Shown: positions 1 to 64,000 of the stretch, in pieces | Layout of the letters: every line of letters starts with the position of its first letter | Position numbering within the stretch: position 1 is the stretch's first letter | Source of the DNA: a virus | Taxonomy: Duplodnaviria > Caudoviricetes | Length of the DNA: 64,000 nt | Strand: one strand, 5' to 3' | Virus record (IMG/VR): IMGVR_UViG_3300028888_000002 | Program-made: the position numbers and the translations under genes | The notes under the pieces: generated by a model | The model's input: the letters and a program-made list of their open reading frames with translations, nothing else | Databases searched by the model: none | What the model was told of the DNA's origin: nothing

Positions 1-630
1 GGCATACTTGAGGTGCAACCAGGCATCGCTTACGCAGTAGCCCGTCGGGGTGCCCACCTTGAAAGCGTTGTTGAACACCGTATCGTCAACCCAAAACGGG
101 TCCATACGTTCGGACAACTTGTTAATGCAGACACGCACGGAGTCGGTTTCATAGACTGCGGAGCCTTCGCCATAGTCATTCACTGCAACGCCACGGATAT
201 TTTCAGCGTTACCCGAAAGATTACAGATATTCACAGCGTCAATGAATGCTTCGGGGAGGGGCTTGTATTCAAGCGACACCACGTTAAGGTCACGAATAAG
301 GTTCATTACTTTGGACGAATCCTGGAGGGTCATAGTAGCCTTTGTGCGACCCGCCTTGATTTTAACCTTTGAGTCCACGACTTCAAGCGACAAGGTAACG
401 TCGGACATACGGGAAACAAGGTTAAAGAAGTCCGCACCCTTTACAGAGAACGAAACGTTCTGCGTGTCGCACGGGGCAGACACAGCGATTTCGCTGTTGT
501 AGGAACTGACAGACGCACCCGTGAAAAGAAGGAGGTCCGTGCCGTCAATCAAAGTGTTGCCTGTTTCAACACCAGGCATTACCTTTTTGAGAGATTCAAT
601 GAGTTTAGCTTTTTCAATTTGGATTGCCAT
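1..630 (-). CDS. DNA polymerase III beta-clamp-like protein (C-terminus runs off window)
   Basis: Not in ORF track; translated by hand from ATG at 630: MAIQIEKAKLIESLKKVMPGVETGNTLIDGTDLLLFTGASVSSYNSEIAVSAP...FFNLVSRMSD...YETDSVRV; matches DnaN N-terminal architecture; sits in replication module. Confidence 0.7.
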   Translation of the reverse strand, partial: MAIQIEKAKLIESLKKVMPGVETGNTLIDGTDLLLFTGASVSSYNSEIAVSAPCDTQNVSFSVKGADFFNLVSRMSDVTLSLEVVDSKVKIKAGRTKATMTLQDSSKVMNLIRDLNVVSLEYKPLPEAFIDAVNICNLSGNAENIRGVAVNDYGEGSAVYETDSVRVCINKLSERMDPFWVDDTVFNNAFKVGTPTGYCVSDAWLHLKYA

Positions 631-683
631 TGTAGGTTTCCTTTATGTTGTTGTGTTCACGATAGGTATATAGTCGCATAGCG

Positions 684-1313
684 TCAATTACACGCTTTCT
701 TGAATGCGTCCCAACGTTCGTCGTCTGCGTCAAAGCCTTCCAGGATAATGGGGGCTGCTTCGTGTGCATAGGGCAGGGCACGGACCGTGTTGTATTCGTA
801 AAATTCTTCTGCGTCACGCAGTTTCAGTTCTTGCAGCAGTTCGGGATTTTGGAGTTCTTCTTCGGAGTATTCGCCCTTGTGGAGTTCCATAATATCCTTG
901 TCGTCGTAGTCGTCTGCAAGACACTTGATACAGAGCTGTCTTTCATACACTGCAACAGTGACCTGGACTTCTTCGGTAAACTCACGGTCAAACAGGAACT
1001 TGCGATAATCGTCCCTGGCGACCCAAGACTTAATCCACCCCACCGAAAGTTCGTTGTTGCCCGTTTCTGCCACAAGCTGCATCCTGCACGACGACAAGAG
1101 GTCATTTGCGGTAAGCCATTTTTCCAGGTCTTTAAGGGTGTATTCCTTGTCCCTGGTCCTGGTGACTTCCGTTGTGCCAATCATAGCCTTTTCAAGCCCG
1201 TGCAGAATGCAAATGTTGTCACCCTCAAATTCGTCACGGCAGGTCGCTTCGTCAAATCGTTCCTTGACGAGTGCCCCGCAGTGGTCCAAATTGTATTCGG
1301 TATTCTGTTCCAT
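684..1313 (-). CDS. hypothetical phage protein
   Basis: 209 aa ORF, ACCGAGGA RBS upstream, co-oriented with neighbours. Confidence 0.75.
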   Translation of the reverse strand: MEQNTEYNLDHCGALVKERFDEATCRDEFEGDNICILHGLEKAMIGTTEVTRTRDKEYTLKDLEKWLTANDLLSSCRMQLVAETGNNELSVGWIKSWVARDDYRKFLFDREFTEEVQVTVAVYERQLCIKCLADDYDDKDIMELHKGEYSEEELQNPELLQELKLRDAEEFYEYNTVRALPYAHEAAPIILEGFDADDERWDAFKKACN

Positions 1314-1337
1314 ATTATCCTCGGTTTTGTCGGTTAA

Positions 1338-2819
1338 TTATCTACGGGGGCGACCGCCACGGCTACCCGTGCGTCTTCCCGTCCGTCTTGCGGGCATACT
1401 GTCTTCGTCTTCGCTGCCGTCCCATTGTTCTTCCTGGCTCATATCCACACGGGACAACAGTTCGCATTCCATATAAGGTCTGCCGATAGCCAAACAGGTG
1501 GTGCAGACAACAGAATCCTGGACGGGGGCACCGTCACGGGTCGTATTGCAGGCAAGGCGGGTAATGCCACGCTTCTTTTCTGTGGGCGTGTGGTTAATCG
1601 TAATCATTTTGGTTACGTGAGCCACCTTTCGTATATCTTCGGACACCTGGTTTTCGGCTGCGTCCTGTTCGCCACCCACGGTAGCACGTCCCGTTTGGGA
1701 AACGGTTGCGAGCATACACTTACGGGTGCTTGCAAGACCACGAAGGGCTTTCCAACAGCGGTTAATCTTTTCACGTTCGTCGCTGCCAGGTCCCAGGTCC
1801 ATAATGTCTGCGTAGTCCACGCAGATAACTTCGGGTGCCCAACCGTTATAGACTTCCATATCCTTGAGTTCGGCTTCAAGACCCTTTACAGACAGGGTGC
1901 CTGTCGGGAACGTTCGCAGCTCAAACTTGTCGTTACGGGTAATCTTTCGGAACGCAGCCTGGGCTTTCTCAATGCCCTCAATGCTTGCGTCCACCCTATG
2001 CGACGGTTCGCTAACGTCGGCAAGTTGAGCGTTGCCCTCGTCGTCATAGACCATAACGGGATAATGCAATTCTTCGCCATAGCGGGACGACCCCGTAAGC
2101 ATTTGCCAAAATCTACGGACAACCTGCTTTTCGGACATTTCTAGCGAAACGTAAAGGACGTGCTTTCCCTGCAACGCAGCCTGGACCGCAATAGTCATAA
2201 GCCACCAGGTCTTACCGCTTTTCGGTGGACCGATAACGGCTACGAAGTCTTCCTGGATAAATGGACCGATTACGCTGCCCAGGACACCAGGCATTGTAAA
2301 GATTTCTTCTTCCTCGTTGACGAAAGCGTTGGCGATTGTGGCAGCGTCCCTAAACAGGTTCACGACCTGTGCCTGTCGCACGTCGGGCTTCGTAAATTCC
2401 GCAATAGCGTGATACCCGCTAGATACGTCCCCGTTTTGAATGGCACGGTTCAATTTTTCCGTTAGCAAGACCAGGGTGCGTTTCTGCAAATACTTGATAG
2501 CATTGTCGGTAGCCAGGGCTTCGTTTGTCGGCAACCATTCGTCGGACGCAGTGTCAAGAAAAGCCTTGACCATTTCCCCGTCGGCTTCTTTGAGTTCCGT
2601 ATAACGGTTGGCGTAAATGTCACTAATTGCCGTCTTCGGTGCTTCGCCATAGCGGTCATAGAAAGTCAAGACCCACGACGAAACAATCTTGCCCATATTG
2701 CTTTCAAACAGGATAGGGTCACACGACTTTCGGCATTTAGCCAAAAGGGGCGTGGACATAATCATATTCGCTAAAAGCCTACGTTCTTCGCTTATATCTA
2801 CTTTTTGGCGTTGGAGCAT
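1338..2819 (-). CDS. DnaB-like replicative helicase
   Basis: Walker A GPPKSGKT, YVSLEMS, Walker B ICVDYADIM, TVSQTGR, SEDIRKV motifs. Confidence 0.9.
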   Translation of the reverse strand: MLQRQKVDISEERRLLANMIMSTPLLAKCRKSCDPILFESNMGKIVSSWVLTFYDRYGEAPKTAISDIYANRYTELKEADGEMVKAFLDTASDEWLPTNEALATDNAIKYLQKRTLVLLTEKLNRAIQNGDVSSGYHAIAEFTKPDVRQAQVVNLFRDAATIANAFVNEEEEIFTMPGVLGSVIGPFIQEDFVAVIGPPKSGKTWWLMTIAVQAALQGKHVLYVSLEMSEKQVVRRFWQMLTGSSRYGEELHYPVMVYDDEGNAQLADVSEPSHRVDASIEGIEKAQAAFRKITRNDKFELRTFPTGTLSVKGLEAELKDMEVYNGWAPEVICVDYADIMDLGPGSDEREKINRCWKALRGLASTRKCMLATVSQTGRATVGGEQDAAENQVSEDIRKVAHVTKMITINHTPTEKKRGITRLACNTTRDGAPVQDSVVCTTCLAIGRPYMECELLSRVDMSQEEQWDGSEDEDSMPARRTGRRTGSRGGRPRR

Positions 2820-2853
2820 TTAAAACTTATCCTCGTAAGATATATATAGTCCG

Positions 2854-5076
2854 TTAGCGACCAAACCTGGCACCCTTGCGTTCCAGGATTTCTGTCAGCA
2901 AGTCGGTGGAAGCGGTTTCCTTTCCGTCCAAAACGCCATCAAGCATTTTCGCCCTAGCGTCCAGGACTTCAATGGCTTCCATATCCACGGTTCCAGGTGC
3001 TACAAGATAGTAAGAAGTGACGGAGTTATGCTGCCCCGACCTGTGCAGACGGTCTTCTGCCTGCCTGTGGAAGTTCGGGGTGTGCGAAAATTCAGCGAAA
3101 GCCACATCGGAGCAGACTTCCTGGAAGCCGTCAATGCCGACACCGCCCGCCTGGATATTGGCGACGATTACACGGCACTTTGGGTCGTTAATGAACTTCT
3201 TACGGGTTTCTTCACGTTCCGTGGCGGTCATACCGCCATAGATAATCGCAGGGCTGTAATCCTTGAGCGTGTCATAGAGGACTTCCACGACGGAGCGGTG
3301 CCACGCAAACAGCAGCAACTTCTTGTCCGATTCCAGGAAGTCTTCAATCCACTGCAACATAGACTTCTCTTTGAGAGCGTAGGCGGTTCGGAGCAGGTGG
3401 GCGACCTTATTGCGGGCGTTCTCACGTTCGCCCTTGATAGTTTCACCCGAAAATGCGATACGTTCCTCTTCGTAGTAATCGTCCATAGCGGATTGGTCCA
3501 CTTCAAGCGGGACGACTTCCATAACTTTGGGCGGGAGGTCTTTCATTACTTCGTTCTTCGTCCTGCGGAGCATACAGCGGACAAGCAGTTCGTGGAGTTC
3601 TTCCACATTGGACGCACCGTTGAACTTTACCCTGCCATAGCTGTCAGTCTGCGGGTCACAATACCTGTTCTTGAACATATAGAAGTTCTTGAACATAGAC
3701 GGCTCCACGATAGAAAGCAGCGTCCAAAACTGCATAGGCTTTGACATAGCGGGCGTTCCGCTCATACCGATACAGTGCGGGATAATCTTTGAGAGTTCCT
3801 TGAAAGCGATAGCTCTTTGAGAGTCGGGGTTTCCGATAGCCTGCACTTCGTCGCCTACAAGCAGACGGAACCCAACCTGGGCAAGCGGACCATCGCACAC
3901 GTAGAACACGTTGGTTTTACCGTTGCGTTCGGTGGACTCAAAGTGCCCCGCCCAATCCGAAAGCACGTCCCAATTTATGATATAGCTCTTATACTTTGAC
4001 AGCGGGTGCGGGGTCTTACCGCTCAACACTTCAACGTCGGGATAATGCTTCTTTGTAGCCCCTACCCATTTCCTATACGCTTCCTGCCACTGCAACTTCG
4101 TAGGGGCGTTCACCACATAAAGAGCGGGATAGGCATTCGCATAGACCATCCAGGACAACGCTTCTACGGTCTTACCGCAGTTGTGGACGACTGTATGGTT
4201 CGCAACAAAGTTCCCGAAATTCAGCACCTTTACGTCGTAGGTCATTCGCATTCCTGCGGACGTGATAGACACGACTTTCGCCATAGCGGACTTGCCGTCC
4301 CTTTCAACCTGGACGTATGCGTTCAAGGTGTCCTTGATTTCGGTCCAACCACTATCCGTAAGCACCTTATGGTCGGGCGTGGCAATAATGTAGGTATCGT
4401 CTTCAAGGGTAGCGTGGACGCAGCGTTTGATACCGCTTTGGATAACGTCCACGACTTCACCCATACCCAACGTATGCCCGTCTGCCAACAAACACTGAAT
4501 ATCCCAATCGCACGTCCCCTTTGTCCTGGCGAAAGCACGATACAGGGATTCCAGGGAAGTCTTGCGGGTCTTCCCGTTATTTCGGACGGTCACGGTCATA
4601 TCGCCACAGACGCAACCCATTTCGTCGCCCAGGGCAAGGCGACCGTGACGGAGCTGTGCGAACTTCAAGAAATCAATTTGGTAAGAACGCAGCCCAGGAA
4701 TAAGGGTTCCTTCGGGGTCCAACTTCGTAGCGTCAATCTTTGCCTGCTGCTTAACACGGGGGTCTTCACGCTTTTCGTTGGGGTCCTTTTCTTTCGGGGG
4801 ATTTGTCCAACCCGAAGCCTCCATCCAGGTCTTCGTCCCAATGTTCCAGGGAACTTCCCATTTTTGAGTCGCAGCGTTGTATTGACGTTCGGGCAGCTTG
4901 CGAACGCCTTCAAGAACTTTCTTCCAGGCATCCTTGTTATACGTGAACCAGGTCAACGCCACAATGGACTTGTCAACTTTCGTAAATTCGGCTTCATATC
5001 GCACACCCGCAATAGGTTCAATGGGCGTGGGGGCACGGCTCAATCTGTCCGACAAGCCAATAAGGTCATAACTCAT
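2854..5076 (-). CDS. SNF2/HARP-like helicase containing an intein
   Basis: N-terminal HARP-like segment (RKLPERQYNAATQKWEVP), DEMG..GKT Walker A interrupted by intein, DEVQ, SGTP, QAEDRLHRSGQ motif VI. Confidence 0.92.
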   Translation of the reverse strand: MSYDLIGLSDRLSRAPTPIEPIAGVRYEAEFTKVDKSIVALTWFTYNKDAWKKVLEGVRKLPERQYNAATQKWEVPWNIGTKTWMEASGWTNPPKEKDPNEKREDPRVKQQAKIDATKLDPEGTLIPGLRSYQIDFLKFAQLRHGRLALGDEMGCVCGDMTVTVRNNGKTRKTSLESLYRAFARTKGTCDWDIQCLLADGHTLGMGEVVDVIQSGIKRCVHATLEDDTYIIATPDHKVLTDSGWTEIKDTLNAYVQVERDGKSAMAKVVSITSAGMRMTYDVKVLNFGNFVANHTVVHNCGKTVEALSWMVYANAYPALYVVNAPTKLQWQEAYRKWVGATKKHYPDVEVLSGKTPHPLSKYKSYIINWDVLSDWAGHFESTERNGKTNVFYVCDGPLAQVGFRLLVGDEVQAIGNPDSQRAIAFKELSKIIPHCIGMSGTPAMSKPMQFWTLLSIVEPSMFKNFYMFKNRYCDPQTDSYGRVKFNGASNVEELHELLVRCMLRRTKNEVMKDLPPKVMEVVPLEVDQSAMDDYYEEERIAFSGETIKGERENARNKVAHLLRTAYALKEKSMLQWIEDFLESDKKLLLFAWHRSVVEVLYDTLKDYSPAIIYGGMTATEREETRKKFINDPKCRVIVANIQAGGVGIDGFQEVCSDVAFAEFSHTPNFHRQAEDRLHRSGQHNSVTSYYLVAPGTVDMEAIEVLDARAKMLDGVLDGKETASTDLLTEILERKGARFGR
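4180..4614 (-). mobile_element. mini-intein (145 aa, no homing endonuclease) in helicase Walker A
   Basis: Starts CVCGD (block A), ATPDHKVLT (block B), TYDVKV..FVANHTVVHN (blocks F/G), +1 residue Cys; splicing restores DEMG-CGKT. Confidence 0.93.
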
Positions 5077-5079
5077 ATC

Positions 5080-6135
5080 TTAACCATTCCTATAATCGGG
5101 GATTGTTACGTTACGGTTCGTTCGGCACCACTGCACGAAACGGAACCACCTTTCATTTCCAGGATAGATAAACGTCAATGGAAGCACCTTGCCGTTGGCA
5201 GACGCATTCCATTCTTTCACAAGCGTTACCGCCATACCTACGTCGGCAAGACGGACCCTGTTATCCACCACGGACATAAGCATATCACGGTTGGCGTAAT
5301 ACCAATCCACAAACTTCTTTACACCGTTCCAATAGGTAGCCATAGAAGTGGACGGCATACCCCGCAGGTATTCCGAATCCTTGATAGCCTGTTCCGCAGC
5401 GGTTACAGCCAACTTCGGGAGTGCGGATTTGATAGCGGTGTCCTTGTTCATTTCCCACAGGACCTCGCAAAACGGACTCCATTCCGTGCCCGCCTTTGTC
5501 TGCGAGCAAAGGAACGAAGCCAGGGACTTGCGGGGTATCTTCCCGTTCTCAATGGGCGGGAACCAATACCCGCCATTCTTGTGGGCGTTTTCCACGTAGT
5601 CCAGGCATTTTTCAATAGTGTCTAGGGCAGACGGAATGTCGGCAAACTTTTCTTTCAAGAGAGTGGGACCGCCCCCTTTCTGTTCGGTCTTCGCCAACCA
5701 TTTCTTGTCCCACTTGTGGGAGTTCACGAAAAATCCCGTCGCAAGCCAAACGACTTCACGGCAGGTCGTGTCCCAAACATTACTGCTCAACTTCGTTACG
5801 GACAGGAACGAATAGGACTGCGTGAGTTCGTGAAGCCTGCTCAAATCGGCATCGGACATACTGTCCTTATGGGCGACCAGGTGCAGGTTAAATCCACGCT
5901 TGGGGGCTTCTGCTTTTGGCTTCGGCTTGGGCTGCTTCGGTCGGTCCTCACGGATTGTTGCGTGGGTTCGGACAACAGAAAAACGGGGGGCAGCGAACTG
6001 TTCCGTGAACAGGTCTTGTGCTTCCAGGCGAACTTCAAGAATATCCTTGCCACGGACGACGACACGGGCAGAAACGCCCTCGTTTTTCAGCCATTCGTTC
6101 AACTTGGGCAAAAGTGTGTTAGCTGTTTCTGCCAT
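5080..6135 (-). CDS. hypothetical protein
   Basis: Long ORF coupled to neighbours; start could also be GTG at 6159. Confidence 0.7.
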   Translation of the reverse strand: MAETANTLLPKLNEWLKNEGVSARVVVRGKDILEVRLEAQDLFTEQFAAPRFSVVRTHATIREDRPKQPKPKPKAEAPKRGFNLHLVAHKDSMSDADLSRLHELTQSYSFLSVTKLSSNVWDTTCREVVWLATGFFVNSHKWDKKWLAKTEQKGGGPTLLKEKFADIPSALDTIEKCLDYVENAHKNGGYWFPPIENGKIPRKSLASFLCSQTKAGTEWSPFCEVLWEMNKDTAIKSALPKLAVTAAEQAIKDSEYLRGMPSTSMATYWNGVKKFVDWYYANRDMLMSVVDNRVRLADVGMAVTLVKEWNASANGKVLPLTFIYPGNERWFRFVQWCRTNRNVTIPDYRNG

Positions 6136-6515
6136 CACGCACCCTTTAACGTCTTCCACTTTTGCAGCATTTGTTCAAACGTGCCCAACGGTATCGGGCA
6201 GGTCTTGATAAAGATATTCCCCAATTTCTTCTGTGACAAATCCGCTTCGGACAATGCAGGAGCTATCGGGAGCATTTTGCCACGATAGAGCGGGTCAAAC
6301 CATACAGCGGACGGCTTCCACTTGCGTCGCTGCATTTCACGGATTACCTTGCCGTGATACCAAACCAATGAACCCCAGGGGAGTGCATAGAACCAGGTCC
6401 TCACATTCGTGGGGCTACGCCACTGCGACGAGCGGATTTTACAAATGTCCCTGTGCAGGGCTGTCAGCAGCCTGTCGGGTAGTTCGGGTAAAAGATTAGG
6501 GTGCCAAAGTTGCAT
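6135..6515 (-). CDS. TIGR02328/pyrimidine-dimer glycosylase (DenV)-like protein
   Basis: MQLWHPNLLPELP..LL..HRD.C..R, YH..VI.EMQRR.WKP..WFDP.YRGK pattern typical of this family. Confidence 0.75.
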   Translation of the reverse strand: MQLWHPNLLPELPDRLLTALHRDICKIRSSQWRSPTNVRTWFYALPWGSLVWYHGKVIREMQRRKWKPSAVWFDPLYRGKMLPIAPALSEADLSQKKLGNIFIKTCPIPLGTFEQMLQKWKTLKGA

Positions 6516-6780
6516 TAGTCGTGTCCTTGTCTTGTAAATTTTTTATGACGCTAACGATTTCGTCAATAGAATCACAGCCGTCAAAAGAGCCGTCCTGGAC
6601 AGTAATAAAGAAATCGGATTCCACGTCGCATTCCAAAAACAGCCTATCTACGTTGTCAAAGCAGGTAACGCTAGACAGGCGTTCGGAATTTTCCAGGCAT
6701 TCCCGTGTGGTGCCGTATTGGTTTTCAAACCAATCTAGCACCCATTCTTTGATATTGGTCGTGTTGGTTAAGTCTTTCAT
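6496..6780 (-). CDS. acyl-carrier-protein-like protein lacking the phosphopantetheine Ser
   Basis: Acidic 94 aa; aligns by eye with ACP (IKEWV..EQ-YG, FDNVD vs ADSLD, VESDFFITVQD vs LEEEFDTEIPD, SIDEIVSVI). Confidence 0.6.
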   Translation of the reverse strand: MKDLTNTTNIKEWVLDWFENQYGTTRECLENSERLSSVTCFDNVDRLFLECDVESDFFITVQDGSFDGCDSIDEIVSVIKNLQDKDTTNATLAP

Positions 6781-6822
6781 AGCTCACTACTACATATATA
6801 GCAAGATACCGCCAAACTTGCA

Positions 6823-7257
6823 CTAATGGTCGGTTTCGGTTTCCTTGACAAGCCAATAGGTTCCGTAACGCTTGCCCGTTCGGGGGTCCTTGTCGGTCCT
6901 GCATTCAATATGCAGACCCAACTTCTTCAAGTTGAAAATTTGGGCACTCAAACGGAAGCAGCCGAACATTTCCAGGGCATCAAGCGGTGTAATCGTGTGC
7001 CCGCCCTCAAGCCATTCCTTGATAGAGAGCATTTGCGACTTCTGCGACGACTTGTCAATCTGCCAGGACGGTTGAACGCCACTTTGGTCTGCCGTGGGCT
7101 TGACCTGCAAATTGAGCAGCAGGGCATCGGGTGTAATCGGGGTCCAATCCTTAACTACAAGGTCGGACTTGCCCTTGAACTTGATATAGATTTTCTTCGG
7201 GAGTTTACCCTCGTAGGCTTCTATGAGTTCCTGCGGAACGATAAACGGTTCTGTCAT
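6823..7257 (-). CDS. winged helix-turn-helix DNA-binding protein
   Basis: C-terminal SQM..IKEWLE.G.TITPLDAL..FGCFRLSAQI..LKK.G..I...YWL phage HTH pattern. Confidence 0.75.
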   Translation of the reverse strand: MTEPFIVPQELIEAYEGKLPKKIYIKFKGKSDLVVKDWTPITPDALLLNLQVKPTADQSGVQPSWQIDKSSQKSQMLSIKEWLEGGHTITPLDALEMFGCFRLSAQIFNLKKLGLHIECRTDKDPRTGKRYGTYWLVKETETDH

Positions 7258-7281
7258 TGTGCTATCCTCGGTTTAGGGTTA

Positions 7282-8391
7282 TTACGACATAGGTGCAAAC
7301 AGAGTAGTCGCTTTGCCGTCCGTCCACACGGTCGGGTGTGTCAAGAACTTCGTAGCCTTGAACACTACGGGTGAATTGTCGTCAAAGCGTTCCATAAGTT
7401 TAAGAAGTGCCAAAGCGTCCATTTTGACACCCGTGTAGTTGTCAAATGCGTAGTCCGACGGGACCGCCTGCACACCCAGGTATTCCGTGCCATACGTGAG
7501 CATTACAGGGCAGAACCCCTTTGTCGTATGCTTCACGATTACGGACAAGCGTTTCAGTTCGTCACGGAGCGACTTTACGTTCACTTTAAGGACCGTGGTG
7601 AACTTGTCCTGGGTATCAACGATATGGTGGAAATCGGGGTAGGTCCCGCCAACGAACGCACCATACACAGAGAACTGCTTACCCTCAAAACTGTAATGCC
7701 CTACGTGCAACATAAGGTTACAGTCAGTGCCTAGCAGGGACATAGCCTTGAACGCCTTGCACGGAATGGCACGACGGAATGTAGGTTCCTGGACTAGACT
7801 TGTGTAAATGAGTGCGTGGCGGTCCGTCGCAGCGAACCCGTGATTTACGTCGCTGCTTTCAAACAGAATGCTGTTCAATGCCGTGTATTGGGTGTCTTCA
7901 ATGCACAGGGGCGAAATGTATTTGTGGATATACTTAATGTCATATTCCGTCATAGTTACCCACCCCTCGTCCGTATCAATGGGGATAACTAGCGTCGGGC
8001 AGTCCTTACCAGGAACGCCCGCAATCTTACCGCAGGTCAAGCAGTTGTCCTTGAACACCAGGGCTGTGCCCTCACGTTCCACCAGGAACACACCGCTGCT
8101 GCGGGGAGCCTTTGCGAGCATATTTTCCAAAGTCGGGTATTCAACAGCCAGGTCAATTTCCCCACTTCCACGAAGCCCTTTCAACGAAAGGTCAGCGTAG
8201 CATTCCGTATCGGTCACACGGATAAAGCCGTCCCCGTCCTTATAGTAGATACGGACAAACTTTAAAATTTGGACGGTTGTCCTCTTCGGGACAATGCAGT
8301 TCACGGCAGAAATGAACCGTGCGAGCAGGTCACGGGAAATGCTAAACGACGCTTCGGCTGTCTTTGATTTCAATGCAAGATTAAAAGCCAT
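7282..8391 (-). CDS. DNA polymerase III beta sliding clamp-like protein
   Basis: 369 aa; ISRDLL..ISAV..IVPKRTT.QILK.V, ALNSILF, AATDRHAL, GTYPDFHHIV, C-terminal LFAPM, all DnaN hallmarks. Confidence 0.8.
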   Translation of the reverse strand: MAFNLALKSKTAEASFSISRDLLARFISAVNCIVPKRTTVQILKFVRIYYKDGDGFIRVTDTECYADLSLKGLRGSGEIDLAVEYPTLENMLAKAPRSSGVFLVEREGTALVFKDNCLTCGKIAGVPGKDCPTLVIPIDTDEGWVTMTEYDIKYIHKYISPLCIEDTQYTALNSILFESSDVNHGFAATDRHALIYTSLVQEPTFRRAIPCKAFKAMSLLGTDCNLMLHVGHYSFEGKQFSVYGAFVGGTYPDFHHIVDTQDKFTTVLKVNVKSLRDELKRLSVIVKHTTKGFCPVMLTYGTEYLGVQAVPSDYAFDNYTGVKMDALALLKLMERFDDNSPVVFKATKFLTHPTVWTDGKATTLFAPMS

Positions 8392-8392
8392 A

Positions 8393-8647
8393 CTATAACC
8401 CGTAGGAAAGTTTTACTTGTTGCAGTTTATTCTTAAATTCGTCGGTGGTCCAATCGTGCTTACCGCAGAAGTCCTCGCCCCGTCCCCAGGCAACGCACTT
8501 GTCGTCCCACAGGTGAGCAACAAAGTAGCCCACTCCCGACGTAAAGACACGTAAGCACGGGTGCTTCTTTTTCGCTGCACCCTTGATAGTGCAATCGGGG
8601 AATACTTCCTTGCAGATAGAAACAAACTCTTTGGCTTCCATAATCAC
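8393..8647 (-). CDS. hypothetical protein
   Basis: 84 aa ORF in operon. Confidence 0.6.
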   Translation of the reverse strand: MIMEAKEFVSICKEVFPDCTIKGAAKKKHPCLRVFTSGVGYFVAHLWDDKCVAWGRGEDFCGKHDWTTDEFKNKLQQVKLSYGL

Positions 8648-8654
8648 CCCTGGG

Positions 8655-9587
8655 TTAAATCATATCCAATTCTTTCATAACGCTGCGGGCTTCGTCGGGC
8701 GTAAGGTCGCCAGGGTCACGGGGGTTCCCTTTAGCGTCAAGCCCAAATTCAGCAGCACACACTTCAACGGAGCAGCCACAGGCTGAAATATCCCTGGCGT
8801 ATTCACGGGCGTGTTCCTGGGCTTCGGGTTCGGGGTCAAACAGGAACACCACTTCTTTCCACATAGAAATCAAGTTCACCTGTTCACGGGTAAGGGAAGT
8901 CCCGAACGTTGCGACGGAGCCTGGACCCATACGCCATTGGTCAAACACGCCTTCCACGACCACGATACGGTCCTTGTTTCGGGCAAGTTCGGCACCATAC
9001 AGCAGGTGCTTATGGTGGACCACGGCTTTATCCACGGGGCAGCACTTGTAGCGTAAATCCTGCATTCCCGTATAGTCACGCCCCTGGAACGTGCAAAGGT
9101 TCCCCCAAACGTCGTAAACGGGGATTATGACACGGAAACGAAAGTCAATCCCTTGCCAATATCCAATATCGGTAGTCCCCAGGATTCCGTGATAGAACTC
9201 CAATTCTTCGGGGTCAAACTTTCGGACTTCGCTCAAATAGCGACGGTGGCATTCCTTTAACGGCTCGCCTGGAAGCGTGATACTCTTTACGTTAGACTTG
9301 TGCGTTTGTTCCGCTTGCAGAAACGGATTGATACCCTTTGAATACTTCTGTATAAGCTGCCGTGCCGTGTCCATAGGGATATGGGCAGCAAGCGACACAG
9401 CCTTTACAGGGTGCCCGCCTTTGCAACGCCAACATTGGTAATCCCCTTTAGCTATACCAAAAGAACCGTGGTTACTATGGTCCGAACAAAAGGGGCACTG
9501 TATGTTAATCCTACCAGGTGAGCAGTTTTTACCTTCATCCCAATACGGCACATTAAGGTCAGTGAATAAACTTTTCCAATCAATCAT
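8655..9587 (-). CDS. DNA primase (zinc finger + TOPRIM)
   Basis: CPFC..H..CWRC Zn finger, RVIIPVYD..G....FQGR, VVVEGVFD TOPRIM, DPGDL. Confidence 0.9.
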   Translation of the reverse strand: MIDWKSLFTDLNVPYWDEGKNCSPGRINIQCPFCSDHSNHGSFGIAKGDYQCWRCKGGHPVKAVSLAAHIPMDTARQLIQKYSKGINPFLQAEQTHKSNVKSITLPGEPLKECHRRYLSEVRKFDPEELEFYHGILGTTDIGYWQGIDFRFRVIIPVYDVWGNLCTFQGRDYTGMQDLRYKCCPVDKAVVHHKHLLYGAELARNKDRIVVVEGVFDQWRMGPGSVATFGTSLTREQVNLISMWKEVVFLFDPEPEAQEHAREYARDISACGCSVEVCAAEFGLDAKGNPRDPGDLTPDEARSVMKELDMI

Positions 9588-10222
9588 TGTGCTTTCCTTT
9601 GTTGAGCAAGCAACGACCTAAATGGCTTCCAACTTAATTCACCCCCATTAGCTTTATATTGCTTATAGGCTTCTAAATCCCTGTGAATACTTGCGGTTGC
9701 TTTTTTAGTCATAGCTTTACGGTATTCTGTATTAGTCCCCCACAGACGCTTAATAACTTCTGCGTGTTCCTCACGCTTTTCAGCAGTCCATATCCGTTCT
9801 TGTGCATTATGCAGCTTACTATGGAACTCTTTTGTAGCCCGTATAGCTGCACAGGCTTCTTTAACGTGCAGGGTATGTTCGGGCGATTGCTTTACGCCTG
9901 TCTTTGCTTCGCTAATGTGCTGTCGGTGTTCTACCGTAAATTCGGGGACGTGCCCTTTCCCCCATAAGGTTTGTTTATACTTATCGGATAAATCCCTTGT
10001 AGAGTGCGTTCGGTTATGCTCCCGCCCGTTCATAAATACCAACTCACACGCAGGTCTGTTATAGAGTAACCCTAATTCCATAAGGTCCTTACGGGATAAA
10101 CCCATATCTTCAAACCTATGGTGAATATGGTATTTTTCTAAAGATTCCGTCGCTTCTTTAAACCCTTGAATAGTATCAATAGGCTCACAACAGTAAGCTA
10201 CCGCTTGCTTCTTGCTAAACAT
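9584..10222 (-). CDS. free-standing HNH homing endonuclease with NUMOD3-like repeats
   Basis: YHIHHR..LYNRPACELVFM...EHNRTH core; TVEHRQHISEAKTG and QSPEH motifs; AT-richer than flanks. Confidence 0.8.
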   Translation of the reverse strand: MFSKKQAVAYCCEPIDTIQGFKEATESLEKYHIHHRFEDMGLSRKDLMELGLLYNRPACELVFMNGREHNRTHSTRDLSDKYKQTLWGKGHVPEFTVEHRQHISEAKTGVKQSPEHTLHVKEACAAIRATKEFHSKLHNAQERIWTAEKREEHAEVIKRLWGTNTEYRKAMTKKATASIHRDLEAYKQYKANGGELSWKPFRSLLAQQRKAQ

Positions 10223-10224
10223 AA

Positions 10225-10320
10225 AAAGCCACCTCCAATTTGTTGGGGTTATTTACGCCCCGACGATGCATCAAATCGGAGGGGCTGTTTTTAATATAGC
10301 AACATTGCAACATTCTAGCA
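10225..10320 (-). promoter_or_regulatory. promoter and RBS-sequestering leader hairpin of HNH gene
   Basis: TTGCTA-N17-TATATT, then AGCCCCTCCGATTTG...CAAATTGGAGGTGGCT stem burying the GGAGG SD just before the ATG. Confidence 0.65.
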
Positions 10321-10331
10321 ATTACCGAAGT

Positions 10332-10631
10332 TTAAACGTCAACCTTAATGCTGTCAAGATACTGCTGAATGATAGCGTGAACACGCTGACGGGATATGCC
10401 CTCGTTAATGGCAATCTGCGAATAAGACATACCCTTTTCGTGCATTTCGTAGAACTTCTTTCCACGCAGGTCACGGTCTTCGGTAATCTTGCCCTTTACA
10501 GGACGGAAGCCCTGGTGCAAATGGGCACGGGCAAAATAGGCACATTGGGCATAAGTTTTGCCCTTCGGGATTTTGTTGTTCTTGACGGCTTCAATCTGTG
10601 TAGCCGTCCAATTCTTGTATGGAGTCAACAT
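10332..10631 (-). CDS. DNA-binding protein (Myb-like N-terminus, C-terminal HTH)
   Basis: GMSYSQIAINEGISRQRVHAII HTH; N-terminus resembles 58187..58570. Confidence 0.75.
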   Translation of the reverse strand: MLTPYKNWTATQIEAVKNNKIPKGKTYAQCAYFARAHLHQGFRPVKGKITEDRDLRGKKFYEMHEKGMSYSQIAINEGISRQRVHAIIQQYLDSIKVDV

Positions 10632-10641
10632 ATAGCACCTC

Positions 10642-10773
10642 TCATTTATAAAACAATTCTTGTATCATTGTTACAGCATATAGAGCGAATATGGATATTG
10701 CTATCATCGTGACGAGAATACACACGACGACAAAAGATATGGTCCCTAACGCTCTTAATCCACGCCAAAACAT
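10642..10773 (-). CDS. small membrane peptide (43 aa)
   Basis: Hand-translated MFWRGLRALGTISFVVVCILVTMIAISIFALYAVTMIQELFYK; one hydrophobic helix. Confidence 0.5.
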   Translation of the reverse strand: MFWRGLRALGTISFVVVCILVTMIAISIFALYAVTMIQELFYK

Positions 10774-10802
10774 CTGTCAATACCTATATAGCAACAAAGC
10801 TG

Positions 10803-10958
10803 CTATTCTTCGTCTTCCCGCAGCAATTCCAGGTGAGTAGTCGTCGTGGGCGGTTGCATAGCCATAAACGCTTCTGCCTTTGATTCCGTCGTGAAAAGAC
10901 GATACTTTGGCTTGTATGCGGGGTTAGTAGATTCACAGACTACCAAAAACTTAATCAT
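10803..10958 (-). CDS. small hypothetical protein (51 aa)
   Basis: ATG overlaps upstream TGA; fills gap. Confidence 0.5.
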   Translation of the reverse strand: MIKFLVVCESTNPAYKPKYRLFTTESKAEAFMAMQPPTTTTHLELLREDEE

Positions 10959-11446
10959 TGCAATTCCCTCCCACAAATGGGACAGAACAAGATACTATCG
11001 CTAGAAATCTGCAAGTCTTCGTTGAGTGGTGACGCTTTAAGGACATAGCCCTTTTCACTGTCACGGACAACCTGGAACGTGCTGTCGTCCCCGAAGTCTT
11101 CGCCCCCGATACCCACTTCAAGCAGACCGCAGTTGCAGTGCGGGCACTTGTTGGGTATCATAGCCTTTGCCTTTTCGGTCAGCTTCAATCCCAGGGGGTT
11201 CTTACCAATGTCAGCCCTGGCACGGTAGTTACGCTCAAGCTGCATAGCGTCGTTGGCTAGGTCGTAAAGGTGAGAATGGATTACCTGGAAGTCAAGGTAG
11301 CAGGAATGGACCACATCAAGTTTTTCCTTGTATTCGGGGTGTTCCTTAATAAGTTCTTCCAGGAACTTGCCACAGTCCAATTCGTTCGCCTTACGGACAA
11401 GGGGCTTCAAACTCTTTGCGTAGTCGTGGAAATCCTTGAAGTTCAT
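10955..11446 (-). CDS. zinc-ribbon hypothetical protein
   Basis: CPHC and terminal FCPICGREL. Confidence 0.7.
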   Translation of the reverse strand: MNFKDFHDYAKSLKPLVRKANELDCGKFLEELIKEHPEYKEKLDVVHSCYLDFQVIHSHLYDLANDAMQLERNYRARADIGKNPLGLKLTEKAKAMIPNKCPHCNCGLLEVGIGGEDFGDDSTFQVVRDSEKGYVLKASPLNEDLQISSDSILFCPICGRELQ

Positions 11447-12351
11447 TCCTCCTCCACTTCTGCGAACAGGACGGAGTTGAACGGGGTCTTCGTGCCCTTA
11501 ATCCAAACAAGCGTGTAGCTGTTATAGACTTCAATATCGGTCAATTCGTAGATTTCGCCCACGGTGAGTTCGCCCTTGTCGTCGCCCCACCACCCCGAAT
11601 TTTTGTCGTTTCGTATGCACTTGATTTTACGGGGTTCGTGGTTATCAATGTCAAGTTCACCGAACATAAGGGAACGCCTGGATTCCTTGCTTTCGGGATT
11701 ATCCTTGTGGCTTCCGAAAGACGGGGGGACATTGATAGCCAGGTGCGTAATCCTTACAAGGTATAATTCGTTGTCGTTTCCTTTTTCAAACTCACCGCAA
11801 AGCGTCACGTCGGACGTAAAGCCGTTCAATACAAGCGTCTTCAAAGTCTGCCCGCAGAGGTAGCGGTGCGAATCCACATTCACCACCGCCACAAGCCCGT
11901 GTTCCTTGTCGGGACGGATAGTCGCAACGCTACCAACCTTGTAAACCAAGTTGGCTGCTGTAGCCGACGGCTTTTCGTTTGTCGGGAGCAGTGAAGCGGG
12001 ACGCATATTTTCGGGCAACTCCAAAAAGTCCGCAATAACCCGTTCCGAAACACGATACTTGCGACCGTCGTTCGTGAAATTCACGGGGATTTCCACGACG
12101 GTAATGTTTCTAGGCTTCTGCGAACTAAACGGGTCCGCAGGGTCGCCACTGTCGGTCTTTTCCAGGAAGCCTTGAACTTCCTTAAAGTCCGTGTGGGAGT
12201 TTATAAGGTAATTCAAGCAGGTTGTAAATTCCTTTGCAGCCTTGACCCAATCTTCGTTTTCAAGGGCTTCACCGTTCGCATACTTGTCAGCGTTCATTTT
12301 AATGGTGTCAGCCACGTAGTAAAGTTTGTTCTTGATTTCTTCTCTTGTCAT
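11443..12351 (-). CDS. multidomain hypothetical protein
   Basis: Start moved to MTREEIK; C-terminal LTVGEIYE..FNSVLF small phage domain. Confidence 0.7.
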   Translation of the reverse strand: MTREEIKNKLYYVADTIKMNADKYANGEALENEDWVKAAKEFTTCLNYLINSHTDFKEVQGFLEKTDSGDPADPFSSQKPRNITVVEIPVNFTNDGRKYRVSERVIADFLELPENMRPASLLPTNEKPSATAANLVYKVGSVATIRPDKEHGLVAVVNVDSHRYLCGQTLKTLVLNGFTSDVTLCGEFEKGNDNELYLVRITHLAINVPPSFGSHKDNPESKESRRSLMFGELDIDNHEPRKIKCIRNDKNSGWWGDDKGELTVGEIYELTDIEVYNSYTLVWIKGTKTPFNSVLFAEVEEE

Positions 12352-12355
12352 AGGA

Positions 12356-12538
12356 TTAACCCCCGAAAACAGTTTCAATGTAACCGTCCAGGGCGAAAGC
12401 ACCCAGGAGGACAAGGGCACCTGCGATGCCCTGTGCCCAATAGACGACCTTTGCAACCCTAGCCTTGTGGCGGTTGTAAGCGGTCCAGGAAGAATATCCG
12501 TTAGGAATGTATTCGTTGAAATGGAAATTGTTAGCCAT
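12356..12538 (-). CDS. small membrane protein
   Basis: GGAGG RBS; C-terminal hydrophobic helix. Confidence 0.6.
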   Translation of the reverse strand: MANNFHFNEYIPNGYSSWTAYNRHKARVAKVVYWAQGIAGALVLLGAFALDGYIETVFGG

Positions 12539-12555
12539 TGTGGTTGTCCTCCAGG

Positions 12556-12870
12556 TTAAATCTTTTCGTGTTCAATGCGGTAGATTTCGGCTTCCACCTT
12601 TTCCATATAGGTGTCCGTGACTTCGCCAACGGTTACGTCCTTAATGCCCGCAAACGCAGCTTCAAGAGCAGTCTTGCATAAGGCTGCAACTTCGGCAGAC
12701 TTGAAAGCGTAGGTTGCGTGATACCTGCTGCAAAAACCGCCATTGTAGCAGAACTTTGCGTCAGCGAACTTCTTTGCGATACGCCCCACTTTGGAAGCGT
12801 AATTGATAATGTAGGTGACGCTAACCGTAAACGGGTAGGTCTGCAATGTTTGGTAGTCGGCAGTAATCAT
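12556..12870 (-). CDS. hypothetical early protein
   Basis: First gene after strong promoter; leader GACAACCAC..AACCGAGG; start MITADY. Confidence 0.7.
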   Translation of the reverse strand: MITADYQTLQTYPFTVSVTYIINYASKVGRIAKKFADAKFCYNGGFCSRYHATYAFKSAEVAALCKTALEAAFAGIKDVTVGEVTDTYMEKVEAEIYRIEHEKI

Positions 12871-12914
12871 TTTGGAAGCCTCGGTTAAAGTGGTTGTCTT
12901 TCCTTTACACCCTA

Positions 12915-12958
12915 AATATAACAAAATACCTGTGTGGTGTCAACAGGTATTGTTAAAA
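12915..12958 (-). promoter_or_regulatory. sigma70-type promoter with inverted-repeat operator
   Basis: TTGACA-N17-TATATT; AATACCTG..CAGGTATT flanks the -35. Confidence 0.8.
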
Positions 12959-12977
12959 ATGATATGTTAAATTTAGT

Positions 12978-13694
12978 TTACACTACTTCAAAATCACGGG
13001 GCTTGTTCCGTATCGGGAAGTCGTGTTCACGGATTAGGTCCACGTAGGTCTGCAAGGACTCACGGTAGTCCTGGTGTTGGTCGGAGTCGCCACCTACTTT
13101 ACCGTTGAGCAGAGTTTCATTAGTCATAGCTACGCACAAATGCAGGTGTTCGCATTCAAGACCGAGGAATTGGTCTTCGCTGCCCCACTTGTTGAAGCGT
13201 GGCTCAAACAGGAACCCGTGGTTGTATGCCATTACGTCCTGTATCGCACCCACACGCATACAGAACCCGCAGGAATAGAACGGGTTGCACAACGTCCCTG
13301 TGTCCACGACCGTGGCACCGCTCAAAGGGACGAAAATCTTTTGGTGCCGTGCGTCGTGTTCGCAGGAATACAGCATACAATCAATGCTGTATGTCCGCAT
13401 AAGGTTTAGGACCTTTTCGGGGTTGTATTCCGTCGGGTAGCGGTCCCCGTCAAAGAACTCAACGTAGTCGTTGTAATCGGGCGAAAATTCCCGTAGAATA
13501 AACTGCAAGCCCGTGTTACGGTTCATTCCCCTATGACCTGCCGACGGCATAAGGACATAGCGACAGCCCAGGGCTTCGCATTCCTTAATGTCTTCGGCAG
13601 TCGGAGCGTCAAACACGAACACGGTATGGTCGTCGTGCGGGAACTTTCGGATATTTTCCGTTTGGTTATGGGATAGAATTACACGATAGAGCAT
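12978..13694 (-). CDS. glycosyltransferase (GT-A/GT2-like)
   Basis: VFVFD, RGMNRNTGL, FFDGD DxD motif, FEPRFNKWGSEDQ. Confidence 0.7.
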   Translation of the reverse strand: MLYRVILSHNQTENIRKFPHDDHTVFVFDAPTAEDIKECEALGCRYVLMPSAGHRGMNRNTGLQFILREFSPDYNDYVEFFDGDRYPTEYNPEKVLNLMRTYSIDCMLYSCEHDARHQKIFVPLSGATVVDTGTLCNPFYSCGFCMRVGAIQDVMAYNHGFLFEPRFNKWGSEDQFLGLECEHLHLCVAMTNETLLNGKVGGDSDQHQDYRESLQTYVDLIREHDFPIRNKPRDFEVV

Positions 13695-13697
13695 AGG

Positions 13698-15431
13698 CTA
13701 ATACTTCATAACGTAAATAGACCCATTCAACTTCACGAACAGCATTTCGCCCCTGGCGATTTCAGCCAAAGCGTTACCGCCATTGGACGGGGAAGCGTTG
13801 TCATACGTGAAGGCTTGTTTTACGAGGTTCATATACACGTCGGACGTATTACCCGATATGCCCTTACCTGTGCTTCCCCAATAGTTCGGGGGCACAAAGG
13901 ACGTGTCTTTACAGAAATATACTGTAGTTGTAGGCAAATGACTACCGTCCTTGTCCTGCGAGAACAAGTTAGCCTGTGCGGTAGAACCCGTCGGGTTCGC
14001 CACAGTCCCAAACGGCAACAGCATATGGTGAACCCTTACCGTGTAGATAACACCGTCAACAAGTTCGTCGTAGTCAATATATAAACTATTACTCGGAGTC
14101 CACCATCGGCAGTTTTGGTCGGTCTTAATAGTTTCCCATTTTACGGTATTGTCGGTAGGTGCAAAGATAGCTCCCCACGTATAGTAATCTAGTTCCGTAG
14201 CACCCTTAAATTTGAACGAAGCCGTCTTACTATTGTAATAGAATGAAATAGACCCCTGGTAATCGGGACAATCCTCCTTGACGGTTATAAAGGACGCACC
14301 GTTGCGGATAACACAAATCCTTGCCCAATCCCAATTAGTTGCGGGGTCGGTCCCACTACTTTTCATAGAATAGGCATAGCGGGTATTCACGCTATCGTCA
14401 AACAACAGCGGGATTGCCGTAATGTCAAAATTGGACAATACAACTTTTTCCGAACCTCCACCGCCACCACCTGCGGAGGCAGTCTTCCAGGTAACGGAAC
14501 CGTTCTTATGAATAGTGACGACTTTGCCTTCGTCCAAATTAGAGAAGCGAATTTCGTCGGAGTCGTAGCCACACGCTTGATAACGGGAAGACGCATAGGC
14601 GTGAGCCACAATAAGGACAACTTCGCAGCCCCATTCCATTGTAGCCATAATTTGCTGATACAGACCAGGCTTACTCGTTGTCGGGGTCAAGTTACCGCCA
14701 GGGCTTTGAGAAACAATACCATAATTGGCTACAATACCACCGCCCTGCATCCAATTAGCATAAACGACAAACGGAACGTAACCGTCCCAATAACCGCCAG
14801 GGTTGGCAGTGAAACGGCTACCCGATAGACAATCCTGTGCTATGACTTGACCGCCTTGCCTACCCTCAAAATCGGTAGTGGCTCCCGAAACTGTTTTGTA
14901 AGCACCGACCTTAACCACACCATTGTTAGAAATGCCATTCGTATGAATTAACGGTGCAAGGGGCGTGGACCAAAAGTTGAAGCCCCCAGGTAAAGAAGAC
15001 GCAGCGTAAGGATATGCAGAATAAATGTTAATCATATCCTTTGTGACAGCCATATTCCAACTGCCATTCAACTTGAAGTCGCTGCAATCTATGAACGTGC
15101 TGTCATTCAAAAAACGGCTATCCAGGATTAGTCTTACGTCCGAGGGAAGTTTACCGCTTATGAAAATGTTAAGGGGCGGTTTTACCTGTGGACCACGCCA
15201 CGGGGCAGATGCACCGTCCAATTCACGGATAATTAGTTCCCCCAGGTCCACATTACGATAGCCCGAACTATCCCTTGACGGGGATATAGCTTCAATAACG
15301 TTGTCAATCTTTTCCTGCGTGATTACGAAATCATAATGGATAGCTTCTGCCAACTGATTAGCGTTTACAGGCTTAAAAATATCGTTTGGGCGATAATCGG
15401 TGTGGATTTCGTTATTCGGGTTATTCAGCAT
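13698..15431 (-). CDS. putative tail fibre / receptor-binding protein
   Basis: 577 aa, Gly/Ser/Thr/Asn-rich beta composition, poly-Gly linker. Confidence 0.5.
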   Translation of the reverse strand: MLNNPNNEIHTDYRPNDIFKPVNANQLAEAIHYDFVITQEKIDNVIEAISPSRDSSGYRNVDLGELIIRELDGASAPWRGPQVKPPLNIFISGKLPSDVRLILDSRFLNDSTFIDCSDFKLNGSWNMAVTKDMINIYSAYPYAASSLPGGFNFWSTPLAPLIHTNGISNNGVVKVGAYKTVSGATTDFEGRQGGQVIAQDCLSGSRFTANPGGYWDGYVPFVVYANWMQGGGIVANYGIVSQSPGGNLTPTTSKPGLYQQIMATMEWGCEVVLIVAHAYASSRYQACGYDSDEIRFSNLDEGKVVTIHKNGSVTWKTASAGGGGGGSEKVVLSNFDITAIPLLFDDSVNTRYAYSMKSSGTDPATNWDWARICVIRNGASFITVKEDCPDYQGSISFYYNSKTASFKFKGATELDYYTWGAIFAPTDNTVKWETIKTDQNCRWWTPSNSLYIDYDELVDGVIYTVRVHHMLLPFGTVANPTGSTAQANLFSQDKDGSHLPTTTVYFCKDTSFVPPNYWGSTGKGISGNTSDVYMNLVKQAFTYDNASPSNGGNALAEIARGEMLFVKLNGSIYVMKY

Positions 15432-15470
15432 ATCGGAAACCTCTTTTCCTTAAAAATAACTTTTTATTCC

Positions 15471-18386
15471 CTACAACGCTTCGGTCGCAGCGATAATTTT
15501 AGCTCTAAAATCATACACGGAGTTCACGAACTTTTCAATCTTGTCGGCATAGTCCTTGAAGATTTCAAATCGGAACGGGGAATACTGCCCGTTGTTTTCG
15601 GGCAACTGCCCAATGAACTGCGGGGTGGAAATATGGAACTCCGACAAGTCGTCCTGCAAGTTCTTCAAGCGTTCACCGTTATCACCGCAAAGCCCCGCCA
15701 AATTATAAGCTAAAAGATACAATTCGTGGATAATATCCATAAGCGACCACTTTTCGGGGTCCACGTATTTAGCACACTTCGGAATAGGATTACGCATAGT
15801 GATATAGTGGTATTCGTCACCGCTAGGGCTTACAGCGTCCACAGACAGGAACGAACCCAGGCTAGGACTGCCCGACAACTTTGACACCGATATGCTTTCG
15901 CACGGGAACACATAGAACGTATAAGAGTCGTTTGACCCGTAGGACTTCGTTGTGCTTTCCAACGCTTCGTGAACAATCGCCATTTGCATAGAGCGGGTCT
16001 GCGACACGTAGCTAGAATGGTAAAACAGGATATGCCCAGGGTTGGCGATTTCGTAATACAGGCTTGAACCCGATTTGACCTTTGCGTATTTTGCGACAAA
16101 TTCAAGGTAGGGCATTTCCTTGTAATGCCAGGACTGCATAGAAAGTAAATCGCCATAGACACCGAAGCACGGGAACTTCGTTTCTCGCCCGTGGTCTATT
16201 GAATAGCCGATAATGTCAGCAAGTTCTTCGTTGACGCTAGTTGCCGATTCATTGAACGAACGGTAATAGGTCACGAACGTAGTAGGTGCCTGGGCTTCTT
16301 CGGCAGACGCAGGAACCTTGCCGTCGGGGAAGAAGATATTGCCCAGGTAAACAGATTCGTTCTTTACTAGAACTTTCGCAAGGTTTAGCTGTGCGGACTT
16401 GTGCTTGTAAAGGGATTCGGAAACGGGACCCAATGCTTTCGGCTGTGCCGTGGCTGCGTCAAGGGCTGCGTATTGCTCCATAAGGATAGCGTCGTCGTTT
16501 ACGTTGTCGCCACCCTGGTAGCCGACGGTCATAGGCTCACGGGTATCGTTCCCCTGGTCGTCCTTTGCAGGCGTGTCTTTTACAGGAGTAGCCACATTCA
16601 GCCCTGCCGTGACATTTGTCATATTCGCAATAATGTAACCCGCCACGCAGTTGAACTCTATGCTACGGTTTCGGACTTGATAATTCGTAGAATCATTAGA
16701 CGGGAACATAACGAACCCGATGCCGTCCGTAGGATATGCCACGTTCACGCTGTCACCCTCGGCAACGGTCTGCCCGCCCGAAGACGTTTGTATGACCTGC
16801 CCGCTCTTTTTGTTCACCTTGTAAGCGACAAACGGGACACCCAAATTACGGTTCCAATCGTCGTTTACACCGCTTACAGGGTTAAACGACGGAGCAGCCA
16901 TATACACTTCGTCGTCGTTCAAGCTGCCGTCCTTACCGCTGATTACGTGGGCAGCTTCATTGAACGCAGACATAATAGCGTCATACATTTTTTCATACGC
17001 ATTTTCTGTGGGTTCAAGGACGTTGTTGTTTTCAAACTCAACGACCATTTGTCGCCATATCGCAGTCATTTGATTTTCCACTATGTCAGCGAACCCGCTG
17101 TCAAGCCTCCACCTGTCGTAGTTCTTACCGCTAGGGTGGACATTGTTTACGTCCATTTGCAACAGCCAAAACTGCGTAATCGTGGACGGTTCAACACCGT
17201 AAGCCTGGAAGCCTTCCAGGATATAGTTGAGCAGCATATTGTAGGCGGTTTCGTAACGCTGCTGCCATTGGTCCATAAGTGCCACGAACGTTTCCGTGAA
17301 AATCGGGGCAAAGATTTCGGACACGCTAGGCTTGTCACTGTCACCGTCCGAAACTTCAACGTTCGTGCCGTTAAGCGACATTTTGTCAGTATCTAACTGT
17401 GCGAACGTGTGACCCACACGCAACGGCTTTGCAGACCCCTCGCCATACGAACGCCTGGGGTAGAAAGCGTTAATCGCAGGTAGATATTCGTTAGTGTAGG
17501 AACTGCCCCAATACTGCAAGGCACGTTCAAGCATATACATTGTATTGGGCAGGTAATACGGGGTGCCGTCAAGATACCAGGTGTCGGGGTTTTGATAGTC
17601 AAACTTGCCGATATACGAAGCCTGCCTTACGACCATTTTCGGGTCGGGAACAGGTAACGGGAGCGGTGTAAATCCCCGTCCTGGCGGGTTGTTATTAAGG
17701 TCTATTTGGTGGACGGTCCCGTTGCTCTTTGACGGGATTGGCAGCTTATACCAATACGCACAGGTGACGTTCGGAACAATGCTGTCAAGCAGCGGGAGCG
17801 GTGTAATCTTGAAATACAGGGCACCCCAATACTGCTGTATCATTCCCAGGTAGGATTCCAGGCACAGCAGCCCGTCGGTCATAGAAATAAGGGCTAGGAT
17901 TGTCTGCTTAATGGTAGCCTTTACACCCGAAAGCAAATCGCCCGCAAGACTGCCTGTCTGCGTGGCAAGAATGCCCATAGCATCGTAAAGTGCCCAATAG
18001 TTAGCTTCGCCCATATAGCGACGCAGGATAGGCGTGTCCTGGACGATTTCCCAGGCTTCCTTTGCGAAATCCAGGGTGAACGTCCCCGTGAAATCTGCAC
18101 CCAGGTCGTTAATTTTCCCAAGCAGTTCCGCATACATTTCTTCAATCTGCTTCAAGCGGTCCAACCAATCGTTCAACCACTTGTCAATCTGCTTCAACGA
18201 AGACTTCTTACCCTTAATGAGCGGACCCATTAGCGTATGAAGCGTGTCATACGCATTACGGGCACCCAGGACGGCTGCGGAAACATACGGGTTGTTGTCC
18301 TCGGCTGCAATAGCTACGTTGTCGTCCATTATGCTGTCGGACGGCTTTTCCTTGAACAACGAACCGATTTTGGAAAAAAGGTTCAT
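15471..18386 (-). CDS. large hypothetical (probable virion) protein
   Basis: 971 aa ORF adjacent to fibre-like gene. Confidence 0.65.
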   Translation of the reverse strand: MNLFSKIGSLFKEKPSDSIMDDNVAIAAEDNNPYVSAAVLGARNAYDTLHTLMGPLIKGKKSSLKQIDKWLNDWLDRLKQIEEMYAELLGKINDLGADFTGTFTLDFAKEAWEIVQDTPILRRYMGEANYWALYDAMGILATQTGSLAGDLLSGVKATIKQTILALISMTDGLLCLESYLGMIQQYWGALYFKITPLPLLDSIVPNVTCAYWYKLPIPSKSNGTVHQIDLNNNPPGRGFTPLPLPVPDPKMVVRQASYIGKFDYQNPDTWYLDGTPYYLPNTMYMLERALQYWGSSYTNEYLPAINAFYPRRSYGEGSAKPLRVGHTFAQLDTDKMSLNGTNVEVSDGDSDKPSVSEIFAPIFTETFVALMDQWQQRYETAYNMLLNYILEGFQAYGVEPSTITQFWLLQMDVNNVHPSGKNYDRWRLDSGFADIVENQMTAIWRQMVVEFENNNVLEPTENAYEKMYDAIMSAFNEAAHVISGKDGSLNDDEVYMAAPSFNPVSGVNDDWNRNLGVPFVAYKVNKKSGQVIQTSSGGQTVAEGDSVNVAYPTDGIGFVMFPSNDSTNYQVRNRSIEFNCVAGYIIANMTNVTAGLNVATPVKDTPAKDDQGNDTREPMTVGYQGGDNVNDDAILMEQYAALDAATAQPKALGPVSESLYKHKSAQLNLAKVLVKNESVYLGNIFFPDGKVPASAEEAQAPTTFVTYYRSFNESATSVNEELADIIGYSIDHGRETKFPCFGVYGDLLSMQSWHYKEMPYLEFVAKYAKVKSGSSLYYEIANPGHILFYHSSYVSQTRSMQMAIVHEALESTTKSYGSNDSYTFYVFPCESISVSKLSGSPSLGSFLSVDAVSPSGDEYHYITMRNPIPKCAKYVDPEKWSLMDIIHELYLLAYNLAGLCGDNGERLKNLQDDLSEFHISTPQFIGQLPENNGQYSPFRFEIFKDYADKIEKFVNSVYDFRAKIIAATEAL

Positions 18387-18389
18387 AGG

Positions 18390-18827
18390 CTATTTCTTCT
18401 TGTTGTCGGGAAGTGCAGGGGCGTTCATATTGACACGGTTCAAGATACCCTTTGCCATAAGGTAGTTAATGTATGCAAGCAAATGCTTGCACGGAGCAGC
18501 TACCTGCTTCGGGTTATTGATTTTCTTGTTGACGTGACCCGTTCCAGGATAGGTGGACCCGATTTTTGCAAGCGGGTCCTGGACGTAGTATTGGAACGCA
18601 GGACAAGAGCAGAAAATGTAAGACACGGGACTTTGGAAATTGACCTTGCCCGTTTCGTCCTTCTGCAATTCCACTTCCATAGTGTATAAGCCGTTGGACC
18701 CCGTGGCTGTCCCTTTAAGCAGGACGTAATGACCGTTATGCTTTGCGGAACTGTGACGGACCTTTGGAGTTACCTTTGGGGAAAACACCTTTGAATAGTT
18801 GTCAGCTAGATTTTTTAGCGTAAGCAT
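18390..18827 (-). CDS. SWIM zinc-finger protein
   Basis: CSCPAF...PCKHL. Confidence 0.75.
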   Translation of the reverse strand: MLTLKNLADNYSKVFSPKVTPKVRHSSAKHNGHYVLLKGTATGSNGLYTMEVELQKDETGKVNFQSPVSYIFCSCPAFQYYVQDPLAKIGSTYPGTGHVNKKINNPKQVAAPCKHLLAYINYLMAKGILNRVNMNAPALPDNKKK

Positions 18828-18845
18828 TTTGCATACCTCGGTAAT

Positions 18846-19679
18846 TTAAGCGGACTGCACCCAACCGCTATCGGTGTAGTAGAAACCGTTCTTTGACACG
18901 GTGTAGGGCATTACGGTAGCGTCCTGGGTATGAGCCACGATAGGGGCATCCGTGGACGGCTTACTGTAAAAGAAACTGTCGGCTGCGACGTTCACGGTCC
19001 CGCCTTCGGGCATAGGACTAGGCGACGGCACAGGGGTATCTTCTTCAATTTCATTCAAGAGCATAGCGACGTTGCTCTTGAACGTTTCAAAACCCGCTTC
19101 GGCACCAGGGGCGTTGCACCACATCGCAGGGCATAGCTTACCCGTGATTTGGTTGTGCATAATGATATTGCTTACCTTGATACCAAATTCGTCGCAAAGC
19201 CACGCAGTAAGCTGCACGGCTTTCATATAGGTTTCGTCGTTGAAATACCACCCGTCGTCCATAGGGTCACAGCATTTACGCCCCGTCTTGCAGGAACAGA
19301 TTTCCACGTTAATGGTGTTAGCGTGACCCGCCACACCTGCGTGGCTCATAGAGAGCGGACCCTTGTAGGTTGAGGGACCCCAACCAGGGACTTCACAGGC
19401 GTTCTTTTTACCCACACGGGACCCACAGCTATACGTGCAGAAATGGGTCTTCGGGTTCACCATTTCCCAAATAGCGGATTTACCCACAAGATAGTGAGCG
19501 TTTGAGCCACGCTCCGCATACGACTTGTAGGCTGCGAGCATACCCGCAGGACCGTCGCTGTTACTTGAAAAACCCGAAGTGAAATGAATGACAATATAGG
19601 CGGGAGCGTTCCTGCCCCACCTTGTAATGTTAGCCCATAGCTTGTGGGCTGACGATATGGACGGTTTACTGACAGCCAT
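18846..19679 (-). CDS. N-acetylmuramoyl-L-alanine amidase (endolysin)
   Basis: YIVIHFT, AHYLV, SHAG..NTINVEIC, IIMHNQITGKLCP; Pro-rich linker and short C-terminal binding domain. Confidence 0.88.
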   Translation of the reverse strand: MAVSKPSISSAHKLWANITRWGRNAPAYIVIHFTSGFSSNSDGPAGMLAAYKSYAERGSNAHYLVGKSAIWEMVNPKTHFCTYSCGSRVGKKNACEVPGWGPSTYKGPLSMSHAGVAGHANTINVEICSCKTGRKCCDPMDDGWYFNDETYMKAVQLTAWLCDEFGIKVSNIIMHNQITGKLCPAMWCNAPGAEAGFETFKSNVAMLLNEIEEDTPVPSPSPMPEGGTVNVAADSFFYSKPSTDAPIVAHTQDATVMPYTVSKNGFYYTDSGWVQSA

Positions 19680-19707
19680 ACCTTAAATATACATTATTTG
19701 TAGAAAG

Positions 19708-20118
19708 CTAGGTGCTTTCCGTGTCTTTCAAAAAGTCGTCAATCCAACCCTTTTGAGCATTTTCCCACAGGGTCATAGCGAATTGAGAAGCCAGGTCGTT
19801 ATACAGAATGGATTTAACCATACAGGTCATAGCCCCTGGGGACATATTCCCGATGGCTCCCGCAGTAAGGGCACCCATCAGTTTTTGGGCGACATTTTCA
19901 GCCATAAAGTAGCCCACGATTACGGGAACCAGGTTCCCGTCTTCCCTGCGGGTTTCTACAAGTTCATTGAAGCAGTCGGACAGTTCGTGAGTCTTTTCTG
20001 CCAGGGACTTGATTACAGGTGTCAACGTGAGTTCTTTCAAAGTCTTGTCATTTAGCAAGGATTCTTTGAGTTGGTCGTAAGCTGCTTTCCAATTTTCTTT
20101 AAGTTCTTCGTCAATCAT
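19708..20118 (-). CDS. hypothetical protein
   Basis: Start MIDEEL overlapping upstream stop. Confidence 0.65.
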   Translation of the reverse strand: MIDEELKENWKAAYDQLKESLLNDKTLKELTLTPVIKSLAEKTHELSDCFNELVETRREDGNLVPVIVGYFMAENVAQKLMGALTAGAIGNMSPGAMTCMVKSILYNDLASQFAMTLWENAQKGWIDDFLKDTEST

Positions 20119-20873
20119 AGAGTAACCGCCTTTGGCTTGTCCTGCCAAAATTTGTCAATTATTCCCAACTTCGCATACCGCTTGATAGCCTGTTCCGCAG
20201 ACGTAATGTTGCTGTAATGCGTCGGCACGTCCAATAGAAGCTGTTGCAGCGTGTAGTCGGGGTGCTTCTGTGCTTCAAGTTTAAGTGCATCTATGGTTCG
20301 GGTGAACGTCGTAGAACGCTTACCAATCTTGCTCCCCGCAGGTGCCTGGTTCTCGCCTATACGCTCAAAGCAGGTCTTCCAATAATCCAGGTCCGCAGGG
20401 AACAGGTAAATCCCGCTGTTCGTCCCACCGTAAACGTCCTTTTCAAACGGGTCGTAGCCCCTGGCAAAACGGGCATACTGTCCGTCAACGACAATAAGCC
20501 CCAACCCCAATTCTTCCAGGATTACTTTCTTCGGGGAGTAATACCAATCTTTCAAGACACTAACGGGGACAGCGATATAGGAAGCCGTGGCTACGTTACG
20601 CCAACGGCTCGCCTGGGCGAACACCTTGTAATTCAGTTCCATCTTCGCTTCAATCGTGAAGACCCGCTCCCCATTCTCATAGACCAAATCGCAGGACACC
20701 CCCGAAATACCCACTTCTTCGTGAAGCGTGTAGTTCGGGAACAGGTTTGACTTCTTCAAGATTTCACAAAGTTCAACTTCGCTAAAAGTCTTTTTCAATT
20801 TACAACTCCGTTCATTATGCTTAAAGCTGCCAAACGCTTCCTTAAATTCGGCTATGGGCATCATCATTGACAT
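20115..20873 (-). CDS. PD-(D/E)XK nuclease-family protein
   Basis: HEEV..SCDLV...TIEAK...Q. Confidence 0.7.
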   Translation of the reverse strand: MSMMMPIAEFKEAFGSFKHNERSCKLKKTFSEVELCEILKKSNLFPNYTLHEEVGISGVSCDLVYENGERVFTIEAKMELNYKVFAQASRWRNVATASYIAVPVSVLKDWYYSPKKVILEELGLGLIVVDGQYARFARGYDPFEKDVYGGTNSGIYLFPADLDYWKTCFERIGENQAPAGSKIGKRSTTFTRTIDALKLEAQKHPDYTLQQLLLDVPTHYSNITSAEQAIKRYAKLGIIDKFWQDKPKAVTL

Positions 20874-21169
20874 TTGACAACCTTTGCTGTCTTGCCCGCC
20901 AACAGTGCGTCAAAGATAGGGAATACGTCGTTTGCACACAGACCGCCCAGGTGCTTCATTTGACTTTTCAAGCAGCGGATAATCGTGTCTTTACCCTCAT
21001 CGCAGACAAGGTAAATGTTCTTTGCGTAGTATTCCCCGTTCTTAACGCCCACTTCAAAAATGCGGGTGTTCATTTGGGTGCGTTCCAGGAAATCCACCAA
21101 CCGTGGGAATGAAAGCCCCTGGCACATTCCGCATTCATTCATACATTCCAAAAAGCCTTCAAAGTTCAT
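20864..21169 (-). CDS. hypothetical protein
   Basis: Coupled ORF, start MNFEGF. Confidence 0.55.
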   Translation of the reverse strand: MNFEGFLECMNECGMCQGLSFPRLVDFLERTQMNTRIFEVGVKNGEYYAKNIYLVCDEGKDTIIRCLKSQMKHLGGLCANDVFPIFDALLAGKTAKVVKCQ

Positions 21170-21509
21170 AGTTTTTACATTCCTTTTCCCATTCTTCTTC
21201 GCTGCGTTTAATCCACCCATAGAACTCTTTGTCCCACAGCACTTTCATAGCTAAACGCCAGGGGTGCGTAATGAACGACAAAGTTCTGTAAGCGATATAC
21301 ACCAGGCGGTCTTTCCAAAATTCGGGTTCCCACGACGACAAGGCGTATGTGGAAATATCCCAATCCGTCGGGTCCGACGTTCTGCAATACGGGCAGTAGA
21401 ACGGACCCTCTTCGTCGCCCAGGACAAATTCGCTAGAACCCGTCCACAGGCACTTTCGGCAACGGACGGGGTAGTAGCTTTTCCAATGGTGCTTTTGGAC
21501 TAGCTTCAT
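21159..21509 (-). CDS. zinc-finger hypothetical protein
   Basis: CRKC.W.G and CPYC. Confidence 0.6.
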   Translation of the reverse strand: MKLVQKHHWKSYYPVRCRKCLWTGSSEFVLGDEEGPFYCPYCRTSDPTDWDISTYALSSWEPEFWKDRLVYIAYRTLSFITHPWRLAMKVLWDKEFYGWIKRSEEEWEKECKNYEL

Positions 21510-21787
21510 TTCTTGCCCTTGAATTTCTTCGTCTTTGATTCGGTCGGGGCAGCGACGGGAACAGCTTGAAATTCCTTACGCATAAATTCCGTCACACGGG
21601 CGTAAGCCTTGTCGTTGCTTTCCTGCGAGAAGCCCCGATATTCGGTTCGGGCGGGATAGACCGTGGTCGTGCCGTCGTCTTCTTCACAGAGGACGATAGC
21701 CCAACCAAAAATATGCAAAAATGAGTTCACGAAATGGAACAAGCCCGTTTCACGAAATTCCGACCAACTTTTCTTTTCGTAAGCCAT
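21506..21787 (-). CDS. conserved phage hypothetical protein
   Basis: WSEFRETGL..VN..LH.FGWAI...YPART..RGF pattern. Confidence 0.7.
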   Translation of the reverse strand: MAYEKKSWSEFRETGLFHFVNSFLHIFGWAIVLCEEDDGTTTVYPARTEYRGFSQESNDKAYARVTEFMRKEFQAVPVAAPTESKTKKFKGKK

Positions 21788-22350
21788 TACTTACCTTCCT
21801 TTTGTTCAACATACTGTTTAAGTGCTGCCAGGGCTGCACCGTCACCGTTGTCACGGTCATACAGGCGGGGGTCAAACGATTCTGCGTCCAGGGGCAACTT
21901 CACCTTGATTACACGACCCTTGACGTAATCGGCATAGTCGTAGCCGTCAAGCAGTTCGTGTGCTTCTTCCAGGGCGAGCGGTCCTGGCGTGTAATGCAGC
22001 AACCCCATTCCAAGCGGGTGTGAGCAGTTGTAGAGGGCACACAGGACCTCGTAGCGGTCAAGCCCCATATCCTTAAAGTTAATAAGTCCCATAGCGGTTT
22101 CCTTGCGTTTCTGTTGTTCTTTCATACGATATTCAAAGGGGTAGATAGCCTTGCAGACGACCTCGTTTTCAAAGTTCTTCTGCCAATAGCGTTCCTTGAA
22201 AAACCATTTCTTGCGGACGGCACAGCGGGCAGCGGAGCAATACATAGCTTCGTGGGATAGCCACAGGTTGTCTTTCAAGCGGTCGTTGCACCACTTGACG
22301 AAATCCTTGTAGGAAATATGCAGGTTGCTGTCAAGCACGGATTTATACAT
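21787..22350 (-). CDS. two-domain hypothetical protein (internal start at 22092)
   Basis: GGAGG RBS before MYKSVL; second AAGGA RBS before MGLINF...LYN.S.PLGMG..DYVKGRVIKV..LYDRDNG. Confidence 0.65.
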   Translation of the reverse strand: MYKSVLDSNLHISYKDFVKWCNDRLKDNLWLSHEAMYCSAARCAVRKKWFFKERYWQKNFENEVVCKAIYPFEYRMKEQQKRKETAMGLINFKDMGLDRYEVLCALYNCSHPLGMGLLHYTPGPLALEEAHELLDGYDYADYVKGRVIKVKLPLDAESFDPRLYDRDNGDGAALAALKQYVEQKEGK

Positions 22351-23017
22351 TCTTGTCCTCCACGTTAATAGGCGGTAATTCCATAGACTTTTCGTCCATA
22401 AGGCACTTGACCCCGTAATCCCCAAGACGGAGTTCGGCATAGGCGTTCACTTCGGCTTTAGCCCTGGCTACGATTTTAGCCATATCCTCACGGAACCTGT
22501 CGTGGGCATACCGAATGCTTGCAGGGGAATTTTCACGGAAGCACCGCATACTATGGAGCAATTCTTTCATTTGCGTTTTACCCATAGGCTTGCCCGATTC
22601 AAGTGCCTGCTCAATTTCAGCTTCAAACCGCTTAATTCCGTCACGGAAATCGTTGAATTTCTCGTCAATGTGCTGCCCATATTCGTAGGCGAGGTTTTCC
22701 ATTTCAACGGGGGACGTGGGTTTACCGTGAATGCGGGTGATGGTGCAGGGCACTCCACTATCTACGTGACCCGCAGTGAGAAATTCTGCCCATTGGATAG
22801 GGGTCATTTCCACTTCAACAATAGCAGGGTTCTTTCCGTGGACGTGTCTATCGGTCGGGGTGCCACCCCAATTTGTCACAGATGCTTGACTGATACGAAT
22901 ATACACGGGGGAGTCGGTCTTGATTTCGGAGCCGAACATCGGCATCGGGGCACCGCATTGAAGTCGCCCCCAGGTAATCACGCCCATATAGTCTTTTTCA
23001 TAGGTCTTGTCGTTCAT
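22343..23017 (-). CDS. hypothetical protein
   Basis: 224 aa; VEVEMT..QWAEFLT...GVPCTI conserved-looking core; ACCGAGG RBS. Confidence 0.75.
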   Translation of the reverse strand: MNDKTYEKDYMGVITWGRLQCGAPMPMFGSEIKTDSPVYIRISQASVTNWGGTPTDRHVHGKNPAIVEVEMTPIQWAEFLTAGHVDSGVPCTITRIHGKPTSPVEMENLAYEYGQHIDEKFNDFRDGIKRFEAEIEQALESGKPMGKTQMKELLHSMRCFRENSPASIRYAHDRFREDMAKIVARAKAEVNAYAELRLGDYGVKCLMDEKSMELPPINVEDKNV

Positions 23018-23031
23018 AGGTGTTCCTCGGT

Positions 23032-23319
23032 TTAGCGTTCAAACATTTTATTCCAGGCAGGGTGCATTTCATACTTCGCCTTGAACTGCGATTTGGTAAG
23101 GTTCGGAACATTCAACCAATAGGTGCAGTTCCGTTCGTGCAAATACTTCGGAATGAAATCATATCCCCCGCTAGGGGAAATGGTCTTCACGTCAAAAAAC
23201 TTCGTCTTATTGTGACGAACAGCAAGGAAGGGTTCCCCCAAATCGGTGAGAACCACAATTTCCTTATGGGCGGGAGCCGTTTCAATCGGCTCCCAAACTT
23301 TCTTACGGGATTTAGACAT
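23032..23319 (-). CDS. hypothetical protein (WxPIETAP family)
   Basis: WEPIETAP..TYW pattern. Confidence 0.65.
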   Translation of the reverse strand: MSKSRKKVWEPIETAPAHKEIVVLTDLGEPFLAVRHNKTKFFDVKTISPSGGYDFIPKYLHERNCTYWLNVPNLTKSQFKAKYEMHPAWNKMFER

Positions 23320-23584
23320 TAGTCACCCCCATTTGCTTATACAGAACTGCGTAAATCGTCCCTTCAACCGCAGAGTGTTCGCCCAAGATACGTGTAGCGA
23401 CACACTTCTTACCCGACGTAGTTTCGTAAACAGAAACGTAGTAGAGGCAAGTAATACCTGCTTTACCCTTTTTGGTAGTGAACGACCTGCCGTCAATCGT
23501 GAACTCAAAAATTCCGTTGGCATCGTCGCATTTCGTCATAACGATATTCTTGTAGAACCAATCGTTAAATTCGTTCCTATTCAT
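23312..23584 (-). CDS. hypothetical early protein
   Basis: First gene after operator promoter; leader GACAACCACTTCAACCGAGGATAGC. Confidence 0.7.
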   Translation of the reverse strand: MNRNEFNDWFYKNIVMTKCDDANGIFEFTIDGRSFTTKKGKAGITCLYYVSVYETTSGKKCVATRILGEHSAVEGTIYAVLYKQMGVTNV

Positions 23585-23628
23585 TTTGCTATCCTCGGTT
23601 GAAGTGGTTGTCTTCTCTTTACGTCTAT

Positions 23629-23670
23629 AATATAACAAATTACCTGCTCTTTGTAAACAGGTAATTTAAA
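23629..23670 (-). promoter_or_regulatory. sigma70-type promoter with inverted-repeat operator
   Basis: TTTACA-N17-TATATT; AAATTACCTG..CAGGTAATTT. Confidence 0.75.
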
Positions 23671-23681
23671 ATTTTTTAAAA

Positions 23682-24914
23682 TTATTTACGCAGGGCTGCG
23701 TATTCGTCGGGATAGGCTTTCTGTATCGCTTCTTCGGTAATCGTGTAGGTCTTAATCCCGTCGGCAGCATATACCTCGTTCAAGCGGGTCGCTGCGTCGG
23801 GATAAAGTTTCATAAGCACGTCTAGCTTCGTGTTGGGGTCTTCGCCATAGAGAGTAGCCAACCGCATAACGCCACACTTCATTTGCAGGTCGTAAAGTTC
23901 TGCACGGGTGAGTTTCTTCGGCTTCTGTTCTTTGGGGACGACCACGGCAGTTTCGTCGTGGGAGCCATCAGCAGCAGCGTCAAGGTGGACGCTTGACACC
24001 TGTTCAGCGGTAATAACGGGCTTACCCGTTTCTTCCACGACCTGCTTTGCTTCTTCCACGTTCTCAACCACGGGAAGTTCCTGGGGTTCTGCGGGCTTCA
24101 CTTCAAGCACGGTATCGTGGTCTTCAAGGAACCTCACGGATTCGGAAGCGTCCACGGTTTCGGGTTCTGCGGGCTTCGCCTTAATTTGCAGGTCAATATG
24201 GTCCACGGCATTGGTGGCAACCGCTTGAACGTCCACAGTAAGCGTCCCGTCTTCGGACAGGTCCTTGATTTCCTTGCTGACAACCTGCATTTCGGGGTGA
24301 ACCAGGGTGGTTACGGTTTCTGCTGTTTCCAGGACGCTTTCCTTGACATCTTCGGGAATGTCTGCGACGCTTACGGGTTCCTTTGGCGGGTAGTTCTCAT
24401 AAGACGGTGCCAGGGCTTCCAGGCATTCGGCTTCGTTCTTGATTAGCCCGCTAGGTATCGGGTCAAGAACACCCAGGGTTTCGTCCACAATCGGGGCTTC
24501 GGGTTCTTCCTGCGGTTCGGCTATCGGCTGTGCAATCGGTGGACCTGGGGGGATAGAGGTCTGCACACAGTCGGGACCCGCCAACAGGCAATCGCAGGTG
24601 TCCTGTTCCTTTTGTGACGGCTCCACCGTTTCTGCCTGCTTTTCGCAAACTTCGTCGGAGCCGAGGACATTGTTCAAGGCTTCCATAAGTTCTTCAAACG
24701 TAGTGCCCGTGAACGGCTTGTAAAGCACCATAATGTTGGTGAGTTCCAACATACCGTTATCGGCTTTCTTTTCGTCGTAGCAAAGCCCAAAGACAGGGTA
24801 TTCCCTGTGTTTAATCTTGCTGCCGTCTTCGGCAACCGTGCCCTTAACGTCAGCCTTGTAGTTGGCACGGGCAAAGTAGCGAAGGTCTTTGGATTGTTTC
24901 TTCGTAATGAGCAT
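23682..24914 (-). CDS. acidic, Pro/Glu-rich hypothetical protein
   Basis: Long ORF with disordered middle, KPAEP repeated. Confidence 0.7.
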   Translation of the reverse strand: MLITKKQSKDLRYFARANYKADVKGTVAEDGSKIKHREYPVFGLCYDEKKADNGMLELTNIMVLYKPFTGTTFEELMEALNNVLGSDEVCEKQAETVEPSQKEQDTCDCLLAGPDCVQTSIPPGPPIAQPIAEPQEEPEAPIVDETLGVLDPIPSGLIKNEAECLEALAPSYENYPPKEPVSVADIPEDVKESVLETAETVTTLVHPEMQVVSKEIKDLSEDGTLTVDVQAVATNAVDHIDLQIKAKPAEPETVDASESVRFLEDHDTVLEVKPAEPQELPVVENVEEAKQVVEETGKPVITAEQVSSVHLDAAADGSHDETAVVVPKEQKPKKLTRAELYDLQMKCGVMRLATLYGEDPNTKLDVLMKLYPDAATRLNEVYAADGIKTYTITEEAIQKAYPDEYAALRK

Positions 24915-24918
24915 AGTC

Positions 24919-25767
24919 TTAAACTCCAATGTTGCCGTAAATGTAGAACGGACCCGTGAGTGCTTTCAAGCGGGCGTTCGCTTTTTCATAGTAGGTCTTG
25001 TCCGTTTCAAAACCTATAAACTTTCGCTTTTCCATAACCGCTGCGATAGCGGTTGTCCCGCTACCCATACAGTTGTCCAGGATTACTTCGCCTGGATTAG
25101 TGAACGTCCGTATAAGGTATCGGAGCAGTTCAACGGGCTTCTGCGTCGGGTGCAGGACCGTGGATTCGTGTTCACGCTGAATAGCGATAATGCTTCGGGG
25201 CAGCTTCTTACCGACGGGCACGGTCGCTTCAACACGCTTAACGCTATCGTATGTCCTGCCCTCGTAATCACGCCCGAAGTCCTTTTTGGGCGGGTCGCTC
25301 AAATTCAAATGTGCCCCGTAGCAGTTGTTGGTCTGCTTATGAGGACCGCTTCCACGGGAGTGGTTAATCGGACCGTCTTCATACTGCGGGTTGTAGGTCG
25401 GCAGGGACTTGTAGAACACGGCAATGTCTTCGTGGCAACGCATAGGCATTCGGTTGGCATTGAGAAAGCCCGTCACCCTGCACTTGTCCCATACCAGGTT
25501 GTAACGCCACAGCTTTTCGTTTGAGAGCATAAGTTTGGCGGTAAACATTCCCTGGCAAAACAACAGGATAGCCCCATTATCCTTGATTACACGTTCATAC
25601 TGTGCCCACAGCGGTTTAAAAGGAATAATCCTATCCCATTGGGCGTTCGGGTTATTCTTATGCAGGACTTCATAGGGCAAGTCACAAATAATAGCGTCAA
25701 TGCTGCCGTCGGGGATTTCTTTCATACCCTCAAGGCAGTCCATATTGTAAATTCGGTTTAGGTCCAT
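24919..25767 (-). CDS. DNA N6-adenine/N4-cytosine methyltransferase (beta class)
   Basis: MDCLEGM, DLPY motif IV, HPTQKP, LDNCMGSGTT motif I. Confidence 0.93.
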   Translation of the reverse strand: MDLNRIYNMDCLEGMKEIPDGSIDAIICDLPYEVLHKNNPNAQWDRIIPFKPLWAQYERVIKDNGAILLFCQGMFTAKLMLSNEKLWRYNLVWDKCRVTGFLNANRMPMRCHEDIAVFYKSLPTYNPQYEDGPINHSRGSGPHKQTNNCYGAHLNLSDPPKKDFGRDYEGRTYDSVKRVEATVPVGKKLPRSIIAIQREHESTVLHPTQKPVELLRYLIRTFTNPGEVILDNCMGSGTTAIAAVMEKRKFIGFETDKTYYEKANARLKALTGPFYIYGNIGV

Positions 25768-25791
25768 ATTACAAATATAGCAGTTTAGCGG

Positions 25792-26004
25792 TTAATCGTG
25801 ATACGGGACAGCGAACCACCACTTTACGGGAACTTGCAGGCAACGCCCGATATGCGGGGAAAAGACACTGAATCGCTGCGAGAAAAAATCATAGTAGCCC
25901 GTGCAGGGTTCGGAGCAGCCCTCAATGATTACCAGGTAAGACAGGGGCTTCGGGTCCATACTGCTAGGGCGAACGTCCTTAAACTTGTGCCAGGTTCCGA
26001 ACAT
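25792..26004 (-). CDS. hypothetical protein
   Basis: 70 aa ORF in operon. Confidence 0.55.
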   Translation of the reverse strand: MFGTWHKFKDVRPSSMDPKPLSYLVIIEGCSEPCTGYYDFFSQRFSVFSPHIGRCLQVPVKWWFAVPYHD

Positions 26005-26007
26005 AGG

Positions 26008-26442
26008 CTAATCCTTGTTTACGACCACCACGGGGGTCGCACTAATGAACGACGGGTTACGCCCGTAGCTATACTGCATAAGCAAATTCTTACGGTATTT
26101 GTTGACTTTCAAATAGACGTTCAACCAAATATGAAACCATTCAATAGGCGTGTGACGCACGGACATAGTTTTGTCCGTATCGGGGATAGGCATAGCCCCC
26201 ACGGTAAGAGGTCGCCCCGCCATATTCGGGTTGTTGCTGTATGACTGCGTGAGAGCCATCATAGCGTTGGCATAACGTTCACGCAATTCATACATAGCCA
26301 TTTTGTGCTTGAAGTCGGATTCGGCTTTGCACCGTTCAAAGCGGTCCACCTGGTCTTTAAGGACCGATGCCTGGTCTAGCAGCTTCCCTGCAAGTTCCAG
26401 GTGCGTGTCCAGGACTTGAATAAATTCTTTCGGTATAGGCAT
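26008..26442 (-). CDS. hypothetical protein
   Basis: 144 aa ORF with coiled coil. Confidence 0.65.
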   Translation of the reverse strand: MPIPKEFIQVLDTHLELAGKLLDQASVLKDQVDRFERCKAESDFKHKMAMYELRERYANAMMALTQSYSNNPNMAGRPLTVGAMPIPDTDKTMSVRHTPIEWFHIWLNVYLKVNKYRKNLLMQYSYGRNPSFISATPVVVVNKD

Positions 26443-26453
26443 AGTTACCCCAT

Positions 26454-26651
26454 TTAAGCGTCTTCTTCATTGATAATCGTAATGGATTCAATACGTTCAA
26501 CGTCACGCTGTTGGAAAATCTTTTCAAAGAGTTTAGCCCTGTTTTCAGCCATACATTCCACCGTGTAGGCTTCACGCTTCACGCTTGCAGGGCGGTTCTG
26601 CGTGGCTGCTAACTTGTGGCAATCAATGAGGACATAAGTATAGTATTTCAT
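26454..26651 (-). CDS. hypothetical protein
   Basis: GGAG RBS, 65 aa. Confidence 0.55.
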   Translation of the reverse strand: MKYYTYVLIDCHKLAATQNRPASVKREAYTVECMAENRAKLFEKIFQQRDVERIESITIINEEDA

Positions 26652-26663
26652 AGCTGCTCCCTG

Positions 26664-27299
26664 TTATTTGATTAAAAGCACGTTATAAGCGTCCAAGCCC
26701 GAAGTAGTTTGATACGGGACACGCATACGGAAATCCCCACGAATCCCGCTAGTGTAGTCGTCGTCGGGGTTAAATTGAATAAGGCAGTAACCCCCGTCGC
26801 ACGGGTCCACGGTCCCCGTCAAGAACCGCATATCCCGCCCGTAGTTTTTGTTTATGCCCCACGCACTGTCTTCAACAAAGCAGTATTCGTGGTAGCCCCC
26901 TACACGGTCCAGGAACGCTTTGGTGTTCTGTAAATAACTGTCACGGATATTGTCGGTAGGGTTGGAATTAGCCTTACCCTGCGTGGCACCCATATAGCGG
27001 GCAGCGTCAATGAAATCGTCAATGGTCGGCAAACGCCAACCGTTCGGCAGTTCACTCAAAATGCGTTTAATAGCCGTGGTCGTGTAGTAGTAAACCCTGT
27101 CGGCAAAGTCCACGGCATAAACGCCCCGACCAAAGTCGTCAATGCTCAAACGTTTTGCAGTCCAGGTCTTGCCGTTAATCGCCACGGTTTCGGGGTTGAA
27201 ATCCTTTACAGGCGTGACGGGGTGACTATAAAGGGTATTGGCATACCCGATAAAGTCGGACATACCCATATTACTTACGAGGTTACAGTCTAATGCCAT
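26664..27299 (-). CDS. FISUMP (Fibrobacter succinogenes major paralogous) domain-like protein
   Basis: TVAINGKTWTAKRL..YYYT..A...LPNGWRLPTIDDF..VLLIK resembles TV.IG.Q.WMAENL..LY.W..CP.GW.LP. Confidence 0.7.
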   Translation of the reverse strand: MALDCNLVSNMGMSDFIGYANTLYSHPVTPVKDFNPETVAINGKTWTAKRLSIDDFGRGVYAVDFADRVYYYTTTAIKRILSELPNGWRLPTIDDFIDAARYMGATQGKANSNPTDNIRDSYLQNTKAFLDRVGGYHEYCFVEDSAWGINKNYGRDMRFLTGTVDPCDGGYCLIQFNPDDDYTSGIRGDFRMRVPYQTTSGLDAYNVLLIK

Positions 27300-27310
27300 A
27301 GAGCCACCGC

Positions 27311-27622
27311 CTAGTCAAAGAAACCAACTTCTGCCATAGCGTCCGTGACCAACTTCACCTGGTAGGCGTAGTTGTAGCCGTCCAGGTTCACGGTCTTGTG
27401 ACGGTTGCCCTGGGCGATATGGACCAGGAGGCACGGGCTTTTCGTGAAGTAGAAGTTCCAATGGTCAATAGCACCGTTCGGACGCTGTTCAACCCAATGT
27501 TCGGGCTTCCAACCCATAGTGTGCATAAGGTCTGCGACGAACACGACAATGGGCAGGTTCGGGTCCAGGAAGTTTTGGGTGATGCCGTTGGCGATTTCTG
27601 CGATTTCCTTGTTCATAGTCAT
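27311..27622 (-). CDS. hypothetical protein
   Basis: ACCGAGGATAGC RBS. Confidence 0.65.
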   Translation of the reverse strand: MTMNKEIAEIANGITQNFLDPNLPIVVFVADLMHTMGWKPEHWVEQRPNGAIDHWNFYFTKSPCLLVHIAQGNRHKTVNLDGYNYAYQVKLVTDAMAEVGFFD

Positions 27623-27636
27623 TGTGCTATCCTCGG

Positions 27637-27960
27637 TTAGATATGGTTTTCCTTGACGAAAGTGCTGCTAGAGTAAATGGACGAAGCGATTGTGTTCACT
27701 GCGGTCAAGAGCGTGTCCTTGTCGTCAAGCTGTGCAGGAACCTTGAAATCCAGGATAGCCGTTCCGTTGACGGGACAATCGCTCAAATCCACGGGAACAC
27801 CGTTAGCCCTAAAGGAATGTGCAGTGAAACTCCAAACGCCTGCAAAAATGTCATAGCTTGCGTCAATGTAGAAAGCTGCGTTACGCTTCGTCGCCTTTGC
27901 GAACCACTGCTTGACCTGCTTTCCGTTACGGGTATATTTGAGAATTGTTTCTACTGCCAT
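27637..27960 (-). CDS. hypothetical early protein
   Basis: First gene after operator promoter, start MAVETI. Confidence 0.7.
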   Translation of the reverse strand: MAVETILKYTRNGKQVKQWFAKATKRNAAFYIDASYDIFAGVWSFTAHSFRANGVPVDLSDCPVNGTAILDFKVPAQLDDKDTLLTAVNTIASSIYSSSTFVKENHI

Positions 27961-27997
27961 TGGGCTATCCTCGGTTATTGGTTGTCTTTCTGCGTAT

Positions 27998-28042
27998 AAT
28001 ATAACAAAATACCTGCCGTTCGTCAACAGGTATTGTTAAAAT
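27998..28042 (-). promoter_or_regulatory. sigma70-type promoter with inverted-repeat operator
   Basis: TTGACG-N17-TATATT; AATACCTG..CAGGTATT. Confidence 0.8.
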
Positions 28043-28059
28043 AATATGTTATATTTTTA

Positions 28060-29385
28060 TTACATACAGCAAATGTCTTGCCGTGTGAGCGGGCGACCGC
28101 AGACGGGGCAGGCTACGCCCTCAAGGTCGCTGTATGCGTCGTCCAGGTAGTCGTTGCAATCCGAAATATCCTCTACGGCACCCCTGTAATTATGGATTGA
28201 GCGGGATAGTGCCGAAAGTTCCCTGTCGGACCACTTGCACGGCTTCGGGGCTTTCAGCTTCGCAATTTTCCCCAGGGCGGTATCGGCAACGTCCAGGGTT
28301 TCAGTGACTTCTTCGTAGTTACGGATAGACTGCACTAGCGGACGCAGGCGACCTTCCCATTTGCACGGCTTCGGTTCCTGCAAGTCTTCCAGGGCGTTCA
28401 AAGCGGACCTGCACCGACGATAGCGGGTCACGACGGAGCCATACTGCGTGATAGAATCCGAAAGGGCTACAAGTTCCTTTTCCGTATGCTTCGGGGGCTT
28501 CGGGAACACCAGGGCACCCAACTTTTCAAGGGCGGGCGTTACACGGGCGAGAACACGGCAGGTCCCGACGTAGTTGTTGCAGACTTCAAGTTCCTTTTCC
28601 AATCCCTTGATTACTGCGGACTTGTCCCCGTTCTCAAGCCATTCGGGGATTTCGGGGTAGTTCTTGATAGCCTTGTAATCGTCAATCGTGCGTTTGAGTG
28701 CTTCCAACTTGCGGGTGAGTTCGTCAATCTTCGGCTGCGTAGCCTTTGCCTTTTCGTAAAGGTCTTCGGCTTTTTCCACCCAACTGAATGACCCCACGGA
28801 CTTTTCAAGACCCTCAACCGTTTCCTGTGCGGTGTTCACCAGGTCCGACGTGTCGGAAACCTTACGCTTTGCAAGCGTAAGAATATCGTCAACGCATTCA
28901 AGCCCCGCAAGTTCGTTCAAGTATTTGGACGCTTCGCCTGGTGTAGCTGCGAGCAGGAACGGTGCGTCAAACTGCTTCTGCACGGAAGCGTCTGCCAGGT
29001 TGAACAGCTTCGTGACGGCTTCGGGCACGTCGGTTCGGAGTGCTTCGTAAACCGTGTCGTCCACAATGTAGCCGTTAAAGGTGTTGGACCGCTTGCGTTC
29101 TACTACGTGACCGTCCACCACTATCGTCACGGACGTATATTCGTCGTCCTTGAACTTAATAGTGCTGCTTTCCTTTGTCGTCGGTTTCTTGCTAGGCTTC
29201 GTCTGCTTCTGTGCCCAATACGATACGAAGTCGTGCGGGGCTTCGTTGAAAAGGACCCAATAGAACGCACGTAGCACGGCTGTCTTGCCGTGGTTGGAAC
29301 CACCCTGCAAAACGGTGGAACGCCCCAGGTCCAATTCAAGGTCCTTGTGGCATTGGAAATTGTGCAATTTAATCTTTGTTATCAT
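28060..29385 (-). CDS. Rad50/SbcC-like ATPase, N-terminal half
   Basis: IKLHNFQCH, Walker A GGSNHGKT, Q-loop QKQFD, coiled coil, ends at zinc hook CPVCG; no signature or Walker B. Confidence 0.85.
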   Translation of the reverse strand: MITKIKLHNFQCHKDLELDLGRSTVLQGGSNHGKTAVLRAFYWVLFNEAPHDFVSYWAQKQTKPSKKPTTKESSTIKFKDDEYTSVTIVVDGHVVERKRSNTFNGYIVDDTVYEALRTDVPEAVTKLFNLADASVQKQFDAPFLLAATPGEASKYLNELAGLECVDDILTLAKRKVSDTSDLVNTAQETVEGLEKSVGSFSWVEKAEDLYEKAKATQPKIDELTRKLEALKRTIDDYKAIKNYPEIPEWLENGDKSAVIKGLEKELEVCNNYVGTCRVLARVTPALEKLGALVFPKPPKHTEKELVALSDSITQYGSVVTRYRRCRSALNALEDLQEPKPCKWEGRLRPLVQSIRNYEEVTETLDVADTALGKIAKLKAPKPCKWSDRELSALSRSIHNYRGAVEDISDCNDYLDDAYSDLEGVACPVCGRPLTRQDICCM

Positions 29386-29410
29386 AATAGTATATAGTCG
29401 TGTAGCGTTA

Positions 29411-29614
29411 TTATTGCTGCGAACCCAACTGCATAAATTCGTGAAGTTTGCGTTGGCAGTCTTCGCACAGGTTATAGTTCACGTATGAATGTGCGTATTC
29501 TTCGTGGCAGTTGGACCAATCCGTATTCGCCACGACCTTTACAGAACCGCCCATATCCAGGGTGTTGTTGTATCGGGCGGGCTTGCTGTGACAGCGGGAG
29601 CATTCACCGTTCAT
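29411..29614 (-). CDS. small zinc-finger protein
   Basis: CSRC..LCEDC. Confidence 0.6.
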   Translation of the reverse strand: MNGECSRCHSKPARYNNTLDMGGSVKVVANTDWSNCHEEYAHSYVNYNLCEDCQRKLHEFMQLGSQQ

Positions 29615-29702
29615 AAAGACCCCTATTGGTTGCTAATGCAAAGGAACAGCATTCCTGCTGCCCCTAGAATGAACGCTAGTCCATACTGCAAGATTTTGAA
29701 AA

Positions 29703-30338
29703 TCACTTAATGAGTTCCTTCGGCAAAAGGCGTTCCCTGGTTTCGGGGTAGCGACAAATCAAGTAGCCACGGAGCATAGCGTAATAGACCTTGTAAAGAC
29801 CCTGTGCAGGACCGTAAATGTGCGTATCAATTTGGAAGAACGCACTCAAGAACGGCAGCAGCGGATTGTCTGCGTAACGCTTGACGGGTAAATCCTTCGT
29901 GTATTCGTCCATACACGGGAACATCACCAACGGACGTTCCGTTATAGCGACAACGCAAATGGGGGTTTTCTTATAGGCGTAGGTAAACTTCGTTACGCTT
30001 TTCAGCTTCTCAACGTTTTCAGTCAAGCCCAAACTCTTTGTAAGGCTGCGGGCGAAGTCTGCCAAGAAATTGAACTGTTCCTCGGAGCAGTCCATAAGGC
30101 TTTCAAGAATGCCCTGGGGCTTTTTATTACGCAAGCGTTCAAGCAGGCACTTGCCCAACTTCGTGACCTTGTAACCCCACGGGTCCGTTTCTTTCTTTGC
30201 GGGCTGTGCCTTGTCTTCAATATCCTTGCGACGCTTTACGCTCTTTTCAAGAGTCTTGCGACGTTCTGCAATCCTTTCAAAGACAGCCTTGTATTTAGGC
30301 TTTTCGTCTTTTACGGGTTTCTGTTTTTTGGTAGCCAT
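29703..30338 (-). CDS. hypothetical protein
   Basis: 211 aa, AAAACCGAGGA RBS, basic N-terminus. Confidence 0.7.
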   Translation of the reverse strand: MATKKQKPVKDEKPKYKAVFERIAERRKTLEKSVKRRKDIEDKAQPAKKETDPWGYKVTKLGKCLLERLRNKKPQGILESLMDCSEEQFNFLADFARSLTKSLGLTENVEKLKSVTKFTYAYKKTPICVVAITERPLVMFPCMDEYTKDLPVKRYADNPLLPFLSAFFQIDTHIYGPAQGLYKVYYAMLRGYLICRYPETRERLLPKELIK

Positions 30339-30555
30339 TTCGTTTCCTCGGTTTTTGTGAAAAGTTGTATGAATAAGTTTGTCCGTTGTCGGACAAGCAG
30401 CCTGCCGTAACGTCCAGGCATTGAAAGGTCCGTGAAACTTCGTCGTCCACCTGGGGTTCTACAAGTTTACGGAGTTCCGTTTCGGACAAGGTGCTGCTGT
30501 TCGCAGACACCTTAACCGTCACGGTGTAAGTCTTTTCAAAGACCAATTTAGCCAT
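30295..30555 (-). CDS. hypothetical protein
   Basis: Start MAKLVF. Confidence 0.5.
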   Translation of the reverse strand: MAKLVFEKTYTVTVKVSANSSTLSETELRKLVEPQVDDEVSRTFQCLDVTAGCLSDNGQTYSYNFSQKPRKRNGYQKTETRKRRKA

Positions 30556-30751
30556 TAAGCCATTCCTCTTCGGGGATAACCTTGATACGCTTTGTAACTT
30601 CGGATATAAACACGTCGTCACCTAGATTTTGGCTCTTAACAAAGGTGGCGTGTTCCACAGCGGATTTCTTTGTCCCGAACGTTGCGGTATAGTTTTCGTG
30701 TGAAACCTTGTCATACCAGGTTACGTTATATTCAATAACTGCGTTTTCCAT
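30548..30751 (-). CDS. hypothetical protein
   Basis: AAGGA RBS, start MENAVI. Confidence 0.55.
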   Translation of the reverse strand: MENAVIEYNVTWYDKVSHENYTATFGTKKSAVEHATFVKSQNLGDDVFISEVTKRIKVIPEEEWLNG

Positions 30752-30801
30752 TTTTGTTTTCCTTTTCTTAAAGTGGCAAGGATAAAATAACAAAAATGTT
30801 T

Positions 30802-31383
30802 TTAGAACGAATACTCTTTGTCTGCGTCAATATCGGTTCCCGCCACGTCGCCAACCATAAGGACTTGAACGCCTATCTTGTCCACAAGCGTAGCGATTAC
30901 CTGCCCAAGTTCCTTACGGGGCTTGACTTCTTCACCGTCACGCAAATGCCCGAACGGTTCGTCAAGCAGCAAGAACGGTCGCTTGCCTGCAAGACGCAAG
31001 CAGCCGACACGCAGGGCGAAGCTAACGGAGTCAACTAGACCGCCACCCGAAGAATCCAACGGGTCCAACTTCGCACCGCCCTTACAAATACGGAACTCCG
31101 TGTCAACCTTGCCACGCTTCGGGACAAAGTTCACGGCAAATTCATAACCAGGGAAAAGCAGGTCCAGGCAATTCTGCACGGACCTTTGAACAGCGTCTTT
31201 AAGTTGGTCCTGCGTCTTTGACGCAACGTCCTGCAAGAGAGCCAGGGCTTTCTTTTGGTTGCTGCAATCAGCCTGCAAGCCTTCCAACTTCTTTCGGTTG
31301 TCTGCAAGCGACTTTTCGGCAAGGTCAAGTTGGGCACGACCCGACACGACTTTCTTGTGAAAATCTTCCAGGGTCAGCGACAT
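30802..31383 (-). CDS. Rad50/SbcC-like ATPase, C-terminal half
   Basis: Coiled coil then signature SSGGG, SFALR, Walker B/D-loop LLLDEPFGHL. Confidence 0.85.
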   Translation of the reverse strand: MSLTLEDFHKKVVSGRAQLDLAEKSLADNRKKLEGLQADCSNQKKALALLQDVASKTQDQLKDAVQRSVQNCLDLLFPGYEFAVNFVPKRGKVDTEFRICKGGAKLDPLDSSGGGLVDSVSFALRVGCLRLAGKRPFLLLDEPFGHLRDGEEVKPRKELGQVIATLVDKIGVQVLMVGDVAGTDIDADKEYSF

Positions 31384-31625
31384 TACACACCCGCTTCGGT
31401 AAGAAGTTTGTCGGCAGCTTCAAGGTATTCTTCCTGGGCTGCACGGTTGTCTTCAAGTTCCTGCTCAATCTTTTCCTGCAACGCTTCGGCTTCTGCAAGG
31501 GAAGAAACGTTGTAGTCACGCTGCCAGGTTTCTTCAATAGCCTTTTTCTTGCCCTCGGCTTCGGAGCGTTGATTTTTGAGTTTGTCAATACGGGCTTTGA
31601 CGTTTTCAATATCTACTGTTGCCAT
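31383..31625 (-). CDS. short coiled-coil protein (possible third Rad50 segment)
   Basis: 80 aa heptad-rich, coupled to the C-terminal half gene. Confidence 0.65.
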   Translation of the reverse strand: MATVDIENVKARIDKLKNQRSEAEGKKKAIEETWQRDYNVSSLAEAEALQEKIEQELEDNRAAQEEYLEAADKLLTEAGV

Positions 31626-31670
31626 TTTTCGGTTTTCCTTTTTGGTTCTAATTGTTATATAGTCCGTGGG

Positions 31671-32609
31671 CTACTTTTTTTCTTCGGGGACATAGGAATC
31701 AATAATGTCCTGTGTAGCCTTGCGAACTTCCTTGTCCTTTTCTTTCAAAATCGCAGCCTGCACGTTTGCGATAAAGTCAAGGTGCGGGACTTCAAAATCC
31801 TGCAAGCCTTCCAGGTAGGTTTCAAGTTCCTGGCGGGATTCACGCTTCGGGTCGGGGTGGACCTTTCCGAACTTTTTGAGCGGGACTTCCTTTACGGACA
31901 AATCGGACGTGTCAAGAATGTAGCAGCGGGGCTTGTAGTCTTCCATATCCGAAGCCTGGATATTCAAGCAGCCACAGGTCACGACGGACGCATTCTTGAA
32001 ATTCTTGATATAGCCGTGGTGATAGTCACCCGTAAGAATAAGCTGTGCGTTGGAACGCTCCAACAGTTCCTCGGCAATCACGCCAATGTCCGTGATAGGC
32101 TTGCCGTCCTTGTTATGCGGGCGAGCGTCGTTGTCGGGGAAGACAAGTTCGTGGACACACCAAATATCGCAATCGGGTATCTTTTCGGGTTCGGTCCCGA
32201 AAGGATATGCCTGGATTTCGGTCTTGATACTTTCGCCCTTAACGGTGTCAACACAGGACGTGGAACGCAATTCCGTGACGTTGCTCAAAGAGAAAATCCC
32301 ACCGATTGTGGACTTGCTGACATTCTCATATTGGTGGTGCAGTTCGTCGTGGTTCCCGATTAGGACACGCACGGGCGTGTTGCCAAAGCCCTGCAACAGA
32401 CGCAAAGCCTGGTTCGTCGCTTCGGTTGAAGTGCGGGCACGGTGGAACAGGTCGCCCAAAATCCACACTTCGTCGCAGTGTTCCTGTTCAACGATAGGGT
32501 AAAGCTGCTCAACAGACTGTCGCTGTTCTTCAAGCCAATTATCGGGGTCAACACGGCACGACGGGGCATCGCCACGCAAGTGCCAATCAGCCGTTAGTAA
32601 ACACTTCAT
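31671..32609 (-). CDS. Mre11/SbcD-like metallophosphoesterase nuclease
   Basis: ADWH, LGDLFH, GNHD, CVHE, TGDYHH. Confidence 0.92.
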   Translation of the reverse strand: MKCLLTADWHLRGDAPSCRVDPDNWLEEQRQSVEQLYPIVEQEHCDEVWILGDLFHRARTSTEATNQALRLLQGFGNTPVRVLIGNHDELHHQYENVSKSTIGGIFSLSNVTELRSTSCVDTVKGESIKTEIQAYPFGTEPEKIPDCDIWCVHELVFPDNDARPHNKDGKPITDIGVIAEELLERSNAQLILTGDYHHGYIKNFKNASVVTCGCLNIQASDMEDYKPRCYILDTSDLSVKEVPLKKFGKVHPDPKRESRQELETYLEGLQDFEVPHLDFIANVQAAILKEKDKEVRKATQDIIDSYVPEEKK

Positions 32610-32839
32610 TAACGCAATTCCTTCTTGTAGAAATCGTCTTCGCTGTCCATAACGTCCACAGGCGAAACGCAGTAACCGCTACCCCTGGGAATGTTGCCGT
32701 CCGTGACCTGCTCGGATTTTTCCTTTTCAGCCTTGAACGCTTCTGCCAACTTTTTAGTGGAGCAGAACCATTCTTTCTTAAAAAGGTCGTTACCGCTGCG
32801 GGCACCGCTGTTTTTGGTAATCTTGTAAATCGTCTTCAT
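32609..32839 (-). CDS. hypothetical protein
   Basis: AAGGA RBS, 76 aa. Confidence 0.6.
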   Translation of the reverse strand: MKTIYKITKNSGARSGNDLFKKEWFCSTKKLAEAFKAEKEKSEQVTDGNIPRGSGYCVSPVDVMDSEDDFYKKELR

Positions 32840-32851
32840 AAGGGTTTTCCT

Positions 32852-33139
32852 TTATCCTGCATTGAAACTAGACAGGATAACTATTGCTTCTTTGTCGGTT
32901 TCCAGGTCGGTGTAGCCAACCGCTGAAATTTCGTCAACTTTCTGCCAACGACCAATTTCAAAGTCGTAGTCGTATTGGACACGCTCGCTTCTGCCCTTGT
33001 AGTCCCCGTCCTGGGTTTCCTTGTCAAACACCTTGTCTTCCAAGAGTTGTTCCAACTTCTGCCTGTTGGCACAGGCGATAACGGCAGCGTCGTAGGTGTC
33101 GTAATCTACGTGATTAAGTTTAACTAGATAGAGTCGCAT
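32852..33139 (-). CDS. hypothetical protein
   Basis: MRLYLVK..YDTYDAAVI.....VILSSFNAG phage small-protein pattern. Confidence 0.7.
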   Translation of the reverse strand: MRLYLVKLNHVDYDTYDAAVIACANRQKLEQLLEDKVFDKETQDGDYKGRSERVQYDYDFEIGRWQKVDEISAVGYTDLETDKEAIVILSSFNAG

Positions 33140-33146
33140 AGTAAAT

Positions 33147-33215
33147 AAAAAAGCCCCGCCCATTTCCCGCACTTTAGACAACCACGACCGAGGATTGGGA
33201 AAAATTGGGCGGGGC
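33147..33215 (-). terminator. terminator-like hairpin with large loop antisense to early-gene leaders
   Basis: GCCCCGCCCAATTTTTCCC / GGGAAATGGGCGGGGC followed by T-run; loop AATCCTCGGTCGTGGTTGTCT. Confidence 0.75.
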
Positions 33216-33223
33216 AAAATTCC

Positions 33224-33787
33224 TTAAAGGTTATTCAACCGTTTGCTAATCCGTGTTAGAGCTATCTTTGCACACATCAAGGCGTTCTTATATCCTTCGT
33301 CGGTAAGGATTTCATAAGCCTGGTAGTTGTGCCCGTCTAGGTGGGTCCTAAACTTGCCGTCACGGACGCAGGTTGAAGATAAGGGGTATGCCAACTTTAC
33401 AGGTATGACACAACCAATCTTCCCGTCTTCATTAAATTTAGCAAATAATCCGTCAACGCACAAGGTATTGTGTTCGCCATTGTCGTATATTCCGACGTTT
33501 TCCACGAAAACAATGCCGTCCGATATGCTGTTGTTAAGGTGGAATGCCTTCTTGCAAAGCTGCTCACGCAGTTCACGGACCCTGCTTTCCCAGGTCGGCT
33601 CAATGCAGGTAGCACTTACAATGACCTGCTGAAGTTCATTGACTATCTTTGAAGCGGTTGCAAGCGTGTAACGCTTGCCCTGGAACTTACGCAGGACTTT
33701 CGGGAGTTCCGCAGAAAGATACTGTTCGCACGTAGGCTGTTTAGGCTTGTTCGGAGCCTTCCTACCTTTTATTAGTCTAGCCCGCAT
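33224..33787 (-). CDS. hypothetical protein
   Basis: 187 aa coupled ORF. Confidence 0.65.
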   Translation of the reverse strand: MRARLIKGRKAPNKPKQPTCEQYLSAELPKVLRKFQGKRYTLATASKIVNELQQVIVSATCIEPTWESRVRELREQLCKKAFHLNNSISDGIVFVENVGIYDNGEHNTLCVDGLFAKFNEDGKIGCVIPVKLAYPLSSTCVRDGKFRTHLDGHNYQAYEILTDEGYKNALMCAKIALTRISKRLNNL

Positions 33788-34037
33788 TCAACAGACCCTC
33801 CAGGATTGTGCAAAAGATAATGGTAACAAGCATACAGCCGAAAATGATAGAGAGCAGCAGGTAGTTTTCCGCATTCTTTACGGCTTTCGTGTAAGCCTGG
33901 TGCGTAGAACGCAGCAGAACACGCAGGTCGTTGACCTGCTGCTTCGCTGCTTCAAGTTCCGTCGGTGCGTCCGTGCTATTCAAATAACACTCAACTTCCA
34001 TAACGGTAAGTTCGGTATTTTCAACAAAATCGTCCAT
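33777..34037 (-). CDS. membrane protein (coiled coil + C-terminal TM)
   Basis: GGAG RBS; hydrophobic C-terminus. Confidence 0.65.
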   Translation of the reverse strand: MDDFVENTELTVMEVECYLNSTDAPTELEAAKQQVNDLRVLLRSTHQAYTKAVKNAENYLLLSIIFGCMLVTIIFCTILEGLLNAG

Positions 34038-34079
34038 TCGTGGTTGTAACTCCTACACTACCTATATAGGCGTATAGCG

Positions 34080-34463
34080 TCAAATTTCCACGTTGGAGTC
34101 AACCGAAAGACCTGCGAACGCCTTGCTGACCTTTTCTGCAAGCGACCACAGGACGGACATTTCAGCACCGTCGTATTTGTCAATCATATAGGATTCAAGG
34201 CATACGGTGTTCGGGTAGTCGTCCTTGAGCTGCCCCGCTGCCTTTGCGACCTGGAACGCTTCCTTGCGGTCCGCATAGCGGTAGGTCCCGTCCGCAGCCT
34301 TGATTACGAATCCGAAGCATTCGGGAAGACCCTTGATGATAATGCCCTTTTCCCTGCGGTCGTCCATAAGGTATTCACGGGCGGTGTTGTGGCTGTTAGC
34401 CACCGAAAACGGGTGCTTGAAGTCGGTATAGAAGCCGACGAACGGGCAAACTACGTGTTCCAT
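34080..34463 (-). CDS. hypothetical early protein
   Basis: FGF....Y.DRKEAFQVAKAAGQL..L.S conserved phage motif; first gene after promoter. Confidence 0.7.
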   Translation of the reverse strand: MEHVVCPFVGFYTDFKHPFSVANSHNTAREYLMDDRREKGIIIKGLPECFGFVIKAADGTYRYADRKEAFQVAKAAGQLKDDYPNTVCLESYMIDKYDGAEMSVLWSLAEKVSKAFAGLSVDSNVEI

Positions 34464-34500
34464 ACACTTAATCCTCGGTTGAATGGTTCAACGTAAGAAT

Positions 34501-34600
34501 AATATAACTAATTACCATACCGCAGTCAACAGGCGTTGTTAAAATTTTTGTTTACATTTTACTTACGCTATTGCTAAACATTGGATATTTTGTTATATTG
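34501..34600. promoter_or_regulatory. divergent promoter pair at strand switch
   Basis: Minus: TTGACT-N17-TATATT with degenerate operator; plus: TTGCTA-N17-TATATT. Confidence 0.75.
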
Positions 34601-34605
34601 CGGGT

Positions 34606-34809
34606 ATGACAAAACCACAGACCGATATTTCGGGAATGCTCGCTATGCTTCCCGAAGACAAGCAGAAACTTTACATTAACACGCTCTATGCAGTAGCCAG
34701 GACAGCGATTGAAGCCCGCTGCGGTGCCCTGCGTGTTATGGACCTGGAAACCCTGCAATCGCTTGAAGACGAAAGCAACGCCCGATTTGAAGAATGGTTA
34801 TTTCAGTGA
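34606..34809 (+). CDS. hypothetical protein (likely leaderless)
   Basis: ATG about 6 nt after -10 box. Confidence 0.55.
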   Translation: MTKPQTDISGMLAMLPEDKQKLYINTLYAVARTAIEARCGALRVMDLETLQSLEDESNARFEEWLFQ

Positions 34810-34858
34810 CCGCTAAAATAAGTTATATTTCCTATTAAACAACTAGCAGGACACTATT

Positions 34859-35380
34859 ATGCCTAAACTGAAAATACGCCTACACGAATCCCACGGCTCT
34901 ATGAAAGTTTGGGCTGTCACGTTTGACAGCGAAGACCAGGCTAACGAAGAAGACTACTATCTTCGTGACGGTTGGGGCAGCGAATTGAATACAGCCGTAT
35001 CGGGCAACACCCTTTATGCGGACGGCAGCAAAGCCGAACAAATCTTAAAGGAATGGTTCCCTGGAAAAGAAATCCAGGTCGTAGCTGCTCCGAGGGACGT
35101 GGAACAAATGCTTCTCGGCAATTTCACCGAAACCCTGGGCGAGAGCAAAAAGAAAGAAGACGCTGCGTGGGAACCGCCCGCCCCCGTCAAAATCAAGACA
35201 CTCAAAAAAGACGACCTGTTCACCTTGAAGCCGATTGAGAACCCGAAGGAATCCCAGGTGTGGTGCTTCCAGGGCTACGACCGCACTGACAGGACCTATT
35301 GGGCTATCCGTTGGGACAACATCAGCGTAAGCCGTGAGTTTAAGGGCGACAAGGACGTTTACACGGAATTTAACTTCTAA
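34859..35380 (+). CDS. two-domain putative internal head protein
   Basis: N-terminal MPKLKIRLHES; domains joined by GESKKKE. Confidence 0.65.
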   Translation: MPKLKIRLHESHGSMKVWAVTFDSEDQANEEDYYLRDGWGSELNTAVSGNTLYADGSKAEQILKEWFPGKEIQVVAAPRDVEQMLLGNFTETLGESKKKEDAAWEPPAPVKIKTLKKDDLFTLKPIENPKESQVWCFQGYDRTDRTYWAIRWDNISVSREFKGDKDVYTEFNF

Positions 35381-35958
35381 TGCAGACACTATACGTTCCG
35401 AAATATGGCATACACTATCGGGTGAACCCGAAGAACCCCTGCGAATTGCAGTGGTCCAAAAAGCCGTTCGGTCCTATGACTGCGTGGCAGAAAGCCTACA
35501 CGTTCAAGCGACCAATCCGTGCTTTGGACATTGACGACGAAACGGACCAGGGCGTTGTCGTTTTGAATGACAGCACGACCTACGTCGGTTCGGGCGTTCG
35601 TGTTTGGGGCAAGAAGTTCTATACTGCGGGTTCCCGCATTTACAGCCTATACGCAATAGGGGAAAGCAAAATGACACGAAAGCTGACAATCAAGGTCCAC
35701 GAAAGCACCGCTGAAAATATACCCGACGCACTTAAAAACAAGCTCCGCAACGTTATTGGCTATGAATACGATAACGGCAAATGCGTAGCGTTTGATTTTG
35801 AGCCGACGCACGAACACAATATCGTTTTCCTTTACGACGACAACGGGACCATATTGGATTACGTCAATTTCGGGGACAACTACGACGCTGCAAAGTATCT
35901 TTACGATATGACCGCCAGGGACATTAAGGCGGGCAGAAAAGTTAGCAACCACCTGTAA
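35380..35958 (+). CDS. two-domain putative internal head protein
   Basis: Internal GESKMTRKLTIKVHES. Confidence 0.6.
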   Translation: MQTLYVPKYGIHYRVNPKNPCELQWSKKPFGPMTAWQKAYTFKRPIRALDIDDETDQGVVVLNDSTTYVGSGVRVWGKKFYTAGSRIYSLYAIGESKMTRKLTIKVHESTAENIPDALKNKLRNVIGYEYDNGKCVAFDFEPTHEHNIVFLYDDNGTILDYVNFGDNYDAAKYLYDMTARDIKAGRKVSNHL

Positions 35959-35970
35959 GGGGGCGAATTT

Positions 35971-36291
35971 ATGGCAAGTATGAAAATCAAAGTCCACAGC
36001 ATTTCCGAAGACAAGGGCGACGTAGATTTGGACGCTATGATGTCGGAGTTCAAGCAAGTTCTCGGCAACGACTACAAGCTGCGTGGTTACACGCAGAACA
36101 CCAAATATGAGCAGCAGCTTGTGATTGAAGTAAAGGGTGTCGGTGAATTTTTCTGTGGCTACGCATTAGTTTACAACGGTGGCAGATTCAAGGTCCGCAC
36201 CTGGGACGCTGACACTAACTTTGACTTGGACTGTGATATGACGCTTTTCAAGAAACTTCAAACAATCTTCTACAAGTATTGCGGGGGCTAA
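35971..36291 (+). CDS. putative internal head protein
   Basis: N-terminal MASMKIKVHSISE. Confidence 0.6.
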   Translation: MASMKIKVHSISEDKGDVDLDAMMSEFKQVLGNDYKLRGYTQNTKYEQQLVIEVKGVGEFFCGYALVYNGGRFKVRTWDADTNFDLDCDMTLFKKLQTIFYKYCGG

Positions 36292-36294
36292 TCC

Positions 36295-36537
36295 TTGAAC
36301 ATTGAAGACTACCCAAAACCGATAACCATTGACGGACTAGCTCCGTTGCACCGCAAGCGACACACAGCGGGGACAAAAGAAACCTGCTGTATTTGCCACG
36401 AACGCAAGACATATCGCTACATTGGGGGTAAGCCCGTATGCAGCTATTGTTCTAGCACAGAACAAGCGGAAAGAATGGGACCAAATTGGAGCAGCAGGAT
36501 TATTCGTAAAGAGGACCTGGTGTATGCTAACAATTAG
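36295..36537 (+). CDS. small zinc-finger protein
   Basis: CCIC..VCSYC. Confidence 0.5.
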   Translation: MNIEDYPKPITIDGLAPLHRKRHTAGTKETCCICHERKTYRYIGGKPVCSYCSSTEQAERMGPNWSSRIIRKEDLVYANN

Positions 36538-36581
36538 TGAAAATAACGGTCACACTGTTCGTTTAATCAAGGACTAAACAA

Positions 36582-37166
36582 ATGCCACGCAATCTTGACG
36601 ACATAAATTTTCTCAAAGACAGGCATTCCCTTAATGTGATTACCCGTCTAGCCGACACGCAGGTGTATGTCGCCTTGAAGCATAGTATCACGATTGTAGG
36701 CTACAACGCAGAAGTTTACCTGCCCGTGATTTCCGAGGGCACGGAAAACTTCCCGATTGTGGACCGTGGGGACAGTTCCATTTACAGCGGTATGCCCCTG
36801 GATGGTGCCTACAACCAGGAAGACAGGACGGGTTCCGTGTATAACGAAAAGGACCACGAATACCGTTACAAGACCGAACCCGATTTTATCGCCCGCATAG
36901 CATTCCTGGACCCGCAGGAACAGCCTGTAATCCGTGGCGAAGAAATGTTCCTGGACGAAGAAAACACGGCATACACGCTCAAAAACACTAGCGGTCACAG
37001 AAACTATTGCCCAGGCGATATTGTGTTGCATTCCAAACTACTTGTGCATTACGGTGACGAGGACTTGTCGTATTTTGTCAAGAACATTAGGACGCTCCGC
37101 AACCCGAACGCCAAAAAAGAGAGCGAAGAATCGCTCATTTACCTGGACCTTGTGTTGCACGTCTAG
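36582..37166 (+). CDS. hypothetical protein, possibly head-completion/neck
   Basis: 194 aa with AAGGA RBS; function from context only. Confidence 0.5.
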   Translation: MPRNLDDINFLKDRHSLNVITRLADTQVYVALKHSITIVGYNAEVYLPVISEGTENFPIVDRGDSSIYSGMPLDGAYNQEDRTGSVYNEKDHEYRYKTEPDFIARIAFLDPQEQPVIRGEEMFLDEENTAYTLKNTSGHRNYCPGDIVLHSKLLVHYGDEDLSYFVKNIRTLRNPNAKKESEESLIYLDLVLHV

Positions 37167-37215
37167 CGTCAAATTGTTATTTTAGGTTTTGTATAACCAT
37201 AAGCAGAGGTTGAAT

Positions 37216-37623
37216 ATGTCTTTACAGGATATAGCTAACAGAGCAAAAAGCAAACAGAACACTACTCTTTTGGAAGACATTATCTGTAGTGCTTCGGAAA
37301 AGTTGAATGACGCTTTCAGCGGTTTGGAAGACCTGCTTGACGAAGACGCTAGTGACAGCGTGTGGGCTACGCTTGACAAGTTGCCCGACGGTCCTGTAAA
37401 GCAGGAACTTGAAGAACAGGTTGGTCGCCTTTACAAGCTAGTCAATGGCGAACTTAAAGAAGCCGACGACGACCTGTCCGCTATCGCTGAAGAAGTCAGT
37501 TGGGACAGTAACAGCGTTGACACCTGGAAAGACGTTGTTATGGCTGCACTTCCCGCAGGTGCGTCGGCTTCTATGGCTAACGACGTGGAAGCAGCCCTTG
37601 AAAACATTAAGAGCGTTTACTAA
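37216..37623 (+). CDS. acidic helical hypothetical protein
   Basis: GAGG RBS; start MSLQ. Confidence 0.65.
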   Translation: MSLQDIANRAKSKQNTTLLEDIICSASEKLNDAFSGLEDLLDEDASDSVWATLDKLPDGPVKQELEEQVGRLYKLVNGELKEADDDLSAIAEEVSWDSNSVDTWKDVVMAALPAGASASMANDVEAALENIKSVY

Positions 37624-37640
37624 TCAGTGAGGACACCACT

Positions 37641-38924
37641 ATGGGTTTCAAAATCAAAGTAAAGGAAGGAAACGGCTACGCAGGTGGTAAGGGCTTTCCG
37701 AAGAAAAACGGAACGTATATCATTACTGTAAAGGACCTTAAACCAGGACTTCACAAAGGTCCATATTCTGTTAAGGCACGTTGGTCCAACTACGCTATGG
37801 ATTGGGTTCTTGAAGACCTGGACGAAATCCCGCATTTGGACAGCTCCGTAATGGTTATTGACTACAAGCCGTTCAACCAGGAAGAATATGACCGCCTGCG
37901 TGAACAGGAACAAATCCGTGACCTCGGTTCCGTCCGCAGAAAAGAACCGTTTGACATTCCCGTGGCAAAGGCGTTCCGTGGGGAATCTTTCTACTCCCAG
38001 GGCAACCGTGACGGTCGCAAGTATGCCCCGATGAAGACCCAGGAATCGTTCCCGAACCGTGCAGCGTTCCTGTCTTACAAGAAAGGCTACAACGAAGCCC
38101 TTGACGGCATTTACGAAGAAACGGGCGACCCCGACTTTGACAAGGAAGTTAAGGACCTTAAATCAAAGCCTGGTATGGACAGCCTTGTTTCCGCTTTGGA
38201 CGGCTTGACCGACGAACAGCTTGCCTTGCTTGAAAAGGGCTTTGGCGACGGTGAATATGCCGAAAAAATGAACACTGCCGTAATGGATATTAAGGCAAAG
38301 GACCTGCACCCGACGCAGAACGAAATTGACGTTGGCAAGTCCCTGTCTTACCAAATCAGCGGTAAGAACCCCGACCAGGTTAAGCAAATCCTTGATGGCG
38401 GTCCTGTCACCATTAACTTGCCGTTGGTCGTCTATGACTACAACGGAACGTATTACATAGTGGACGGGCACCACCGTTGGTCCCAGGTGTTCTTGCTCAA
38501 CCCGAACTGCCAAATCAACAGTATCGTTTTCAAAAATTCCGCAGGCGACACCGCCCAGGACCCCGCAGATATGCTGCGTGACTTCCAGGGTGCTATCGCT
38601 ATCGCAAACGACGGTGAAGTTCCGCAAAGCACCGTCAAGCCTGGAATGAATATGTTTGATTGGTCGTCCGACCAACTCCGTGACTACCTGGAAGAAAATA
38701 TCCAGGACGGTATGATTTCCGCTTACCAGGATTTCTACAACTCCGAAATTGACAAGGAAGACATTGAAAATTCTGTTGTCAGTAACGCAGGCTTGATGAA
38801 GAAATCCAATAAGCCTATCAATAACGCCCCTAGCCGTGCTGTTATGCCACAGACCGACACGGGCGTTGACAAGACGGGCGTTGCGGGTCTTGAAATCGCA
38901 AAGAAGGGTATGACCGACCTTTAA
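37641..38924 (+). CDS. modular protein with ParB/Srx-like domain
   Basis: N-terminal MGFKIKVKEG; DLHPTQNEI..PLVV...YIVDGHHRW. Confidence 0.75.
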   Translation: MGFKIKVKEGNGYAGGKGFPKKNGTYIITVKDLKPGLHKGPYSVKARWSNYAMDWVLEDLDEIPHLDSSVMVIDYKPFNQEEYDRLREQEQIRDLGSVRRKEPFDIPVAKAFRGESFYSQGNRDGRKYAPMKTQESFPNRAAFLSYKKGYNEALDGIYEETGDPDFDKEVKDLKSKPGMDSLVSALDGLTDEQLALLEKGFGDGEYAEKMNTAVMDIKAKDLHPTQNEIDVGKSLSYQISGKNPDQVKQILDGGPVTINLPLVVYDYNGTYYIVDGHHRWSQVFLLNPNCQINSIVFKNSAGDTAQDPADMLRDFQGAIAIANDGEVPQSTVKPGMNMFDWSSDQLRDYLEENIQDGMISAYQDFYNSEIDKEDIENSVVSNAGLMKKSNKPINNAPSRAVMPQTDTGVDKTGVAGLEIAKKGMTDL

Positions 38925-38937
38925 TGGAGCGTGTGAT

Positions 38938-40014
38938 ATGAACCAACTTGAACAGCTTGAAGTTTATCTTAAACACCTGGGTCGTCCCTATGTGATTAAG
39001 AACGCTGACCCGAAAGCGTTCAACAAAATCCCCTATACCGACGAAAACGGCAAGGACAACGAAGTTGAATACACAAAGGTCGTCACGATTGACAGCCCCG
39101 AATCCGTAAAGGATTATTACCCGAAGATTGACCTGTGGTATATCCCGTCTTTGGATAAATTCGTAGAACACGGAAGTGCTACGGATGGTGAAACCAACGC
39201 ACTGCAAGCAGACACCGCAAGGGACATCCTGGACTATATCGGGTATGTCTATTGGGAAATGGAAGACCTGGGCGACCAACTTGACAACTCCACCAAAAAC
39301 ACCGAAAAACGTTTTAGCAATTCCAAAAAGGAAAGCAGTATGAAAACCTACGAATGCTCTATGCAGAAGAAAATTGAAAGCCTCGCCAAAAAGCGTTCCG
39401 AAAAGCGGACCGTGACGAAAAGCTACGACGTTTACAAATACGACGAACTTTCCGACGACGCAAAGGCAAAGGTCAAGGATTTGTTCTTGCAGTGGCGTGG
39501 CGAAGACGGTGACATTTTCAAGGAAGACTGCGAAAACAGCCTTGCAGAAATGTTCCCGAACTCCGATTTGAAAGTGCAGTATTCCTTGACCTACTCCCAG
39601 GGCGACGGCTTCAACACCTACGGCACCTTGAACATCAAGGACCTGCTCAACGCAGATTTAAGCAAATACCCGCTCAACGATTCGGGCATTACCGCACCTG
39701 CAAACAAGGACGCTATCCTTGCTGCTTGCGACAAGGCTGACGTTTACGACATTGACCTTGAAGAAAACCGTCGCTACGGCTATTCTTTGGCTGACCGCCT
39801 GGAAGTCGTCCCGAACAACGACGAAGACCTCACCGACGAAGACACCGCCCTGTTGAGCGACCTTGAAAACTTTGCCCGTGAAGTAATGGAAGCAATCAAT
39901 AGCAAGTTTGAAAAGAACGGCTATGACTACTTCTACGAAATGAGCGAAGAAGATGTCCGTGATATGGCAGACGCAAACGACTACGAATTTACCGAAGACG
40001 GTGAATTAGCCTAA
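38938..40014 (+). CDS. modular protein with C-terminal 'YxFDELSDxAK...SQGDG...YEFTEDG' domain
   Basis: Domain common in mobile-element leading regions; linker KKESSMKTYECSMQKKIESLAKKRSE. Confidence 0.7.
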   Translation: MNQLEQLEVYLKHLGRPYVIKNADPKAFNKIPYTDENGKDNEVEYTKVVTIDSPESVKDYYPKIDLWYIPSLDKFVEHGSATDGETNALQADTARDILDYIGYVYWEMEDLGDQLDNSTKNTEKRFSNSKKESSMKTYECSMQKKIESLAKKRSEKRTVTKSYDVYKYDELSDDAKAKVKDLFLQWRGEDGDIFKEDCENSLAEMFPNSDLKVQYSLTYSQGDGFNTYGTLNIKDLLNADLSKYPLNDSGITAPANKDAILAACDKADVYDIDLEENRRYGYSLADRLEVVPNNDEDLTDEDTALLSDLENFAREVMEAINSKFEKNGYDYFYEMSEEDVRDMADANDYEFTEDGELA

Positions 40015-40024
40015 CAGGTGAGAA

Positions 40025-41047
40025 ATGCCACACAAAGCGTTCCTTAAAAAGAAGTCACTTCTTGACAGGTTCAAGGACGACCACGAACGGACGGGCTTCA
40101 TACAGTCTGCCCGTGCGAAGCATACCTGGAACAATCCGCTTACCAGGCGTAAGCGGACAAAGGAACTCAACGGGTGGATTAAGTCGTTCGCAGGCAAGAA
40201 CCATATACGCAAGCTGTCCAGGTTCAACGCACAGCAAGCGGGGCGGTATGAATCCTTGCAGGTAGCTCACCCCGACGTGGAGTTTGACTGCCTGCGTTAT
40301 GCCGACACGCTTGAACTGCCGAACGGTGTATGCGTGAAAGTCTATCCGACAATCCGCTGCCCCCGCAGGTGTGCGTTTGTTTTCCGTGTAATGGGCTTCG
40401 GTGAAGTGGACCCCGACGTGAACAAGAATGCGGGAAAACTTAACTATGCCATACACGGGTATTACCCCGTATATGGTCTTGAACGCCAACCGTCCGAGGA
40501 ATTTGACATTTACTGCGACGACGTTAGCGAACTACAAAAATGGTCCAACTGCAACGGTTGGGGTATGGGTGTAGGTCCGTCGGCTTCTTCTATGGAAGTT
40601 GCCAGGGAAGTCGCAAAGGGCAAAGAAACTATGAAGAACGAAAAGGCTATACCCATAAACTTCAATCTGTGCTACACGTTTGACCTTGACGACGAACTTG
40701 CTAAAAAGTTTACCGACGGTGCCAAAGGCAATAACAAAATATCCGTCCAACAGAACGACGGATATACCGACGTTTTCTTTGATAAACTAGACGACCTCGT
40801 TGACTTCCTGGACGAAGTTGCAGTTGGGGCAGATAGTGACAAGGTTGACAATTCGTTCCGTTATGCAGTCTTGAATTGCAAACGCAGCAGGATTGACCCT
40901 GCCGACTTACAGCCGTGTGCCGACAAGTATGGCGTAAAAACAAAGATTGAAAAGTCTATGAACCAAAACGGTTTACCCGAATACGAAGTCACGCTATATA
41001 AGGACTTTGAAGACGTGTCCGCAACGCTTGTGGACTTTGGATTTTAA
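40025..41047 (+). CDS. modular protein with highly basic N-terminus (prohead-core-like)
   Basis: Basic first 75 aa ending RYES, followed by acidic domains. Confidence 0.55.
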   Translation: MPHKAFLKKKSLLDRFKDDHERTGFIQSARAKHTWNNPLTRRKRTKELNGWIKSFAGKNHIRKLSRFNAQQAGRYESLQVAHPDVEFDCLRYADTLELPNGVCVKVYPTIRCPRRCAFVFRVMGFGEVDPDVNKNAGKLNYAIHGYYPVYGLERQPSEEFDIYCDDVSELQKWSNCNGWGMGVGPSASSMEVAREVAKGKETMKNEKAIPINFNLCYTFDLDDELAKKFTDGAKGNNKISVQQNDGYTDVFFDKLDDLVDFLDEVAVGADSDKVDNSFRYAVLNCKRSRIDPADLQPCADKYGVKTKIEKSMNQNGLPEYEVTLYKDFEDVSATLVDFGF

Positions 41048-41059
41048 CGGAGGCTATCT

Positions 41060-42850
41060 ATGGCTAAAATTACTGTAAACAGAAAAGTTTTTAAGGGCTT
41101 TAGCTCCGAAAGCAAAAACGAAACAAAGTTTGACCCGTCGCAATATGACTATTTCAAGGCAAGCTACACGCTTGACGGCACCAACCGTGTAAAGAACACC
41201 AACGGTATCGTTGACGCACAGGGAACGCTTGAAATGGCACAGCGACACGGTGCAACCAACCTTAAATTGGTAGGTGTCAAGGACGGCACCGAAACCGATA
41301 TTCCGTTGAGCGACGTAGGTATTTCCGAAAGCAAGGACGAAGCTATGTCCTTGAAAGGTTTCCTTGAAACCCTGGAAGAAAAACTTGTAAAGCAGTTTGA
41401 CCTTGACGAAGAAGAAGTGAAGAATTACCTGGACACTCACACCCAGGAAATGCAGGAACTTTTGGACGACAAGGAATTGTCCCTCAAGGAAAAGGTGCTT
41501 TTCGTGCGTAGCGAAATCACGGGCGAAAAGGACGAAGCCAAAGAACCCGCAGAAGAAAAGTTGGGCTACGAAAAGGGACATAAAAACAGCAAAGGCGAAA
41601 ACGCTCCGTGGGTAATTCGCAGCCACGAAGACAACCGCATTCTTGCGTCGTTCGCAAAGAAAACAGACGCAGAGGAACATTTGAAGCGTATGAAACAGTA
41701 TAGCAAACAGGAAAGTATGTCCGCTGACGAACTTGACAAGTATATCAAGGACGTAAAGTCCTTGCTCAAATCCAAGTATGGTATGGACTTCAACGACAAG
41801 GACACCTGCCGTCTTAACGTCGGTTGGTTGGAAAAGTTGGACGCTATGTTCTACCAGGGCAAACCCGTTGAAGACGGTGCAAAGGAAGTCGCAGCATTCT
41901 GTGGCTACAACAAGAACGAATCCAAGCAGTCCGAAGCGAACGGACCTTTTGACGCACCTATCAAGGATTGGTATATGGGTGCATACAAGGAAGACGACCT
42001 GGGCGACAGGCTCAACGGAACGTTCAAGGGTGCCCTCCAAACCTTGATGCGTGGCGACGACATTTACGACTACATTGGTGTAGGCGACTCCCTTATTCGT
42101 GAACGCCTGTTTAGCAAACTTGCGGAAATGCTTGACGTTGACTACGACGAAATCTACAACGTGTGGCTTAACGAGGGTGCTGCAAGCAACGAACTGACTG
42201 CCAAAATTAACAAGATTGGCATAAAGCGAACAAGGACTATCCCGCCCACTATCAAGGACAAGGTGAACAAACTAGGTAGGGGCGTATTACCACCGAAAAT
42301 CGTAAAGGTTACGGGCGAATCCAAGAAATCCGAACGCCTGTTCAATAAAGCCGAAATGGAAAAAATCGCATTGTCCGAAGCGTCTAGCCTAGACAACTAT
42401 CGCAAAGACGTTATTTCCGAACTTGCGGTGTCGTTCCATTATGGTGAAGACGGGGCAACCAAACTAGCCAACAAATACAGTGATACTATAAACGACGCTT
42501 ACGTTGAAGGCGAATCGCTCCCGTATGAAACGGCAAGGCTAATCGCCCGTCAAGACGGAAACGGCTACGCCAACGAAAGCAAGAAACAGGAATCCCGTAA
42601 GTCCGAAGTTCGCCTGGAACTCATTGACACAATCGTGGTCCCGAAGTGGCTGTGGGAAGCATACAACTTCGGAAACGAATACGGTGAAGACCTGGACGAC
42701 CACGAACAGAACATTCTTTCGGAGTTCAAGGAAAAGTATGCCGATTGCCACCTTGACGACGAAGACGAAGAATCCTACTTCAGCAGCTATAACGACTTTG
42801 ACAGTTATGGCGGTCAGTGCTACACCGTAAAGGTGTATAAGGAAAAGTGA
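41060..42850 (+). CDS. polyprotein-like modular protein (about 7 small domains)
   Basis: Linkers SSESKNE, ISESKDE, KQES, NESKQSE, GESKKSE, NESKKQESRKSE separate recognisable small phage domains. Confidence 0.75.
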   Translation: MAKITVNRKVFKGFSSESKNETKFDPSQYDYFKASYTLDGTNRVKNTNGIVDAQGTLEMAQRHGATNLKLVGVKDGTETDIPLSDVGISESKDEAMSLKGFLETLEEKLVKQFDLDEEEVKNYLDTHTQEMQELLDDKELSLKEKVLFVRSEITGEKDEAKEPAEEKLGYEKGHKNSKGENAPWVIRSHEDNRILASFAKKTDAEEHLKRMKQYSKQESMSADELDKYIKDVKSLLKSKYGMDFNDKDTCRLNVGWLEKLDAMFYQGKPVEDGAKEVAAFCGYNKNESKQSEANGPFDAPIKDWYMGAYKEDDLGDRLNGTFKGALQTLMRGDDIYDYIGVGDSLIRERLFSKLAEMLDVDYDEIYNVWLNEGAASNELTAKINKIGIKRTRTIPPTIKDKVNKLGRGVLPPKIVKVTGESKKSERLFNKAEMEKIALSEASSLDNYRKDVISELAVSFHYGEDGATKLANKYSDTINDAYVEGESLPYETARLIARQDGNGYANESKKQESRKSEVRLELIDTIVVPKWLWEAYNFGNEYGEDLDDHEQNILSEFKEKYADCHLDDEDEESYFSSYNDFDSYGGQCYTVKVYKEK

Positions 42851-42873
42851 TTCTCTTGTTGAGAAGCATAGTG

Positions 42874-42903
42874 AGGCTCCCGTCCGAAAGGGCGGGTGCC
42901 TTT
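42874..42903 (+). terminator. intrinsic terminator
   Basis: GC stem with GAAA tetraloop and T-tail after the modular cluster. Confidence 0.7.
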
Positions 42904-42936
42904 GCTATTGACCGTTCACGGATAATTTGTTAGATT

Positions 42937-43359
42937 ATGGGTATGGAAAATCAGCCTGCTACCATTTCACAAAACGAGCTAGACCAAATAAAGTCCCGCC
43001 TAAACCGTAAAATGCTAAACATTACGGAGTATTCCATAGACGGTATGGAAGCCCTGTTGCATTCTATGGACGATATTGACAACGCTATCTTCGGGAAAGT
43101 GAACCTGGACGAAGCGTCGGTCCGTGAACTCATAGACCTGTCAAAGCAGCGTAACGAATCGTTTAGGGTTCGCCTGGACTTTATGAAAGCCCTATCGGGT
43201 CACACGGTAGATACTTCCAACGTGGAAGTTGAGAAGCCCGCAGAAAAGATTGACACGACGGTTATTTCCGAAGACGACGCAGAACGAATCAAGGCTGAAA
43301 TCCTAAAACGAAACGGCAACGCCCCGCCCAACGTGCAGGACGCAGTGATAGTCAAGTAA
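42937..43359 (+). CDS. hypothetical protein, candidate small terminase
   Basis: 140 aa helical; size and context only. Confidence 0.45.
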   Translation: MGMENQPATISQNELDQIKSRLNRKMLNITEYSIDGMEALLHSMDDIDNAIFGKVNLDEASVRELIDLSKQRNESFRVRLDFMKALSGHTVDTSNVEVEKPAEKIDTTVISEDDAERIKAEILKRNGNAPPNVQDAVIVK

Positions 43360-43379
43360 TAAAAATCGTAAGAAATTAT

Positions 43380-43422
43380 TTTAACAATACCTGTTGACAT
43401 TCAGCAGGTATTTTATTATATT
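43380..43422 (+). promoter_or_regulatory. sigma70-type promoter with inverted-repeat operator
   Basis: TTGACA-N17-TATATT; AATACCTG..CAGGTATT. Confidence 0.8.
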
Positions 43423-43453
43423 GTAGGTGTAACCACAACCGAGGATAGCCCCA

Positions 43454-44305
43454 ATGGAACTCAAAAGAACCTACATTCGCACAGACAAGAACGGCACAAA
43501 GCACTACGACGTGACATACCGCTGCGAGTGGTGCAGGGGCACGGGCATTCGCCCACAGTATATGCACGTTTTCGGGGGTGTATGCTTCTACTGTGACGGT
43601 TCGGGCTTCCATACCCGTGAAGTCAAGGAATACACGGAAGAATACGCAGCAAAGTTGGAAGCGAAGCGTAAGGCAAAGCAGGAAGCCAGGGAAGCCGAAG
43701 AACAAGCTATCCGTGATGCCTGGAACCCGCTTGATGAAGTCAAGAAGCAGGGCTTTGACGCAGTTATGGGCATTGTCGTGGACGCAAAGACGGGCAAGCC
43801 CGTGGAACGCCACGAAAAGGGCAGCAGTTGGCTCTATTTCACGGCAAAGTGCAAGAACATTTGGAACCTGTATTTCACGGACCTGGACAACCCCGTTATC
43901 GCAGAAGACAAGAACTACCAGGTCGTGCCGATGCCCTGGAACGAAGTGTTCGTCCCGAACTACACCGCTATGACATTGCAGTGGAACGAAAATATAATGC
44001 AGACGTTCCTGGACAACCACTACTACGGCTACCCGAAGTGCCCCAAAAGCGACGCTGTGGGCAAGGTTGGCGAACGCTTGACCGTTGATGCCACCATCAA
44101 GGAAATCAAGTCCTACGACACGTTCTACGGCACCAAATACTTCTACACGTTCCAGGACCGCAACTTCAACCTGCTCCGTTGGGAAACGAGCAAGGACCTG
44201 GAAATGGAAGTCGGGACCGCTGTAAAGCTGACGGGGACCGTCACGAAGCACGACTCCGACGGTTTCGGCTCTTACACCAACCTTAACCGCTGCAAGGTCG
44301 CATAA
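43454..44305 (+). CDS. DnaJ-type zinc finger + OB-fold-like protein
   Basis: CEWCRGTG, CFYCDGSG; C-terminal VGKVGER..GTVTKH..T.LNRC. Confidence 0.7.
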   Translation: MELKRTYIRTDKNGTKHYDVTYRCEWCRGTGIRPQYMHVFGGVCFYCDGSGFHTREVKEYTEEYAAKLEAKRKAKQEAREAEEQAIRDAWNPLDEVKKQGFDAVMGIVVDAKTGKPVERHEKGSSWLYFTAKCKNIWNLYFTDLDNPVIAEDKNYQVVPMPWNEVFVPNYTAMTLQWNENIMQTFLDNHYYGYPKCPKSDAVGKVGERLTVDATIKEIKSYDTFYGTKYFYTFQDRNFNLLRWETSKDLEMEVGTAVKLTGTVTKHDSDGFGSYTNLNRCKVA

Positions 44306-44338
44306 CATATTTGTAACAATATAGTAAGGAACAGAACA

Positions 44339-44659
44339 ATGAGAAGTCTTGAAGAATGTATCACAAAGTTGGCTTACAGCGGTTGCCCCTGGAAACCCGA
44401 AAATATCGCCAACGTCCAGGTCCATACAATATATGGTGGCGACTCCGAAGTTGACCCCGAAGATATGGGGTTCCACCCGAACGGGGGCTGCGGTTGCGTA
44501 ACCCTGGGCGACGAGGAAATTTTCGGAATCCGCTGCGACCACCTTATGTGGTTGACGGGGGACCACGAATACCTGGGTGACGGCAAGGACGGTGTTCTGC
44601 TGCTAGGGAACCACAAGGGGACGCTGTTTATCAAATACCTGTGCGAAGAAACCCCCTAA
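44339..44659 (+). CDS. hypothetical protein
   Basis: AAGGA RBS, 106 aa. Confidence 0.6.
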   Translation: MRSLEECITKLAYSGCPWKPENIANVQVHTIYGGDSEVDPEDMGFHPNGGCGCVTLGDEEIFGIRCDHLMWLTGDHEYLGDGKDGVLLLGNHKGTLFIKYLCEETP

Positions 44660-44704
44660 AGCCAAATTGGAGCCTAGTTGCTATATTACTCTTACACGTG
44701 ATTC

Positions 44705-44780
44705 GTCGGTGCTGCCGTCTAACGCATCAGTCCTAGCGGAAGACGGCAGTCACCGACACCTTGAAGTTTTATAGGACTGA
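44705..44780 (+). promoter_or_regulatory. leader hairpin/pseudoknot over RBS
   Basis: 16-bp stem 44705-44720/44741-44757; apical loop TCAGTCCTA (44727-35) complementary to TAGGACTGA (44772-80). Confidence 0.7.
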
Positions 44781-44785
44781 CCCCA

Positions 44786-45652
44786 ATGACCGAACCTACA
44801 ACCACGAACCGAACAACTAGAAAAGGTTACGACCCTACCGAAGAATGGCTATCAGTTGCAGAATCCCTTGAAGTTTACCTAGAAGAAGCAGCACAGCCAT
44901 CCGCCCGATACGAATACAAGCCCGACGGCATTAAGCGAATACCATTCACGAACAAGCAGTGGATTAGCTTCACGGGGACAGAAACACCCCCAGGTTCGGG
45001 TTTGGTGTGGCTGAAACCTGGGAACCATTACAGGGCAAAGGACAGGCTAATCCACGTAATACCCTACAAGTATTACAGGGGCTTTGAATGGCGAATTATT
45101 TGGTGTATGGTCCGTAACACCCTGCTTTGCAAGCAGTTAGCGTCCGTGTATGTCCGTCTTGAAGCCGTAAAGGACACAATCGCCTTCTACCTTAAAGACT
45201 ACACGGACTGCCCCCTAAACCTCATTGAGCGGGTATCAAGTGCAATCGGGTTTACGGCTATGACTATAATAGACTCCCATTCGGAATGCACAGCCGAAGA
45301 CCTGGCAGGCATTGAAAGCAAGTATGCGACTACAAGGGGAGCGGTTGACTATGAATGCCGTCAAGACCTGTGGAAAATGCTTAAAAACCACGGAATTGGG
45401 TCATTGAGAACCCGAAAGCAACAGGAAGCATTGATTGACAAGGTTCTAACCCTCCCGAAATTCGCCCATTTGAGCAACAACACGAAGACATCGCTTCTGT
45501 TTAGATTAAGGCGAAACCACCTGCTGAAACCCGACACCGACAAGATTAAAGACAGGGTTTCGGATATAAAACTGAAACAATTAAGCAATATACCGCTTAC
45601 AGCCTCGGACCGCCAATACGTCCACCGACACAAGGATTTATTCATTATTTAA
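44786..45652 (+). CDS. hypothetical basic protein, candidate replication initiator
   Basis: 288 aa; immediately upstream of repeat-rich non-coding region; function inferred. Confidence 0.5.
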   Translation: MTEPTTTNRTTRKGYDPTEEWLSVAESLEVYLEEAAQPSARYEYKPDGIKRIPFTNKQWISFTGTETPPGSGLVWLKPGNHYRAKDRLIHVIPYKYYRGFEWRIIWCMVRNTLLCKQLASVYVRLEAVKDTIAFYLKDYTDCPLNLIERVSSAIGFTAMTIIDSHSECTAEDLAGIESKYATTRGAVDYECRQDLWKMLKNHGIGSLRTRKQQEALIDKVLTLPKFAHLSNNTKTSLLFRLRRNHLLKPDTDKIKDRVSDIKLKQLSNIPLTASDRQYVHRHKDLFII

Positions 45653-45654
45653 GC

Positions 45655-46060
45655 TAGAATCCCCGAATAATTCGGGGATTACTTTGTATGCGAAAACGTG
45701 ACATTTTTTTATTCCGTATAGGATATAAGGCTACCATACCGAGAAAAAAAATGTCACGCTAGAATCCAGGATAAAAGCTGTGGGCACGAAATGTTCGCTT
45801 CGCTCACATTATCGTGCCTATCACGCCCTTACGGGCGTGATGGTAGAGAAGATTTGGATTTACAGGTCTTTAAGGCAGGTGAAGTTCCTGGCTCCGTGAA
45901 AGGTGAGCCAAAGGGGGGAGCAAAGCGACCCCCGACGTGAACCTTTCCGAGTAGGGAATATGGGTGGTGGTTTGGGTTGGGTGAAAATTGTGTGAAAATG
46001 AGTGTCAAGAGCGGGGAGTAGCAAAAGGACCGTATGCGTGAGTTTAAAAATGTTACTATG
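45655..46060. other. putative replication origin (non-coding, multiple inverted repeats)
   Basis: AATCCCCGAA palindrome, CGTGACATTTTTTT/AAAAAAATGTCACG IR, hairpins with TTCGCTTCGCTC and GAGCAAAGCGA loops, G/T-rich tract. Confidence 0.55.
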
Positions 46061-46147
46061 TAACAGATTATTTGTTATATTTCCCTACAAGAGCGACAGC
46101 CACGCATATAGCCCCGACCCTTACGGGGTAAAAGGAAGGTTACACTT

Positions 46148-47950
46148 ATGGCTGAAAGCGGACTTGCAGGATTAAGCACGGCAGACTTGTATAAGGCTGC
46201 TGCAATAGCCGAGGGCTATGAATCCGTCCCTGTTGACATTGAAACGTTCATTAACGACCCGTTCTACATTGGCGAAATCTACGGTGAGGGTCGTGTCTAT
46301 CCCTATTGGTTGGACAAGCTGAAAAAGCTGTTCCCGAACCCGCTTTACAGCCCGTTCATTGAAGTCTGCATTACGGGGTGTATCGGTGCGGGTAAGTCCA
46401 CGGTGTCCATTATCGGGGTCCTTTATGACCTGTATAGGGTGACGCTGCTGAAAGACCCGCACAAGAAATTCAAGCTAATACCGACCACGCCTATCGTGAT
46501 TACGCTCATTACCGCAACTATGGACCTGGCGGGTGCCGTCCTTGCGGACCAACTTATAGACGTTATTGGCTGCTCCCCGTATTTCCGTTCAAAGCTGCTT
46601 CCAGGCAAGGGCGACAAGATAGATGAAGAAATGTTTCCCCACCACGTAGGTATCGCCTACGGTTCCCGTATGCGTCACTCTTTGGGCAAGGCTGTCATTG
46701 GGGCTATCATTGACGAAGCGAACTTCCAAAACGCAGTAGCGGACCAGGCGGTGCAGAACTACAACAGCATCCGTCGTCGTATGTTTTCCCGTTTTATGAC
46801 TAAAGGCGGTGAAGTGCCCTGCCGTATGTGGGTCGTGTCGTCCCGAAACGAAAGCACGTCGTTCCTTGAAAGCCATATTGACGCAGAACGCAACAACCCG
46901 AAAGTCGCTATCTTTGAGCCTGCCATTTGGGAAGTCCAGGCACACAAGGGTATTTACAGCGGGGCGACCTTCCCCGTCTTTATCGGTTCCGACATTGAGC
47001 AGCCGAAAGTCATTACAAGCGACGCAGAACTTGACGACTACCAGGGTCGTGTTATCCAGGTCCCCGTTGAATACCGAAAGGACTTTGAGAACAATTTGCC
47101 TGGTGCCTTGCAGGATTTGGCGGGCGTGGCTACCCGTAACGGTGTGAACCTAATCTACAACGTGGAAGCCCTGGATAGGTCAATGTGCCTGGAAAACTGT
47201 ATGACTACGGACGAACTGCACTTGACCTTGAACGACAACGACCAAATCGCTGACTTCTACAAGGGGAACCTTCCGAAAGGCAAGTATTACGTCCATTTGG
47301 ACGGTGGCTTGCGTAGCGACCGTTTCGGCTTCGCTATGAGCCGTGTCACGGAGCAGATAACGGTCACGACCACTTCTGCCGTTAGCGGTGTGGAAGTGAG
47401 CAAGATTAGCCCCGCAGTAGAAACCCCGCTTGTGTTCGGTATCAAGGCGTTGCCAGGGTCCGAAGTCCCGTTTTGGAAGGTCCGTGTGTTCCTGGTTTAC
47501 CTGCGTAGCCAGGGCGTGAACATAGCCTTGATTACGTGCGACGGCTACCAATCTGCCGATATGATGCAGCTACTCACGAAGTTGGGATTTAACGTGAAAT
47601 ACGCTTCTGTGGATAAGACCAAAGACCCGTATTTGAAGTTGAGCAGCAACATTCTTTTGAGTTTGATTAAAATGGCGAAGTCCCGTATTTTGAGGACCGA
47701 ACTAATCAACCTGCAAAACCTACCGAAGAAGATAGACCACCCTGCTACAATCGTCGTGGACGGGAAGCAGGTTGCGGGTGGCAAGGATATTGCGGACGCT
47801 GTGGCTTCTAGTTCCTACGAAGCTATCTGTGCTTCTATGACCCTGGGTGCGTCGTCGCTGCTCCAAATGCAGCAGTCAAAGCCTACCCAAATGACTATGC
47901 ACCAACGCCAGGAATACGTTATGGAACACTTTTTTAAAATGAAAAGGTAG
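46148..47950 (+). CDS. terL: terminase large subunit
   Basis: YPYW, Walker A TGCIGAGKST, Walker B IIDEANF, nuclease YVHLDG, ITCDGYQS, KIDHP..KDIADAV. Confidence 0.92.
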   Translation: MAESGLAGLSTADLYKAAAIAEGYESVPVDIETFINDPFYIGEIYGEGRVYPYWLDKLKKLFPNPLYSPFIEVCITGCIGAGKSTVSIIGVLYDLYRVTLLKDPHKKFKLIPTTPIVITLITATMDLAGAVLADQLIDVIGCSPYFRSKLLPGKGDKIDEEMFPHHVGIAYGSRMRHSLGKAVIGAIIDEANFQNAVADQAVQNYNSIRRRMFSRFMTKGGEVPCRMWVVSSRNESTSFLESHIDAERNNPKVAIFEPAIWEVQAHKGIYSGATFPVFIGSDIEQPKVITSDAELDDYQGRVIQVPVEYRKDFENNLPGALQDLAGVATRNGVNLIYNVEALDRSMCLENCMTTDELHLTLNDNDQIADFYKGNLPKGKYYVHLDGGLRSDRFGFAMSRVTEQITVTTTSAVSGVEVSKISPAVETPLVFGIKALPGSEVPFWKVRVFLVYLRSQGVNIALITCDGYQSADMMQLLTKLGFNVKYASVDKTKDPYLKLSSNILLSLIKMAKSRILRTELINLQNLPKKIDHPATIVVDGKQVAGGKDIADAVASSSYEAICASMTLGASSLLQMQQSKPTQMTMHQRQEYVMEHFFKMKR

Positions 47951-47971
47951 CTATCGGTCTATATTACAAGT

Positions 47972-48913
47972 ATGAACGTTTGCGATTTAGATATTGAACT
48001 TTGGAAGTTTCGGGACATTTACTTTGACGAGGGACCCCACGTCTATACGGACTCTTTGGGGACCAAATACACGTCCGTCACCACGTTCGTGCAGCAGTGC
48101 GGTGAACACCTGGAACTTGAAAAATACGTGGGCGAGTTCTCACTGCAAAGCGGTGTCCCGAAGGACGACCTGTTTGCTATCTTTGACGGCAGTTTTAAGG
48201 ATTTGTCGCTTCCCGTAATTTACGAAATGCTTACGTGCGACAGGGCTGACGTTCCCGAAGACTTGCTGAAGGCTTTGGTTGCCCGTGACAAGTATAAGTT
48301 CTGCGACATTTTGAAATGGCGTGAAATCGCACAGAACTACGCCACGAAGCACAATATGAACGTTGCCGACGTGCAGGCTATGTGGGACAAGAACAAGAAC
48401 GAGGCTGCGTCTATGGGAACCCAGGTTCACGCCTATATGGAAAACCTGTGGCGACGTAAGCACTACGAACCCGAAGTTCCCGTGGGTGACTACGAAACCG
48501 TCCGAAAGAACGGGTTGGAAGCCTACAAGTATCTGTGCCGTCGGTTCGTCCCTATCCGTAACGAATTTATTGTCTATAAGCCCGAATGGGCTTTGTGCGG
48601 GACGATTGACTTTCTGTGTTGGGACCGTGCCGACGATTGCATAGCCATTTTGGATTGGAAGACAAACAAGAAAATTGACAGGGAAAACCAATATCGCAGG
48701 TGCGTGGGTCCGCTTGACGGATTGCCCGATTGCAACTTCACGCACTATTCTGCTCAATTAAGCACCTATAAGCTGCTCATAGAGCGAATGACAAACCTGC
48801 GTGTTGAAGAATTGGCGTTGGTCCACTTGAAGCGTGACGGTTGGGAGTTCATACCCTGTATGGACTTGAGCGTTGAAATAGGTGCCTATTTGGGCAATAG
48901 AAACAAGGGGTAA
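47972..48913 (+). CDS. PD-(D/E)XK exonuclease
   Basis: YTSVTT, GTQVH, CGTID, ILDWKTN, Y..QLSTY. Confidence 0.85.
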   Translation: MNVCDLDIELWKFRDIYFDEGPHVYTDSLGTKYTSVTTFVQQCGEHLELEKYVGEFSLQSGVPKDDLFAIFDGSFKDLSLPVIYEMLTCDRADVPEDLLKALVARDKYKFCDILKWREIAQNYATKHNMNVADVQAMWDKNKNEAASMGTQVHAYMENLWRRKHYEPEVPVGDYETVRKNGLEAYKYLCRRFVPIRNEFIVYKPEWALCGTIDFLCWDRADDCIAILDWKTNKKIDRENQYRRCVGPLDGLPDCNFTHYSAQLSTYKLLIERMTNLRVEELALVHLKRDGWEFIPCMDLSVEIGAYLGNRNKG

Positions 48914-48918
48914 AGATT

Positions 48919-49323
48919 ATGGCAGTTTCAGCCGAAGTAATGAAAGAAGTAATGCAGGAAGCAGCCGACTACTGCGGTGTTGAAATCGGGGACTTGTCGG
49001 ACGGCTTCCATACGTTCAACAGCCTTTACAGGCAGCGTTGCGTCCTGTTCGCCACGCTTGTGAACCTGTTCCCCGAACATTCCTGGAAATCCAGGAAGCA
49101 CGAAGACGGCAAGCCGTGTTTCGGGGGCGGTTGGTTCGTTGTCTGCATAGACACGCCCGACGGTCCGTATTCGTATCACTACGAAGACAAAGATTGGGAT
49201 ATGTTCAAGTGCAGGTCCCTGGAACGTGCGAAGCCGTTTGACGGTCATACGGACGAGGACGTTGGCAGGCTCTTGTCGCTTGCTATGCAGACGTTTGTCA
49301 AGCATACCCAAAATCTTGCCTAA
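48919..49323 (+). CDS. WDGH-type conserved phage protein
   Basis: SDGFHTFNSLY..R..LF, SWKS..H.DG, SYHY, FDGHT. Confidence 0.7.
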   Translation: MAVSAEVMKEVMQEAADYCGVEIGDLSDGFHTFNSLYRQRCVLFATLVNLFPEHSWKSRKHEDGKPCFGGGWFVVCIDTPDGPYSYHYEDKDWDMFKCRSLERAKPFDGHTDEDVGRLLSLAMQTFVKHTQNLA

Positions 49324-49385
49324 AATGGCGTATATCCGTAAGCCGTGCGTTTTGTCGTTTACGGATTTTTATTTATATTTAGGCT

Positions 49386-49772
49386 ATGGCAACAAAGCGT
49401 GATAGGGTAAATCGTGTAAAGGGCTTGGTCTATCTACCGATAGACGGTTCCCGCCTGGTTAAAGGCGAGCGGGTCACTTTGACGCACGTCCAGGAAGCTG
49501 ACATTTTCCCCGACGTGATTAAGGACCCTATGGAAATGCGGGAGCCGATAAATGGCGACGCTGTTGGCGACGCTATCTTTGACGCTATGAAGGAACCGAC
49601 CTATATTCCCGAAGTCATAGGGGACGACGAGTCGGACGAAGAAAACCCTATCGCTTTGGGATTTGAAGACGGTAACTTTAACATTTTGCTAGACACGGGT
49701 GCGTCGTCCTACGACGACGATTACAGCGAAGACGATTACCTGGTGTGCGACCCTATGGAGGGCGAAACCTAG
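49386..49772 (+). CDS. acidic hypothetical protein
   Basis: 128 aa preceding fibre gene. Confidence 0.6.
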   Translation: MATKRDRVNRVKGLVYLPIDGSRLVKGERVTLTHVQEADIFPDVIKDPMEMREPINGDAVGDAIFDAMKEPTYIPEVIGDDESDEENPIALGFEDGNFNILLDTGASSYDDDYSEDDYLVCDPMEGET

Positions 49773-49785
49773 ATTTGAGGTTGTT

Positions 49786-52236
49786 ATGGCAGCGAAGAAA
49801 GACATTGCAGTGACACGAATTTATCAGTTGGAACAGGGCGTTTACAACGGCAATTCCTATGTTGTGATTGATGACGGTGTTCGTAACCATAAACTCAAAA
49901 AGTTGCCGTTGTCGCAGATTAAGGGACAGAAAGGCGACAAGGGTGACAAGGGCGACAAGGGCGATACGGGTGCCCAGGGTCCGCAGGGTGAACAGGGTCC
50001 GCAGGGCGTTCAAGGTGAACAGGGCGTTGAGGGTGTTTCCCCTACTGTGACTATTGAATCTGTTGCCCCGTCGGGTGATACTCCGCAGGGCTACGAAGTC
50101 ACGATTACCGATGCCGAACACCCGCAGGGACAGACTTTTGAAGTCCACGACGGACGCACTTCTTTTGCGGATTGGCGTAGGGCTTACGCCAACCAACTTG
50201 CTCCGTATGCTGACAATAAGTTTGATTTGAATAGCAGTTTGGTTTCTTACGACGGTAGCAGCGACGATATTTATGTGGACGATGACGACCACAAGCTGTA
50301 TTTCAAGGCGGGTGTTTATGTTGTTATCGCCACGGTCATAGTTGAAAACACGTCCACTGCAAGTGCCTACAAGGAAATATCCGTGAATCCTGGTTCGGGT
50401 ATTGCAGGTCTTATTTGGCAGCAGGATTGGTCCATTGGTTCCAATAAGGAACGCAGGACGCTCGCCTACATTCTTGACGTTGCTAACGACGATACGCCAC
50501 TTACTCTTACGGTTGACGGCTTTACCGACGTTGAAGGTCATACGGAACTTTCCCGTATTGACTGTTATAAGTTGGCGGGTGCCCTTGAACCTGGTGGCGG
50601 TGGTGGTGCTTCGGTCACGATTACACCGACGTTCGGGAATGGGGTAAAGATTGCGGACTTCACCATTAACGGAACTAGCGGGGTTATCAATATCCCGCAT
50701 ACGCACGTTATGTGTGACGCTACGGGTTCGGGTGCTACCGACGAAAGCGTGTTACCGCAGGCAGGCTCCGAAGATACTTTGTATTTTGTCAAGGAATCCG
50801 TTTCGTTGGGAAGCAGGTCGCTTGACAGGTATAACATTTACATTTGGCGTGACGACAAGGTTCCTTCGCAGGACCCGTCCGCAGTATTCCCCGATAACTC
50901 AAAGTATGTTCTTGTGGACGAGGCTTCGTATTCTTCCACTGAAATCATTTCTATGTTCGGTGACGTGGGTGCTGAAATAGCAGCTATCGTTGAAAGCCGT
51001 ATTCTTTATACGGTTGAACTTGGGTCTATCACGACTCAAAAGCAATTTGAGTTTAATGGTTCTGTTGGCGGTTTTGTTTGGACTTTGTTTAACCCCAATA
51101 TGGATATGGAAGTCGTGGCGGGTGATACCCCTACGAACCTTGCGTTTGCTACTACGGATAATATCCCTATTAACGAATCGGGTAAGTATCTGTGTATCGG
51201 TATTTACGAATATGACCTGGAACATAACACGTTTTCTTATGTTGCTGACACGGGAAATATCGTTTCAACGATAACTGACAAGGGTGCAAGTAACAAGGGC
51301 TTGCAGGTTGTTCAAATAGCTAATGTGAAGCAGGACACTACAACGGGTGAATACAAGCAGCGTTTGTTGTCCGCTAAACTTTATGCGGTTGTGTTTGCGT
51401 CCAACATTAACCCGTTAAAGGTTGCGGGTTGCCCGTTTGAAAACGCAATCTACACTGTTCCGTCGTTGGGTTTGGCTAACTTAAATTATTCAATAGACCC
51501 CTCGGCTATGGCTACTAGCTTGCCGTCGTTTAGCGGGACTGAAGGCGATACACCGAATGGTTCCTTGTCGGAATTTCATATCTTTACGGCATTGACTAAC
51601 GTGCAGATTGTCCTACCGCCTGCACCTCCGCCACCGCCCGTCCCGACTTCCCCGTTTGTGACAATGCCCGTCACTACTTCTACGGGTGATTACACGGTAA
51701 ATCCGACGAAAGTTACTTACGATTCTAGTGAGTTTGACAACATTACTTTGGACACGTCTAGTGGCGTTCTGTTGCAGAAGATTGTTCCGCAGGCTGATGT
51801 CAATATCACCGCCTGGACGATTGTTGATACTAGCCCGAACGCTGTTACGAACAACCCGCCAGGTGAAATGGTCTATGACGAGAACTTCCAGGAAATTTGC
51901 GGGCATAACGCCACGTTGCAGGCTTCGCTAGACTCCGAGGGTGTTATGCCTGGGACGGGAAACCAGGCGTATGTGCATAGGTTCGTTGTTGACAACAATC
52001 AATCCATTCAGTTGTTGGCGGGTCATACCTATTGGTTCCCGATTATTTCCAATCCGAACCTTGCTGAATGGTGGTATGCTACCGTTTCGGAAAATGGCAC
52101 GACCGTGTATAATCCGACAACGAGCGGTGCTGCTATTAGCAGCTTGTATTACTTTGCTACCGAGGGTATCAAACAGACTATGCCCGTCGCACGTATGACC
52201 CTGGAAGACGACCAAAACAATACTTACGATATTTAA
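49786..52236 (+). CDS. collagen-repeat tail fibre protein
   Basis: (GXY)n GDKGDKGDKGDTGAQGPQGEQ, GVSPTV, poly-Gly and poly-Pro linkers. Confidence 0.8.
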   Translation: MAAKKDIAVTRIYQLEQGVYNGNSYVVIDDGVRNHKLKKLPLSQIKGQKGDKGDKGDKGDTGAQGPQGEQGPQGVQGEQGVEGVSPTVTIESVAPSGDTPQGYEVTITDAEHPQGQTFEVHDGRTSFADWRRAYANQLAPYADNKFDLNSSLVSYDGSSDDIYVDDDDHKLYFKAGVYVVIATVIVENTSTASAYKEISVNPGSGIAGLIWQQDWSIGSNKERRTLAYILDVANDDTPLTLTVDGFTDVEGHTELSRIDCYKLAGALEPGGGGGASVTITPTFGNGVKIADFTINGTSGVINIPHTHVMCDATGSGATDESVLPQAGSEDTLYFVKESVSLGSRSLDRYNIYIWRDDKVPSQDPSAVFPDNSKYVLVDEASYSSTEIISMFGDVGAEIAAIVESRILYTVELGSITTQKQFEFNGSVGGFVWTLFNPNMDMEVVAGDTPTNLAFATTDNIPINESGKYLCIGIYEYDLEHNTFSYVADTGNIVSTITDKGASNKGLQVVQIANVKQDTTTGEYKQRLLSAKLYAVVFASNINPLKVAGCPFENAIYTVPSLGLANLNYSIDPSAMATSLPSFSGTEGDTPNGSLSEFHIFTALTNVQIVLPPAPPPPPVPTSPFVTMPVTTSTGDYTVNPTKVTYDSSEFDNITLDTSSGVLLQKIVPQADVNITAWTIVDTSPNAVTNNPPGEMVYDENFQEICGHNATLQASLDSEGVMPGTGNQAYVHRFVVDNNQSIQLLAGHTYWFPIISNPNLAEWWYATVSENGTTVYNPTTSGAAISSLYYFATEGIKQTMPVARMTLEDDQNNTYDI

Positions 52237-52248
52237 GGGGACGTTTAT

Positions 52249-52587
52249 ATGATTAAGGATTACAGCAAGGCTGTTATGGCGACGAAGACAAGTCCCGAAG
52301 GCGTTGCCCTTTACGAAAAGGTAAAGGACCTTTCGGGTCGTGAGTATAACCGTGCCGTGTCGGGACCGTTCTTGGACGATATGCTTGATATGCTCAACGA
52401 CAAGCAGTCGTTGGATTTTTTACCGTATATGCCTACATTCCTGTCTGCGTTGCAGGCGGGTATGTTTGATACTGCTGCGAAGTATCTTGAATCTTTGGAG
52501 CTGTCCGAAGACCTTGAAGCTATCAAGGGTGAAGTCATTAGGCGTTTGCACGAAGCGGACGACGTTAAGGAGGCTGACAATGGCTGA
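52249..52587 (+). CDS. hypothetical protein, possible fibre chaperone
   Basis: Follows fibre gene. Confidence 0.55.
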   Translation: MIKDYSKAVMATKTSPEGVALYEKVKDLSGREYNRAVSGPFLDDMLDMLNDKQSLDFLPYMPTFLSALQAGMFDTAAKYLESLELSEDLEAIKGEVIRRLHEADDVKEADNG

Positions 52588-53032
52588 AATGAACAAAATC
52601 TTGACTAACGTTCAGCAGAACTTGTCCGACCCCGCAAAGGATTTGGCTCGCAAGAATATCGGTGCCTGCGGTAACGCCCCCGATGACGCATTCTATGTCA
52701 ATCGTGGTGGCGAGTGGGTCAAGGCATACGACTTGCAACAGATACCCATTGAGGGTTTCCCCGTGGACGACACCGAGGAATATCAAAAGATTGGGGAGTT
52801 CAACGGCTATCTATATCCGTATGTGGCTATCGGGGTTGAGGGGACGGCAACTGTCGGTCTGTTCAACTACGATACAAAGGAATACGACGACGAGATAACC
52901 TTGACGGACGGGGCACAGACAACAGAAATTTCAACAAGGGGTAAATATGAAATACACGCAAAAGGAACAGGGATTGTCACTGTGGTTGTGCAGGCTGACG
53001 AGTTTGAAGCGGAGGGCAGCGGAAATGAATAA
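52580..53032 (+). CDS. fibre-associated protein
   Basis: QNLSD.AK..ARKNIGA and APDDAFYVNRGGEW fibre motifs; AAGGAGG RBS. Confidence 0.6.
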   Translation: MAEMNKILTNVQQNLSDPAKDLARKNIGACGNAPDDAFYVNRGGEWVKAYDLQQIPIEGFPVDDTEEYQKIGEFNGYLYPYVAIGVEGTATVGLFNYDTKEYDDEITLTDGAQTTEISTRGKYEIHAKGTGIVTVVVQADEFEAEGSGNE

Positions 53033-54101
53033 GTTAAGCGGAATGTTATCACAAGTAATGATTTTTATCTTGTCCGTTGCCCTTGCGACCGTTGACGGGT
53101 GGGGGGCGTGTACTTCGGGCGACTATTACCCAAGAAACGGTTCTGTGTCTGTAGTTGGTTGTGCTAAACCTTTATCATCTTTTTGTTCTTATTCCCCGTC
53201 ATCTACTGTTACCGATAATAACTATTATTATGCAAATTGTACGGCGGGAATAATTGTATATTGTTCAAATACGGATAGGGTTTGGAATTGTCATACAAAT
53301 AGTGGCTCTAATGTGCGAGTTACTCAATATCCCATCCCATCGGGTTGTGGTGGTAATATTTGCGGTTCTCTTCCCTTTTATGCTTTTTGTACTTCTCGAT
53401 GTGACAATAGTTGTGAAGCAGATAGTCTAAAATGTTTGCAGAATGGTGGCACTTGGACGAACACGGGAGCGTCCACCTGCGACGGAAAGTCCTGCAAAAT
53501 GTCCAACTGCCTACAATCGGACACGCTTTGGCTCAACGACTCAAAGGCTGCTTGCGATGCCATCGGTGGCGAGAACAACTATGCCATAACCGATATAGAC
53601 GAAACTTGCGTCCGCAGCGGTATCTGCTGCCCGCCCGATTCAGCCCTAGTAGGCAATACTTGTAAGTGGCGTTGCGATAGCCTATACAACGCCTGCACCG
53701 CAAAGAACGGCTACCTGTATGCGGGTGTCCTGCAAGACACGACCATAAGCGGTGCCGACTCTACATTTACGAACAAGTGCTACTACAACTGCTCTTATGC
53801 TTACAATAAGGACTCCACCACGTCCGTAACGGACGGAAACACCGCCTGTTCTAGCCCGTCAACTCCAATCGCTGACTGCACTAGAATGCCGAATGATTTT
53901 TCGTCCGTCCGAACCACCTACGGGGACTCTGTATATTCCTACGATTTCCTAACCCCAGGTTCGGCAGCATATATAGACTCTATCGTCCTTACGCCTTGCT
54001 CAAGGTTTATGTATCGTTGCACGGTCAACGGTAAATACAAGTATTGGTATAGTGACGCAGACATTCCTACGGGCTGCACGAACATTGTCAAGATTAAATA
54101 A
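53025..54101 (+). CDS. secreted cysteine-rich protein
   Basis: N-terminal signal-like hydrophobic stretch; very many Cys; AT-rich N-terminal cassette. Confidence 0.7.
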   Translation: MNKLSGMLSQVMIFILSVALATVDGWGACTSGDYYPRNGSVSVVGCAKPLSSFCSYSPSSTVTDNNYYYANCTAGIIVYCSNTDRVWNCHTNSGSNVRVTQYPIPSGCGGNICGSLPFYAFCTSRCDNSCEADSLKCLQNGGTWTNTGASTCDGKSCKMSNCLQSDTLWLNDSKAACDAIGGENNYAITDIDETCVRSGICCPPDSALVGNTCKWRCDSLYNACTAKNGYLYAGVLQDTTISGADSTFTNKCYYNCSYAYNKDSTTSVTDGNTACSSPSTPIADCTRMPNDFSSVRTTYGDSVYSYDFLTPGSAAYIDSIVLTPCSRFMYRCTVNGKYKYWYSDADIPTGCTNIVKIK

Positions 54102-54113
54102 GGAGGCTCACAA

Positions 54114-54341
54114 ATGACCGCAAAAGACCTACTCAAACTTGCTGCTTCGGCACCTATCGCAGTCGCTTCTTCGGGAGCTGCGTATGTTGCAGCTACTACG
54201 GACTCCGACGAAAACGCAAAGAAGATAGAACAGCTTGAAGAACGCCTGGAACAGTTGCAGGAACAGAACAAGGGCTACGTCTATATGCTCCAAAAGGCTG
54301 AAAACGAAATAGTCCTGCTCAAATCTAACAAGGCGAAGTAG
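54114..54341 (+). CDS. small membrane/coiled-coil protein
   Basis: AGGAGG RBS; hydrophobic N-terminus then heptads. Confidence 0.6.
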   Translation: MTAKDLLKLAASAPIAVASSGAAYVAATTDSDENAKKIEQLEERLEQLQEQNKGYVYMLQKAENEIVLLKSNKAK

Positions 54342-54393
54342 CCCTAATTCGTTGGGTTATTGCTATATTATATCTACTCACAGGGGTTTTACC

Positions 54394-55962
54394 TTGAATA
54401 TCTTTGGACAGTTTACACAGCGGTTTTTGAACACCTTTGCGGACTACACGATGCTCAATCAAATCGGGCAACGTGTTACGTCCGTTGAAGAACTTATTGC
54501 GTCTAACGAACACGACCGCCAGGTTATTCGCCAAATGGCTTCTAACGGGTCGTCCCAAATGTATCTGCTCACGCAGTTGTATGAGCAGTTCACCCGTTAC
54601 CGTGACGACGTAAACAAGTATGAACCGCTGAAAGCCCATTACCTTGTAATGGCTATGATTGAAACTATGTCTTACGATATTCTTGCGGTGGACCCCCGCA
54701 CGAACCTTACGTTTGACATTACCGTTGACGACCGCTACAACAAGTCCAACGTGGCTAACCAAATCGTCAACACGTTCCGTCGCTCCACGCAGTTGGATAA
54801 ATACATTTCCAAAATCCTGTTTGACGCTATCTTTTACGGTCAGTATTTCGTTGAGTATATTCGTGACAAGCAGGGTCATATCGTAGGGTTGAAAGACACG
54901 TTCCAACCAGGCTCTATCTTTACGATTACGTTGGAAGGTCTTAACGCCACGCCAATGTATTACAAGCTGTCTGTGGACCAAACCAACCATATTGAAATCC
55001 TGGATAACAAGGAAATCGTGTGTTTGGATATGCAGTCCGACCGCTACCGCTATTCCTTGTCGTCTATGAACGTGTCCTTGCAGTCCAGGGACGCAGTTAT
55101 CGCACAGAACGGTAGCCTGGGTCGTCCGTTCTGCTTTGAAATCTACGACAAGCTGACCGCCCTGGAAATGTTGGAGCAGTTGGACCTTGCGTCCATTAAC
55201 GCTTCGCTTCAACGTAACTCCCTTGTGTCCGTTACGGCTCCCGACGGTCTTGACCTGGAACAGTTGAAGGAATTTACAGCCTGGTATGAAAAGGCGATAA
55301 ATAATACGGGTGGTGATACGGTCACGTCCTATAACCTTGATACTATCCGTATGTATGCAGCCGAAGCCACGAAGCTGCGTGTAATCCCGCAGCAAAGTCA
55401 GCGTGGGGCTATCGCTGCTTCCCTGGGTGCTGCCGAAAACGCAAGCGTTGAGGGTCTTCCCGACCGCATTAACAACCTGCGTAACCTAATCCTGGATATT
55501 AAGTCCATTCCTGCCGAATTTATCTTTACGGGTCGTGACGAACAGAAAGTTGGCGGTGCGTTAAGACGCTACGCCCGCTATGCCCGAAAGGTAAAGGCGG
55601 GGCAGGCTGCGTTACAGGCATTCCTGGAAAAGATTGTTACCGACCTGCTCAAATCCTACGGGCACGACGTTACGGGCAACCTTGTTATTCAGCAGTATTG
55701 TGCTATCAATACGTCCGAACTTGACCGCCTGGAATATGCGGACGCTTCCGCTACGGTTATTAGCAACGTCTTTACAGTTCTTGATACGATTGTCAATAAC
55801 GAAAAGATTGCACCTTACGTCAATATCAAGGCTTATATCGCTTATGTGGAATCGCTGCTTGATGGTCTTGCGGGTGCTTCGCAGATTATTAACGTGGACG
55901 TTAATAACGCAGACGCAAAGTCCAATAGCGGTAAGAACGCACCGTTAAAACAGAATGGCTAA
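54394..55962 (+). CDS. portal protein (T4 gp20-like)
   Basis: About 520 aa; DAIFYGQYF, INNLRNLILDIKSIPAEF, RYARYARKVKAGQ resemble gp20-type portal segments; TTG start after GGGG RBS. Confidence 0.7.
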   Translation: MNIFGQFTQRFLNTFADYTMLNQIGQRVTSVEELIASNEHDRQVIRQMASNGSSQMYLLTQLYEQFTRYRDDVNKYEPLKAHYLVMAMIETMSYDILAVDPRTNLTFDITVDDRYNKSNVANQIVNTFRRSTQLDKYISKILFDAIFYGQYFVEYIRDKQGHIVGLKDTFQPGSIFTITLEGLNATPMYYKLSVDQTNHIEILDNKEIVCLDMQSDRYRYSLSSMNVSLQSRDAVIAQNGSLGRPFCFEIYDKLTALEMLEQLDLASINASLQRNSLVSVTAPDGLDLEQLKEFTAWYEKAINNTGGDTVTSYNLDTIRMYAAEATKLRVIPQQSQRGAIAASLGAAENASVEGLPDRINNLRNLILDIKSIPAEFIFTGRDEQKVGGALRRYARYARKVKAGQAALQAFLEKIVTDLLKSYGHDVTGNLVIQQYCAINTSELDRLEYADASATVISNVFTVLDTIVNNEKIAPYVNIKAYIAYVESLLDGLAGASQIINVDVNNADAKSNSGKNAPLKQNG

Positions 55963-56524
55963 AAAGGATTACATTTACGTTCACGGCAAGCCCATCCACG
56001 CAAAGAAGCTGAAAGAGGCTTGCGAGTTCAACAAGGGCTGCTCACAATACATAACAGCCCGTAAGAAAGCCCGTGAGCGTTCCAGGCAAATCCGTGAAAA
56101 GAACGGTCCGCAGTCTATGGAATGGGTGCAGTCCGCTCTTTTCCTGTATGCCTGTAAGAAGTATGGATTGAGCAAGGACTTGAAGCGGGCGATATGGGCT
56201 TACACCACAGCTATGGTCGTGAAGTTGGAAAAGTTCGTAGCCGACTCCGAAAAGATAGCTAGTCGTGAGGGTATCGCAGACACGTTCCATTGGGTCGCCT
56301 TACAGCTCCGTGCAGCTATTCGTCAACATACAAAGCTGCTAGATATGTTCAAGGACGAAGACGTGGAAATCCCGCCTTTGTCAAAAGAGGGTAGCTGCAT
56401 AAGCGGTATTACGCACCACCCGACGGACAAGGACACGGACGAAGCCGTTACCTATGTCTTGACGGATTTCAAGCAGCAAAATCCCGAAGCCGAACACCTG
56501 CTTCCTAAAAAAGACGAAATATAA
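55955..56524 (+). CDS. hypothetical protein
   Basis: 189 aa overlapping portal end. Confidence 0.65.
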   Translation: MAKKDYIYVHGKPIHAKKLKEACEFNKGCSQYITARKKARERSRQIREKNGPQSMEWVQSALFLYACKKYGLSKDLKRAIWAYTTAMVVKLEKFVADSEKIASREGIADTFHWVALQLRAAIRQHTKLLDMFKDEDVEIPPLSKEGSCISGITHHPTDKDTDEAVTYVLTDFKQQNPEAEHLLPKKDEI

Positions 56525-56597
56525 TAGATAGCTTATAGTGCTATGTATGTTATTGGGAAATGGTAGCCTCGGTGAGCCGTGCCCATAGACAAGTTGG

Positions 56598-56760
56598 GCG
56601 AAGGAATACGTGAGTATGTGAACTATTTAAGCGTAGAATTGCTTAAATGGATTGTTTTCGCATCAACGGGTTTGCGTGTGTCCCACTATCACTAGCGGGC
56701 ATAGTGGCAACTCCCTCAACGGTGGCTTGTTCCAAGCACACGGCTCTCTTTGACGAGCCA
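56598..56760 (-). ncRNA. putative omega-RNA of TnpB with guide ATACTCACGTATTCCTTCGC
   Basis: TnpB omega-RNAs overlap the gene 3' end and take their guide from the flank beyond the right end; 5' limit uncertain. Confidence 0.5.
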
Positions 56761-57990
56761 ATCATCAAGACTACACGGGCAGAATGAGTGTCCCTGTCCA
56801 TAGTATAACCACAACCGCACTTGTAGGTTCTATCCGCAAGCGTGGGATGGTTTATACATCCACAGGCAGGACACATCTTTGTGGTTGGTTCCCATTTGGA
56901 AATTTTGAAACTGCGACCGCTCGCTTCCAATGCGACAAGTCGCTGCTTCAATGACCCAAGACAGGATGATTGAACCTGTTTTCCAAACAAGCCCTTCTGC
57001 CACCCCTTAATCTGCTCGTCTTGAAAGTAAATTACATCATAGTCGGTCGTTAATTTGTGGTATATCTTGTTGGCGAAGTCTTTTCGTCTATTTGCCAATC
57101 TTTCATACTCACGCCTTAATTGACTCATACACCTGTAATACCGCTTTGACTTCTTCTTGTTCTTCTCAACTCCACGCTTGTTCAGTTTGCGTGACAGAAA
57201 TTTTAGATAGTCAATTTCTCGCACATCACATTTGTATTTGTCACCGTATGACGTTGTTATGGAATCCTTTATGCCGAAATCAAGACCAACGTTCTTGTGG
57301 GTAGGAATCCTTTTGGATTTCGGCAGCATAACGCTAACTTTTAAGTAATAGCCACTAGCCTTACGAACAAGTTTAGCGTCTGCTATTTCAAACTTCTCAA
57401 ACTGCTGTAATTGGTCAAGTCCGTGAACACGTAGTTTGCGGAATCCTGGAATTGTAATCCTGCACCCGTCCAGGATTTGTGTGTAGCCCGTAATGATAGG
57501 CAGGCAATTAACTTCGGATTTGAATTTTAATGCCCCGACCTTGATACCCTTCTTCTTGGCTTTTGCAAGGTTCACAATGTCTGTTCTCTTTTGGGCGACT
57601 GTCGCCCTGTGGAGAACGGACGGGAGTGAAATAGTGTCTGTTATCGGGTTCTTGTCCTTGTCGTAGTGAACTACGTTCTTATGTTCCGTGTATTTGTAAT
57701 CAAACAGGGAGATGTCTTTGCTCTTGTTGGAGAGCGATAACATATCGTTCACGACCCACTTTGCTTCCTTGAAGCATTGGGCTAACTTCGTAAATACTTC
57801 TTTCGGGTTATGCCGTATGGAAACCTTGAGTTCAAAGACACGGCAAACCTGTGTTTGCCGTCTAGCCCTTGTTTCGGAAATGGACTCCCGAATCCTGGCT
57901 TTAGTGTCTTCGCTTCTTACTGTTTCCATAGATTTGACTTAAACGGACATTTCTCAATATCTAACTCAAATATAGATTATTTTGTGGCAT
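56618..57990 (-). mobile_element. tnpB-only (IS1341-like) element, left end approximate
   Basis: Opposite orientation to flanks; right end hairpin TTTAAGC..GCTTAAA followed by TAGTTCAC; no tnpA. Confidence 0.65.
56643..57929 (-). CDS. tnpB: TnpB RNA-guided endonuclease (IS200/IS605-type)
   Basis: RuvC-I VGLDFGIK, RuvC-II YFQDE, TTKMCPACG..CGCG Zn finger, RuvC-III MDRDTHSA. Confidence 0.92.
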   Translation of the reverse strand: METVRSEDTKARIRESISETRARRQTQVCRVFELKVSIRHNPKEVFTKLAQCFKEAKWVVNDMLSLSNKSKDISLFDYKYTEHKNVVHYDKDKNPITDTISLPSVLHRATVAQKRTDIVNLAKAKKKGIKVGALKFKSEVNCLPIITGYTQILDGCRITIPGFRKLRVHGLDQLQQFEKFEIADAKLVRKASGYYLKVSVMLPKSKRIPTHKNVGLDFGIKDSITTSYGDKYKCDVREIDYLKFLSRKLNKRGVEKNKKKSKRYYRCMSQLRREYERLANRRKDFANKIYHKLTTDYDVIYFQDEQIKGWQKGLFGKQVQSSCLGSLKQRLVALEASGRSFKISKWEPTTKMCPACGCINHPTLADRTYKCGCGYTMDRDTHSARVVLMIGSSKRAVCLEQATVEGVATMPASDSGTHANPLMRKQSI

Positions 57991-58186
57991 AAAAGAAGCT
58001 ATTTATTGCTTATATTCTGCTAGAGGGTCTAGCACATACCCTAAAGAGGACGTGTCTGCAACAGGATATATGCCATTTTATAAATATATAACAGATAATC
58101 TATTGCAAATAGGGCGGTATTATGTTATATTTGTAGTGCGACAACCACGTAATTTGATTCTTTTATAAAGATAAAGGATTGGTGGT

Positions 58187-58570
58187 ATGTCAAGAAATGT
58201 GCCGAAGCGACGTTGGCTAGATACAGAAATCCTGGAAGTGCAAAAGGGTAATGTCCCCGAAGGGCGAACCTACTTGCAGGCTGCGTCCTATGCCCACAAG
58301 CACAATATCCCCTGGAAAGAACTTCGTAAGAACACCTGCAAGTGGTGGTGGACCCCCGCAGAAGACGCTGTGTTAATGTCGGGAAACATTGTTCCGAACC
58401 GTTCCTGGGAATCTATCCGACAGCATAAAGAAGCCCTGGGAATACCCCGTTCGGCAAAGCCCCGCTTTTCCGATTTCAAGGCGTTTAATGAAAAGAACAG
58501 GAACGCTATAAACATTATTCACAGGGGAAAGCCGAATGCCCAGGAAGAAGAAACGACCCAACCCGTTTGA
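58187..58570 (+). CDS. Myb/SANT-like repeat DNA-binding protein
   Basis: Two W-T/L-x-x-E..P.R[ST] repeats; TTGCAA-N17-TATATT promoter upstream. Confidence 0.6.
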   Translation: MSRNVPKRRWLDTEILEVQKGNVPEGRTYLQAASYAHKHNIPWKELRKNTCKWWWTPAEDAVLMSGNIVPNRSWESIRQHKEALGIPRSAKPRFSDFKAFNEKNRNAINIIHRGKPNAQEEETTQPV

Positions 58571-58904
58571 CGAACTGTGCAAGTGCCTGGATATGCAGGC
58601 TACCTTTGACGACAACGTTAAGCGTGTTTATGCCCTGTTGACCAAAGGCGAATTTGACCTGCATATCGTCGCAGAAATCCTAGTTGAAGCTGCGACAATG
58701 CCCGTCCTGGCTCAAGAAAATCTAAAACTCTGTGCTGCCGTCAAGGACCTTACGCACAAGTTGGATATTGCCGACGAGTGCATTAAGGATTACTCCGAAA
58801 GACTGAAAAACGCAGCCATAGCTTCGCAGGAAGGCGTTACGGTTGAAGACGAACACAGGGCTGTGCGTTTCTTGAAGTTTCCAAAGGGTCCCGCAGTAAA
58901 TTGA
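58536..58904 (+). CDS. hypothetical protein
   Basis: 122 aa. Confidence 0.6.
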   Translation: MPRKKKRPNPFDELCKCLDMQATFDDNVKRVYALLTKGEFDLHIVAEILVEAATMPVLAQENLKLCAAVKDLTHKLDIADECIKDYSERLKNAAIASQEGVTVEDEHRAVRFLKFPKGPAVN

Positions 58905-58938
58905 CGCTGTATAACTATATACCTAGTAAGAGGTTTTT

Positions 58939-59562
58939 ATGGCACGAAAGTTTGTCTTTGATATTGAAACTACTCCCCGTCCAGGCATAATGGACACGTT
59001 CTACCCTATGTGGGCTGAAACAAAATATCCTGGCAAGGAAGGTCAAGAGTTGGAAGATATGGCAGCACTACACGCTGAATTTGGAATGGTGTGTGCTATC
59101 GCTATCGGTAACGCCTTGACGGACGACCCCCCGACGGTTCACACCGCAGGTAGTGTTGAAGAAGAAAGTTACCTGTTGGAATCCGTTAGCGATATTTTTG
59201 ACAGCGAAAATGCTATCCTAATCGGTCACAACATTAAGGGTTTTGATATTCCCTTTATGGCGAAAAGGTTTATGGCACAGTTGGGCTTTGTTCCCCGTGC
59301 CCTTAACTTCGGTGGCAAGAAACCCTGGGAAATCCCGCATATTGACACTATGGAACTTATGCGTTTCGGTGGCGGTGCGTCTATGTCCTTGCGTTCGGCT
59401 TGCCTGCTGCTCAATATAGAAGACCCGAAGGGTTCCGTGTGCGGTTCCGAAGTTCCGCAGTTGTTCCGTGAGGGCAAGACGGATATTATCGGAAATTACT
59501 GTGCGGGCGACGTTGTTGCAGAACGTTTAGTTTACAGAAAGGTTATGAAGGCTTTGGCTTAA
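58939..59562 (+). CDS. DEDDy 3'-5' exonuclease (PolB-exo related)
   Basis: VFDIET, GHNIKGFDIPF, HIDTM, YCAGDV. Confidence 0.88.
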   Translation: MARKFVFDIETTPRPGIMDTFYPMWAETKYPGKEGQELEDMAALHAEFGMVCAIAIGNALTDDPPTVHTAGSVEEESYLLESVSDIFDSENAILIGHNIKGFDIPFMAKRFMAQLGFVPRALNFGGKKPWEIPHIDTMELMRFGGGASMSLRSACLLLNIEDPKGSVCGSEVPQLFREGKTDIIGNYCAGDVVAERLVYRKVMKALA

Positions 59563-59581
59563 TTTGCAGTGAGGTTTTTTA

Positions 59582-60091
59582 GTGCATCGTATATACATTG
59601 GCATTGACAATGGCACGTCGGGAACTATCGGTTGGCTTGGCGACGGCATTGAAACGGGTTTCGCTGAAACCCCTAAATTTGTAGAACAGTCCTACACGAA
59701 GGCTGCGAAGAATATCAGCCGTATTAAGCGTTCCGCTTTGCGTGAATTGGTCTTGAAGATTTTGGGCGATAATCAGCCGTGCGAAGCAATCGCAGTCCTG
59801 GAACGTCCCCGTGTGAACCCGAAGCAGTTTGTCACGACGCTTTCGGCTATGCGGGCGTTGGAAGCGACGCTTTGTGTTTTGGAAGACCTGGGTGTTCCGC
59901 TTACCTATACGGACTCCCGTCCGTGGCAGAAGAAAATGTTGCCCCAGGGCATAAAGGGTTCTGCCGAACTCAAGAAAGCCTCAAAGGAAATCGGTTGCAG
60001 ACTTTATCCGCAGTTTGCGGACGCTATCCGTAAGCATAAGGACGCAGACGGTTTGCTTATTGCTGAATGGGCTAGTAGGGAGCGTCTATGA
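59582..60091 (+). CDS. RuvC-like Holliday junction resolvase
   Basis: YIGIDNG..G, VLE, PWQK, DADGLLIAE. Confidence 0.8.
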   Translation: MHRIYIGIDNGTSGTIGWLGDGIETGFAETPKFVEQSYTKAAKNISRIKRSALRELVLKILGDNQPCEAIAVLERPRVNPKQFVTTLSAMRALEATLCVLEDLGVPLTYTDSRPWQKKMLPQGIKGSAELKKASKEIGCRLYPQFADAIRKHKDADGLLIAEWASRERL

Positions 60092-61059
60092 GTAGTATAA
60101 TTGAGCAGCAGGATTTGGTGGCAACCCCTGTTGACATTGAAACGTTCGTAAAGGACCCGCAGTATCTAGGGAATATCGTTGGCGATGGTATTTACCCGTA
60201 TTGGTTGGAGCAGTTCAAGAAAATCTATGCTGCCTCCGATGGTTCTCCGTTCTTTTTGTCGGAGTATAGCGAAGTCCTGTTTGCGGGTGCTTTGGGGGCG
60301 GGCAGAAGTTTTGCTGCTATCGTAGGGTTCCTGTATGAACTCTATATCCTTACGCTTGTAAAGGACCCCCACAAGAAATGGACCCTGCTGCCGACTACAC
60401 CGATTGATTTGGTGGTCATTACTGCGGACGCAAGCAACACGCTTCTTTCCGACCGTATCTTGGACTGCATTAACGTTTCCCCGTATTTCAAGTCTATTTT
60501 GCTGCCGAATAAGGGTTCTGCTCTTGAATCCAATATGTTCCCGAATCACGCAGGTCTTGCTGTTGTTGCTAACAATCGGTTCTTGTTGGGACGTGCTATT
60601 TTCGGTGCTATCGTGGATGATAGTTGCTTCCCGCAGGAAAAACCACTGTGCGATTTATGGTTTAAGAATATATCCGAACTATACACTTGTTCGTGGCGAC
60701 GTGGGTTTTCCAGGTTTGGCTGTGCAGGGACTACACCGCTTCGTATGTGGGTAGCTGTGGCTTCAAGTTCTCCCTTGTATGCCCTGGTTGATGAACGTAG
60801 AAAACGTGGCTATGGCATATACTATGTTTCTCCGTCTATTTGGGAAGCACAGGCGTTTAAGGGTGTCTATTGCGGTGATACGTTCTCCGTGTTTGTCGGT
60901 TCCGATACGGAACCCCCGAAGATTGTCACGGATATAAACGACCTTGTGAAATATAAGGACAAGATTATCCAGGTCCCTGTTGAATATCACCAGGATTTTG
61001 AAAAGAATATCCGTGATGCTGTTCAAGAATTGGCGGGCATCCCTGTCGCAAAGTTTTAA
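60088..61059 (+). CDS. truncated terminase paralogue (ATPase domain only, degenerate motifs)
   Basis: Shares PVDIETF, YPYWL, KDPHKK..PTTPI, SPYF.S.LLP, MFP.H, IWE.QA.KG.Y.G.TF.VF.GSD, IQVPVEY..DFE.N with TerL; ends before nuclease domain. Confidence 0.85.
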   Translation: MSSIIEQQDLVATPVDIETFVKDPQYLGNIVGDGIYPYWLEQFKKIYAASDGSPFFLSEYSEVLFAGALGAGRSFAAIVGFLYELYILTLVKDPHKKWTLLPTTPIDLVVITADASNTLLSDRILDCINVSPYFKSILLPNKGSALESNMFPNHAGLAVVANNRFLLGRAIFGAIVDDSCFPQEKPLCDLWFKNISELYTCSWRRGFSRFGCAGTTPLRMWVAVASSSPLYALVDERRKRGYGIYYVSPSIWEAQAFKGVYCGDTFSVFVGSDTEPPKIVTDINDLVKYKDKIIQVPVEYHQDFEKNIRDAVQELAGIPVAKF

Positions 61060-61100
61060 TCACAAAAACCGCTGTGCATTACAGCAAAGGAAACACTAAA

Positions 61101-61703
61101 ATGGCTACTAAAAAAGTCGCACCGAAAACCGAAACCAAAACTGCTCCGAAGAAGGAAGTCAAGTCTGCTGCCCCGAAAAAGGAAGGGAAGACCGCTCCGA
61201 AGAAAGAAGTCAAGGTAGCTCCGAAGAAGGAAGTCAAGTCCGAAATTCCGACTACTTCTGCCCCGAAGATTATGGCTAAAATGGTTCCTGCAAAGAAGAC
61301 CGCTCCGAAGCAGGACCAGGACTACGTTGTTCTTGAACACGACCTGCTTACGAAGAATTACACGATGATTATTCACGAAGCAAATTTCAAGTTCAATGCC
61401 CCGCACCATTTTAAGGTTATCGCAGCACAGCCCGACACTGACGGTGAACACAAGGGACAGAACCGTGTCGTTGGTATCGTGAACTTCCAGGAAGGTCCGA
61501 TTAAGGAAAACGGTGTGAACGGTGTTGCCAACGAAGACTTGCTTGGTATGGTTCTTTGCCGTTTGGAAGGCTTCCAAAACAGCGAATACAAGTGCCGTGA
61601 AAACGCCCTTGCTATTACGAAGATTGAAGAAGCCCTTATGTGGCTCCGCAAGAGAACTAACGCCCGTGTGAAGCGTGGTGTTGAAGGCACGTCAAAGGTT
61701 TAA
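61101..61703 (+). CDS. Tad1-family anti-Thoeris/CBASS sponge with APKK-repeat N-terminal tail
   Basis: FQEGP.KE.GVNGV..EDLL..V..RL..FQ....CRENA.A.T..EEALMW...R...R..RGV.GT. Confidence 0.8.
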   Translation: MATKKVAPKTETKTAPKKEVKSAAPKKEGKTAPKKEVKVAPKKEVKSEIPTTSAPKIMAKMVPAKKTAPKQDQDYVVLEHDLLTKNYTMIIHEANFKFNAPHHFKVIAAQPDTDGEHKGQNRVVGIVNFQEGPIKENGVNGVANEDLLGMVLCRLEGFQNSEYKCRENALAITKIEEALMWLRKRTNARVKRGVEGTSKV

Positions 61704-61719
61704 TTGGGGGAAATGCAAA

Positions 61720-62013
61720 ATGGCTAAAAAGAAGACCGTGAAGACTGCTCCCGTAAAGAGTCTTGCAGAAGTTATCGTTGACCTTGAACTTGAATTTGAC
61801 GAAATCGCAGGGAGGGTTGAAAAGATTGACGCTTCGTTGGACGATGACGACTTCTGTGATAGAATTGGTATTGAACATACTAACTTGCTTATTCAGCAAC
61901 GCAACGCTATGTTGGAATATCGTGACAAGTTGGGCATTCGCCTAGCCTTGCTCCGTCGTGCGAACGCAAAGGCTGTAGAAGCCGAAATTAAGGAAAAGGC
62001 GGTTAAGGCTTAA
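61720..62013 (+). CDS. T4 Y16Q / crAss001_48-like helical protein
   Basis: E.DE...R..K....L....F......LL..Q..AM..Y...L..R pattern. Confidence 0.65.
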   Translation: MAKKKTVKTAPVKSLAEVIVDLELEFDEIAGRVEKIDASLDDDDFCDRIGIEHTNLLIQQRNAMLEYRDKLGIRLALLRRANAKAVEAEIKEKAVKA

Positions 62014-62729
62014 TGGCTGACTCCACGCAAGATACGCTCGCACACCGTCAAATGGTCGTGGATTTCGCTACGGACTTCTGCACGTCCCTGCTTGAACGTG
62101 CAGACGGCTATGGCGACAAGACTATTTCCGACGCTGCCCTGGATTTCTGTAATGACATAATGGATAGGGCATACCGCCACGACGAATCTAAACTGCACGA
62201 ACCCGAAAAGGAACGTTTTGATTACGTCGGGACGCACCAACATTTGTCAAAGCACACCTACGGTTCCGACGAATATAAGAAGTCCCTTGAATACCTCGGA
62301 CCCGCATTGGACCACCACTATAAAGAAAACGACCACCACCCGCAGCACTTCCCCAACGGCATTAGCGGTATGAACCTTATGCAGTTGGTTGAAATGTGGC
62401 TTGATTGGCTTGCTGCTTGTAAGCGAAACAAGAATGGCAATATCTATCAATCCCTGGAAGTGAACAAGGACCGCTTCAAGATTTCGGACCAACTTTATAA
62501 CGTCCTGCTAAATCAAGCTGACGTGGTTGAATCCGACAAACGTGGCGACGGTTCTACGAACCTGTTTGGTCTTGTTGAAATGTGGTTGGACTGCGTGGCA
62601 GCTAACAGCCGTGACGAGTCAAAAAGCATTCACAGCATTGTTGAATCCGACATTGACCGCACACTGCTGTCCGAACAACTGTATAACATTATTTGCAATA
62701 CAGCGAATACATTTGAACCGCAAGGATAA
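62013..62729 (+). CDS. DUF5662-like HD-domain protein with duplicated C-terminal module
   Basis: H, RHDESK, HHYKENDHHPQHF, LVEMWLDW. Confidence 0.75.
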   Translation: MADSTQDTLAHRQMVVDFATDFCTSLLERADGYGDKTISDAALDFCNDIMDRAYRHDESKLHEPEKERFDYVGTHQHLSKHTYGSDEYKKSLEYLGPALDHHYKENDHHPQHFPNGISGMNLMQLVEMWLDWLAACKRNKNGNIYQSLEVNKDRFKISDQLYNVLLNQADVVESDKRGDGSTNLFGLVEMWLDCVAANSRDESKSIHSIVESDIDRTLLSEQLYNIICNTANTFEPQG

Positions 62730-62731
62730 CT

Positions 62732-62866
62732 ATGGCTAAAACCAAAGAAACTATCTGCAACAACTGTAATTCAAAGTCCTACTGTGCGAACAAGGCTTTG
62801 GGCGTGACGGATTGTATCAATTACAATAAGTTCCCGAAGCCGTCCGCAGACGAATTTAAACGATGA
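62732..62866 (+). CDS. small Cys-rich protein (44 aa)
   Basis: AAGGA RBS; CNNC..C..C; stop overlaps next ATG. Confidence 0.55.
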   Translation: MAKTKETICNNCNSKSYCANKALGVTDCINYNKFPKPSADEFKR

Positions 62867-63153
62867 ACGCATACGCTAACAAGCTGCTTGCAAGAGCCGA
62901 GGGAATTTGGCACAATCTAGGGTTGGCACTTCAAGAGAAGAAATCCCTTGAACACGACGGCTACACGTCCATATCGCTCTATTTTGACCGTATCACACCC
63001 GCCCAGGCTGAAATGCTTGTTTCTCAAATGAGCAAGGCTTTCCGCAGGGCTAACGTGTATTGGAAAGAAGACGAGCGTGGGACGAAGATTTGTGTTGAAA
63101 TCCCGCCTATGGGTTCGGGGACCCCCGTTCCTATGAAACGCAGTTGCAGGTAG
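62863..63153 (+). CDS. hypothetical protein
   Basis: 96 aa. Confidence 0.6.
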   Translation: MNAYANKLLARAEGIWHNLGLALQEKKSLEHDGYTSISLYFDRITPAQAEMLVSQMSKAFRRANVYWKEDERGTKICVEIPPMGSGTPVPMKRSCR

Positions 63154-63174
63154 TAACCACTTTGTTTATATTTT

Positions 63175-63311
63175 GGGAGCAGGACGGTTTGTAGCCATTC
63201 CGTCTTGTTACTTCCATAAGGGTGGAATAGCCCTACGTCGCTACTTTGGTAGCAGGCTCATTGGCGTGGGGCGGGGCAGCGTAGTTCTCGGTTTTCTACG
63301 CTGCCTTTTTC
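63175..63311 (+). ncRNA. candidate four-hairpin small RNA
   Basis: Own promoter TTGCAG-N17-TATATT (63144-63172), four consecutive stems, terminal GGCAGCGTAG/CTACGCTGCC + T-run; no ORF. Confidence 0.65.
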
Positions 63312-63340
63312 TTGACAGCCACCAGGTAATTTGTTATATT
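63312..63340 (+). promoter_or_regulatory. thyX promoter with operator half-site
   Basis: TTGACA-N17-TATATT containing CAGGTAAT. Confidence 0.7.
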
Positions 63341-63366
63341 TAAGGGACCTAAACAAGAGGTTCAAA

Positions 63367-64000
63367 ATGCCCATTACGATTATCAGTGTTACCGAAAACC
63401 CGCTTCAACTCATAGGTGAGTCCGCAGGTATTTGTTGGAATGCACCCGTTGACGACCCGCAGAAGAATATCCTTCGTGCGATTTCCTGCATTGAAGCGGA
63501 CCACGGGCGTGTCCTGGAATATCCCGATATTACGATTGTGATTGACGGTAAGTCTGCCCGTGCGTTCCGTGAACTCTATACGCACATAGGTGGGGGACCT
63601 ACCCGCTTGCAATCGTCCACCCGATATGTTGACGAAAGCAACTTTAAGTATTATACGCCCCCGTCTTGCCAAAAGGACGGTGTGCGTGAAGTTTACGAAA
63701 AGGGTATGAAGCAGGTTGCGGAATTTTACGGGGAGCTTATTGAACTAGGTGTTCCCCGTGAAGACGCAGCTAACGCCCTGCCGTTGGGTATGGACTCAAA
63801 GGTGGTGTGGAAGATTAACTTGCGGTCCCTGGTGAATTTTATGAACAAGCGTCTGTGCAGCAGGGCACTGCTTGAAATCCGACAGTTTGCAAACGAACTG
63901 CGTTCTATGCTTATGGGCAGGAACGTGGAATGGATGTGGATTTGCGAAAACCTGTTTGTTCCGTCCTGCGAACGTTACAAGTTCCTTAACAAGAAAATGT
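63367..64000 (+). CDS. thyX: FAD-dependent thymidylate synthase (partial)
   Basis: Hand-translated: HGRVLEY, SARAFRELYTH..TRLQSSTRYV, EDAANALP, NLRSLVNF...RLC.RA..EIR. Confidence 0.88.
   Translation, partial: MPITIISVTENPLQLIGESAGICWNAPVDDPQKNILRAISCIEADHGRVLEYPDITIVIDGKSARAFRELYTHIGGGPTRLQSSTRYVDESNFKYYTPPSCQKDGVREVYEKGMKQVAEFYGELIELGVPREDAANALPLGMDSKVVWKINLRSLVNFMNKRLCSRALLEIRQFANELRSMLMGRNVEWMWICENLFVPSCERYKFLNKKM

Follow-up and report, generated by a model that had tools for sequence, protein, structure and literature searches.

A leftward early operon of a 215-kb uncultured phage, whose sequence is found in sheep, goat and bovine gut metagenomes, carries a hairpin between its genes 3 and 4, and the large loop of this hairpin had been predicted to be the complement of a leader shared by the early genes of the phage. 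The question raised by this locus is whether the hairpin simply ends a transcript or whether it is an RNA that pairs with other phage messages. It was addressed in the 64,000-nt stretch of DNA that contains the hairpin, referred to here as the window, and in the relatives of the phage. Near-identity and protein searches of a GenBank phage collection gave no match, and the lineage is known from metagenomes only. The nearest record is an IMG/VR contig, 99% identical at the hairpin locus, and G004 is a complete relative of 215,686 bp (99% complete). The 215-kb phage is probably lytic (virulent).

Setting and anatomy of the hairpin

Cumulative GC skew and the direction of transcription both switch at about 33-35 kb, which puts the hairpin 1.3 kb from the central divergent control region. 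The GC skew minimum (window positions 32000-36000) coincides with the point, at about 34.5 kb, where leftward genes give way to rightward ones and, because of this match, the divergent promoters may have a replication origin nearby. The minus strand carries all genes from 28 to 34.5 kb. The elements of the locus are the following:

34501-34529, minus strand: promoter of the hairpin's operon, TTGACT-17-TATATT, with the variant leader GAACCAUUCAACCGAGGAUUA
33224-34463, minus strand: three small genes (127, 86 and 187 aa) of no known family, upstream of the hairpin
33206-33215, minus strand: 5' arm of the lower stem, GCCCCGCCCA, pairing with 33162-33153 (10 bp, 9 of them G-C)
33205-33203, minus strand: 3-nt bulge, AUU, in the predicted fold
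33202-33197, minus strand: 5' arm of the upper stem, UUUCCC, pairing with 33168-33163 (6 bp)
33169-33196, minus strand: 28-nt loop, with an opening cost of 3.1 kcal/mol
33193-33187, minus strand: loop block 1, anti-RBS CCUCGGU, kept in 8/8 hairpin types (as CCUUGG in L018/L025)
33186-33176, minus strand: loop block 2, anti-box CGUGGUUGUCU, kept in 8/8 types (as GUUGUUU in L020/L035 and L024)
33153-33168, minus strand: 3' arms, GGGAAA of the upper and UGGGCGGGGC of the lower stem, as given by fold and covariation
33143-33152, minus strand: U-tract UUUUUUAUUU, a terminator-like tail; tails are U-rich in all relatives, weakest in L017
32852-33139, minus strand: conserved gene of 95 aa with its ATG at 33139, 3 nt past the U-tract; anchor for the relatives

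The minus-strand RNA from 33215 to 33153 folds into a two-tier GC-rich hairpin (MFE -31.5 kcal/mol, z = -2.4 against shuffles), which takes up nearly all of the 84 nt that separate the 187-aa gene (33224-33787) from the 95-aa gene. Its loop reads AAUCCUCGGUCGUGGUUGUCUAAAGUGC, including AAUCCUCGGUCGUGGUUGUCU, and both the structure and the loop motif described in the original prediction are thus present between 33196 and 33169. Since the three small genes precede the hairpin, their transcript would bear it at its 3' end. As in intrinsic terminators, a G+C-rich stem is directly followed by a U-tract, in the window as well as in the relatives, and the U-tract adjoins the hairpin on the minus strand only. 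The loop of 28 nt, placed above a second stem of 6 bp, departs from the short loops (about 3-8 nt) of that class and is atypical for an efficient intrinsic terminator, and a consensus terminator scan of the window did not list the hairpin at 33153-33215. No function could be assigned by PHROGs and Pfam to the three upstream genes or to the downstream 95-aa gene; therefore, the flanking genes give no hint of an RNA chaperone (Hfq, ProQ/FinO or CsrA).

Two other ways of reading the locus were discarded. A TTG-initiated ORF of 121 codons running through the hairpin (32852-33217) does not hold, as the lengths of the hairpins differ by non-multiples of three and the homologues all begin with MRLY. 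Likewise, for a conserved internal promoter that would make the hairpin a transcript of its own, sought by eye within the 60 nt upstream, a passable -35/-10 pair exists in G004 only, and the similarity seen there is that of the upstream gene's coding sequence.

Contigs from sheep-rumen metatranscriptomes of three studies cover 32.2-34.48 kb as well as the rightward genes. As they come without strand, ends or levels, all that follows from this coverage is the presence of the region in RNA libraries. In one sample the contigs break at 33134/33163, and a variant-strain contig from run X16, again with neither strand nor end information, bridges the hairpin. Between the divergent promoters, the gap 34479-34631 is free of contigs in all four RNA-library runs while its flanks are covered, and one contig ends at 34478, near the start expected behind the promoter at 34501. 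This pattern is compatible with real transcripts from the divergent promoters, for which it is weak evidence.

A hairpin conserved among relatives

Relatives were gathered from viral and metagenome contigs by means of the downstream 95-aa protein and not by means of the loop. The hairpin is present in every relative in which this protein keeps at least 47% identity, a group within which identity drops to 47-73%, while it was not found next to homologues with 36% identity or less, which come from other environments. L024 carries an inserted gene that separates the hairpin from the anchor gene, and the hairpin has stayed at the end of the upstream gene. Eight hairpin types can be distinguished, each with a folding energy of -30 to -38 kcal/mol and with stems that are unrelated in sequence.

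Stem covariation was scored on a base-anchored alignment; MAFFT and RNAalifold applied to untrimmed hairpins mis-registered two lineages. Across the eight types, seven of nine pairs of the lower stem show compensatory changes on both sides. Standard pairs make up 98.6% of the lower-stem cells, a value reached in 0 of 500 shuffles, and when the partner is slid by 1-3 columns pairing falls to about 45%. The loop behaves differently from the stems: both blocks are intact down to 47% identity of the neighbouring protein, and its only two substitutions, those found in L018/L025 and in L020/L035 with L024, are both C-to-U. On the minus-strand RNA such a change retains a G-U pair with the leader. The spacer between the blocks is more variable, with zero, one (U) or four (UGUA) nt. 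A natural variant strain seen in RNA run X16 differs only at the bulge and 5' arm of the upper stem and at the flank of the U-tract. The loop is thus conserved in relatives, as the original prediction required.

A parallel change of loop and leaders had also been expected. In the lineage with the GUUGUUU loop, the base before ACAACCA in the leaders is A in three of four cases and G in none, while G takes this position in 21 of 23 leaders of the window and G004, so that an A-for-G shift matching the altered loop does exist. It represents one evolutionary event, leaders of the same genome are not independent, and the sole informative leader of G003 is contrary, with a leader A opposite a loop C; for these reasons, the loop-leader covariation is suggestive only.

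A 17-mer scan of viral contigs gave six matches in GC-rich contigs (L005-L008, L011 and L013) that were attributed to chance. A looser pattern scan gave more than 100 chance matches, from which a filter for stem and U-tail left a single contig, L096, that shares no protein with the window. This contig (IMGVR_UViG_3300022934_003563) has at 3540-3640 a G+C-rich terminator-like hairpin with the loop UUGGUUUCGUGGUUGUCC and, about 30 nt past it, a start region GACAACCAUGG complementary to that loop, which may be chance or an analogous arrangement.

Early leaders and their complementarity to the loop

The window contains eight promoters that belong to one family, recognised by the sequence motif TTGACA-N17-TATATT with a TG ahead of the -10:

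12915, 23629, 27998 and 34501, minus strand: family promoters
34599, 43422, 58131 and 63340, plus strand: family promoters

At most of them, AGACAACCAC stands about 12-20 nt past the -10 and is followed, after 1-5 nt, by AACCGAGGAUAGC and the AUG. The two loop blocks are the reverse complement of ACCGAGG and of AGACAACCAC, and in the complement of the loop motif the leader boxes GACAACCAC and ACCGAGGAT are 1 nt apart. As had been claimed, the leaders at 12.9, 23.6, 28.0 and 43.4 kb carry the same boxes, set 1-4 nt apart. ACCGAGG precedes about a dozen start codons of the window, half of them without an adjoining promoter, and for this reason it is an extended ribosome-binding site specific to the phage. 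Its longer form, (A)ACCGAGG(AUAGC), is seen 4-8 nt before the AUG also at genes that lack a family promoter, for example at 1313, 7257, 18827, 23017, 27622 and 30338 (minus strand); in all, about 11 genes of the window have it. In G004, 32 family promoters were counted, with the box in about 26 leaders and both box and RBS in about 21.

The predicted partners of the loop in the window are the following:

23589-23629, minus strand: leader AGACAACCAC-UUCA-ACCGAGGAUAGC, then AUG; duplex -30.4, net -24.1 kcal/mol
43422-43456, plus strand: leader of a family promoter, 15/16 to the loop complement; net -21.2 kcal/mol
27965-27998, minus strand: leader of a family promoter; net -20.9 kcal/mol
12877-12915, minus strand: leader of a family promoter; net -20.1 kcal/mol
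34038-34047, minus strand: 10-nt perfect loop complement ACAACCACGA, directly before the AUG (34037) of the operon's second gene

Net energies are those of the duplex after subtraction of the opening costs. The leaders account for four of the six best non-self duplex sites of the window. A continuous duplex of 20 bp within the closed loop is impossible without strain. The 15/16 match near 43.4 kb lies at about 43431-43446, 2 nt away from where it had been placed. Both perfect 10-nt pairings proposed within the hairpin's own operon were recovered at the expected positions, one to ACCGAGGATT at 34479-34470 and the other to ACAACCACGA. This second site is confined to the lineage of the window and L016, and the variant leader of the operon itself is a weak predicted target (net -13.6 kcal/mol).

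Specificity was assessed in G004, where seven promoter leaders and the loop account for all eight occurrences of the pattern ACAACCAC-N0-8-CCRAGG, versus 0 for the reversed pattern; therefore, the match between loop and leaders is not due to chance. When the loop was scanned with RNAduplex against both strands, setting aside its own complement, leaders of the 32 family promoters provided nine of the 10 best and 16 of the 20 best sites. The median energy of the loop with these leaders was -29.7 kcal/mol, with 19 of 32 at -28 or below, compared to a median of -13.4 kcal/mol for 300 shuffled loops, which reached -28 with at most one leader, and to -15.1 kcal/mol for random genomic 55-mers. The comparison with shuffled controls that had been proposed thus sets the leaders far apart. 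As expected of an antisense RNA, the loop offers a seed that is predicted to be accessible and is complementary to initiation regions beyond chance, and this seed is conserved, with changes that keep the pairing (the leader shift being a single event).

Further features of these promoters were observed. An inverted repeat straddles the -35 of early promoters (12925-12951, 23637-23667, 28008-28034 and 43386-43412, and about 30 sites in G004) and a U-run overlapping the -10 region comes after it. The arms read CCTG/CAGG in the window and CCTAT/ATAGG in G004, a compensatory difference; at 34.5 kb, with no gene upstream in need of a terminator, the repeat is degenerate. Taken together, these traits make it look like a terminator hairpin fused to the promoter and not like a protein operator. 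At the rightward divergent promoter (34599-34809, plus strand), the ATG of a 67-aa protein stands at 34606, 7 nt past the -10, which suggests that this gene has a leaderless mRNA. Relatives share the layout, with a ACAACCAC-like box within the first codons.

A region at 63160-63311 (plus strand) has the appearance of a structured RNA that stands alone and has a promoter-like site of its own. The loop of the terminator at 63274-63306 is UUCUCGGUUUU, antisense to RBSs of the AACCGAGAA type, and in G004 the stem is altered with compensation while UUCUCGGUU is kept. Three strong G+C-rich terminator-like hairpins were found in the window, at 33153-33215, 63274-63306 and 45659-45679 (the last with a 3-nt loop), and a conserved CUCGGU loop, antisense to the RBS core ACCGAG, is present in the first two, which lends weight to an RNA-level reading of the 33-kb hairpin.

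Function of the hairpin and comparison with known systems

Since it is conserved across relatives, the hairpin is probably an RNA that pairs with the early leaders. On the solid ground of anatomy and comparison, we infer the RNA species, its pairing in vivo and the sign of its regulation; in our judgement there is about an even chance that the hairpin is an antisense element at a transcript 3' end and keeps ribosomes from binding to these leaders. It would sit at the 3' end of the first leftward early transcript, where the GC-rich two-tier stem and U-tract would serve as intrinsic terminator and 3' stabiliser, and its large open loop would display two short antisense blocks to the AGACAACCAC box and ACCGAGG RBS of the early regulon. 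Block 1 alone may pair with about a dozen more phage genes that bear the extended RBS. As block 1 would cover the Shine-Dalgarno of leaders that are otherwise unstructured and C/A-rich, 30S binding to early mRNAs would be expected to be blocked, the duplex may become exposed to cleavage by RNase III, and early translation would be shut off as the RNA builds up.

This is largely how the original prediction had interpreted the locus, and the conserved, accessible and complementary loop speaks in its favour. Less easily accommodated are the weakness of the operon's own leader as a target and the stoichiometry: each genome has a single loop, transcribed from a promoter of the class that also drives the approximately 25-30 leader-bearing targets of that loop. 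Therefore, the RNA would have to far outlast the mRNAs or act catalytically. Because of this difficulty, the hairpin may instead be the partner that is regulated, with abundant leader mRNAs docking on the nascent loop and altering read-through into the roughly 5 kb of genes downstream, or processing or stability. As early transcription accumulates, the way to the delayed-early genes would be opened. With many leaders per loop, the numbers would fit, and no family promoter is found from the hairpin to the cassette at 27998, which leaves the seven minus-strand genes from 33139 to 28060, with SbcD-like and SbcC-like nuclease subunits among their products, dependent on read-through or on a different class of promoter. 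In addition, a contig of RNA run X16 spans the hairpin, although contigs cannot prove a single transcript, and the oversized loop is odd for a plain terminator. We keep this explanation on account of the stoichiometry, the promoter-less downstream region and the loop size, but consider it unlikely: the complementary blocks are loop sequences with hardly any overlap into the upper stem, so that invasion of the 10-bp GC stem is not predicted, and we know of no precedent for a trans RNA that causes read-through by binding in a terminator loop.

The variable spacing of the blocks (0, 1 or 4 nt in the loops, 1-5 nt in the leaders) favours a bulged RNA duplex over a rigid protein site on double-stranded DNA. 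It thereby argues against the proposal that the shared sequence works as DNA, a protein of the leader box binding also to the hairpin copy as a roadblock or for titration, or that an antisense transcript of the plus strand presents a decoy of the leader. Box and RBS are of course the same duplex DNA in either orientation, and the ACAACCAC box lies at a fixed distance past the -10 in about 26 of 32 G004 leaders, where it could mark the site of a factor acting on DNA or nascent RNA. However, the covarying stem indicates a single-stranded hairpin, and the L018 loop in sense orientation reads ACCAAGG, which is found in no leader. It had been recognised from the outset that the motif might be the leader of an ORF on the plus strand; no plus-strand ORF of at least 30 aa starts at the motif in the window, no ATG follows it on that strand in any relative, and neither a family promoter nor a conserved -10/-35 is found upstream nearby. 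We regard the DNA or plus-strand proposal as improbable. Even less credit can be given to an ordinary terminator or mRNA-stabilising hairpin whose loop is the relic of an inverted leader cassette, hitch-hiking or kept for a reason unrelated to leaders. An inverted copy could be seeded by one of the promoter-leader cassettes, of which each genome has about 30, and the DNA of the downstream gene is also well conserved among the nearest relatives. A relic, however, would decay at the rate of nearby non-coding bases, whereas both blocks are intact in eight lineages in spite of diverged or rearranged stems, bulge, spacer, tail and flanking genes, and the hairpin is retained in L024 despite the downstream insertion.

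Returning to the antisense element, a broader proposal is that AGACAACCAC and ACCGAGG form a private leader code, present on about 30 early operons and on other genes and read by the loops of the 33-kb and 63.2-kb hairpins. Such a regulon-wide switch, made of RNA only, would shut off or gate the early programme and leave host mRNAs untouched; we put it forward tentatively and hold it to be possible though doubtful. Temporal control in virulent phages is usually ascribed to proteins, such as sigma and anti-sigma factors, modification of RNA polymerase and translational repressors like T4 RegA. One conserved RNA loop acting on the common leader of an entire early regulon would provide master control at the RNA level in a jumbo phage, and in that case the extended RBS would be an address label that tells phage messages from host messages. 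The prediction is sharp, with two short blocks and defined targets, and can be tested with reporters even though the phage is uncultured. The conserved loop and the leader code also offer a sequence signature by which metagenomes can be searched for this lineage of rumen phages and for its early genes.

Phage RNAs that occlude the RBS of phage genes include the c4 RNA of P1/P7, the sar RNA of P22 and the OOP RNA of lambda, of which c4 is processed from its target's own transcript and uses two short complementary blocks. Each of them has one target and serves immunity or the lysogeny decision of a temperate phage, whereas the predicted targets of the present hairpin are a genome-wide early regulon in a probably lytic 215-kb phage. 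The c4 family is included in Rfam, and a covariance-model search of the whole window against Rfam 15 gave 0 matches at gathering score (best local match E = 9.3, far below threshold). In enterobacterial sRNAs derived from 3'UTRs, such as CpxQ and SroC, the terminator is common to the sRNA and its parent mRNA. The hairpin RNA would similarly arise by termination with or without 5' processing, and it has an A/U-rich stretch before the hairpin and a U-tail after it, as in Hfq-binding modules. In CpxQ and SroC, however, the seed is single-stranded and 5' of the terminator, while here it lies in the loop.

A seed in the loop is known from Helicobacter pylori RepG, where the loop of a Rho-independent terminator pairs with an mRNA 5' leader (PMC8295292). 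RepG is a chromosomal sRNA in its own right, and its C/U-rich loop targets a G-repeat in one operon, whereas the phage hairpin, a predicted RNA of unrelated sequence, would end a protein-coding early operon and has two sequence-specific blocks for about 20-30 leaders. In Staphylococcus aureus, the loop of RNAIII hairpin 13 sequesters the RBS of coa, blocks 30S and recruits RNase III, and the 3' domain of RNAIII sequesters the Shine-Dalgarno of several mRNAs through bipartite contacts (PMC2837412). The 514-nt RNAIII is a quorum-sensing effector whose loops are of the UCCC type and which acts on host targets, in contrast to the single hairpin described here, which would draw its specificity from the extended RBS ACCGAGG and the box upstream of it. 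The element therefore resembles the anti-RBS loop RNAs RNAIII, RepG and P1 c4 and is a member of none of those families. What is new is the placing of the seed in the oversized loop of an operon-internal terminator in a large, probably virulent phage, together with a bipartite seed that matches the shared leader of a whole early regulon.

Follow-up and report, generated by a model that had tools for sequence, protein, structure and literature searches.

Leader and linker peptides in modular proteins of a rumen phage: a locus of candidate capsid cargo

Genes and features of the locus

The window analysed here is a 64,000-nucleotide stretch from an uncultured rumen phage of roughly 215 kb. In the preliminary description, the interval 34859-42850 was presented as a cluster of proteins sharing a leader and linkers. 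Several genes of the interval lack both tags, namely those of the 80-aa, 194-aa and 135-aa proteins, and so does the N-terminal half of the 340-aa protein (Table 1). The three untagged genes at 36295..37623 belong to the same operon and lie outside the tagged set, and the 80-aa and 194-aa genes are conserved in relatives, where they are also untagged.

Table 1. Positions of genes and signals in and around the tagged locus
Feature	Position	Strand	Remarks
Promoter-like extended -10 element	34823..34832	+	TTATATTTCC; no -35 match; 36 nt upstream of first tagged gene
173-aa protein	34859..35380	+	10-residue leader MPKLKIRLHE (34859-34888), module, GESKKKE linker (35138-35158), second module
192-aa protein	35380..35958	+	Conserved N module; junction of G-E-S-K and internal Met-leader M-TRKLTIKVHES (within 35659-35706); swappable C module
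106-aa protein	35971..36291	+	Single module; leader MASMKIKVHSISE (35971-36009)
80-aa protein	36295-36537	+	Cys-rich; no leader, no linker
194-aa protein	36582-37166	+	No leader, no linker
135-aa protein	37216-37623	+	No leader, no linker
427-aa protein	37641..38924	+	Pfam ParBc_2, phrog_1033; leader MGFKIKVKE (37641-37667); junction ending R-G-E-S (37965-37988); invariant D-G-H-H-R-W in core (38463-38480)
358-aa protein	38938..40014	+	N module; junction with second tag type, internal element MKTYECSMQKKIES (within 39319-39393); C module (phrog_5162)
340-aa protein	40025..41047	+	No leader
596-aa protein	41060..42850	+	Variant leader MAKIT... (41060-41122) and 7 modules
140-aa protein	42937..43359	+	Untagged; last gene of transcription unit
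Terminator-like hairpin	43386..43412	+	12-bp stem and T run; closes transcription unit
600-aa ORF	46148-47950		Preceded by the promoter form without -35 element

The tagged locus opens a strand block that holds the head and tail genes, and the replication genes are on the opposite strand. A distance of about 70 kb separates the locus from the head module, and a divergent promoter region adjoins it, so that it may be expressed early. The promoter form without a -35 element recurs upstream of the 600-aa ORF, which has no match in Pfam, PHROGs, NCBIfam or PDB sequence searches, and the other promoters of the window contain TTGACA within a palindrome.

The 427-aa protein consists of a leader (residues 1-9), a swappable N module (residues 13-95), a disordered junction and a core with a ParB/sulfiredoxin fold. 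Leader and junction both fall below pLDDT 50 in its AlphaFold model, whose best Foldseek matches are ParB, Atu1540 and sulfiredoxin. In close relatives, Glu-Ser or Glu-Ala precedes the ParB-like core; what stands before it is one of at least five distinct N extensions, or simply a leader. No paper was found that describes this leader and linker arrangement, function searches by Megablast and tblastn against deposited phages gave no match, and a function search of a protein atlas returned nothing.

Leader and linker peptides and the exchange of modules

The leader is a peptide of 9-12 residues with the consensus M-x-K-[LM]-[KT]-I-[KR]-[VL]-H-E; its last residue is Glu in every case, at position 9-13 of the protein. 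The linkers have the form E-S-K-(K/Q/N)-x-E. All of the leaders and linkers listed in the preliminary description are present, and both are far above chance. In the window, the leader core is found at three N-termini and one internal junction, against 0.04 N-terminal matches expected, and the extended linker E-[SA]-K-x-x-E occurs four times, always within the locus, against 0.3 +/- 0.5 in shuffles. Genome-wide counts were obtained from a complete relative of 215,310 bp (G004), which has 11 N-terminal leaders (0.13 expected) and 21 extended linkers (1.0 +/- 1.0 expected, with a maximum of 4 in 200 shuffles).

The domains downstream of the shared leader are mutually unrelated, and a module beginning T-K-F-D-P-S stands behind five different leader versions, all of which end in Glu. 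Leu, Ile, Val and Arg of the leader are encoded by many synonymous codons and Ser of the linker by both AGC and TCC, indicating that leader and linker are conserved at the level of the peptide; conservation of the leader as DNA or RNA was rejected on account of its extensive synonymous variation. Two internal leaders retain Met behind a Shine-Dalgarno-like sequence, and these two junctions could have arisen, with no need for cleavage, through translation starting internally or through a recent fusion of genes. Translated relics of ribosome-binding sites fit only the two or three junctions followed by Met and were rejected as a general explanation, because the remaining linkers lack Met and vary in their Ser codons. 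The leader is not homologous to the capsid-targeting sequence of phage T4: its consensus differs throughout, and the MKTY resemblance comes from another recurrent element, distinct from the leader, C-S-M-Q-K-K-[IK]-E-S-L. Upstream of the linker Glu, P3 is not consistently hydrophobic, a departure from the L/I-x-E rule of T4.

The 596-aa protein has the appearance of beads on a string. Its junctions lie at residues 16-22, 89-95, 155-162, 286-292, 419-425 and 505-516, with five ESK sites at residues 17, 90, 287, 420 and 506 and a variant, GEKDE, at residue 155. Its AlphaFold model (pTM 0.28) contains seven folded modules separated by disordered linkers, and each ESK site is in or directly beside a segment with pLDDT <50. 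Foldseek of the model against the PDB gave nothing significant, and the BFVD matches were all weak, each pairing one module with a small phage protein that is uncharacterised. The modules match free proteins of 62-127 aa, in agreement with the earlier suggestion that they resemble proteins standing alone elsewhere. All detectable homologues use the E-S-K form, cassette insertions and deletions among them coincide with the junctions, and an E-[SA]-K is no more than 5 residues away from 34% of similarity breakpoints, against 8% at random.

Exchange of this kind extends across the locus: close relatives insert, delete and swap modules of 60-130 residues at the linkers, cassette turnover is rapid between near-identical phages, and fusion and fission are frequent. 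The description of the locus as a library of plug-in modules is borne out in that the modules are swappable at junctions across relatives. The N module and junction of the 192-aa protein are kept in four relatives, but the C module that follows is a different, unrelated one in each, introduced by an internal Met-leader of its own that ends in Glu. Orthologues of the 173-aa protein in three relatives (L001, L002 and G005) retain the leader, and the one in G005 has an ESKKSE linker and extra modules. The second tag type of the 358-aa protein starts separate genes in G005 and L002 and is also present in two head-module proteins of G004. Relatives join the N domain of the 340-aa protein, of roughly 170 residues, either to the polyprotein that lies downstream or to the core of the ParB-like protein (seen in P0018, in a 715-aa fusion of G004 and in P0400).

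The modules are mostly acidic (pI 4-5), unlike the internal proteins of T4, which are basic. Module 5 of the 596-aa protein is also found in LPD/ArdC-N/MPTase (metallopeptidase) polyvalent proteins of other elements, and the head-module polyprotein beside the capsid gene shares two cassettes with the 596-aa homologues, one of 95 aa at 68% identity and one of 78 aa at 50%. Movement of cassettes between head module and locus, fusion and fission, the ambiguity of the promoter region, the acidity of the modules and the distribution of module 5 would all suit cytoplasmic proteins of the polyvalent type that are never packaged, with linkers serving as flexible spacers and in-frame recombination joints, the leader serving expression or folding, and cassette movement carrying the marks into the head module. 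This reading is rather unlikely. Conservation of the peptide and not of the DNA speaks against a pure recombination signal, and the reading leaves unexplained why every leader ends in Glu, whichever module comes next.

Head module and prohead protease of the relatives

The head module of this phage lies outside the window, and the head module and its protease were therefore studied in relatives of about 70-75% nucleotide identity. In G004, seven of the 11 leader genes are in the head module (37.3-52.6 kb), beside the genes for the protease, scaffold and capsid protein; three are in the counterpart of the locus and one is at 208.4 kb. Extended linkers of G004 occur only in head-module proteins (35.5-55.2 kb), the protease included, and in the locus counterpart (195.3-197.4 kb). 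Leader and linker are absent from about 300 other proteins, including the whole replication strand, a distribution that the cytoplasmic explanation does not account for. The motifs are not spread over non-virion proteins; an equal frequency there had been named in advance as an observation that would count against packaging.

A gp21-like protease, which the preliminary description proposed should be sought, is present in close relatives as an S77 prohead protease (phrog_207, 1e-20), with a Glu-Ser-Lys site ending the catalytic domain. Its gene adjoins that of the capsid protein in G004 and G005, and the capsid protein of close relatives is of the Gp23 type (PF07068). PF03420 (S77) matches residues 13-188 of a homologue with 81% identity to the protease, covering model positions 18-197 of 198, and further homologues bear precomputed PF03420 marks. 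Immediately beyond the S77 domain the motif [IV]-[ST]-E-S-[KL] is conserved; across 48 aligned homologues of 46-92% identity its residues E187 and S188 never vary, and Lys follows Glu-Ser in the close clade. The E-S-K linkers match this conserved Glu-Ser site, whose invariance is likewise unexplained if the tagged proteins stay in the cytoplasm. Protease gp245 of phage SPN3US cuts after Glu with Ser preferred at P1' and removes its own C-terminal propeptide (PMC10052503), and the prohead protease of phiKZ cleaves at S/A-x-E (PMC9026906). By analogy with SPN3US gp245 (PMC10052503), the protease of the relatives would cleave itself at its own Glu-Ser site. One 224-kb contig encodes homologues of the 596-aa protein, the ParB-like protein and the protease.

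It is very improbable that the leader is instead an address to a chaperone, to a membrane or compartment, or to degradation, any cutting of the linkers being the work of a different protease. In favour of such an address, the leader has an amphipathic, strand-like character, comes out disordered in the models and has no known partner; against it, the leader co-localises with head genes, the head protease carries the same site, and no second protease or export machinery is seen in the locus by Pfam or PHROG.

The proteins may also be packaged and cut as assembly material, that is, as parts of the prohead core or inner body that fill or shape a large capsid and are then degraded or expelled. Small leader-bearing genes stand between the protease and scaffold genes, as T4 core proteins do, and in related giant phages propeptides are cleaved at numerous positions and then removed from the head (PMC10052503, PMC9026906). 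Fast cassette turnover between near-identical phages would be unusual for structural parts, however, and the ParB/sulfiredoxin fold, together with a module common to polyvalent proteins of conjugative elements, suggests action on the host or on DNA, making this explanation improbable.

Predicted capsid cargo and comparison with known systems

Because the same marks are found in capsid-assembly genes and on the capsid protease, loading of the modules into the capsid, followed by cutting there, is probable. The interchangeable leaders, the disorder of leaders and linkers in both AlphaFold models, the cassettes shared with the head module, the strand of the locus and the 224-kb contig also speak for this; the distance from the head module with its possible early expression, the P3 residues, the acidity of the modules, the untagged genes of the operon and the two internal leaders that retain Met speak against it. 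The tagged proteins are best interpreted, with a probability of roughly 0.55, as capsid-loaded substrates of the prohead protease in a polyprotein version of the T4 internal-protein system, an assignment based on sequence and on structural models. The locus would be a cassette library of capsid cargo, each cassette being a small module that folds by itself and is encoded either in a separate gene headed by a leader or in frame with a neighbour via a linker. The leader would address the protein to the core of the assembling prohead, as the T4 capsid-targeting sequence does, and the S77 (gp21-type) protease would cleave after the Glu of leaders and linkers, so that separate genes and polyproteins would yield an identical set of free modules inside the capsid. 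On infection, the modules would then exit together with the DNA. Targeting to the prohead, cleavage, packaging and injection are all inferred here, as is any part that the modules may play against host defence. A general plug-in grammar, in which the ten-residue leader or a six-residue linker suffices for prohead loading of any small protein and its release by the head protease, and in which one operon delivers perhaps 15-20 pre-made effectors with the DNA, reshuffled by cassette in relatives, is a more tentative proposal; it would be the first polyprotein strategy described for the virion cargo of tailed phages.

If the cargo interpretation is correct, a tailed phage would be filling its head with many small proteins by the same polyprotein logic that RNA viruses use. 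A simple, portable address and cut site would make many unknown rumen-phage proteins recognisable as injected cargo. The interpretation would also explain why near-identical phages exchange modules so quickly, since an arms race against host defences would lead one to expect this. The tags would also provide a compact system for loading foreign proteins into capsids.

The T4 internal proteins IPI, IPII, IPIII and Alt carry a 10-residue capsid-targeting sequence and are processed by gp21 (PMC3012670, PMC9026906). The proteins of the locus likewise bear an N-terminal tag of about 10 residues, ending in Glu, on otherwise unrelated, fast-evolving proteins, alongside an S77 protease and a Gp23-type capsid protein, here taken from close relatives. 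The tag sequence is unrelated to that of T4, however, making the locus an analogue and not a member by descent; many of its modules are strung together through an internal linker that recurs, a feature absent from the T4 internal proteins, its tag can be internal as well, and its packaging is a prediction. In phiKZ, 201phi2-1 and SPN3US, ejection or inner-body proteins are cut at S/A-x-E by gp175 or gp245 (PMC10052503, PMC9026906). These are also large phages with an S77-related protease, which cuts after Glu, often with Ser at P1' and several times per substrate, and trims its own C-terminal part, a step predicted here from the conserved Glu-Ser. Their substrates are paralogues that lose long propeptides, whereas the tagged proteins are strings of unrelated, swappable modules joined by a single, fixed linker.

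Polyvalent proteins of phages and conjugative elements combine 2 to 15 unrelated domains per polypeptide (Iyer et al. 2017; PMC5512222). The locus resembles them in its many unrelated domains per polypeptide, predicted to travel with the DNA, and in a ParB-type domain; the seven folded modules of the 596-aa protein, which match independently elsewhere, fall within that range. Pfam and PHROG searches of the locus found no metallopeptidase (MPTase) domain, and Pfam no catalogued LPD domain. The modules differ from polyvalent domains in being much smaller and mostly uncatalogued, and it would be the prohead protease that processes them in trans, cutting at one standard linker. The Dar system of phage P1 (DarA, DarB, DdrB and Hdf) consists of head-packaged anti-restriction proteins processed during head assembly (PMC9024508, PMC5512222), among which DdrB reportedly has a domain of the ParB type (PMC5512222); unlike this locus, it has no shared leader or linker grammar.

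Lineages with an E-S-L protease site were examined for linkers of the corresponding E-S-L form. Two distant loci (L044 and L045) have no polyproteins within 10 kb, and L046 has a single E-S-L-E junction.

Leader and linker motifs

The tagged proteins of the locus (~34859-42850) are read here, with a probability of roughly 0.55, as putative prohead-protease substrates that would be loaded into the capsid, a scheme that would extend the T4 internal-protein system to polyproteins. The literature searched contained no account of tailed-phage polyproteins built from leader-and-linker cassettes; the precedents are T4, phiKZ/SPN3US, P1 and the polyvalent proteins. The leaders and Glu-Ser-Lys linkers named in the preliminary description were all found in the window where it placed them. 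The leader core, defined as [LMF]-[KT]-I-[KR]-[VL]-[HK]-E, occurs there at three N-termini, with an N-terminal expectation of ~0.04 derived from its internal frequency, and at one internal junction. Four copies of the extended linker, E-[SA]-K-x-x-E, are present, all inside the locus, compared with 0.3 in composition-preserving shuffles.

The window belongs to a large uncultured phage with a full contig of about 219.5 kb. Ruminant and gut metagenomes hold exact and near-exact copies of window proteins, on contigs 210-226 kb long, and deposited phages show no match to the locus. The complete IMG/VR genome G004 (215,310 bp) shares synteny with the window at ~70-75% nucleotide identity and was used to represent the genome beyond the window. 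Gene calls came from a codon-bias model fitted to the sequence being annotated. G004 possesses 11 N-terminal leaders versus 0.13 expected and 21 extended linkers versus 1.0 +/- 1.0 expected; enrichment of the permuted tripeptides KSE, SEK and EKS was not found. Both marks are conserved at the peptide level. Linker serines use both AGC and TCC, and the leader Leu, Ile, Val, Arg and Lys residues use many synonymous codons across the 27 distinct copies compared.

Cassette exchange and module content

A search found 202 homologues of the 596-aa protein. Among the 120 listed, lengths span 449-1035 aa; many of these homologues are 95-98% identical over part of their length only. In pairwise comparison, whole cassettes of 80-130 residues are gained or lost at junctions, with a few linker residues duplicated on either side, and 34% of 1321 distinct similarity breakpoints fall no more than 5 residues from E-[SA]-K, versus 8% of random positions. 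An AlphaFold model of this protein, built from 99 sequences, contains seven well-folded modules and has a pTM of 0.28, meaning that the domains have no fixed arrangement. Each of the five ESK sites lies within or right beside a segment with pLDDT <50, and so do the GEKDE junction and the first 22 residues. The earlier proposal that the modules resemble stand-alone proteins holds, since individual modules have matches among free-standing proteins of 62-127 aa; they also match parts of many other multi-domain proteins, and the 50%-identity library gives 1378 matches in all.

The leader is an exchangeable unit, separate from the fold behind it. The T-K-F-D-P-S module follows a 21-residue leader-plus-linker in the window, six residues in one relative (L001) and a canonical leader in two others (L002, G005), while in the homologous protein P0018 it stands behind an internal Met-leader that itself follows another protein's domain. 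Every leader version before this module ends in Glu. In four relatives the 192-aa protein keeps its N module and G-E-[SK]-K junction, and the C module differs in each, with its own internal Met-leader. The model of the 427-aa protein shows disorder in the leader and in the junction ahead of the core, and Glu-Ser or Glu-Ala precedes the conserved core of close homologues, behind at least five unrelated N-terminal modules or a bare leader. A second recurrent tag, C-S-M-Q-K-K-[IK]-E-S-L-[AK]-K-K, is distinct from the K-I-K-V-H-E leader and lies at N-termini or internal junctions: it is internal in the window 358-aa protein, N-terminal in separate G005 and L002 genes, and present in two G004 head-module proteins and at two positions in L048. 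Chance probably accounts for its likeness to the MKTY tag of T4. Tags that are internal in one phage and N-terminal in another suggest that separate genes and in-frame fusions are interchangeable, as expected if the junctions are cut.

An untagged conserved domain of ~170 residues, starting M-P-H-K-A-F-L, forms the N half of the 340-aa protein. Relatives have it fused either to the downstream polyprotein (P0018 and, separately, a G004 protein) or to the ParB-like core (P0400), and it could serve as an alternative head domain of these chains.

Family searches returned no recognisable family for most modules. The core of the 427-aa protein matches Pfam ParBc_2 and phrog_1033, as well as ParB, Atu1540 and sulfiredoxin in Foldseek, which gives weak but consistent indications of a ParB/sulfiredoxin fold; it also contains an invariant D-G-H-H-R-W motif. 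Module 5 of the 596-aa protein also occurs within longer proteins (1341 and 2183 aa) with LPD, ArdC-N and MPTase-PolyVal domains, carriers that belong to the catalogued polyvalent proteins of mobile elements. The fold and this context would fit a predicted action on DNA or host defences early in infection (PMC5512222). The tagged proteins could themselves be unpackaged polyvalent proteins with linkers as mere spacers, which is considered rather unlikely. Counted as weaknesses of the capsid-substrate reading are the acidity of the modules, the lack of a clear P3 preference in the linker, several operon genes with neither mark, two junctions that could be explained by internal initiation, and the use of relatives' head modules in place of the one belonging to the window's genome.

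The head module of relatives

The head module behind the capsid-substrate reading comes from relatives' genomes. G004 encodes a Gp23-type major capsid protein (PF07068) and, ~4 kb upstream of its gene, a 355-aa head maturation protease (phrog_207, E = 1e-20). In an 81% identical homologue, residues 13-188 align with positions 18-197 of the 198-position Pfam Peptidase_S77 model at a score just under the Pfam cut-off, and further homologues carry a precomputed S77 mark; the gp21-like protease sought elsewhere in the genome is present, in relatives, as an S77-type enzyme. Four small genes with ten-residue leaders lie between the protease and the scaffold/capsid genes, and polyproteins with ESKKSE linkers lie on the flanks of this region. 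That the leader addresses a target other than the capsid is deemed highly improbable.

Directly C-terminal of the protease S77 domain is [IV]-[ST]-E-S-[KL], the same motif as the linker, and its Glu187 and Ser188 do not vary among 48 homologues (46-92% identity). Related prohead proteases cleave after Glu, propeptides are cut at several sites, and SPN3US gp245 favours Ser at P1' and removes its own C-terminal propeptide (PMC10052503, PMC9026906). Within their first 65 residues, the capsid proteins of five relatives conserve two Glu-[SA] sites, [IL]-[VL]-E-[SA]-[YF] and [KR]-Y-E-[SNA] (residues ~17-21 and 59-63 of L031, the G004 capsid protein), which are candidate maturation sites. Y-E-[SNA], at about residue 61 and ~20 residues before the conserved core, resembles the cut position of T4 gp23, a likeness that is only suggestive.

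Two cassettes are common to the capsid-adjacent polyprotein and 596-aa homologues (68% identity over 95 aa and 50% over 78 aa), and therefore the head module and the locus draw on one module pool. The tagged proteins might be packaged as assembly material instead of effectors, which is less probable still than their being unpackaged.

In distant relatives with an E-S-L protease site, small genes near the protease have leader-like N-termini, such as M-A-M-R-I-R-V-R-E-S and M-K-I-N-L-V-S-K-T-N-E-A, and the tag idea therefore reaches beyond the E-S-K clade. A weak structural match to BFVD A0A8S5L6X1, a 1074-aa protein annotated as prohead core serine protease, is a hint of S77 proteases with long additional fused regions in other myoviruses.

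Expression and genome setting

In the window, the minus strand up to 34463 carries replication genes (a DnaB-type helicase, a second helicase, a clamp and an SbcC-like protein), and plus-strand genes begin at ~34600. The locus runs from a promoter-like element to a strong terminator. This element has a -10 of the form TTATATTTCC and no -35 match, as does one upstream of a 600-aa gene. Window promoters of the other form have TTGACA embedded in a short palindrome, together with TG-TTATATT. In G004, a plus-strand block extends from the locus counterpart, via the record end and start, across tail and head genes to 93.5 kb, and the replication genes form a minus-strand block. Promoter form and strand layout would fit late expression of the locus, although there is also a weaker promoter of sigma-70-like type 250 nt upstream.

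Coordinates of features in the window and in relatives
Feature	Sequence	Position (strand)
M-P-H-K-A-F-L domain	window	40025-40560
M-P-H-K-A-F-L fusion to polyprotein	G004	195252-197399
C-S-M-Q-K-K tag	window	39319-39393
C-S-M-Q-K-K tag proteins	L032 (G004 head module)	7987-8382, 13444-14442
C-S-M-Q-K-K tag	L048	9221, 9704
-35-less promoter-like class, before first tagged gene	window	34823 (+)
-35-less promoter-like class, before 600-aa gene	window	46075 (+)
TTGACA-palindrome promoter-like class	window	43394-43422 (+), 63334 (+), 34507 (-), 28004 (-), 23635 (-), 12921 (-)
Head maturation protease gene	L032 (G004 head module)	10385-11452
Terminator of locus	window	43386-43412
Leader genes, head module (7 of 11)	G004	37.3-52.6 kb
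Leader genes, locus counterpart (3 of 11)	G004	191.1-192.9 kb
Leader gene, elsewhere (1 of 11)	G004	208.4 kb
Extended linkers, head-module proteins	G004	35.5-55.2 kb
Extended linkers, locus-counterpart protein	G004	195.3-197.4 kb
Extended linkers, elsewhere	G004	none
Leader-like genes, E-S-L relatives	L046	7988-9980
Leader-like genes, E-S-L relatives	L045	7066-9100
Transposase	window	56643-57929 (-)
Long ORFs similar by eye to the transposase	L032	8489-10240, 1047-2315, 3924-5225
600-aa ORF	window	46148-47950
PD-(D/E)XK nuclease	window	47972-48913
WDGH-domain protein	window	48919-49323
Collagen-repeat, tail-fibre-like protein	window	49699-52236

The window also encodes a transposase (phrog_506), and three long G004 ORFs in or near the head module look similar to it by eye, one of which stands between tagged genes and the protease. 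The 600-aa ORF has no match in Pfam, PHROGs, NCBIfam or PDB sequences and is 74-100% identical in ~25 IMG/VR contigs. A WDGH-domain protein (PF25311, E = 1e-37) has the nuclease and the tail-fibre-like protein as neighbours.

What the first reader, a model, noticed from the sequence alone, without database searches (positions are those of the whole stretch)
63144..63311. Stand-alone four-hairpin sRNA with loops complementary to start-codon and RBS sequences
Seen: promoter, about 135 nt of stacked hairpins, terminator. The loop of hairpin 1, UUUGUAGCCAUU, is antisense to AAUGGCUAC(AAA), matching the starts of Tad1 (61101), the gene at 30338 and nearly 62732. Hairpin 3 exposes GCAGGCUCAUU, again anti-AUG. 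The terminator loop UUCUCGGUUUU is antisense to the AAAACCGAG(G)A RBS used at about 1320 and 30350. Two loops together match the RBS and the AUG region of gene 29703..30338. Inference: a multivalent anti-translation-initiation RNA acting on phage or host mRNAs; together with the 33.2 kb and 44.7 kb elements it may be an undescribed family of loop-guided silencers.
Basis: partly seen in the sequence, partly recalled or inferred. Interest (0 to 1): 0.85.

Follow-up and report, generated by a model that had tools for sequence, protein, structure and literature searches.

The report
Phage RNA targeting own ribosome sites
A large rumen phage, probably infecting Fibrobacter, carries a conserved ~133-nt RNA whose exposed loops match the ribosome-binding tag and start codons of the phage's own early-type genes, suggesting an RNA-based switch that turns a whole gene class off.

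Summary
The element is real: an undescribed ~133-nt four-hairpin RNA (about 63179-63311, +) of a ~215-kb rumen phage group, host probably Fibrobacter. There is no Rfam match. In 19 homologues the stems are rewritten with compensatory changes (17 of 37 pairs change on both sides), while three unpaired 7-mers stay fixed (21/21 columns invariant versus 11/74 paired columns). The terminator loop is complementary to AACCGAGG, the commonest 8-mer before phage start codons (10/86 window genes, 28/360 in a near-complete relative, 0/293 host genes), typical of early-promoter cassettes. The first loop matches AAUGGCU, a start context selected in this clade but not in controls. The third motif (anti-AAUGAGC) has no target class and is unexplained. 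Best reading: an Hfq-independent trans-antisense repressor of the phage's own early-type and anti-defence mRNAs, built like LhrC/RNAIII and doing the job of T4 RegA/RegB. Host mRNA targeting is not supported. The 33.2-kb hairpin is a second, non-homologous anti-leader RNA; the 44.7-kb one looks cis-acting, so no single family exists. A discrete transcript, binding, repression and timing are all unshown.

The parts
63144..63172 (+). Promoter: weak -35 (63144-63149, not conserved) and -10 TATATT (63167-63172, conserved); start site inferred near 63179
   Evidence: a -10 box precedes all 17 homologues checked, including alleles with rebuilt upstream DNA
63179..63311 (+). Predicted ~133-nt non-coding RNA, four hairpins, ends in intrinsic terminator
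   Evidence: z -6.45; covariation; single copy per phage
63179..63208 (+). H1; loop 63188-63199 ends in AGCCAUU, complementary to AAUGGCU start context
63212..63227 (+). H2, small variable hairpin; tolerates a 196-nt insertion in L029/L031/L032
63230..63272 (+). H3 with 9-nt bulge 63254-63262 holding GCUCAUU (invariant in 19/19; YUNR motif CUCA); target unexplained
63273..63311 (+). H4 terminator; loop 63285-63295 holds YCUCGGUU, complementary to the phage RBS AACCGAGG (17/19 homologues)
30331..30353 (-). Candidate double-hit target: RBS and start of the 211-aa gene 29703-30338, matching H4 and H1; same context in two relatives
61100..61108 (+). Candidate H1 target: start of the Acb2/Tad1-family gene; neighbouring Sequestin-like (61720) and DUF5662 (62013) genes also start AAUGGCU
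1319..1326 (-). AACCGAGG RBS (candidate H4 target); further copies on - with 5' base at 7273, 12886, 23032, 23600, 27638, 27976, 30353, 34480
43437..43444 (+). AACCGAGG RBS in an early-promoter cassette before gene 43454
33147..33215 (-). Second, non-homologous hairpin/terminator; 20-nt loop core (33176-33195) antisense to the early leader
63312..63340 (+). Separate promoter of the downstream thyX gene (start 63367), showing the RNA is not thyX's leader in this phage

Best explanation
A phage-encoded, Hfq-independent trans-acting antisense RNA. Host RNA polymerase makes it from a housekeeping-type -10 promoter (inferred); the stable hairpins present 7-nt seeds in loops. The H4 loop pairs with the phage-specific RBS AACCGAGG, which includes the Shine-Dalgarno GAGG; the H1 loop (and probably the CAUU of the H3 bulge) pairs with A-AUG-G/A start contexts; one or two contacts block 30S loading. 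Targets are the phage's own early-cassette genes (~30 per genome) and AAUGGCU genes such as the Acb2/Tad1 and Sequestin-like anti-defence genes. As the RNA accumulates it would shut these down, freeing ribosomes for later genes or silencing a superinfecting relative. Shown here by computation: structure, loop conservation, non-random complementarity, phage specificity of the tag. Inferred: transcription as a discrete RNA, pairing, repression, timing, two-point binding.
For: Loops 21/21 invariant vs 11/74 paired columns; 17/37 pairs change on both sides, 0-1/500 shuffles, slid controls far lower; two held-out homologues keep H1 and H3 motifs in new stems. H1 stem independently replaced around the same loop core in two lineages, once beside a transposon insertion. 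AACCGAGG is the rank-1 8-mer in initiation regions of the window, G002, G003 and rank 1-2 in three more contigs; absent from 293 host starts, at control level in 5 host genomes, and rare in two more distant phages where the model finds no convincing copy. H4 duplexes <= -11.5 kcal/mol: 9/86 vs null 0.7, 30/360 vs 4.8, host 0/293. The base 5' of the H4 seed varies only U/C, which fits a G in the target, and the target base is G in 55 of 59 sites. A at -1 goes with codon-2 GCU in this clade (20/39 vs 6/43 families, p=3e-4) but not in controls (p=0.43). ACCGAG genes are enriched for AAUG[AG] (20/46 vs 75/354 families, p=0.0013). Perfect 12-nt H1 match plus the tag at a 51-aa gene in G002 and G154. 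Downstream gene differs among homologues. No Hfq in 41 Fibrobacter genomes. A second RNA targets the same leader.
Against: The most invariant motif (H3) has no matching start class: 0/86, 2-3/360. No loop-target covariation could be shown: the seeds hardly vary, and H1's variable 5' part does not track the Tad1 start. One lineage (L045, L318) lost the anti-RBS loop; two loci lack the RNA at this position (L027, L011). Seeds are only 7-9 nt. The -1 A enrichment may reflect shared descent of the cassette. Gene starts come from my own simple caller. 'Early' is inferred from strong consensus promoters, and only 5/10 and 19/31 tagged genes have a -10 box within 90 nt.
Confidence: 0.6

Rival explanations
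1. Cis-acting 3' module of the upstream anti-defence operon: the hairpins are the operon's terminator and stabiliser, and H1 folds back on AAUGGCU starts of the same transcript (hok-like fold-back inhibition).
For: No terminator was found between 61101 and the element on +; three upstream genes start AAUGGCU; position behind the 96-aa ORF is fixed.
Against: Own -10 box conserved and rebuilt after insertions; H4's targets lie elsewhere in the genome; RNA kept in L034, which lacks Tad1 and Sequestin genes.
Confidence: 0.1
2. The RNA acts mainly on host RNA: host mRNA starts, or nascent 23S rRNA, which holds perfect complements of the H3 and H4 seeds.
For: Fibrobacter 23S region has AAUGAGC and AACCGAGA; H3 lacks a phage target; a host uS15-like start pairs with H1.
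Against: 22-32% of 7-mers occur in 16S+23S by chance; CCUCGGUU and CUCGGUA variants pair worse with rRNA than with the phage tag; host initiation regions lack the H4 target.
Confidence: 0.12
3. The loops are protein-binding or decoy sites (sponge for a host RNA-binding or anti-phage nuclease recognising YCAUU or an anticodon-like CAU), or form loop-loop contacts as in phi29 pRNA.
For: Shared CAUU ends in H1 and H3; locus lies among Acb2/Tad1, Sequestin and Tad3 anti-defence genes; H1 and H3 can form a 4-bp contact.
Against: Does not explain the rank-1 complementarity of H4 or the selection of AAUGGCU starts; the H1-H3 contact weakens to -2.4 kcal/mol in L045 and no covariation supports it.
Confidence: 0.13
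4. Ordinary terminator with extra hairpins; matches are chance.
For: Ends in a normal intrinsic terminator; absent at this locus in some relatives.
Against: Invariant loops in rewritten stems and permutation tests.
Confidence: 0.05

Closest known systems
Listeria LhrC and Staphylococcus RNAIII/RsaE (anti-Shine-Dalgarno sRNAs with C-rich loop seeds; PMC4132741, PMC2837412)
   Same: Size ~110-135 nt (LhrC), several seeds in loops including the terminator loop, Hfq not needed, two-point contact, block of initiation.
   Different: No sequence or Rfam relation; seeds are not UCCC and not redundant; aimed at a phage-specific extended RBS and at start codons; encoded by a phage with no tyrosine integrase and apparently aimed at its own genes.
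T4 RegB and RegA (PMC3014915)
   Same: Class-wide inactivation of early mRNAs through a shared Shine-Dalgarno motif (RegB) or the AUG region (RegA).
   Different: Searches for either family in these phages rang nowhere, controls included, so their absence is not shown.
Phage P4 CI RNA (PMC4825925) and P1 C4 RNA (own knowledge)
   Same: Phage multi-hairpin antisense RNA with short seeds in loops or bulges.
   Different: They are processed from the transcript they control, act on flanking sites and maintain lysogeny; no Rfam match here, own promoter, many unlinked targets.
Trans-acting phage or satellite sRNAs PreS, VpdS, DicF, SviR (PMC12197685; 10.1101/2022.04.08.487710)
   Same: Phage-related trans base-pairing sRNAs with several targets.
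   Different: PreS, VpdS and DicF use Hfq and come from temperate phages; SviR comes from a satellite. In the parts of the review I read none reads a shared tag on a class of the phage's own genes.

Membership tests
Any Rfam 15 family (incl. C4, riboswitches, Fibrobacter motifs) | Covariance-model score at or above gathering threshold | tested here: not met
   0 hits in window; best E=2.3 to an unrelated lncRNA
Trans-acting base-pairing sRNA | Intergenic unit with own promoter and intrinsic terminator, independent of flanking genes | tested here: met
   (sequence level only)
Trans-acting base-pairing sRNA | Conserved, accessible seed complementary to unlinked initiation regions | tested here: met
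   H4 and H1; H3 not met
Trans-acting base-pairing sRNA | Discrete transcript | tested here: inconclusive
   Region is present in RNA-library contigs, which cannot show ends, strand or level
Trans-acting base-pairing sRNA | Seed-target covariation or compensatory rescue | tested here: inconclusive
   Seeds nearly invariant; only the U/C position fitting target G
Trans-acting base-pairing sRNA | Measured change in target translation | not testable with these tools
   needs reporter or ribosome profiling
LhrC/RsaE UCCC-type sRNA | Redundant UCCC anti-SD motifs | tested here: not met
   three different seeds, none UCCC; works like, not member
P4 CI / P1 C4 immunity RNA | Targets flank the RNA in its own precursor; temperate phage | tested here: not met
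   H4 targets unlinked; no PF00589 integrase in a 99% complete relative
Cis leader/riboswitch of thyX | Constant downstream gene with no intervening promoter | tested here: not met
   downstream gene varies; thyX has its own promoter in the window
Type I antitoxin | Long complementarity to one small toxin mRNA | tested here: not met
   best initiation-region match is 9 nt in the window and 12 nt in G002; no overlapping gene

The most novel reading that the evidence does not exclude
These phages run an RNA-only early-gene shut-off circuit: about 30 genes carry a phage-specific address tag in their ribosome-binding site, and two unrelated phage RNAs (this one and the 33.2-kb hairpin) read the tag and the start codon through U-turn loops, without Hfq, timing the early-to-late switch and the decay of anti-defence expression or excluding superinfecting kin.
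Probability: 0.4. Interest if true: 0.85.

Novelty: new variant of a known kind. Interest (0 to 1): 0.72.

Why it matters
How large lytic phages switch off early genes is well worked out mainly in T4, where proteins do it. A phage RNA that recognises a tag built into the ribosome-binding sites of a whole gene class would be a new way to run that switch. It would also link RNA control to anti-defence genes, and give a compact chaperone-free repressor for Fibrobacter, a major rumen cellulose degrader. The prediction can be tested without the phage, using reporters and compensatory mutations.

Tried and rejected
Rfam, gathering and E-value modes, for the RNA and for the 196-nt insertion: nothing. 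GenBank phage BLAST: one chance 22-mer. Model search of 141 Fibrobacteraceae genomes and five partial relatives: no hit; the host search had no positive control and the partial contigs do not show absence. G005 hit at 14 bits is an unrelated terminator. Most pattern hits were chance. RNA-seq: only contigs, flat depth, DNA carry-over not excluded; no evidence for or against a discrete RNA. Loose duplex cut-off (-8) could not separate H4 from shuffles because any U/G-rich loop pairs with purine-rich SDs; the strict cut-off did. A host site matching both H1 and H4 in many Fibrobacter genomes lies inside a coding frame. G004's 12-nt H1 match is not an RNA homologue. H2 as a fourth anti-AUG seed: not conserved. 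Minus-strand decoy reading: folds worse, lacks promoter and U tail. RegA/RegB searches uninformative. No CRISPR spacer was found for host assignment. Whole-genome covariation tests for L034/L035 and other ENA contigs were impossible, records not held. Supplements of the 10,000 viral RNA catalogue (PMC10690425) are not held, so prior listing there is not excluded. Literature searches found no description.

Full report
Setting. The window is part of a large phage genome (48.8% GC). The element follows Acb2/Tad1-family, crAss001_48 (Sequestin in contig annotations), DUF5662, 44-aa and 96-aa genes and precedes thyX. Relatives come from rumen-type datasets (gut metagenome runs); one, G002, is 215,686 bp and 99% complete, without a PF00589 integrase. 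The host is inferred as Fibrobacter: relatives carry Fib_succ_major genes 56-57% identical to Fibrobacter genomes, and the window's TnpB-like and thyX genes match Fibrobacter DNA at 73% and 66%. No spacer match was found.

Observation. The anatomy is as described: -10 box ending at 63172, four hairpins from about 63179, GC-rich terminator and U5. Folding z is -6.45. H3's motif sits in a 9-nt bulge. Opening costs are 2.6, 0.05 and 0.01 kcal/mol for H1, H3 and H4 seeds. No Rfam family matches.

Homologues. Using the upstream 96-aa protein and loop patterns I collected 19 distinct homologues. In a 13-sequence alignment the 7-mers AGCCAUU, GCUCAUU and CUCGGUU are invariant in 21/21 columns, against 11/74 paired and 6/38 other unpaired columns. 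89.6% of cells pair, 17/37 pairs change on both sides, 0-1/500 shuffles reach this and slid controls give at most 7; the structure was taken from the window sequence, which favours it. Two sequences found after the model was built score 71 and 62 bits. Across all 19, GCCAU and GCUCAUU are universal and CUCGGU(U/A) is in 17; L045 and L318 have a plain terminator loop. In L029/31/32, and in L033/L070 beside a TnpB-type insertion, the promoter and H1 stem are wholly different yet the loop core is kept. The downstream gene varies, and thyX has its own promoter in the window, so this is not a thyX leader. The model finds one copy per phage and none in 141 Fibrobacteraceae genomes searched. Two loci (L027, L011) lack it at this position.

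What the loops match. With my own simple gene caller, AACCGAGG is the top 8-mer in initiation regions: 10/86 window, 28/360 G002, 12/126 G003. It occurs 34 times in G002 against 0 for the reversed control. It is missing from 293 host starts, and the host 16S has a standard anti-SD end; five host genomes show control levels; two more distant phages without a convincing copy of the RNA have it once each. The motif often ends a repeated strong-promoter cassette, the usual mark of early genes (inference), but is also kept where flanks diverge. Tagged genes are of unknown function. H4 forms duplexes <= -11.5 kcal/mol with 9/86 and 30/360 regions (nulls 0.7, 4.8; 0/150) and 0/293 host regions. H1's target AAUGGCU ranks 3 in the window and 56 in G002; it beats 629/630 and 626/630 permutations. 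Independently, among Met-Ala families in this clade an A at -1 goes with GCU (20/39 vs 6/43, p=3e-4), not so in controls (p=0.43). Three families start AAUGGCUAC: Tad1, the 211-aa gene at 30338 and a 51-aa gene with a perfect 12-nt match; the last two also carry the tag. H3's AAUGAGC is not enriched; only a 36-aa ORF in G002 and one gene in L041 combine it with the tag.

Mechanism. Most likely the RNA pairs through its loops with the SD-containing tag and the start codon and blocks initiation. H3 and H4 seeds begin with YUNR motifs (CUCA, CUCG), which can present the next bases for fast pairing (PMC6562991); then H3 may read only AAUG. This fits the enrichment of AAUG[AG] among tagged genes (36/76 vs 133/632; by family 20/46 vs 75/354, p=0.0013), the fixed 23-25 nt between H3 and H4 seeds, the 8-10 nt tag-to-AUG spacing and the antiparallel order. 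This is inference; shared descent of the cassette could also give the enrichment. Hfq was not found in 41 Fibrobacter genomes, in keeping with loop-presented seeds. The purpose is probably shut-off of early and anti-defence genes as a stable RNA accumulates; superinfection exclusion uses the same chemistry and cannot be separated here. RNA-library contigs cover the region but show no ends or levels.

Other elements. The 33.2-kb hairpin terminates gene 33224-33787 and has a 20-nt loop core shared by five distinct sequences with differing stems (found by that pattern, so its invariance is partly by selection). Its best partners are cassette leaders. It is not homologous to this RNA. The 44.7-kb hairpin is conserved in G002 and G003, but its loop complement is the SD region of the next gene, so it is probably a cis element.

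Comparison. It works like LhrC and RNAIII (PMC4132741, PMC2837412), is not a member of either, and would do the job of T4 RegB/RegA (PMC3014915). It fails membership of C4/CI, type I antitoxins and riboswitches. I found no description, but could not check one large catalogue.

Verdict. Conserved structured RNA about 0.95; acts by pairing with the phage's own initiation regions about 0.6; full tag-based early shut-off circuit about 0.4. New variant of a known kind, interest 0.72.

Noticed in passing
window 33147-33215 (-); G002 ~98690-98760 (-): Terminator hairpin with a conserved 20-nt loop antisense to the early-gene leader; a second candidate silencer, possibly 3'-UTR derived. In G002 and L238 the next gene has an AACCGAGA RBS that the loop could also pair with in cis.
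   Followed up: partly
window ~44678-44786 (+): Promoter, long hairpin with conserved loop core CAUCAGUCCUAG, and its 9-nt complement in the SD region of gene 44786; conserved in G002 and G003; likely pseudoknot or cis translational switch.
   Followed up: partly
window 12864-12980, 23578-23694, 27954-28063, 34499-34566, 43362-43440: Repeated strong-promoter cassette (TTGACA ... TGTTATATT, then ACAACCAC and AACCGAGG) of 60-90 nt; about 20 copies in G002; could drive modular gene shuffling.
   Followed up: partly
L032:5374-5569 (also L029, L031): 196-nt structured insertion in H2 with no Rfam match and no copy in other loci or 101 Fibrobacter genomes; contains GAUGGCUAU, complementary to the H1 loop.
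   Followed up: partly
L033:5325-6730; L070; L040:717-1919; L044: Insertions, mostly TnpB-type, recur in or just upstream of this RNA; in L033/L070 a new promoter and H1 stem surround the same loop core.
   Followed up: partly
window 61101-62013; L024:17513-18304: Anti-defence cluster: Acb2/Tad1 with a long Lys/Pro/Ala-rich N-terminal repeat, Sequestin-like gene, and Tad3 further downstream in relatives.
   Followed up: no
window 46148-47950 and 60088-61059: Two paralogous genes 13.9 kb apart (repeat families D7, D8, D10), no PHROG match.
   Followed up: no
L024:19757-19963, L030:8988, L039:12610, L041:15608: A 61-68-aa hydrophobic gene next to the putative lysin keeps an (A)CCGAGG RBS, often inside the upstream frame; possible lysis-timing target.
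   Followed up: partly
G010:C45:20247 and 19899 (-): Fibrobacter 23S rRNA region holds perfect complements of the H4 and H3 seeds; within chance but noted.
   Followed up: partly
window 45653-46147, 9588-10331, 57930-58186: Further long intergenic stretches with hairpins, no Rfam hit, not examined.
   Followed up: no

Follow-up and report, generated by a model that had tools for sequence, protein, structure and literature searches.

What is the compact, hairpin-rich segment that separates a 96-aa ORF (62863-63153) from thyX (ATG at 63367; Pfam Thy1) in a rumen jumbo phage of ~215 kb, and on which partners might it act? A sequence-only reading of the 64,000-nucleotide stretch of viral DNA analysed here (the window) had proposed a stand-alone RNA with its own promoter, about 135 nt of stacked hairpins and a terminator, the loops of which would silence translation by pairing with start codons and ribosome-binding sites. 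The genes around the locus encode an Acb2/Tad1-hairpin-domain protein, a PF21825 protein and DUF5662, and Tad3 is present at the equivalent locus of one relative. An AlphaFold model of the 96-aa upstream protein (pLDDT 84) consists of a helix, two strands, a second helix and two further strands; no PDB entry resembled it significantly (a designed protein came closest, at E 0.007), and comparison with Pfam gave no family. A role for this protein as the RNA-binding partner of the element was considered and dropped, as neither the model nor the PDB and Pfam comparisons provided a supporting sign.

A conserved structured RNA of four hairpins

Folding bears out the proposed stack of hairpins with a terminator. 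The segment has a minimum free energy (MFE) of -64.9 kcal/mol, a stability reached by none of 200 shuffles (z = -6.96). When every 130-nt stretch of either strand was scored with a correction for GC content, this segment ranked as the most structured of the 64 kb. Four hairpins are predicted, the last of them an intrinsic terminator (Table 1). This terminator is visible in the fold and was missing from the output of a terminator scan, whose upper limit on loop length it exceeds. The idea that AGCC in the loop of hairpin 1 kisses GGCU in the bulge of hairpin 3 was set aside, as the contact would comprise just 3-4 bp and is inconsistent among variants.

Table 1. Coordinates of the predicted RNA, its promoter elements and the candidate target sites in the window
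Feature	Position	Strand	Description
Predicted small RNA	63178..63311	+	~134 nt; putative ends placed by the -10 element (5') and the T-run (3')
Hairpin 1	63178..63209	+	10-bp stem; 12-nt loop UUUGUAGCCAUU at 63188-63199
Hairpin 2	63212..63227	+	6-bp stem; least conserved element
Hairpin 3	63230..63272	+	10-bp outer stem, 5-bp inner stem; 9-nt 3' bulge AGGCUCAUU at 63254-63262
Hairpin 4, intrinsic terminator	63273..63311	+	12-bp G+C-rich stem to 63307, then T-run to 63310
Terminator loop UUCUCGGUUUU	63285-63295	+	core CUCGGUU
Putative -35 TTGCAG	63144..63149	+	3/6 matches; overlaps stop codon region of upstream ORF
-10 element TATATT	63167..63172	+	spacer of 17 to TTGCAG; 5-6 nt before first paired base of hairpin 1
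thyX promoter TTGACA-17-TATATT	63312..63340	+	11/12 matches and extended -10 TG; separate from the RNA, marks its downstream boundary
Candidate target RBS AACCGAGG	30346..30353	-	gene 29703-30338; start AAUGGCUAC also complements hairpin 1 loop
Candidate target RBS AACCGAGG	27969..27976	-	promoter-proximal gene, start 27960
Candidate target RBS AACCGAGG	27631..27638	-	start 27622
Candidate target RBS AACCGAGG	23593..23600	-	promoter-leader cassette, repeat families D3 and D5
Candidate target RBS AACCGAGG	23025..23032	-	start 23017
Candidate target RBS AACCGAGG	12879..12886	-	promoter-proximal gene, start 12870
Candidate target RBS AACCGAGG	7266..7273	-	start 7257; winged-helix protein
Candidate target RBS AACCGAGG	1319..1326	-	start 1313
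Candidate target RBS AACCGAGG	34473..34480	-	promoter-proximal gene, start 34463
Candidate target RBS AACCGAGG	43437..43444	+	ORF 43454-44305

The promoter proposed for the RNA held up in one half: TATATT is a good -10 element, but the putative -35 was not listed by a consensus promoter scan and is not conserved in homologues with other upstream contexts. Every homologue has a TATATT(T) or TACATT hexamer ~3-9 nt ahead of hairpin 1, kept across several unrelated upstream contexts, also after inserted genes, which speaks for the RNA as a possibly independent unit.

The fold is preserved in fifteen distinct homologues on phage contigs of rumen and gut origin, 13 of which fold independently into the same four hairpins. 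Counted on a model-guided alignment with slid controls alongside, compensatory (double) changes affect 31 of the 43 base pairs, including those of hairpin 1 (10/10), hairpin 2 (4/6), the outer stem of hairpin 3 (8/10) and hairpin 4 (7/12); paired cells amount to 98.4%, versus at most 58% with slid partners. A consensus fold from the multiple sequence alignment alone was discarded, as hairpin 3 was mis-paired because MAFFT is not structure-aware. The stems thus covary, and the loops are more conserved than the stems, with invariant columns making up 44% of unpaired versus 15% of paired positions. GCUCAUU in the hairpin 3 bulge and CUCGGUU in the terminator loop are invariant in all 15 homologues, the latter while the terminator stem covaries, and GCCAUU in the hairpin 1 loop is kept in 14 of the 15, counting the true hairpin 1 of relative L016. 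A CAUU core is common to GCCAUU and GCUCAUU. In L016 and another relative, L018, hairpin 2 carries an insertion of ~190 nt.

Could such a segment be something other than a functional RNA, namely chance hairpins, a small ORF or a DNA-level signal? A 56-aa ORF (63173-63343) does span the element, and on the minus strand an ATG appears at both CAUU motifs and a ribosome-binding site at the terminator loop. The compensatory changes contradict this explanation, however, and many G-U pairs are valid on the + strand alone. Homologues differ in length by 1-2 nt, which breaks any frame and excludes coding; the minus-strand peptides are 5-15 aa long and not conserved, and ~27 nt would separate the ATG on that strand from its ribosome-binding site. 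We regard a non-RNA explanation as scarcely credible, and conclude that 63178-63311 is a real, evolutionarily conserved structured RNA encoded on the + strand.

BLAST of the element and of the surrounding 6 kb against GenBank phage records returned no match. The thyX genes of two more distant viral contigs (L007 and L008) have no RNA upstream, and model hits elsewhere in these contigs were not counted, being weak (24 and 15 bits) and devoid of the conserved motifs. An exact-pattern scan of metagenome contigs gave 31 matches, two of them real and the rest mostly chance. Matches listed by a genome scan were likewise mostly chance; among them was one real copy, on an 88.7-kb contig in a 'Clostridia' MAG from water-buffalo cecum. 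This contig is probably binned phage DNA, so no host is deduced from the MAG. Near-identity of the RNA in two close records (G001 and L006) is part of a low-divergence block (63094-63800) that includes thyX, and is therefore no sign of selection.

Comparison with catalogued RNAs placed the element in no known family. No Rfam 15 family reached its gathering threshold anywhere in the window, and at E values up to 10 the hits to the element and two divergent homologues were at chance level, the best scoring 19 bits versus thresholds of 40-70. The best Rfam hit on the two divergent homologues, RF02791 (CcsR/NfeR1), is far below threshold at 15.8-16.5 bits versus the 65.3 required, and its CCUCCUCCC motif is absent; the C4 antisense RNA (RF01695) was absent even from the hit lists extended to E 10. 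ARAGORN found no tRNA or tmRNA gene in the window. The RNA occupies no constant 5' UTR position ahead of one gene family, as would mark a riboswitch or attenuator. An omega RNA (reRNA) of TnpB, which would extend across and past the 3' end of tnpB on the strand of that gene, was also rejected: most homologues lie without a nearby tnpB, and the few tnpB genes that do occur run on the opposite strand, at varying positions relative to the RNA. The kinship that had been suggested with elements at 33.2 kb and 44.7 kb did not survive: neither covariance model found a second copy in the window, also with filters off, so these elements are not relatives. At 44.7 kb the hairpin belongs to the leader of gene 44786, and the one at 33.2 kb resembles a terminator. 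Overall, the four-hairpin RNA belongs to a previously uncatalogued RNA family, and it has two generic features of a trans-acting sRNA, namely a rho-independent terminator and conserved single-stranded motifs on covarying stems.

Complementarity of the loops to initiation regions

The terminator loop, invariant in its core, is exactly complementary to AACCGAGG, which ranks first of 65,536 8-mers in initiation regions both in the window (8 of 89 genes) and in a complete 216-kb relative, G004, an independent genome (19 of 361 genes). The proposal that this loop is antisense to a ribosome-binding site is thereby upheld. About 10 of the 11 copies in the window lie 5-9 nt ahead of a start codon. The motif is concentrated near genes directly behind near-consensus sigma-70-type promoters, at 13 of 21 such genes versus 7 of 340 others in G004 (p = 6e-14) and at 3 of 9 versus 0 of 80 in the window. 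It also co-occurs with the RNA: two RNA-bearing records hold 15 and 34 copies (controls 0), whereas copy numbers are at chance (6 and 6) in two records that yielded no copy of the RNA, a comparison of two related with two distant, incomplete records. The duplex energy of the terminator loop did not clearly set it apart from shuffled loops (window, p = 0.27; G004, p = 0.05).

For the loop of hairpin 1 the complement is AAUGGCU, a frequent start context that ranks fifth of 16,384 7-mers in initiation regions of the window. Pairing at -9 kcal/mol or below is predicted with 12 of 89 initiation regions in the window versus 3.5 +/- 2.9 for shuffled loops, and with 43 of 361 in G004 versus 13 +/- 8.3. 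These excesses lend moderate support to a predicted complementarity between the loop and the start context, and they agree with the sequence-only reading, whose quoted loop sequences and matches were also correct (AAUGGCUAC at starts 61101 and 30338; AAAACCGAGGA preceding starts 1313 and 30338). The 'anti-AUG' role assigned to hairpin 3 found no such backing, as the complement of its bulge is not enriched in phage initiation regions of the window or G004. With stem bases included, duplex energies of the hairpin 1, hairpin 3 and terminator loops were not significantly different from those of shuffled loops, and the hairpin 2 loop was nominally better than shuffles (p about 0.04). Complementarity beyond chance is thus seen in the word rank of the terminator loop and the pairing energy of the hairpin 1 loop, but not for hairpin 3, in the terminator energy or in the stem-inclusive test.

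Genes with AACCGAGG show a modest enrichment of A at -1 and of CAAUG; longer complements of hairpin 1 or hairpin 3, which would be the signature of dual-site pairing, are not enriched among them. The best dual-site candidate is gene 29703-30338, for which loop duplexes of -13 to -14 kcal/mol are predicted and which has no DNA homologue in G004.

From these patterns we tentatively favour a trans-acting phage sRNA that would pair with the ribosome-binding sites of a class of phage genes, a reading we consider possible while stopping short of confidence; judged from the sequence patterns, the RNA probably controls translation of promoter-proximal AACCGAGG genes. Transcription would start from the -10-type promoter just upstream of hairpin 1 and the RNA would end at its own intrinsic terminator. 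The conserved scaffold of four hairpins displays the three sequence-invariant single-stranded motifs, of which the terminator loop, (U/C)CUCGGUU, is predicted to base-pair with the extended Shine-Dalgarno sequence AACCGAGG(A). The putative targets would be messages of the phage itself, for the most part first cistrons served by strong promoters of host type, which are presumably expressed early. By covering the ribosome-binding site, the RNA would lower or time their translation, and the hairpin 1 loop (GUAGCCAUU) may give a second contact at A-AUG-GCU start regions. Of the multivalent anti-initiation RNA originally envisaged, the conserved RNA and its terminator and hairpin 1 loops are retained; hairpin 3 and the family formed with the other elements are not.

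Competing explanations of the locus

The genomic setting of the RNA bears on whether it might instead be a cis-acting element, either a 3' structure that stabilises and ends the transcript of the upstream operon, or a leader or attenuator that gates read-through into the gene downstream, with loops serving as protein-binding sites or processing signals. The weak -35 would fit such an element, as would the constancy of the upstream partner, the same 83-96-aa gene preceding the RNA in all homologues except where a mobile gene has been inserted. Yet where TnpB or a 405-aa gene splits the two in some relatives, the RNA and its -10 are still intact. Downstream, five homologue types (L013, L017, L012, L014 and L016) have the ribosome-binding site of the next gene 5-10 nt past the T-run with no promoter between, an arrangement that fits a leader or read-through. 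The downstream genes themselves vary, however (thyX, DUF7487, an unnamed gene or TnpB), and a strong promoter intervenes between terminator and next gene in 7 of the 15 types, the window and six others, which leaves no constant regulated gene. Contigs from the RNA libraries of four metatranscriptome runs show neither ends nor level: one spans the whole region and the others represent upstream genes without the element, and a contig from one study that covers the upstream gene and stops at 63172 is a weak hint in favour of a cis element. No conserved antiterminator pairing was seen on inspection of the 15 variants and MFE folds, and a cis role leaves unexplained why the terminator loop is exactly complementary to the signature ribosome-binding site of the lineage. 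On balance, we find a cis-acting element unlikely.

We are equally doubtful that the RNA acts in trans mainly on partners other than phage mRNAs, whether host mRNAs or a host or phage protein or nuclease for which it would be a decoy or sponge; an example would be an anti-defence RNA mimicking the anti-Shine-Dalgarno together with a CAU anticodon loop. In favour of this possibility, the most conserved motif, GCUCAUU, is without an enriched phage complement, the CAUU core recurs in two loops, and the neighbourhood set out above, with Tad3 in one relative, is typical for counter-defence genes. That neighbourhood alone is weak evidence, however, the Rfam comparison revealed no likeness to a known decoy RNA, and what we presume to be a likeness of the CAU loop to tRNA-Met covers 7 nt. 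The terminator loop CCUCGGUU also bears what we take to be a resemblance to the 16S rRNA tail CCUCCUUU, with two bases changed, and two other loops show CAU, as an initiator anticodon would. Conceivably, then, the phage could possess a private, 'orthogonal' Shine-Dalgarno/anti-Shine-Dalgarno pair, in which the RNA would mimic the ribosome's initiation-site reader and sort, time or protect early phage mRNAs, or act as a decoy for host nucleases aimed at the anti-Shine-Dalgarno or tRNA-Met; we rate this idea as highly improbable.

Relation to known regulators

If the RNA pairs with phage ribosome-binding sites, as we tentatively favour, its closest parallels would be the anti-Shine-Dalgarno sRNAs, including S. 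aureus RNAIII (hairpins 7, 13 and 14), RsaE/RoxS and the alpha-proteobacterial CcsR/NfeR1 'CCUCCUCCC' family. These RNAs likewise combine several stable hairpins with conserved, pyrimidine-rich loop motifs complementary to ribosome-binding sites, and they control several mRNAs with a common site. One anti-Shine-Dalgarno loop of RNAIII even sits in the terminator hairpin. In contrast to this group, with which it has no homology, the phage RNA carries CUCGGUU rather than a C-run, matches the lineage-specific AACC extension of the Shine-Dalgarno sequence rather than its generic core, and has two further conserved motifs ending in CAUU. It is also encoded by a lytic-type jumbo phage, and its predicted targets are the phage's own promoter-proximal genes.

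Among phages, the c4 RNA of P1 and P7 (RF01695) and the CI RNA of P4 provide a precedent, in that loops of these sRNAs pair with two short mRNA sites, cover the ribosome-binding site and shut off phage genes. Each of these two is released by processing of a longer transcript and controls a single operon in a temperate phage, whereas the site complementary to the present RNA is spread over about 10 initiation regions in the window and about 20 in G004. A functional analogy may also be drawn to the endoribonuclease RegB and the repressor RegA of T4, which recognise a short sequence in many early mRNA initiation regions (GGAG for RegB) and stop translation. RegA and RegB are proteins, whereas the recogniser here would be an RNA loop, and the AACCGAGG class is tied to strong host-type promoters. 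A regulatory function for a terminator loop is itself documented, as the E. coli sRNAs SdsR, RseX and ArrS each require the loop of their own intrinsic terminator for regulation of fepA (PMC11979758). The study concluded that base-pairing is probably not how those loops work, and that they act on a structure located far upstream within a long 5' UTR (PMC11979758). In contrast, the phage terminator loop has a predicted 9-nt complementarity to the ribosome-binding site itself.

The locus thus yields a well-supported new RNA family with a concrete target rule, in which one loop corresponds to one signature ribosome-binding site, the mark of promoter-proximal genes. To our knowledge, a role has been assigned to few sRNAs of virulent or jumbo phages, and hardly any sRNA is known from uncultured rumen phages. 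If the proposed pairing is true, the phage would switch a whole temporal class of its genes at translation initiation by means of an RNA, where T4 uses proteins such as RegA or RegB, and the pairing rule would account for the odd AACC extension that this lineage carries on its Shine-Dalgarno sequences.

Structure and conservation of the RNA

The 213-nt gap between an upstream 96-aa ORF (62863-63153, function not assigned) and thyX (ATG at 63367; Pfam Thy1, E 9e-37) houses an element that folds into four hairpins at 63178-63311 on the + strand (−64.9 kcal/mol, z = −6.96, with 0 of 200 dinucleotide shuffles as stable). In a G+C-corrected scan of all 130-nt windows on both strands, it was the top structural outlier of the 64 kb. 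The sequence-only reading had described four hairpins ending in a terminator, which the fold bears out, and the loop sequences it quoted are correct as written. The promoter it placed 5′ of the element proved weaker than claimed: the −10 is good, but the −35 matches at only three of six positions, and the consensus scan output does not contain this promoter. Next in rank among structured parts of the window, 45631-45940 (both strands) comprises several long hairpins, with an inverted repeat of 45-nt arms at ~45690-45760 in the gap 5′ of a 600-aa gene (46148-47950), and bears no relation to the RNA.

Features at and around the RNA locus (window coordinates unless a contig is named)
Feature	Position	Strand	Remarks
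Acb2/Tad1-hairpin protein	61098-61703		Lys-rich KKEVK-type N-terminal repeats; C-terminal domain exactly at Pfam threshold, 27 bits
PF21825 protein	61720-62013		crAss001_48-related, 'Sequestin'
DUF5662 protein	62013-62729
−35 TTGCAG		+	poor, 3/6; 5′ of element
−10 TATATT	63167-63172	+	good; 5′ of element
Hairpin 1 loop	63188-63199	+	UUUGUAGCCAUU
Hairpin 3 bulge	63254-63262	+	AGGCUCAUU, 9 nt
Hairpin 4 loop	63285-63295	+	UUCUCGGUUUU; intrinsic terminator, 12-bp G+C-rich stem, T-run
thyX promoter	63312-63340	+	TTGACA-17-TATATT, near-perfect; directly 3′ of terminator
Promoter-leader cassettes	12864-12957, 23578-23671, 27954-28040, 34480-34560	−
Promoter-leader cassette	63312-63345	+	thyX promoter
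TnpB (IS605 OrfB / Cas12f-like)	L016/L018:3286-4488; L063:717-1919	−	adjoins RNA in related contigs
405-aa gene, no Pfam family	L012:2848-4065	−	adjoins RNA in related contig

Homologues were reached through relatives of the upstream 96-aa protein (n = 22, 64-99% identity) and their contigs, using a covariance model derived from the fold of the element in the window. The element was found 3′ of the 96-aa-protein gene in nearly all contigs (54 to 172 bits), and pattern scans yielded three further loci among the matches listed. Among 15 distinct sequences of 130-140 nt, 13 gave the same four hairpins when folded singly. In an alignment fitted to the covariance model, and hence biased toward structure, standard pairs filled 98.4% of cells and 31 of 43 pairs had changed on both sides, as against 38-58% pairing and 4-8 covarying pairs when the 3′ partners were slid by 1-3 columns. 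Given this large contrast and the independent single-sequence folds, the structure is secure despite the fitted alignment, and the comparison across homologues proposed by the sequence-only reading came out in its favor as regards conserved stems; the covariation also excludes a lack of function. G-U pairs, which would read A-C on the opposite strand, are frequent, so the functional strand is the + strand. A 56-aa ORF spanning the element was ruled out, as homologue lengths differ by one or two bases.

Loops are under more constraint than stems, with 44% of unpaired and 15% of paired columns invariant across the 15 variants. The hairpin 3 bulge keeps GCUCAUU, and the terminator loop CUCGGUU, in 15/15; in the hairpin 1 loop G..AUU is fixed and GCCAUU is missing in one variant only, counting the true hairpin 1 of the related contig L016. 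Intrinsic terminator loops are ordinarily free to vary. Here, the loop core stayed constant while 7 of 12 terminator stem pairs changed at both partners, and the T-run is fixed. The element is a conserved, structured + strand RNA that ends in a terminator and exposes three invariant motifs. L016 (2826-3159) and L018 (same coordinates), from different samples, carry a ~190-nt insertion within hairpin 2, an expansion domain or else a small mobile insert, with hairpins 1, 3 and 4 and all three motifs intact.

Loop complements in translation initiation regions

A simple ORF and Shine-Dalgarno rule gave 89 genes in the window and 361 in G004, a related 215.7-kb genome judged 99% complete; initiation regions were taken as −25 to +15 round each start. 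The complement of CCUCGGUU in the terminator loop, AACCGAGG, is the commonest of the 65,536 8-mers in these regions in both records (8 genes in the window, 19 in G004), and about 10 of 11 window copies lie 5-9 nt before the start codon. In sequence, the terminator-loop motif is exactly complementary to the signature ribosome-binding site of the lineage. The loop of the window itself, UUCUCGGUU, pairs with AACCGAGGA, one G-U included, and that of seven variants, UCCUCGGUU, is a perfect 9-nt complement. AACCGAGG is over-represented in both records that carry the RNA, with 15 and 34 copies where the reversed word gives 0, and at chance (6 and 6) in two distant records without a convincing RNA, each about half complete and not an independent contrast.

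A near-consensus sigma-70-type promoter directly precedes 13 of 21 AACCGAGG genes in G004 versus 7 of 340 others (p = 6e-14); the window gives 3 of 9 versus 0 of 80. Its repeat families D1, D3 and D5 are AACCGAGG promoter-leader cassettes, in which TTGACA-17-TATATT, often within an inverted repeat ACCTG...CAGGT, is followed by a leader of ~35 nt ending (ACAACCAC)UUUAACCGAGGAUAGC-N-AUG. Around the start codons of the AACCGAGG class, the only enrichment is a modest one of A at −1 and of CAAUG.

Complementarity better than chance, as the sequence-only reading supposed, held for the hairpin 1 loop by energy and for the terminator loop by word rank; by energy, with loops alone, the terminator loop was non-significant (p 0.27 window, 0.05 G004). 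At −9 kcal/mol or better, the hairpin 1 loop paired with 12/89 window regions (3.5 ± 2.9 for shuffled loops) and 43/361 in G004 (13 ± 8.3), and start contexts commonly read AAUGGCU, the complement of this loop, which ranks 5th in the window and 69th in G004. An earlier test that included stem bases found the three conserved motifs non-significant against shuffles and only the hairpin 2 loop nominally better (p ~0.04). The anti-AUG role proposed for hairpin 3 found no support, since the complement of its bulge, the best-conserved motif, is enriched neither in initiation regions nor in genomes. Gene 29703-30338 carries the complements of both the terminator loop and the hairpin 1 loop, four bases apart, in line with the sequence-only reading.

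In the divergent relative L217 (15585-15615), a 61-aa gene after an NlpC/P60 gene has AACCGAGGAUUGAAAA-AUGAGC, combining the terminator-loop and hairpin 3 bulge complements, the sole case seen. At 43376-44566 of the window, the longest ORF, 396 aa from a GTG on the minus strand, is likely to be a shadow; on the + strand, ORF 43454-44305 has AACCGAGGAUAGCCCCA-AUG in front and agrees in orientation with its neighbours.

Source phage and neighbouring genes

Near-identical DNA occurs in gut metagenomes of sheep, cattle, goat and other animals, and these matches, with the related G004, place the window in a jumbo phage of the rumen or gut. The nearest viral record among those compared, G001 (101.6 kb, completeness estimated at 47%), shares 93% identity with the window across the compared 0.9 kb (62800-63700). 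Within the element, G001 and the related L006 differ from the window by one base (G-U to G-C), an identity that proves nothing because the element is part of a larger block, 63094 to ~63800, nearly free of differences. Host pointers conflict: an RNA copy (144 bits) lies on L153 (JAFYKO010000122.1), an 88.7-kb contig that was binned, probably as stray phage DNA, in a water-buffalo cecum MAG labelled 'Clostridia bacterium', whereas relatives encode a Fibrobacter succinogenes major paralogous domain protein beside tail-fibre genes.

The cluster at 61098-62729 has a counter-defence flavour, and in a relative that lacks the RNA, Tad3 lies at the locus, a few genes downstream. A 323-aa gene (60088-61059) just 5′ of the Tad1-like gene shares direct repeats D6 and D8 with the 600-aa gene, at 73-77% DNA identity, and is partly paralogous to it; no Pfam family covers either. 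An 845-aa product (49699-52236) with collagen-like GDK triplet repeats at 49921-49974 (Pfam Collagen, at threshold) is probably a fibre protein. The upstream 96-aa protein gave a confident model (pLDDT 84) without a significant structural match, and hence no hint of RNA binding.

Transcription and possible roles

In every variant, a TATATT(T)/TACATT hexamer precedes hairpin 1 by ~3-9 nt, across several unrelated upstream contexts, and its spacing holds where an inserted TnpB gene (L063) or 405-aa gene (L012) separates the RNA from its usual upstream gene. Such inserts adjoin the RNA at differing points among relatives, in L016 truncating the gene 3′ of it, and the locus looks like a hot spot for insertion; a TnpB guide function for the RNA was rejected. 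RNA-library data at the element are contigs only and do not delimit a discrete transcript. The kept hexamer and the differing downstream genes make independent transcription likely, as predicted from sequence. Against this count the poor −35 and five variant types in which no promoter intervenes between the T-run and the ribosome-binding site of the next gene, so that this gene must depend on read-through. The same two features would fit a purely cis role, as 3′ end or leader, which we consider unlikely given the hexamer's persistence across unrelated contexts and the changing downstream genes.

We tentatively favor, at somewhat short of an even chance, a ~135-nt sRNA whose loop or loops pair with AACCGAGG leaders. 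Once the RNA is released, its terminator loop would pair with these leaders, possibly with aid from the hairpin 1 loop, and could keep ribosomes off a class of phage genes that are promoter-proximal and probably early. Timing is a guess, as is repression, chosen because Shine-Dalgarno pairing usually acts that way. Host targets or a decoy role, to which the adjoining Acb2/Tad1-hairpin, PF21825 and DUF5662 genes and the Tad3 of a relative would lend themselves, seem to us as improbable as the cis role.

In working principle, the sRNA we favor would stand near the multi-hairpin RNAIII, RsaE/RoxS and CcsR/NfeR1, with their anti-Shine-Dalgarno loops, near the phage antisense RNAs c4 and CI, and near the protein analogues RegA and RegB of T4; none is a relative. 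In E. coli, sRNA terminator loops are reported to take part in regulation (PMC11979758). The Rfam comparison suggested by the sequence-only reading matched no known family: Rfam 15 gave zero matches at gathering thresholds over the whole window and, at E up to 10, chance-level ones on the element and on two divergent homologues (best 16-19 bits against thresholds of 40-70). ARAGORN found no tRNA or tmRNA, and GenBank phage records held nothing resembling the element. Covariance models found no second copy in the window, leaving without support the idea that the 33.2-kb and 44.7-kb elements form a family with the RNA. The original interpretation is thus partly supported: the RNA family is real, previously uncatalogued and phage-borne, and the hypothesis about its targets is specific and testable.
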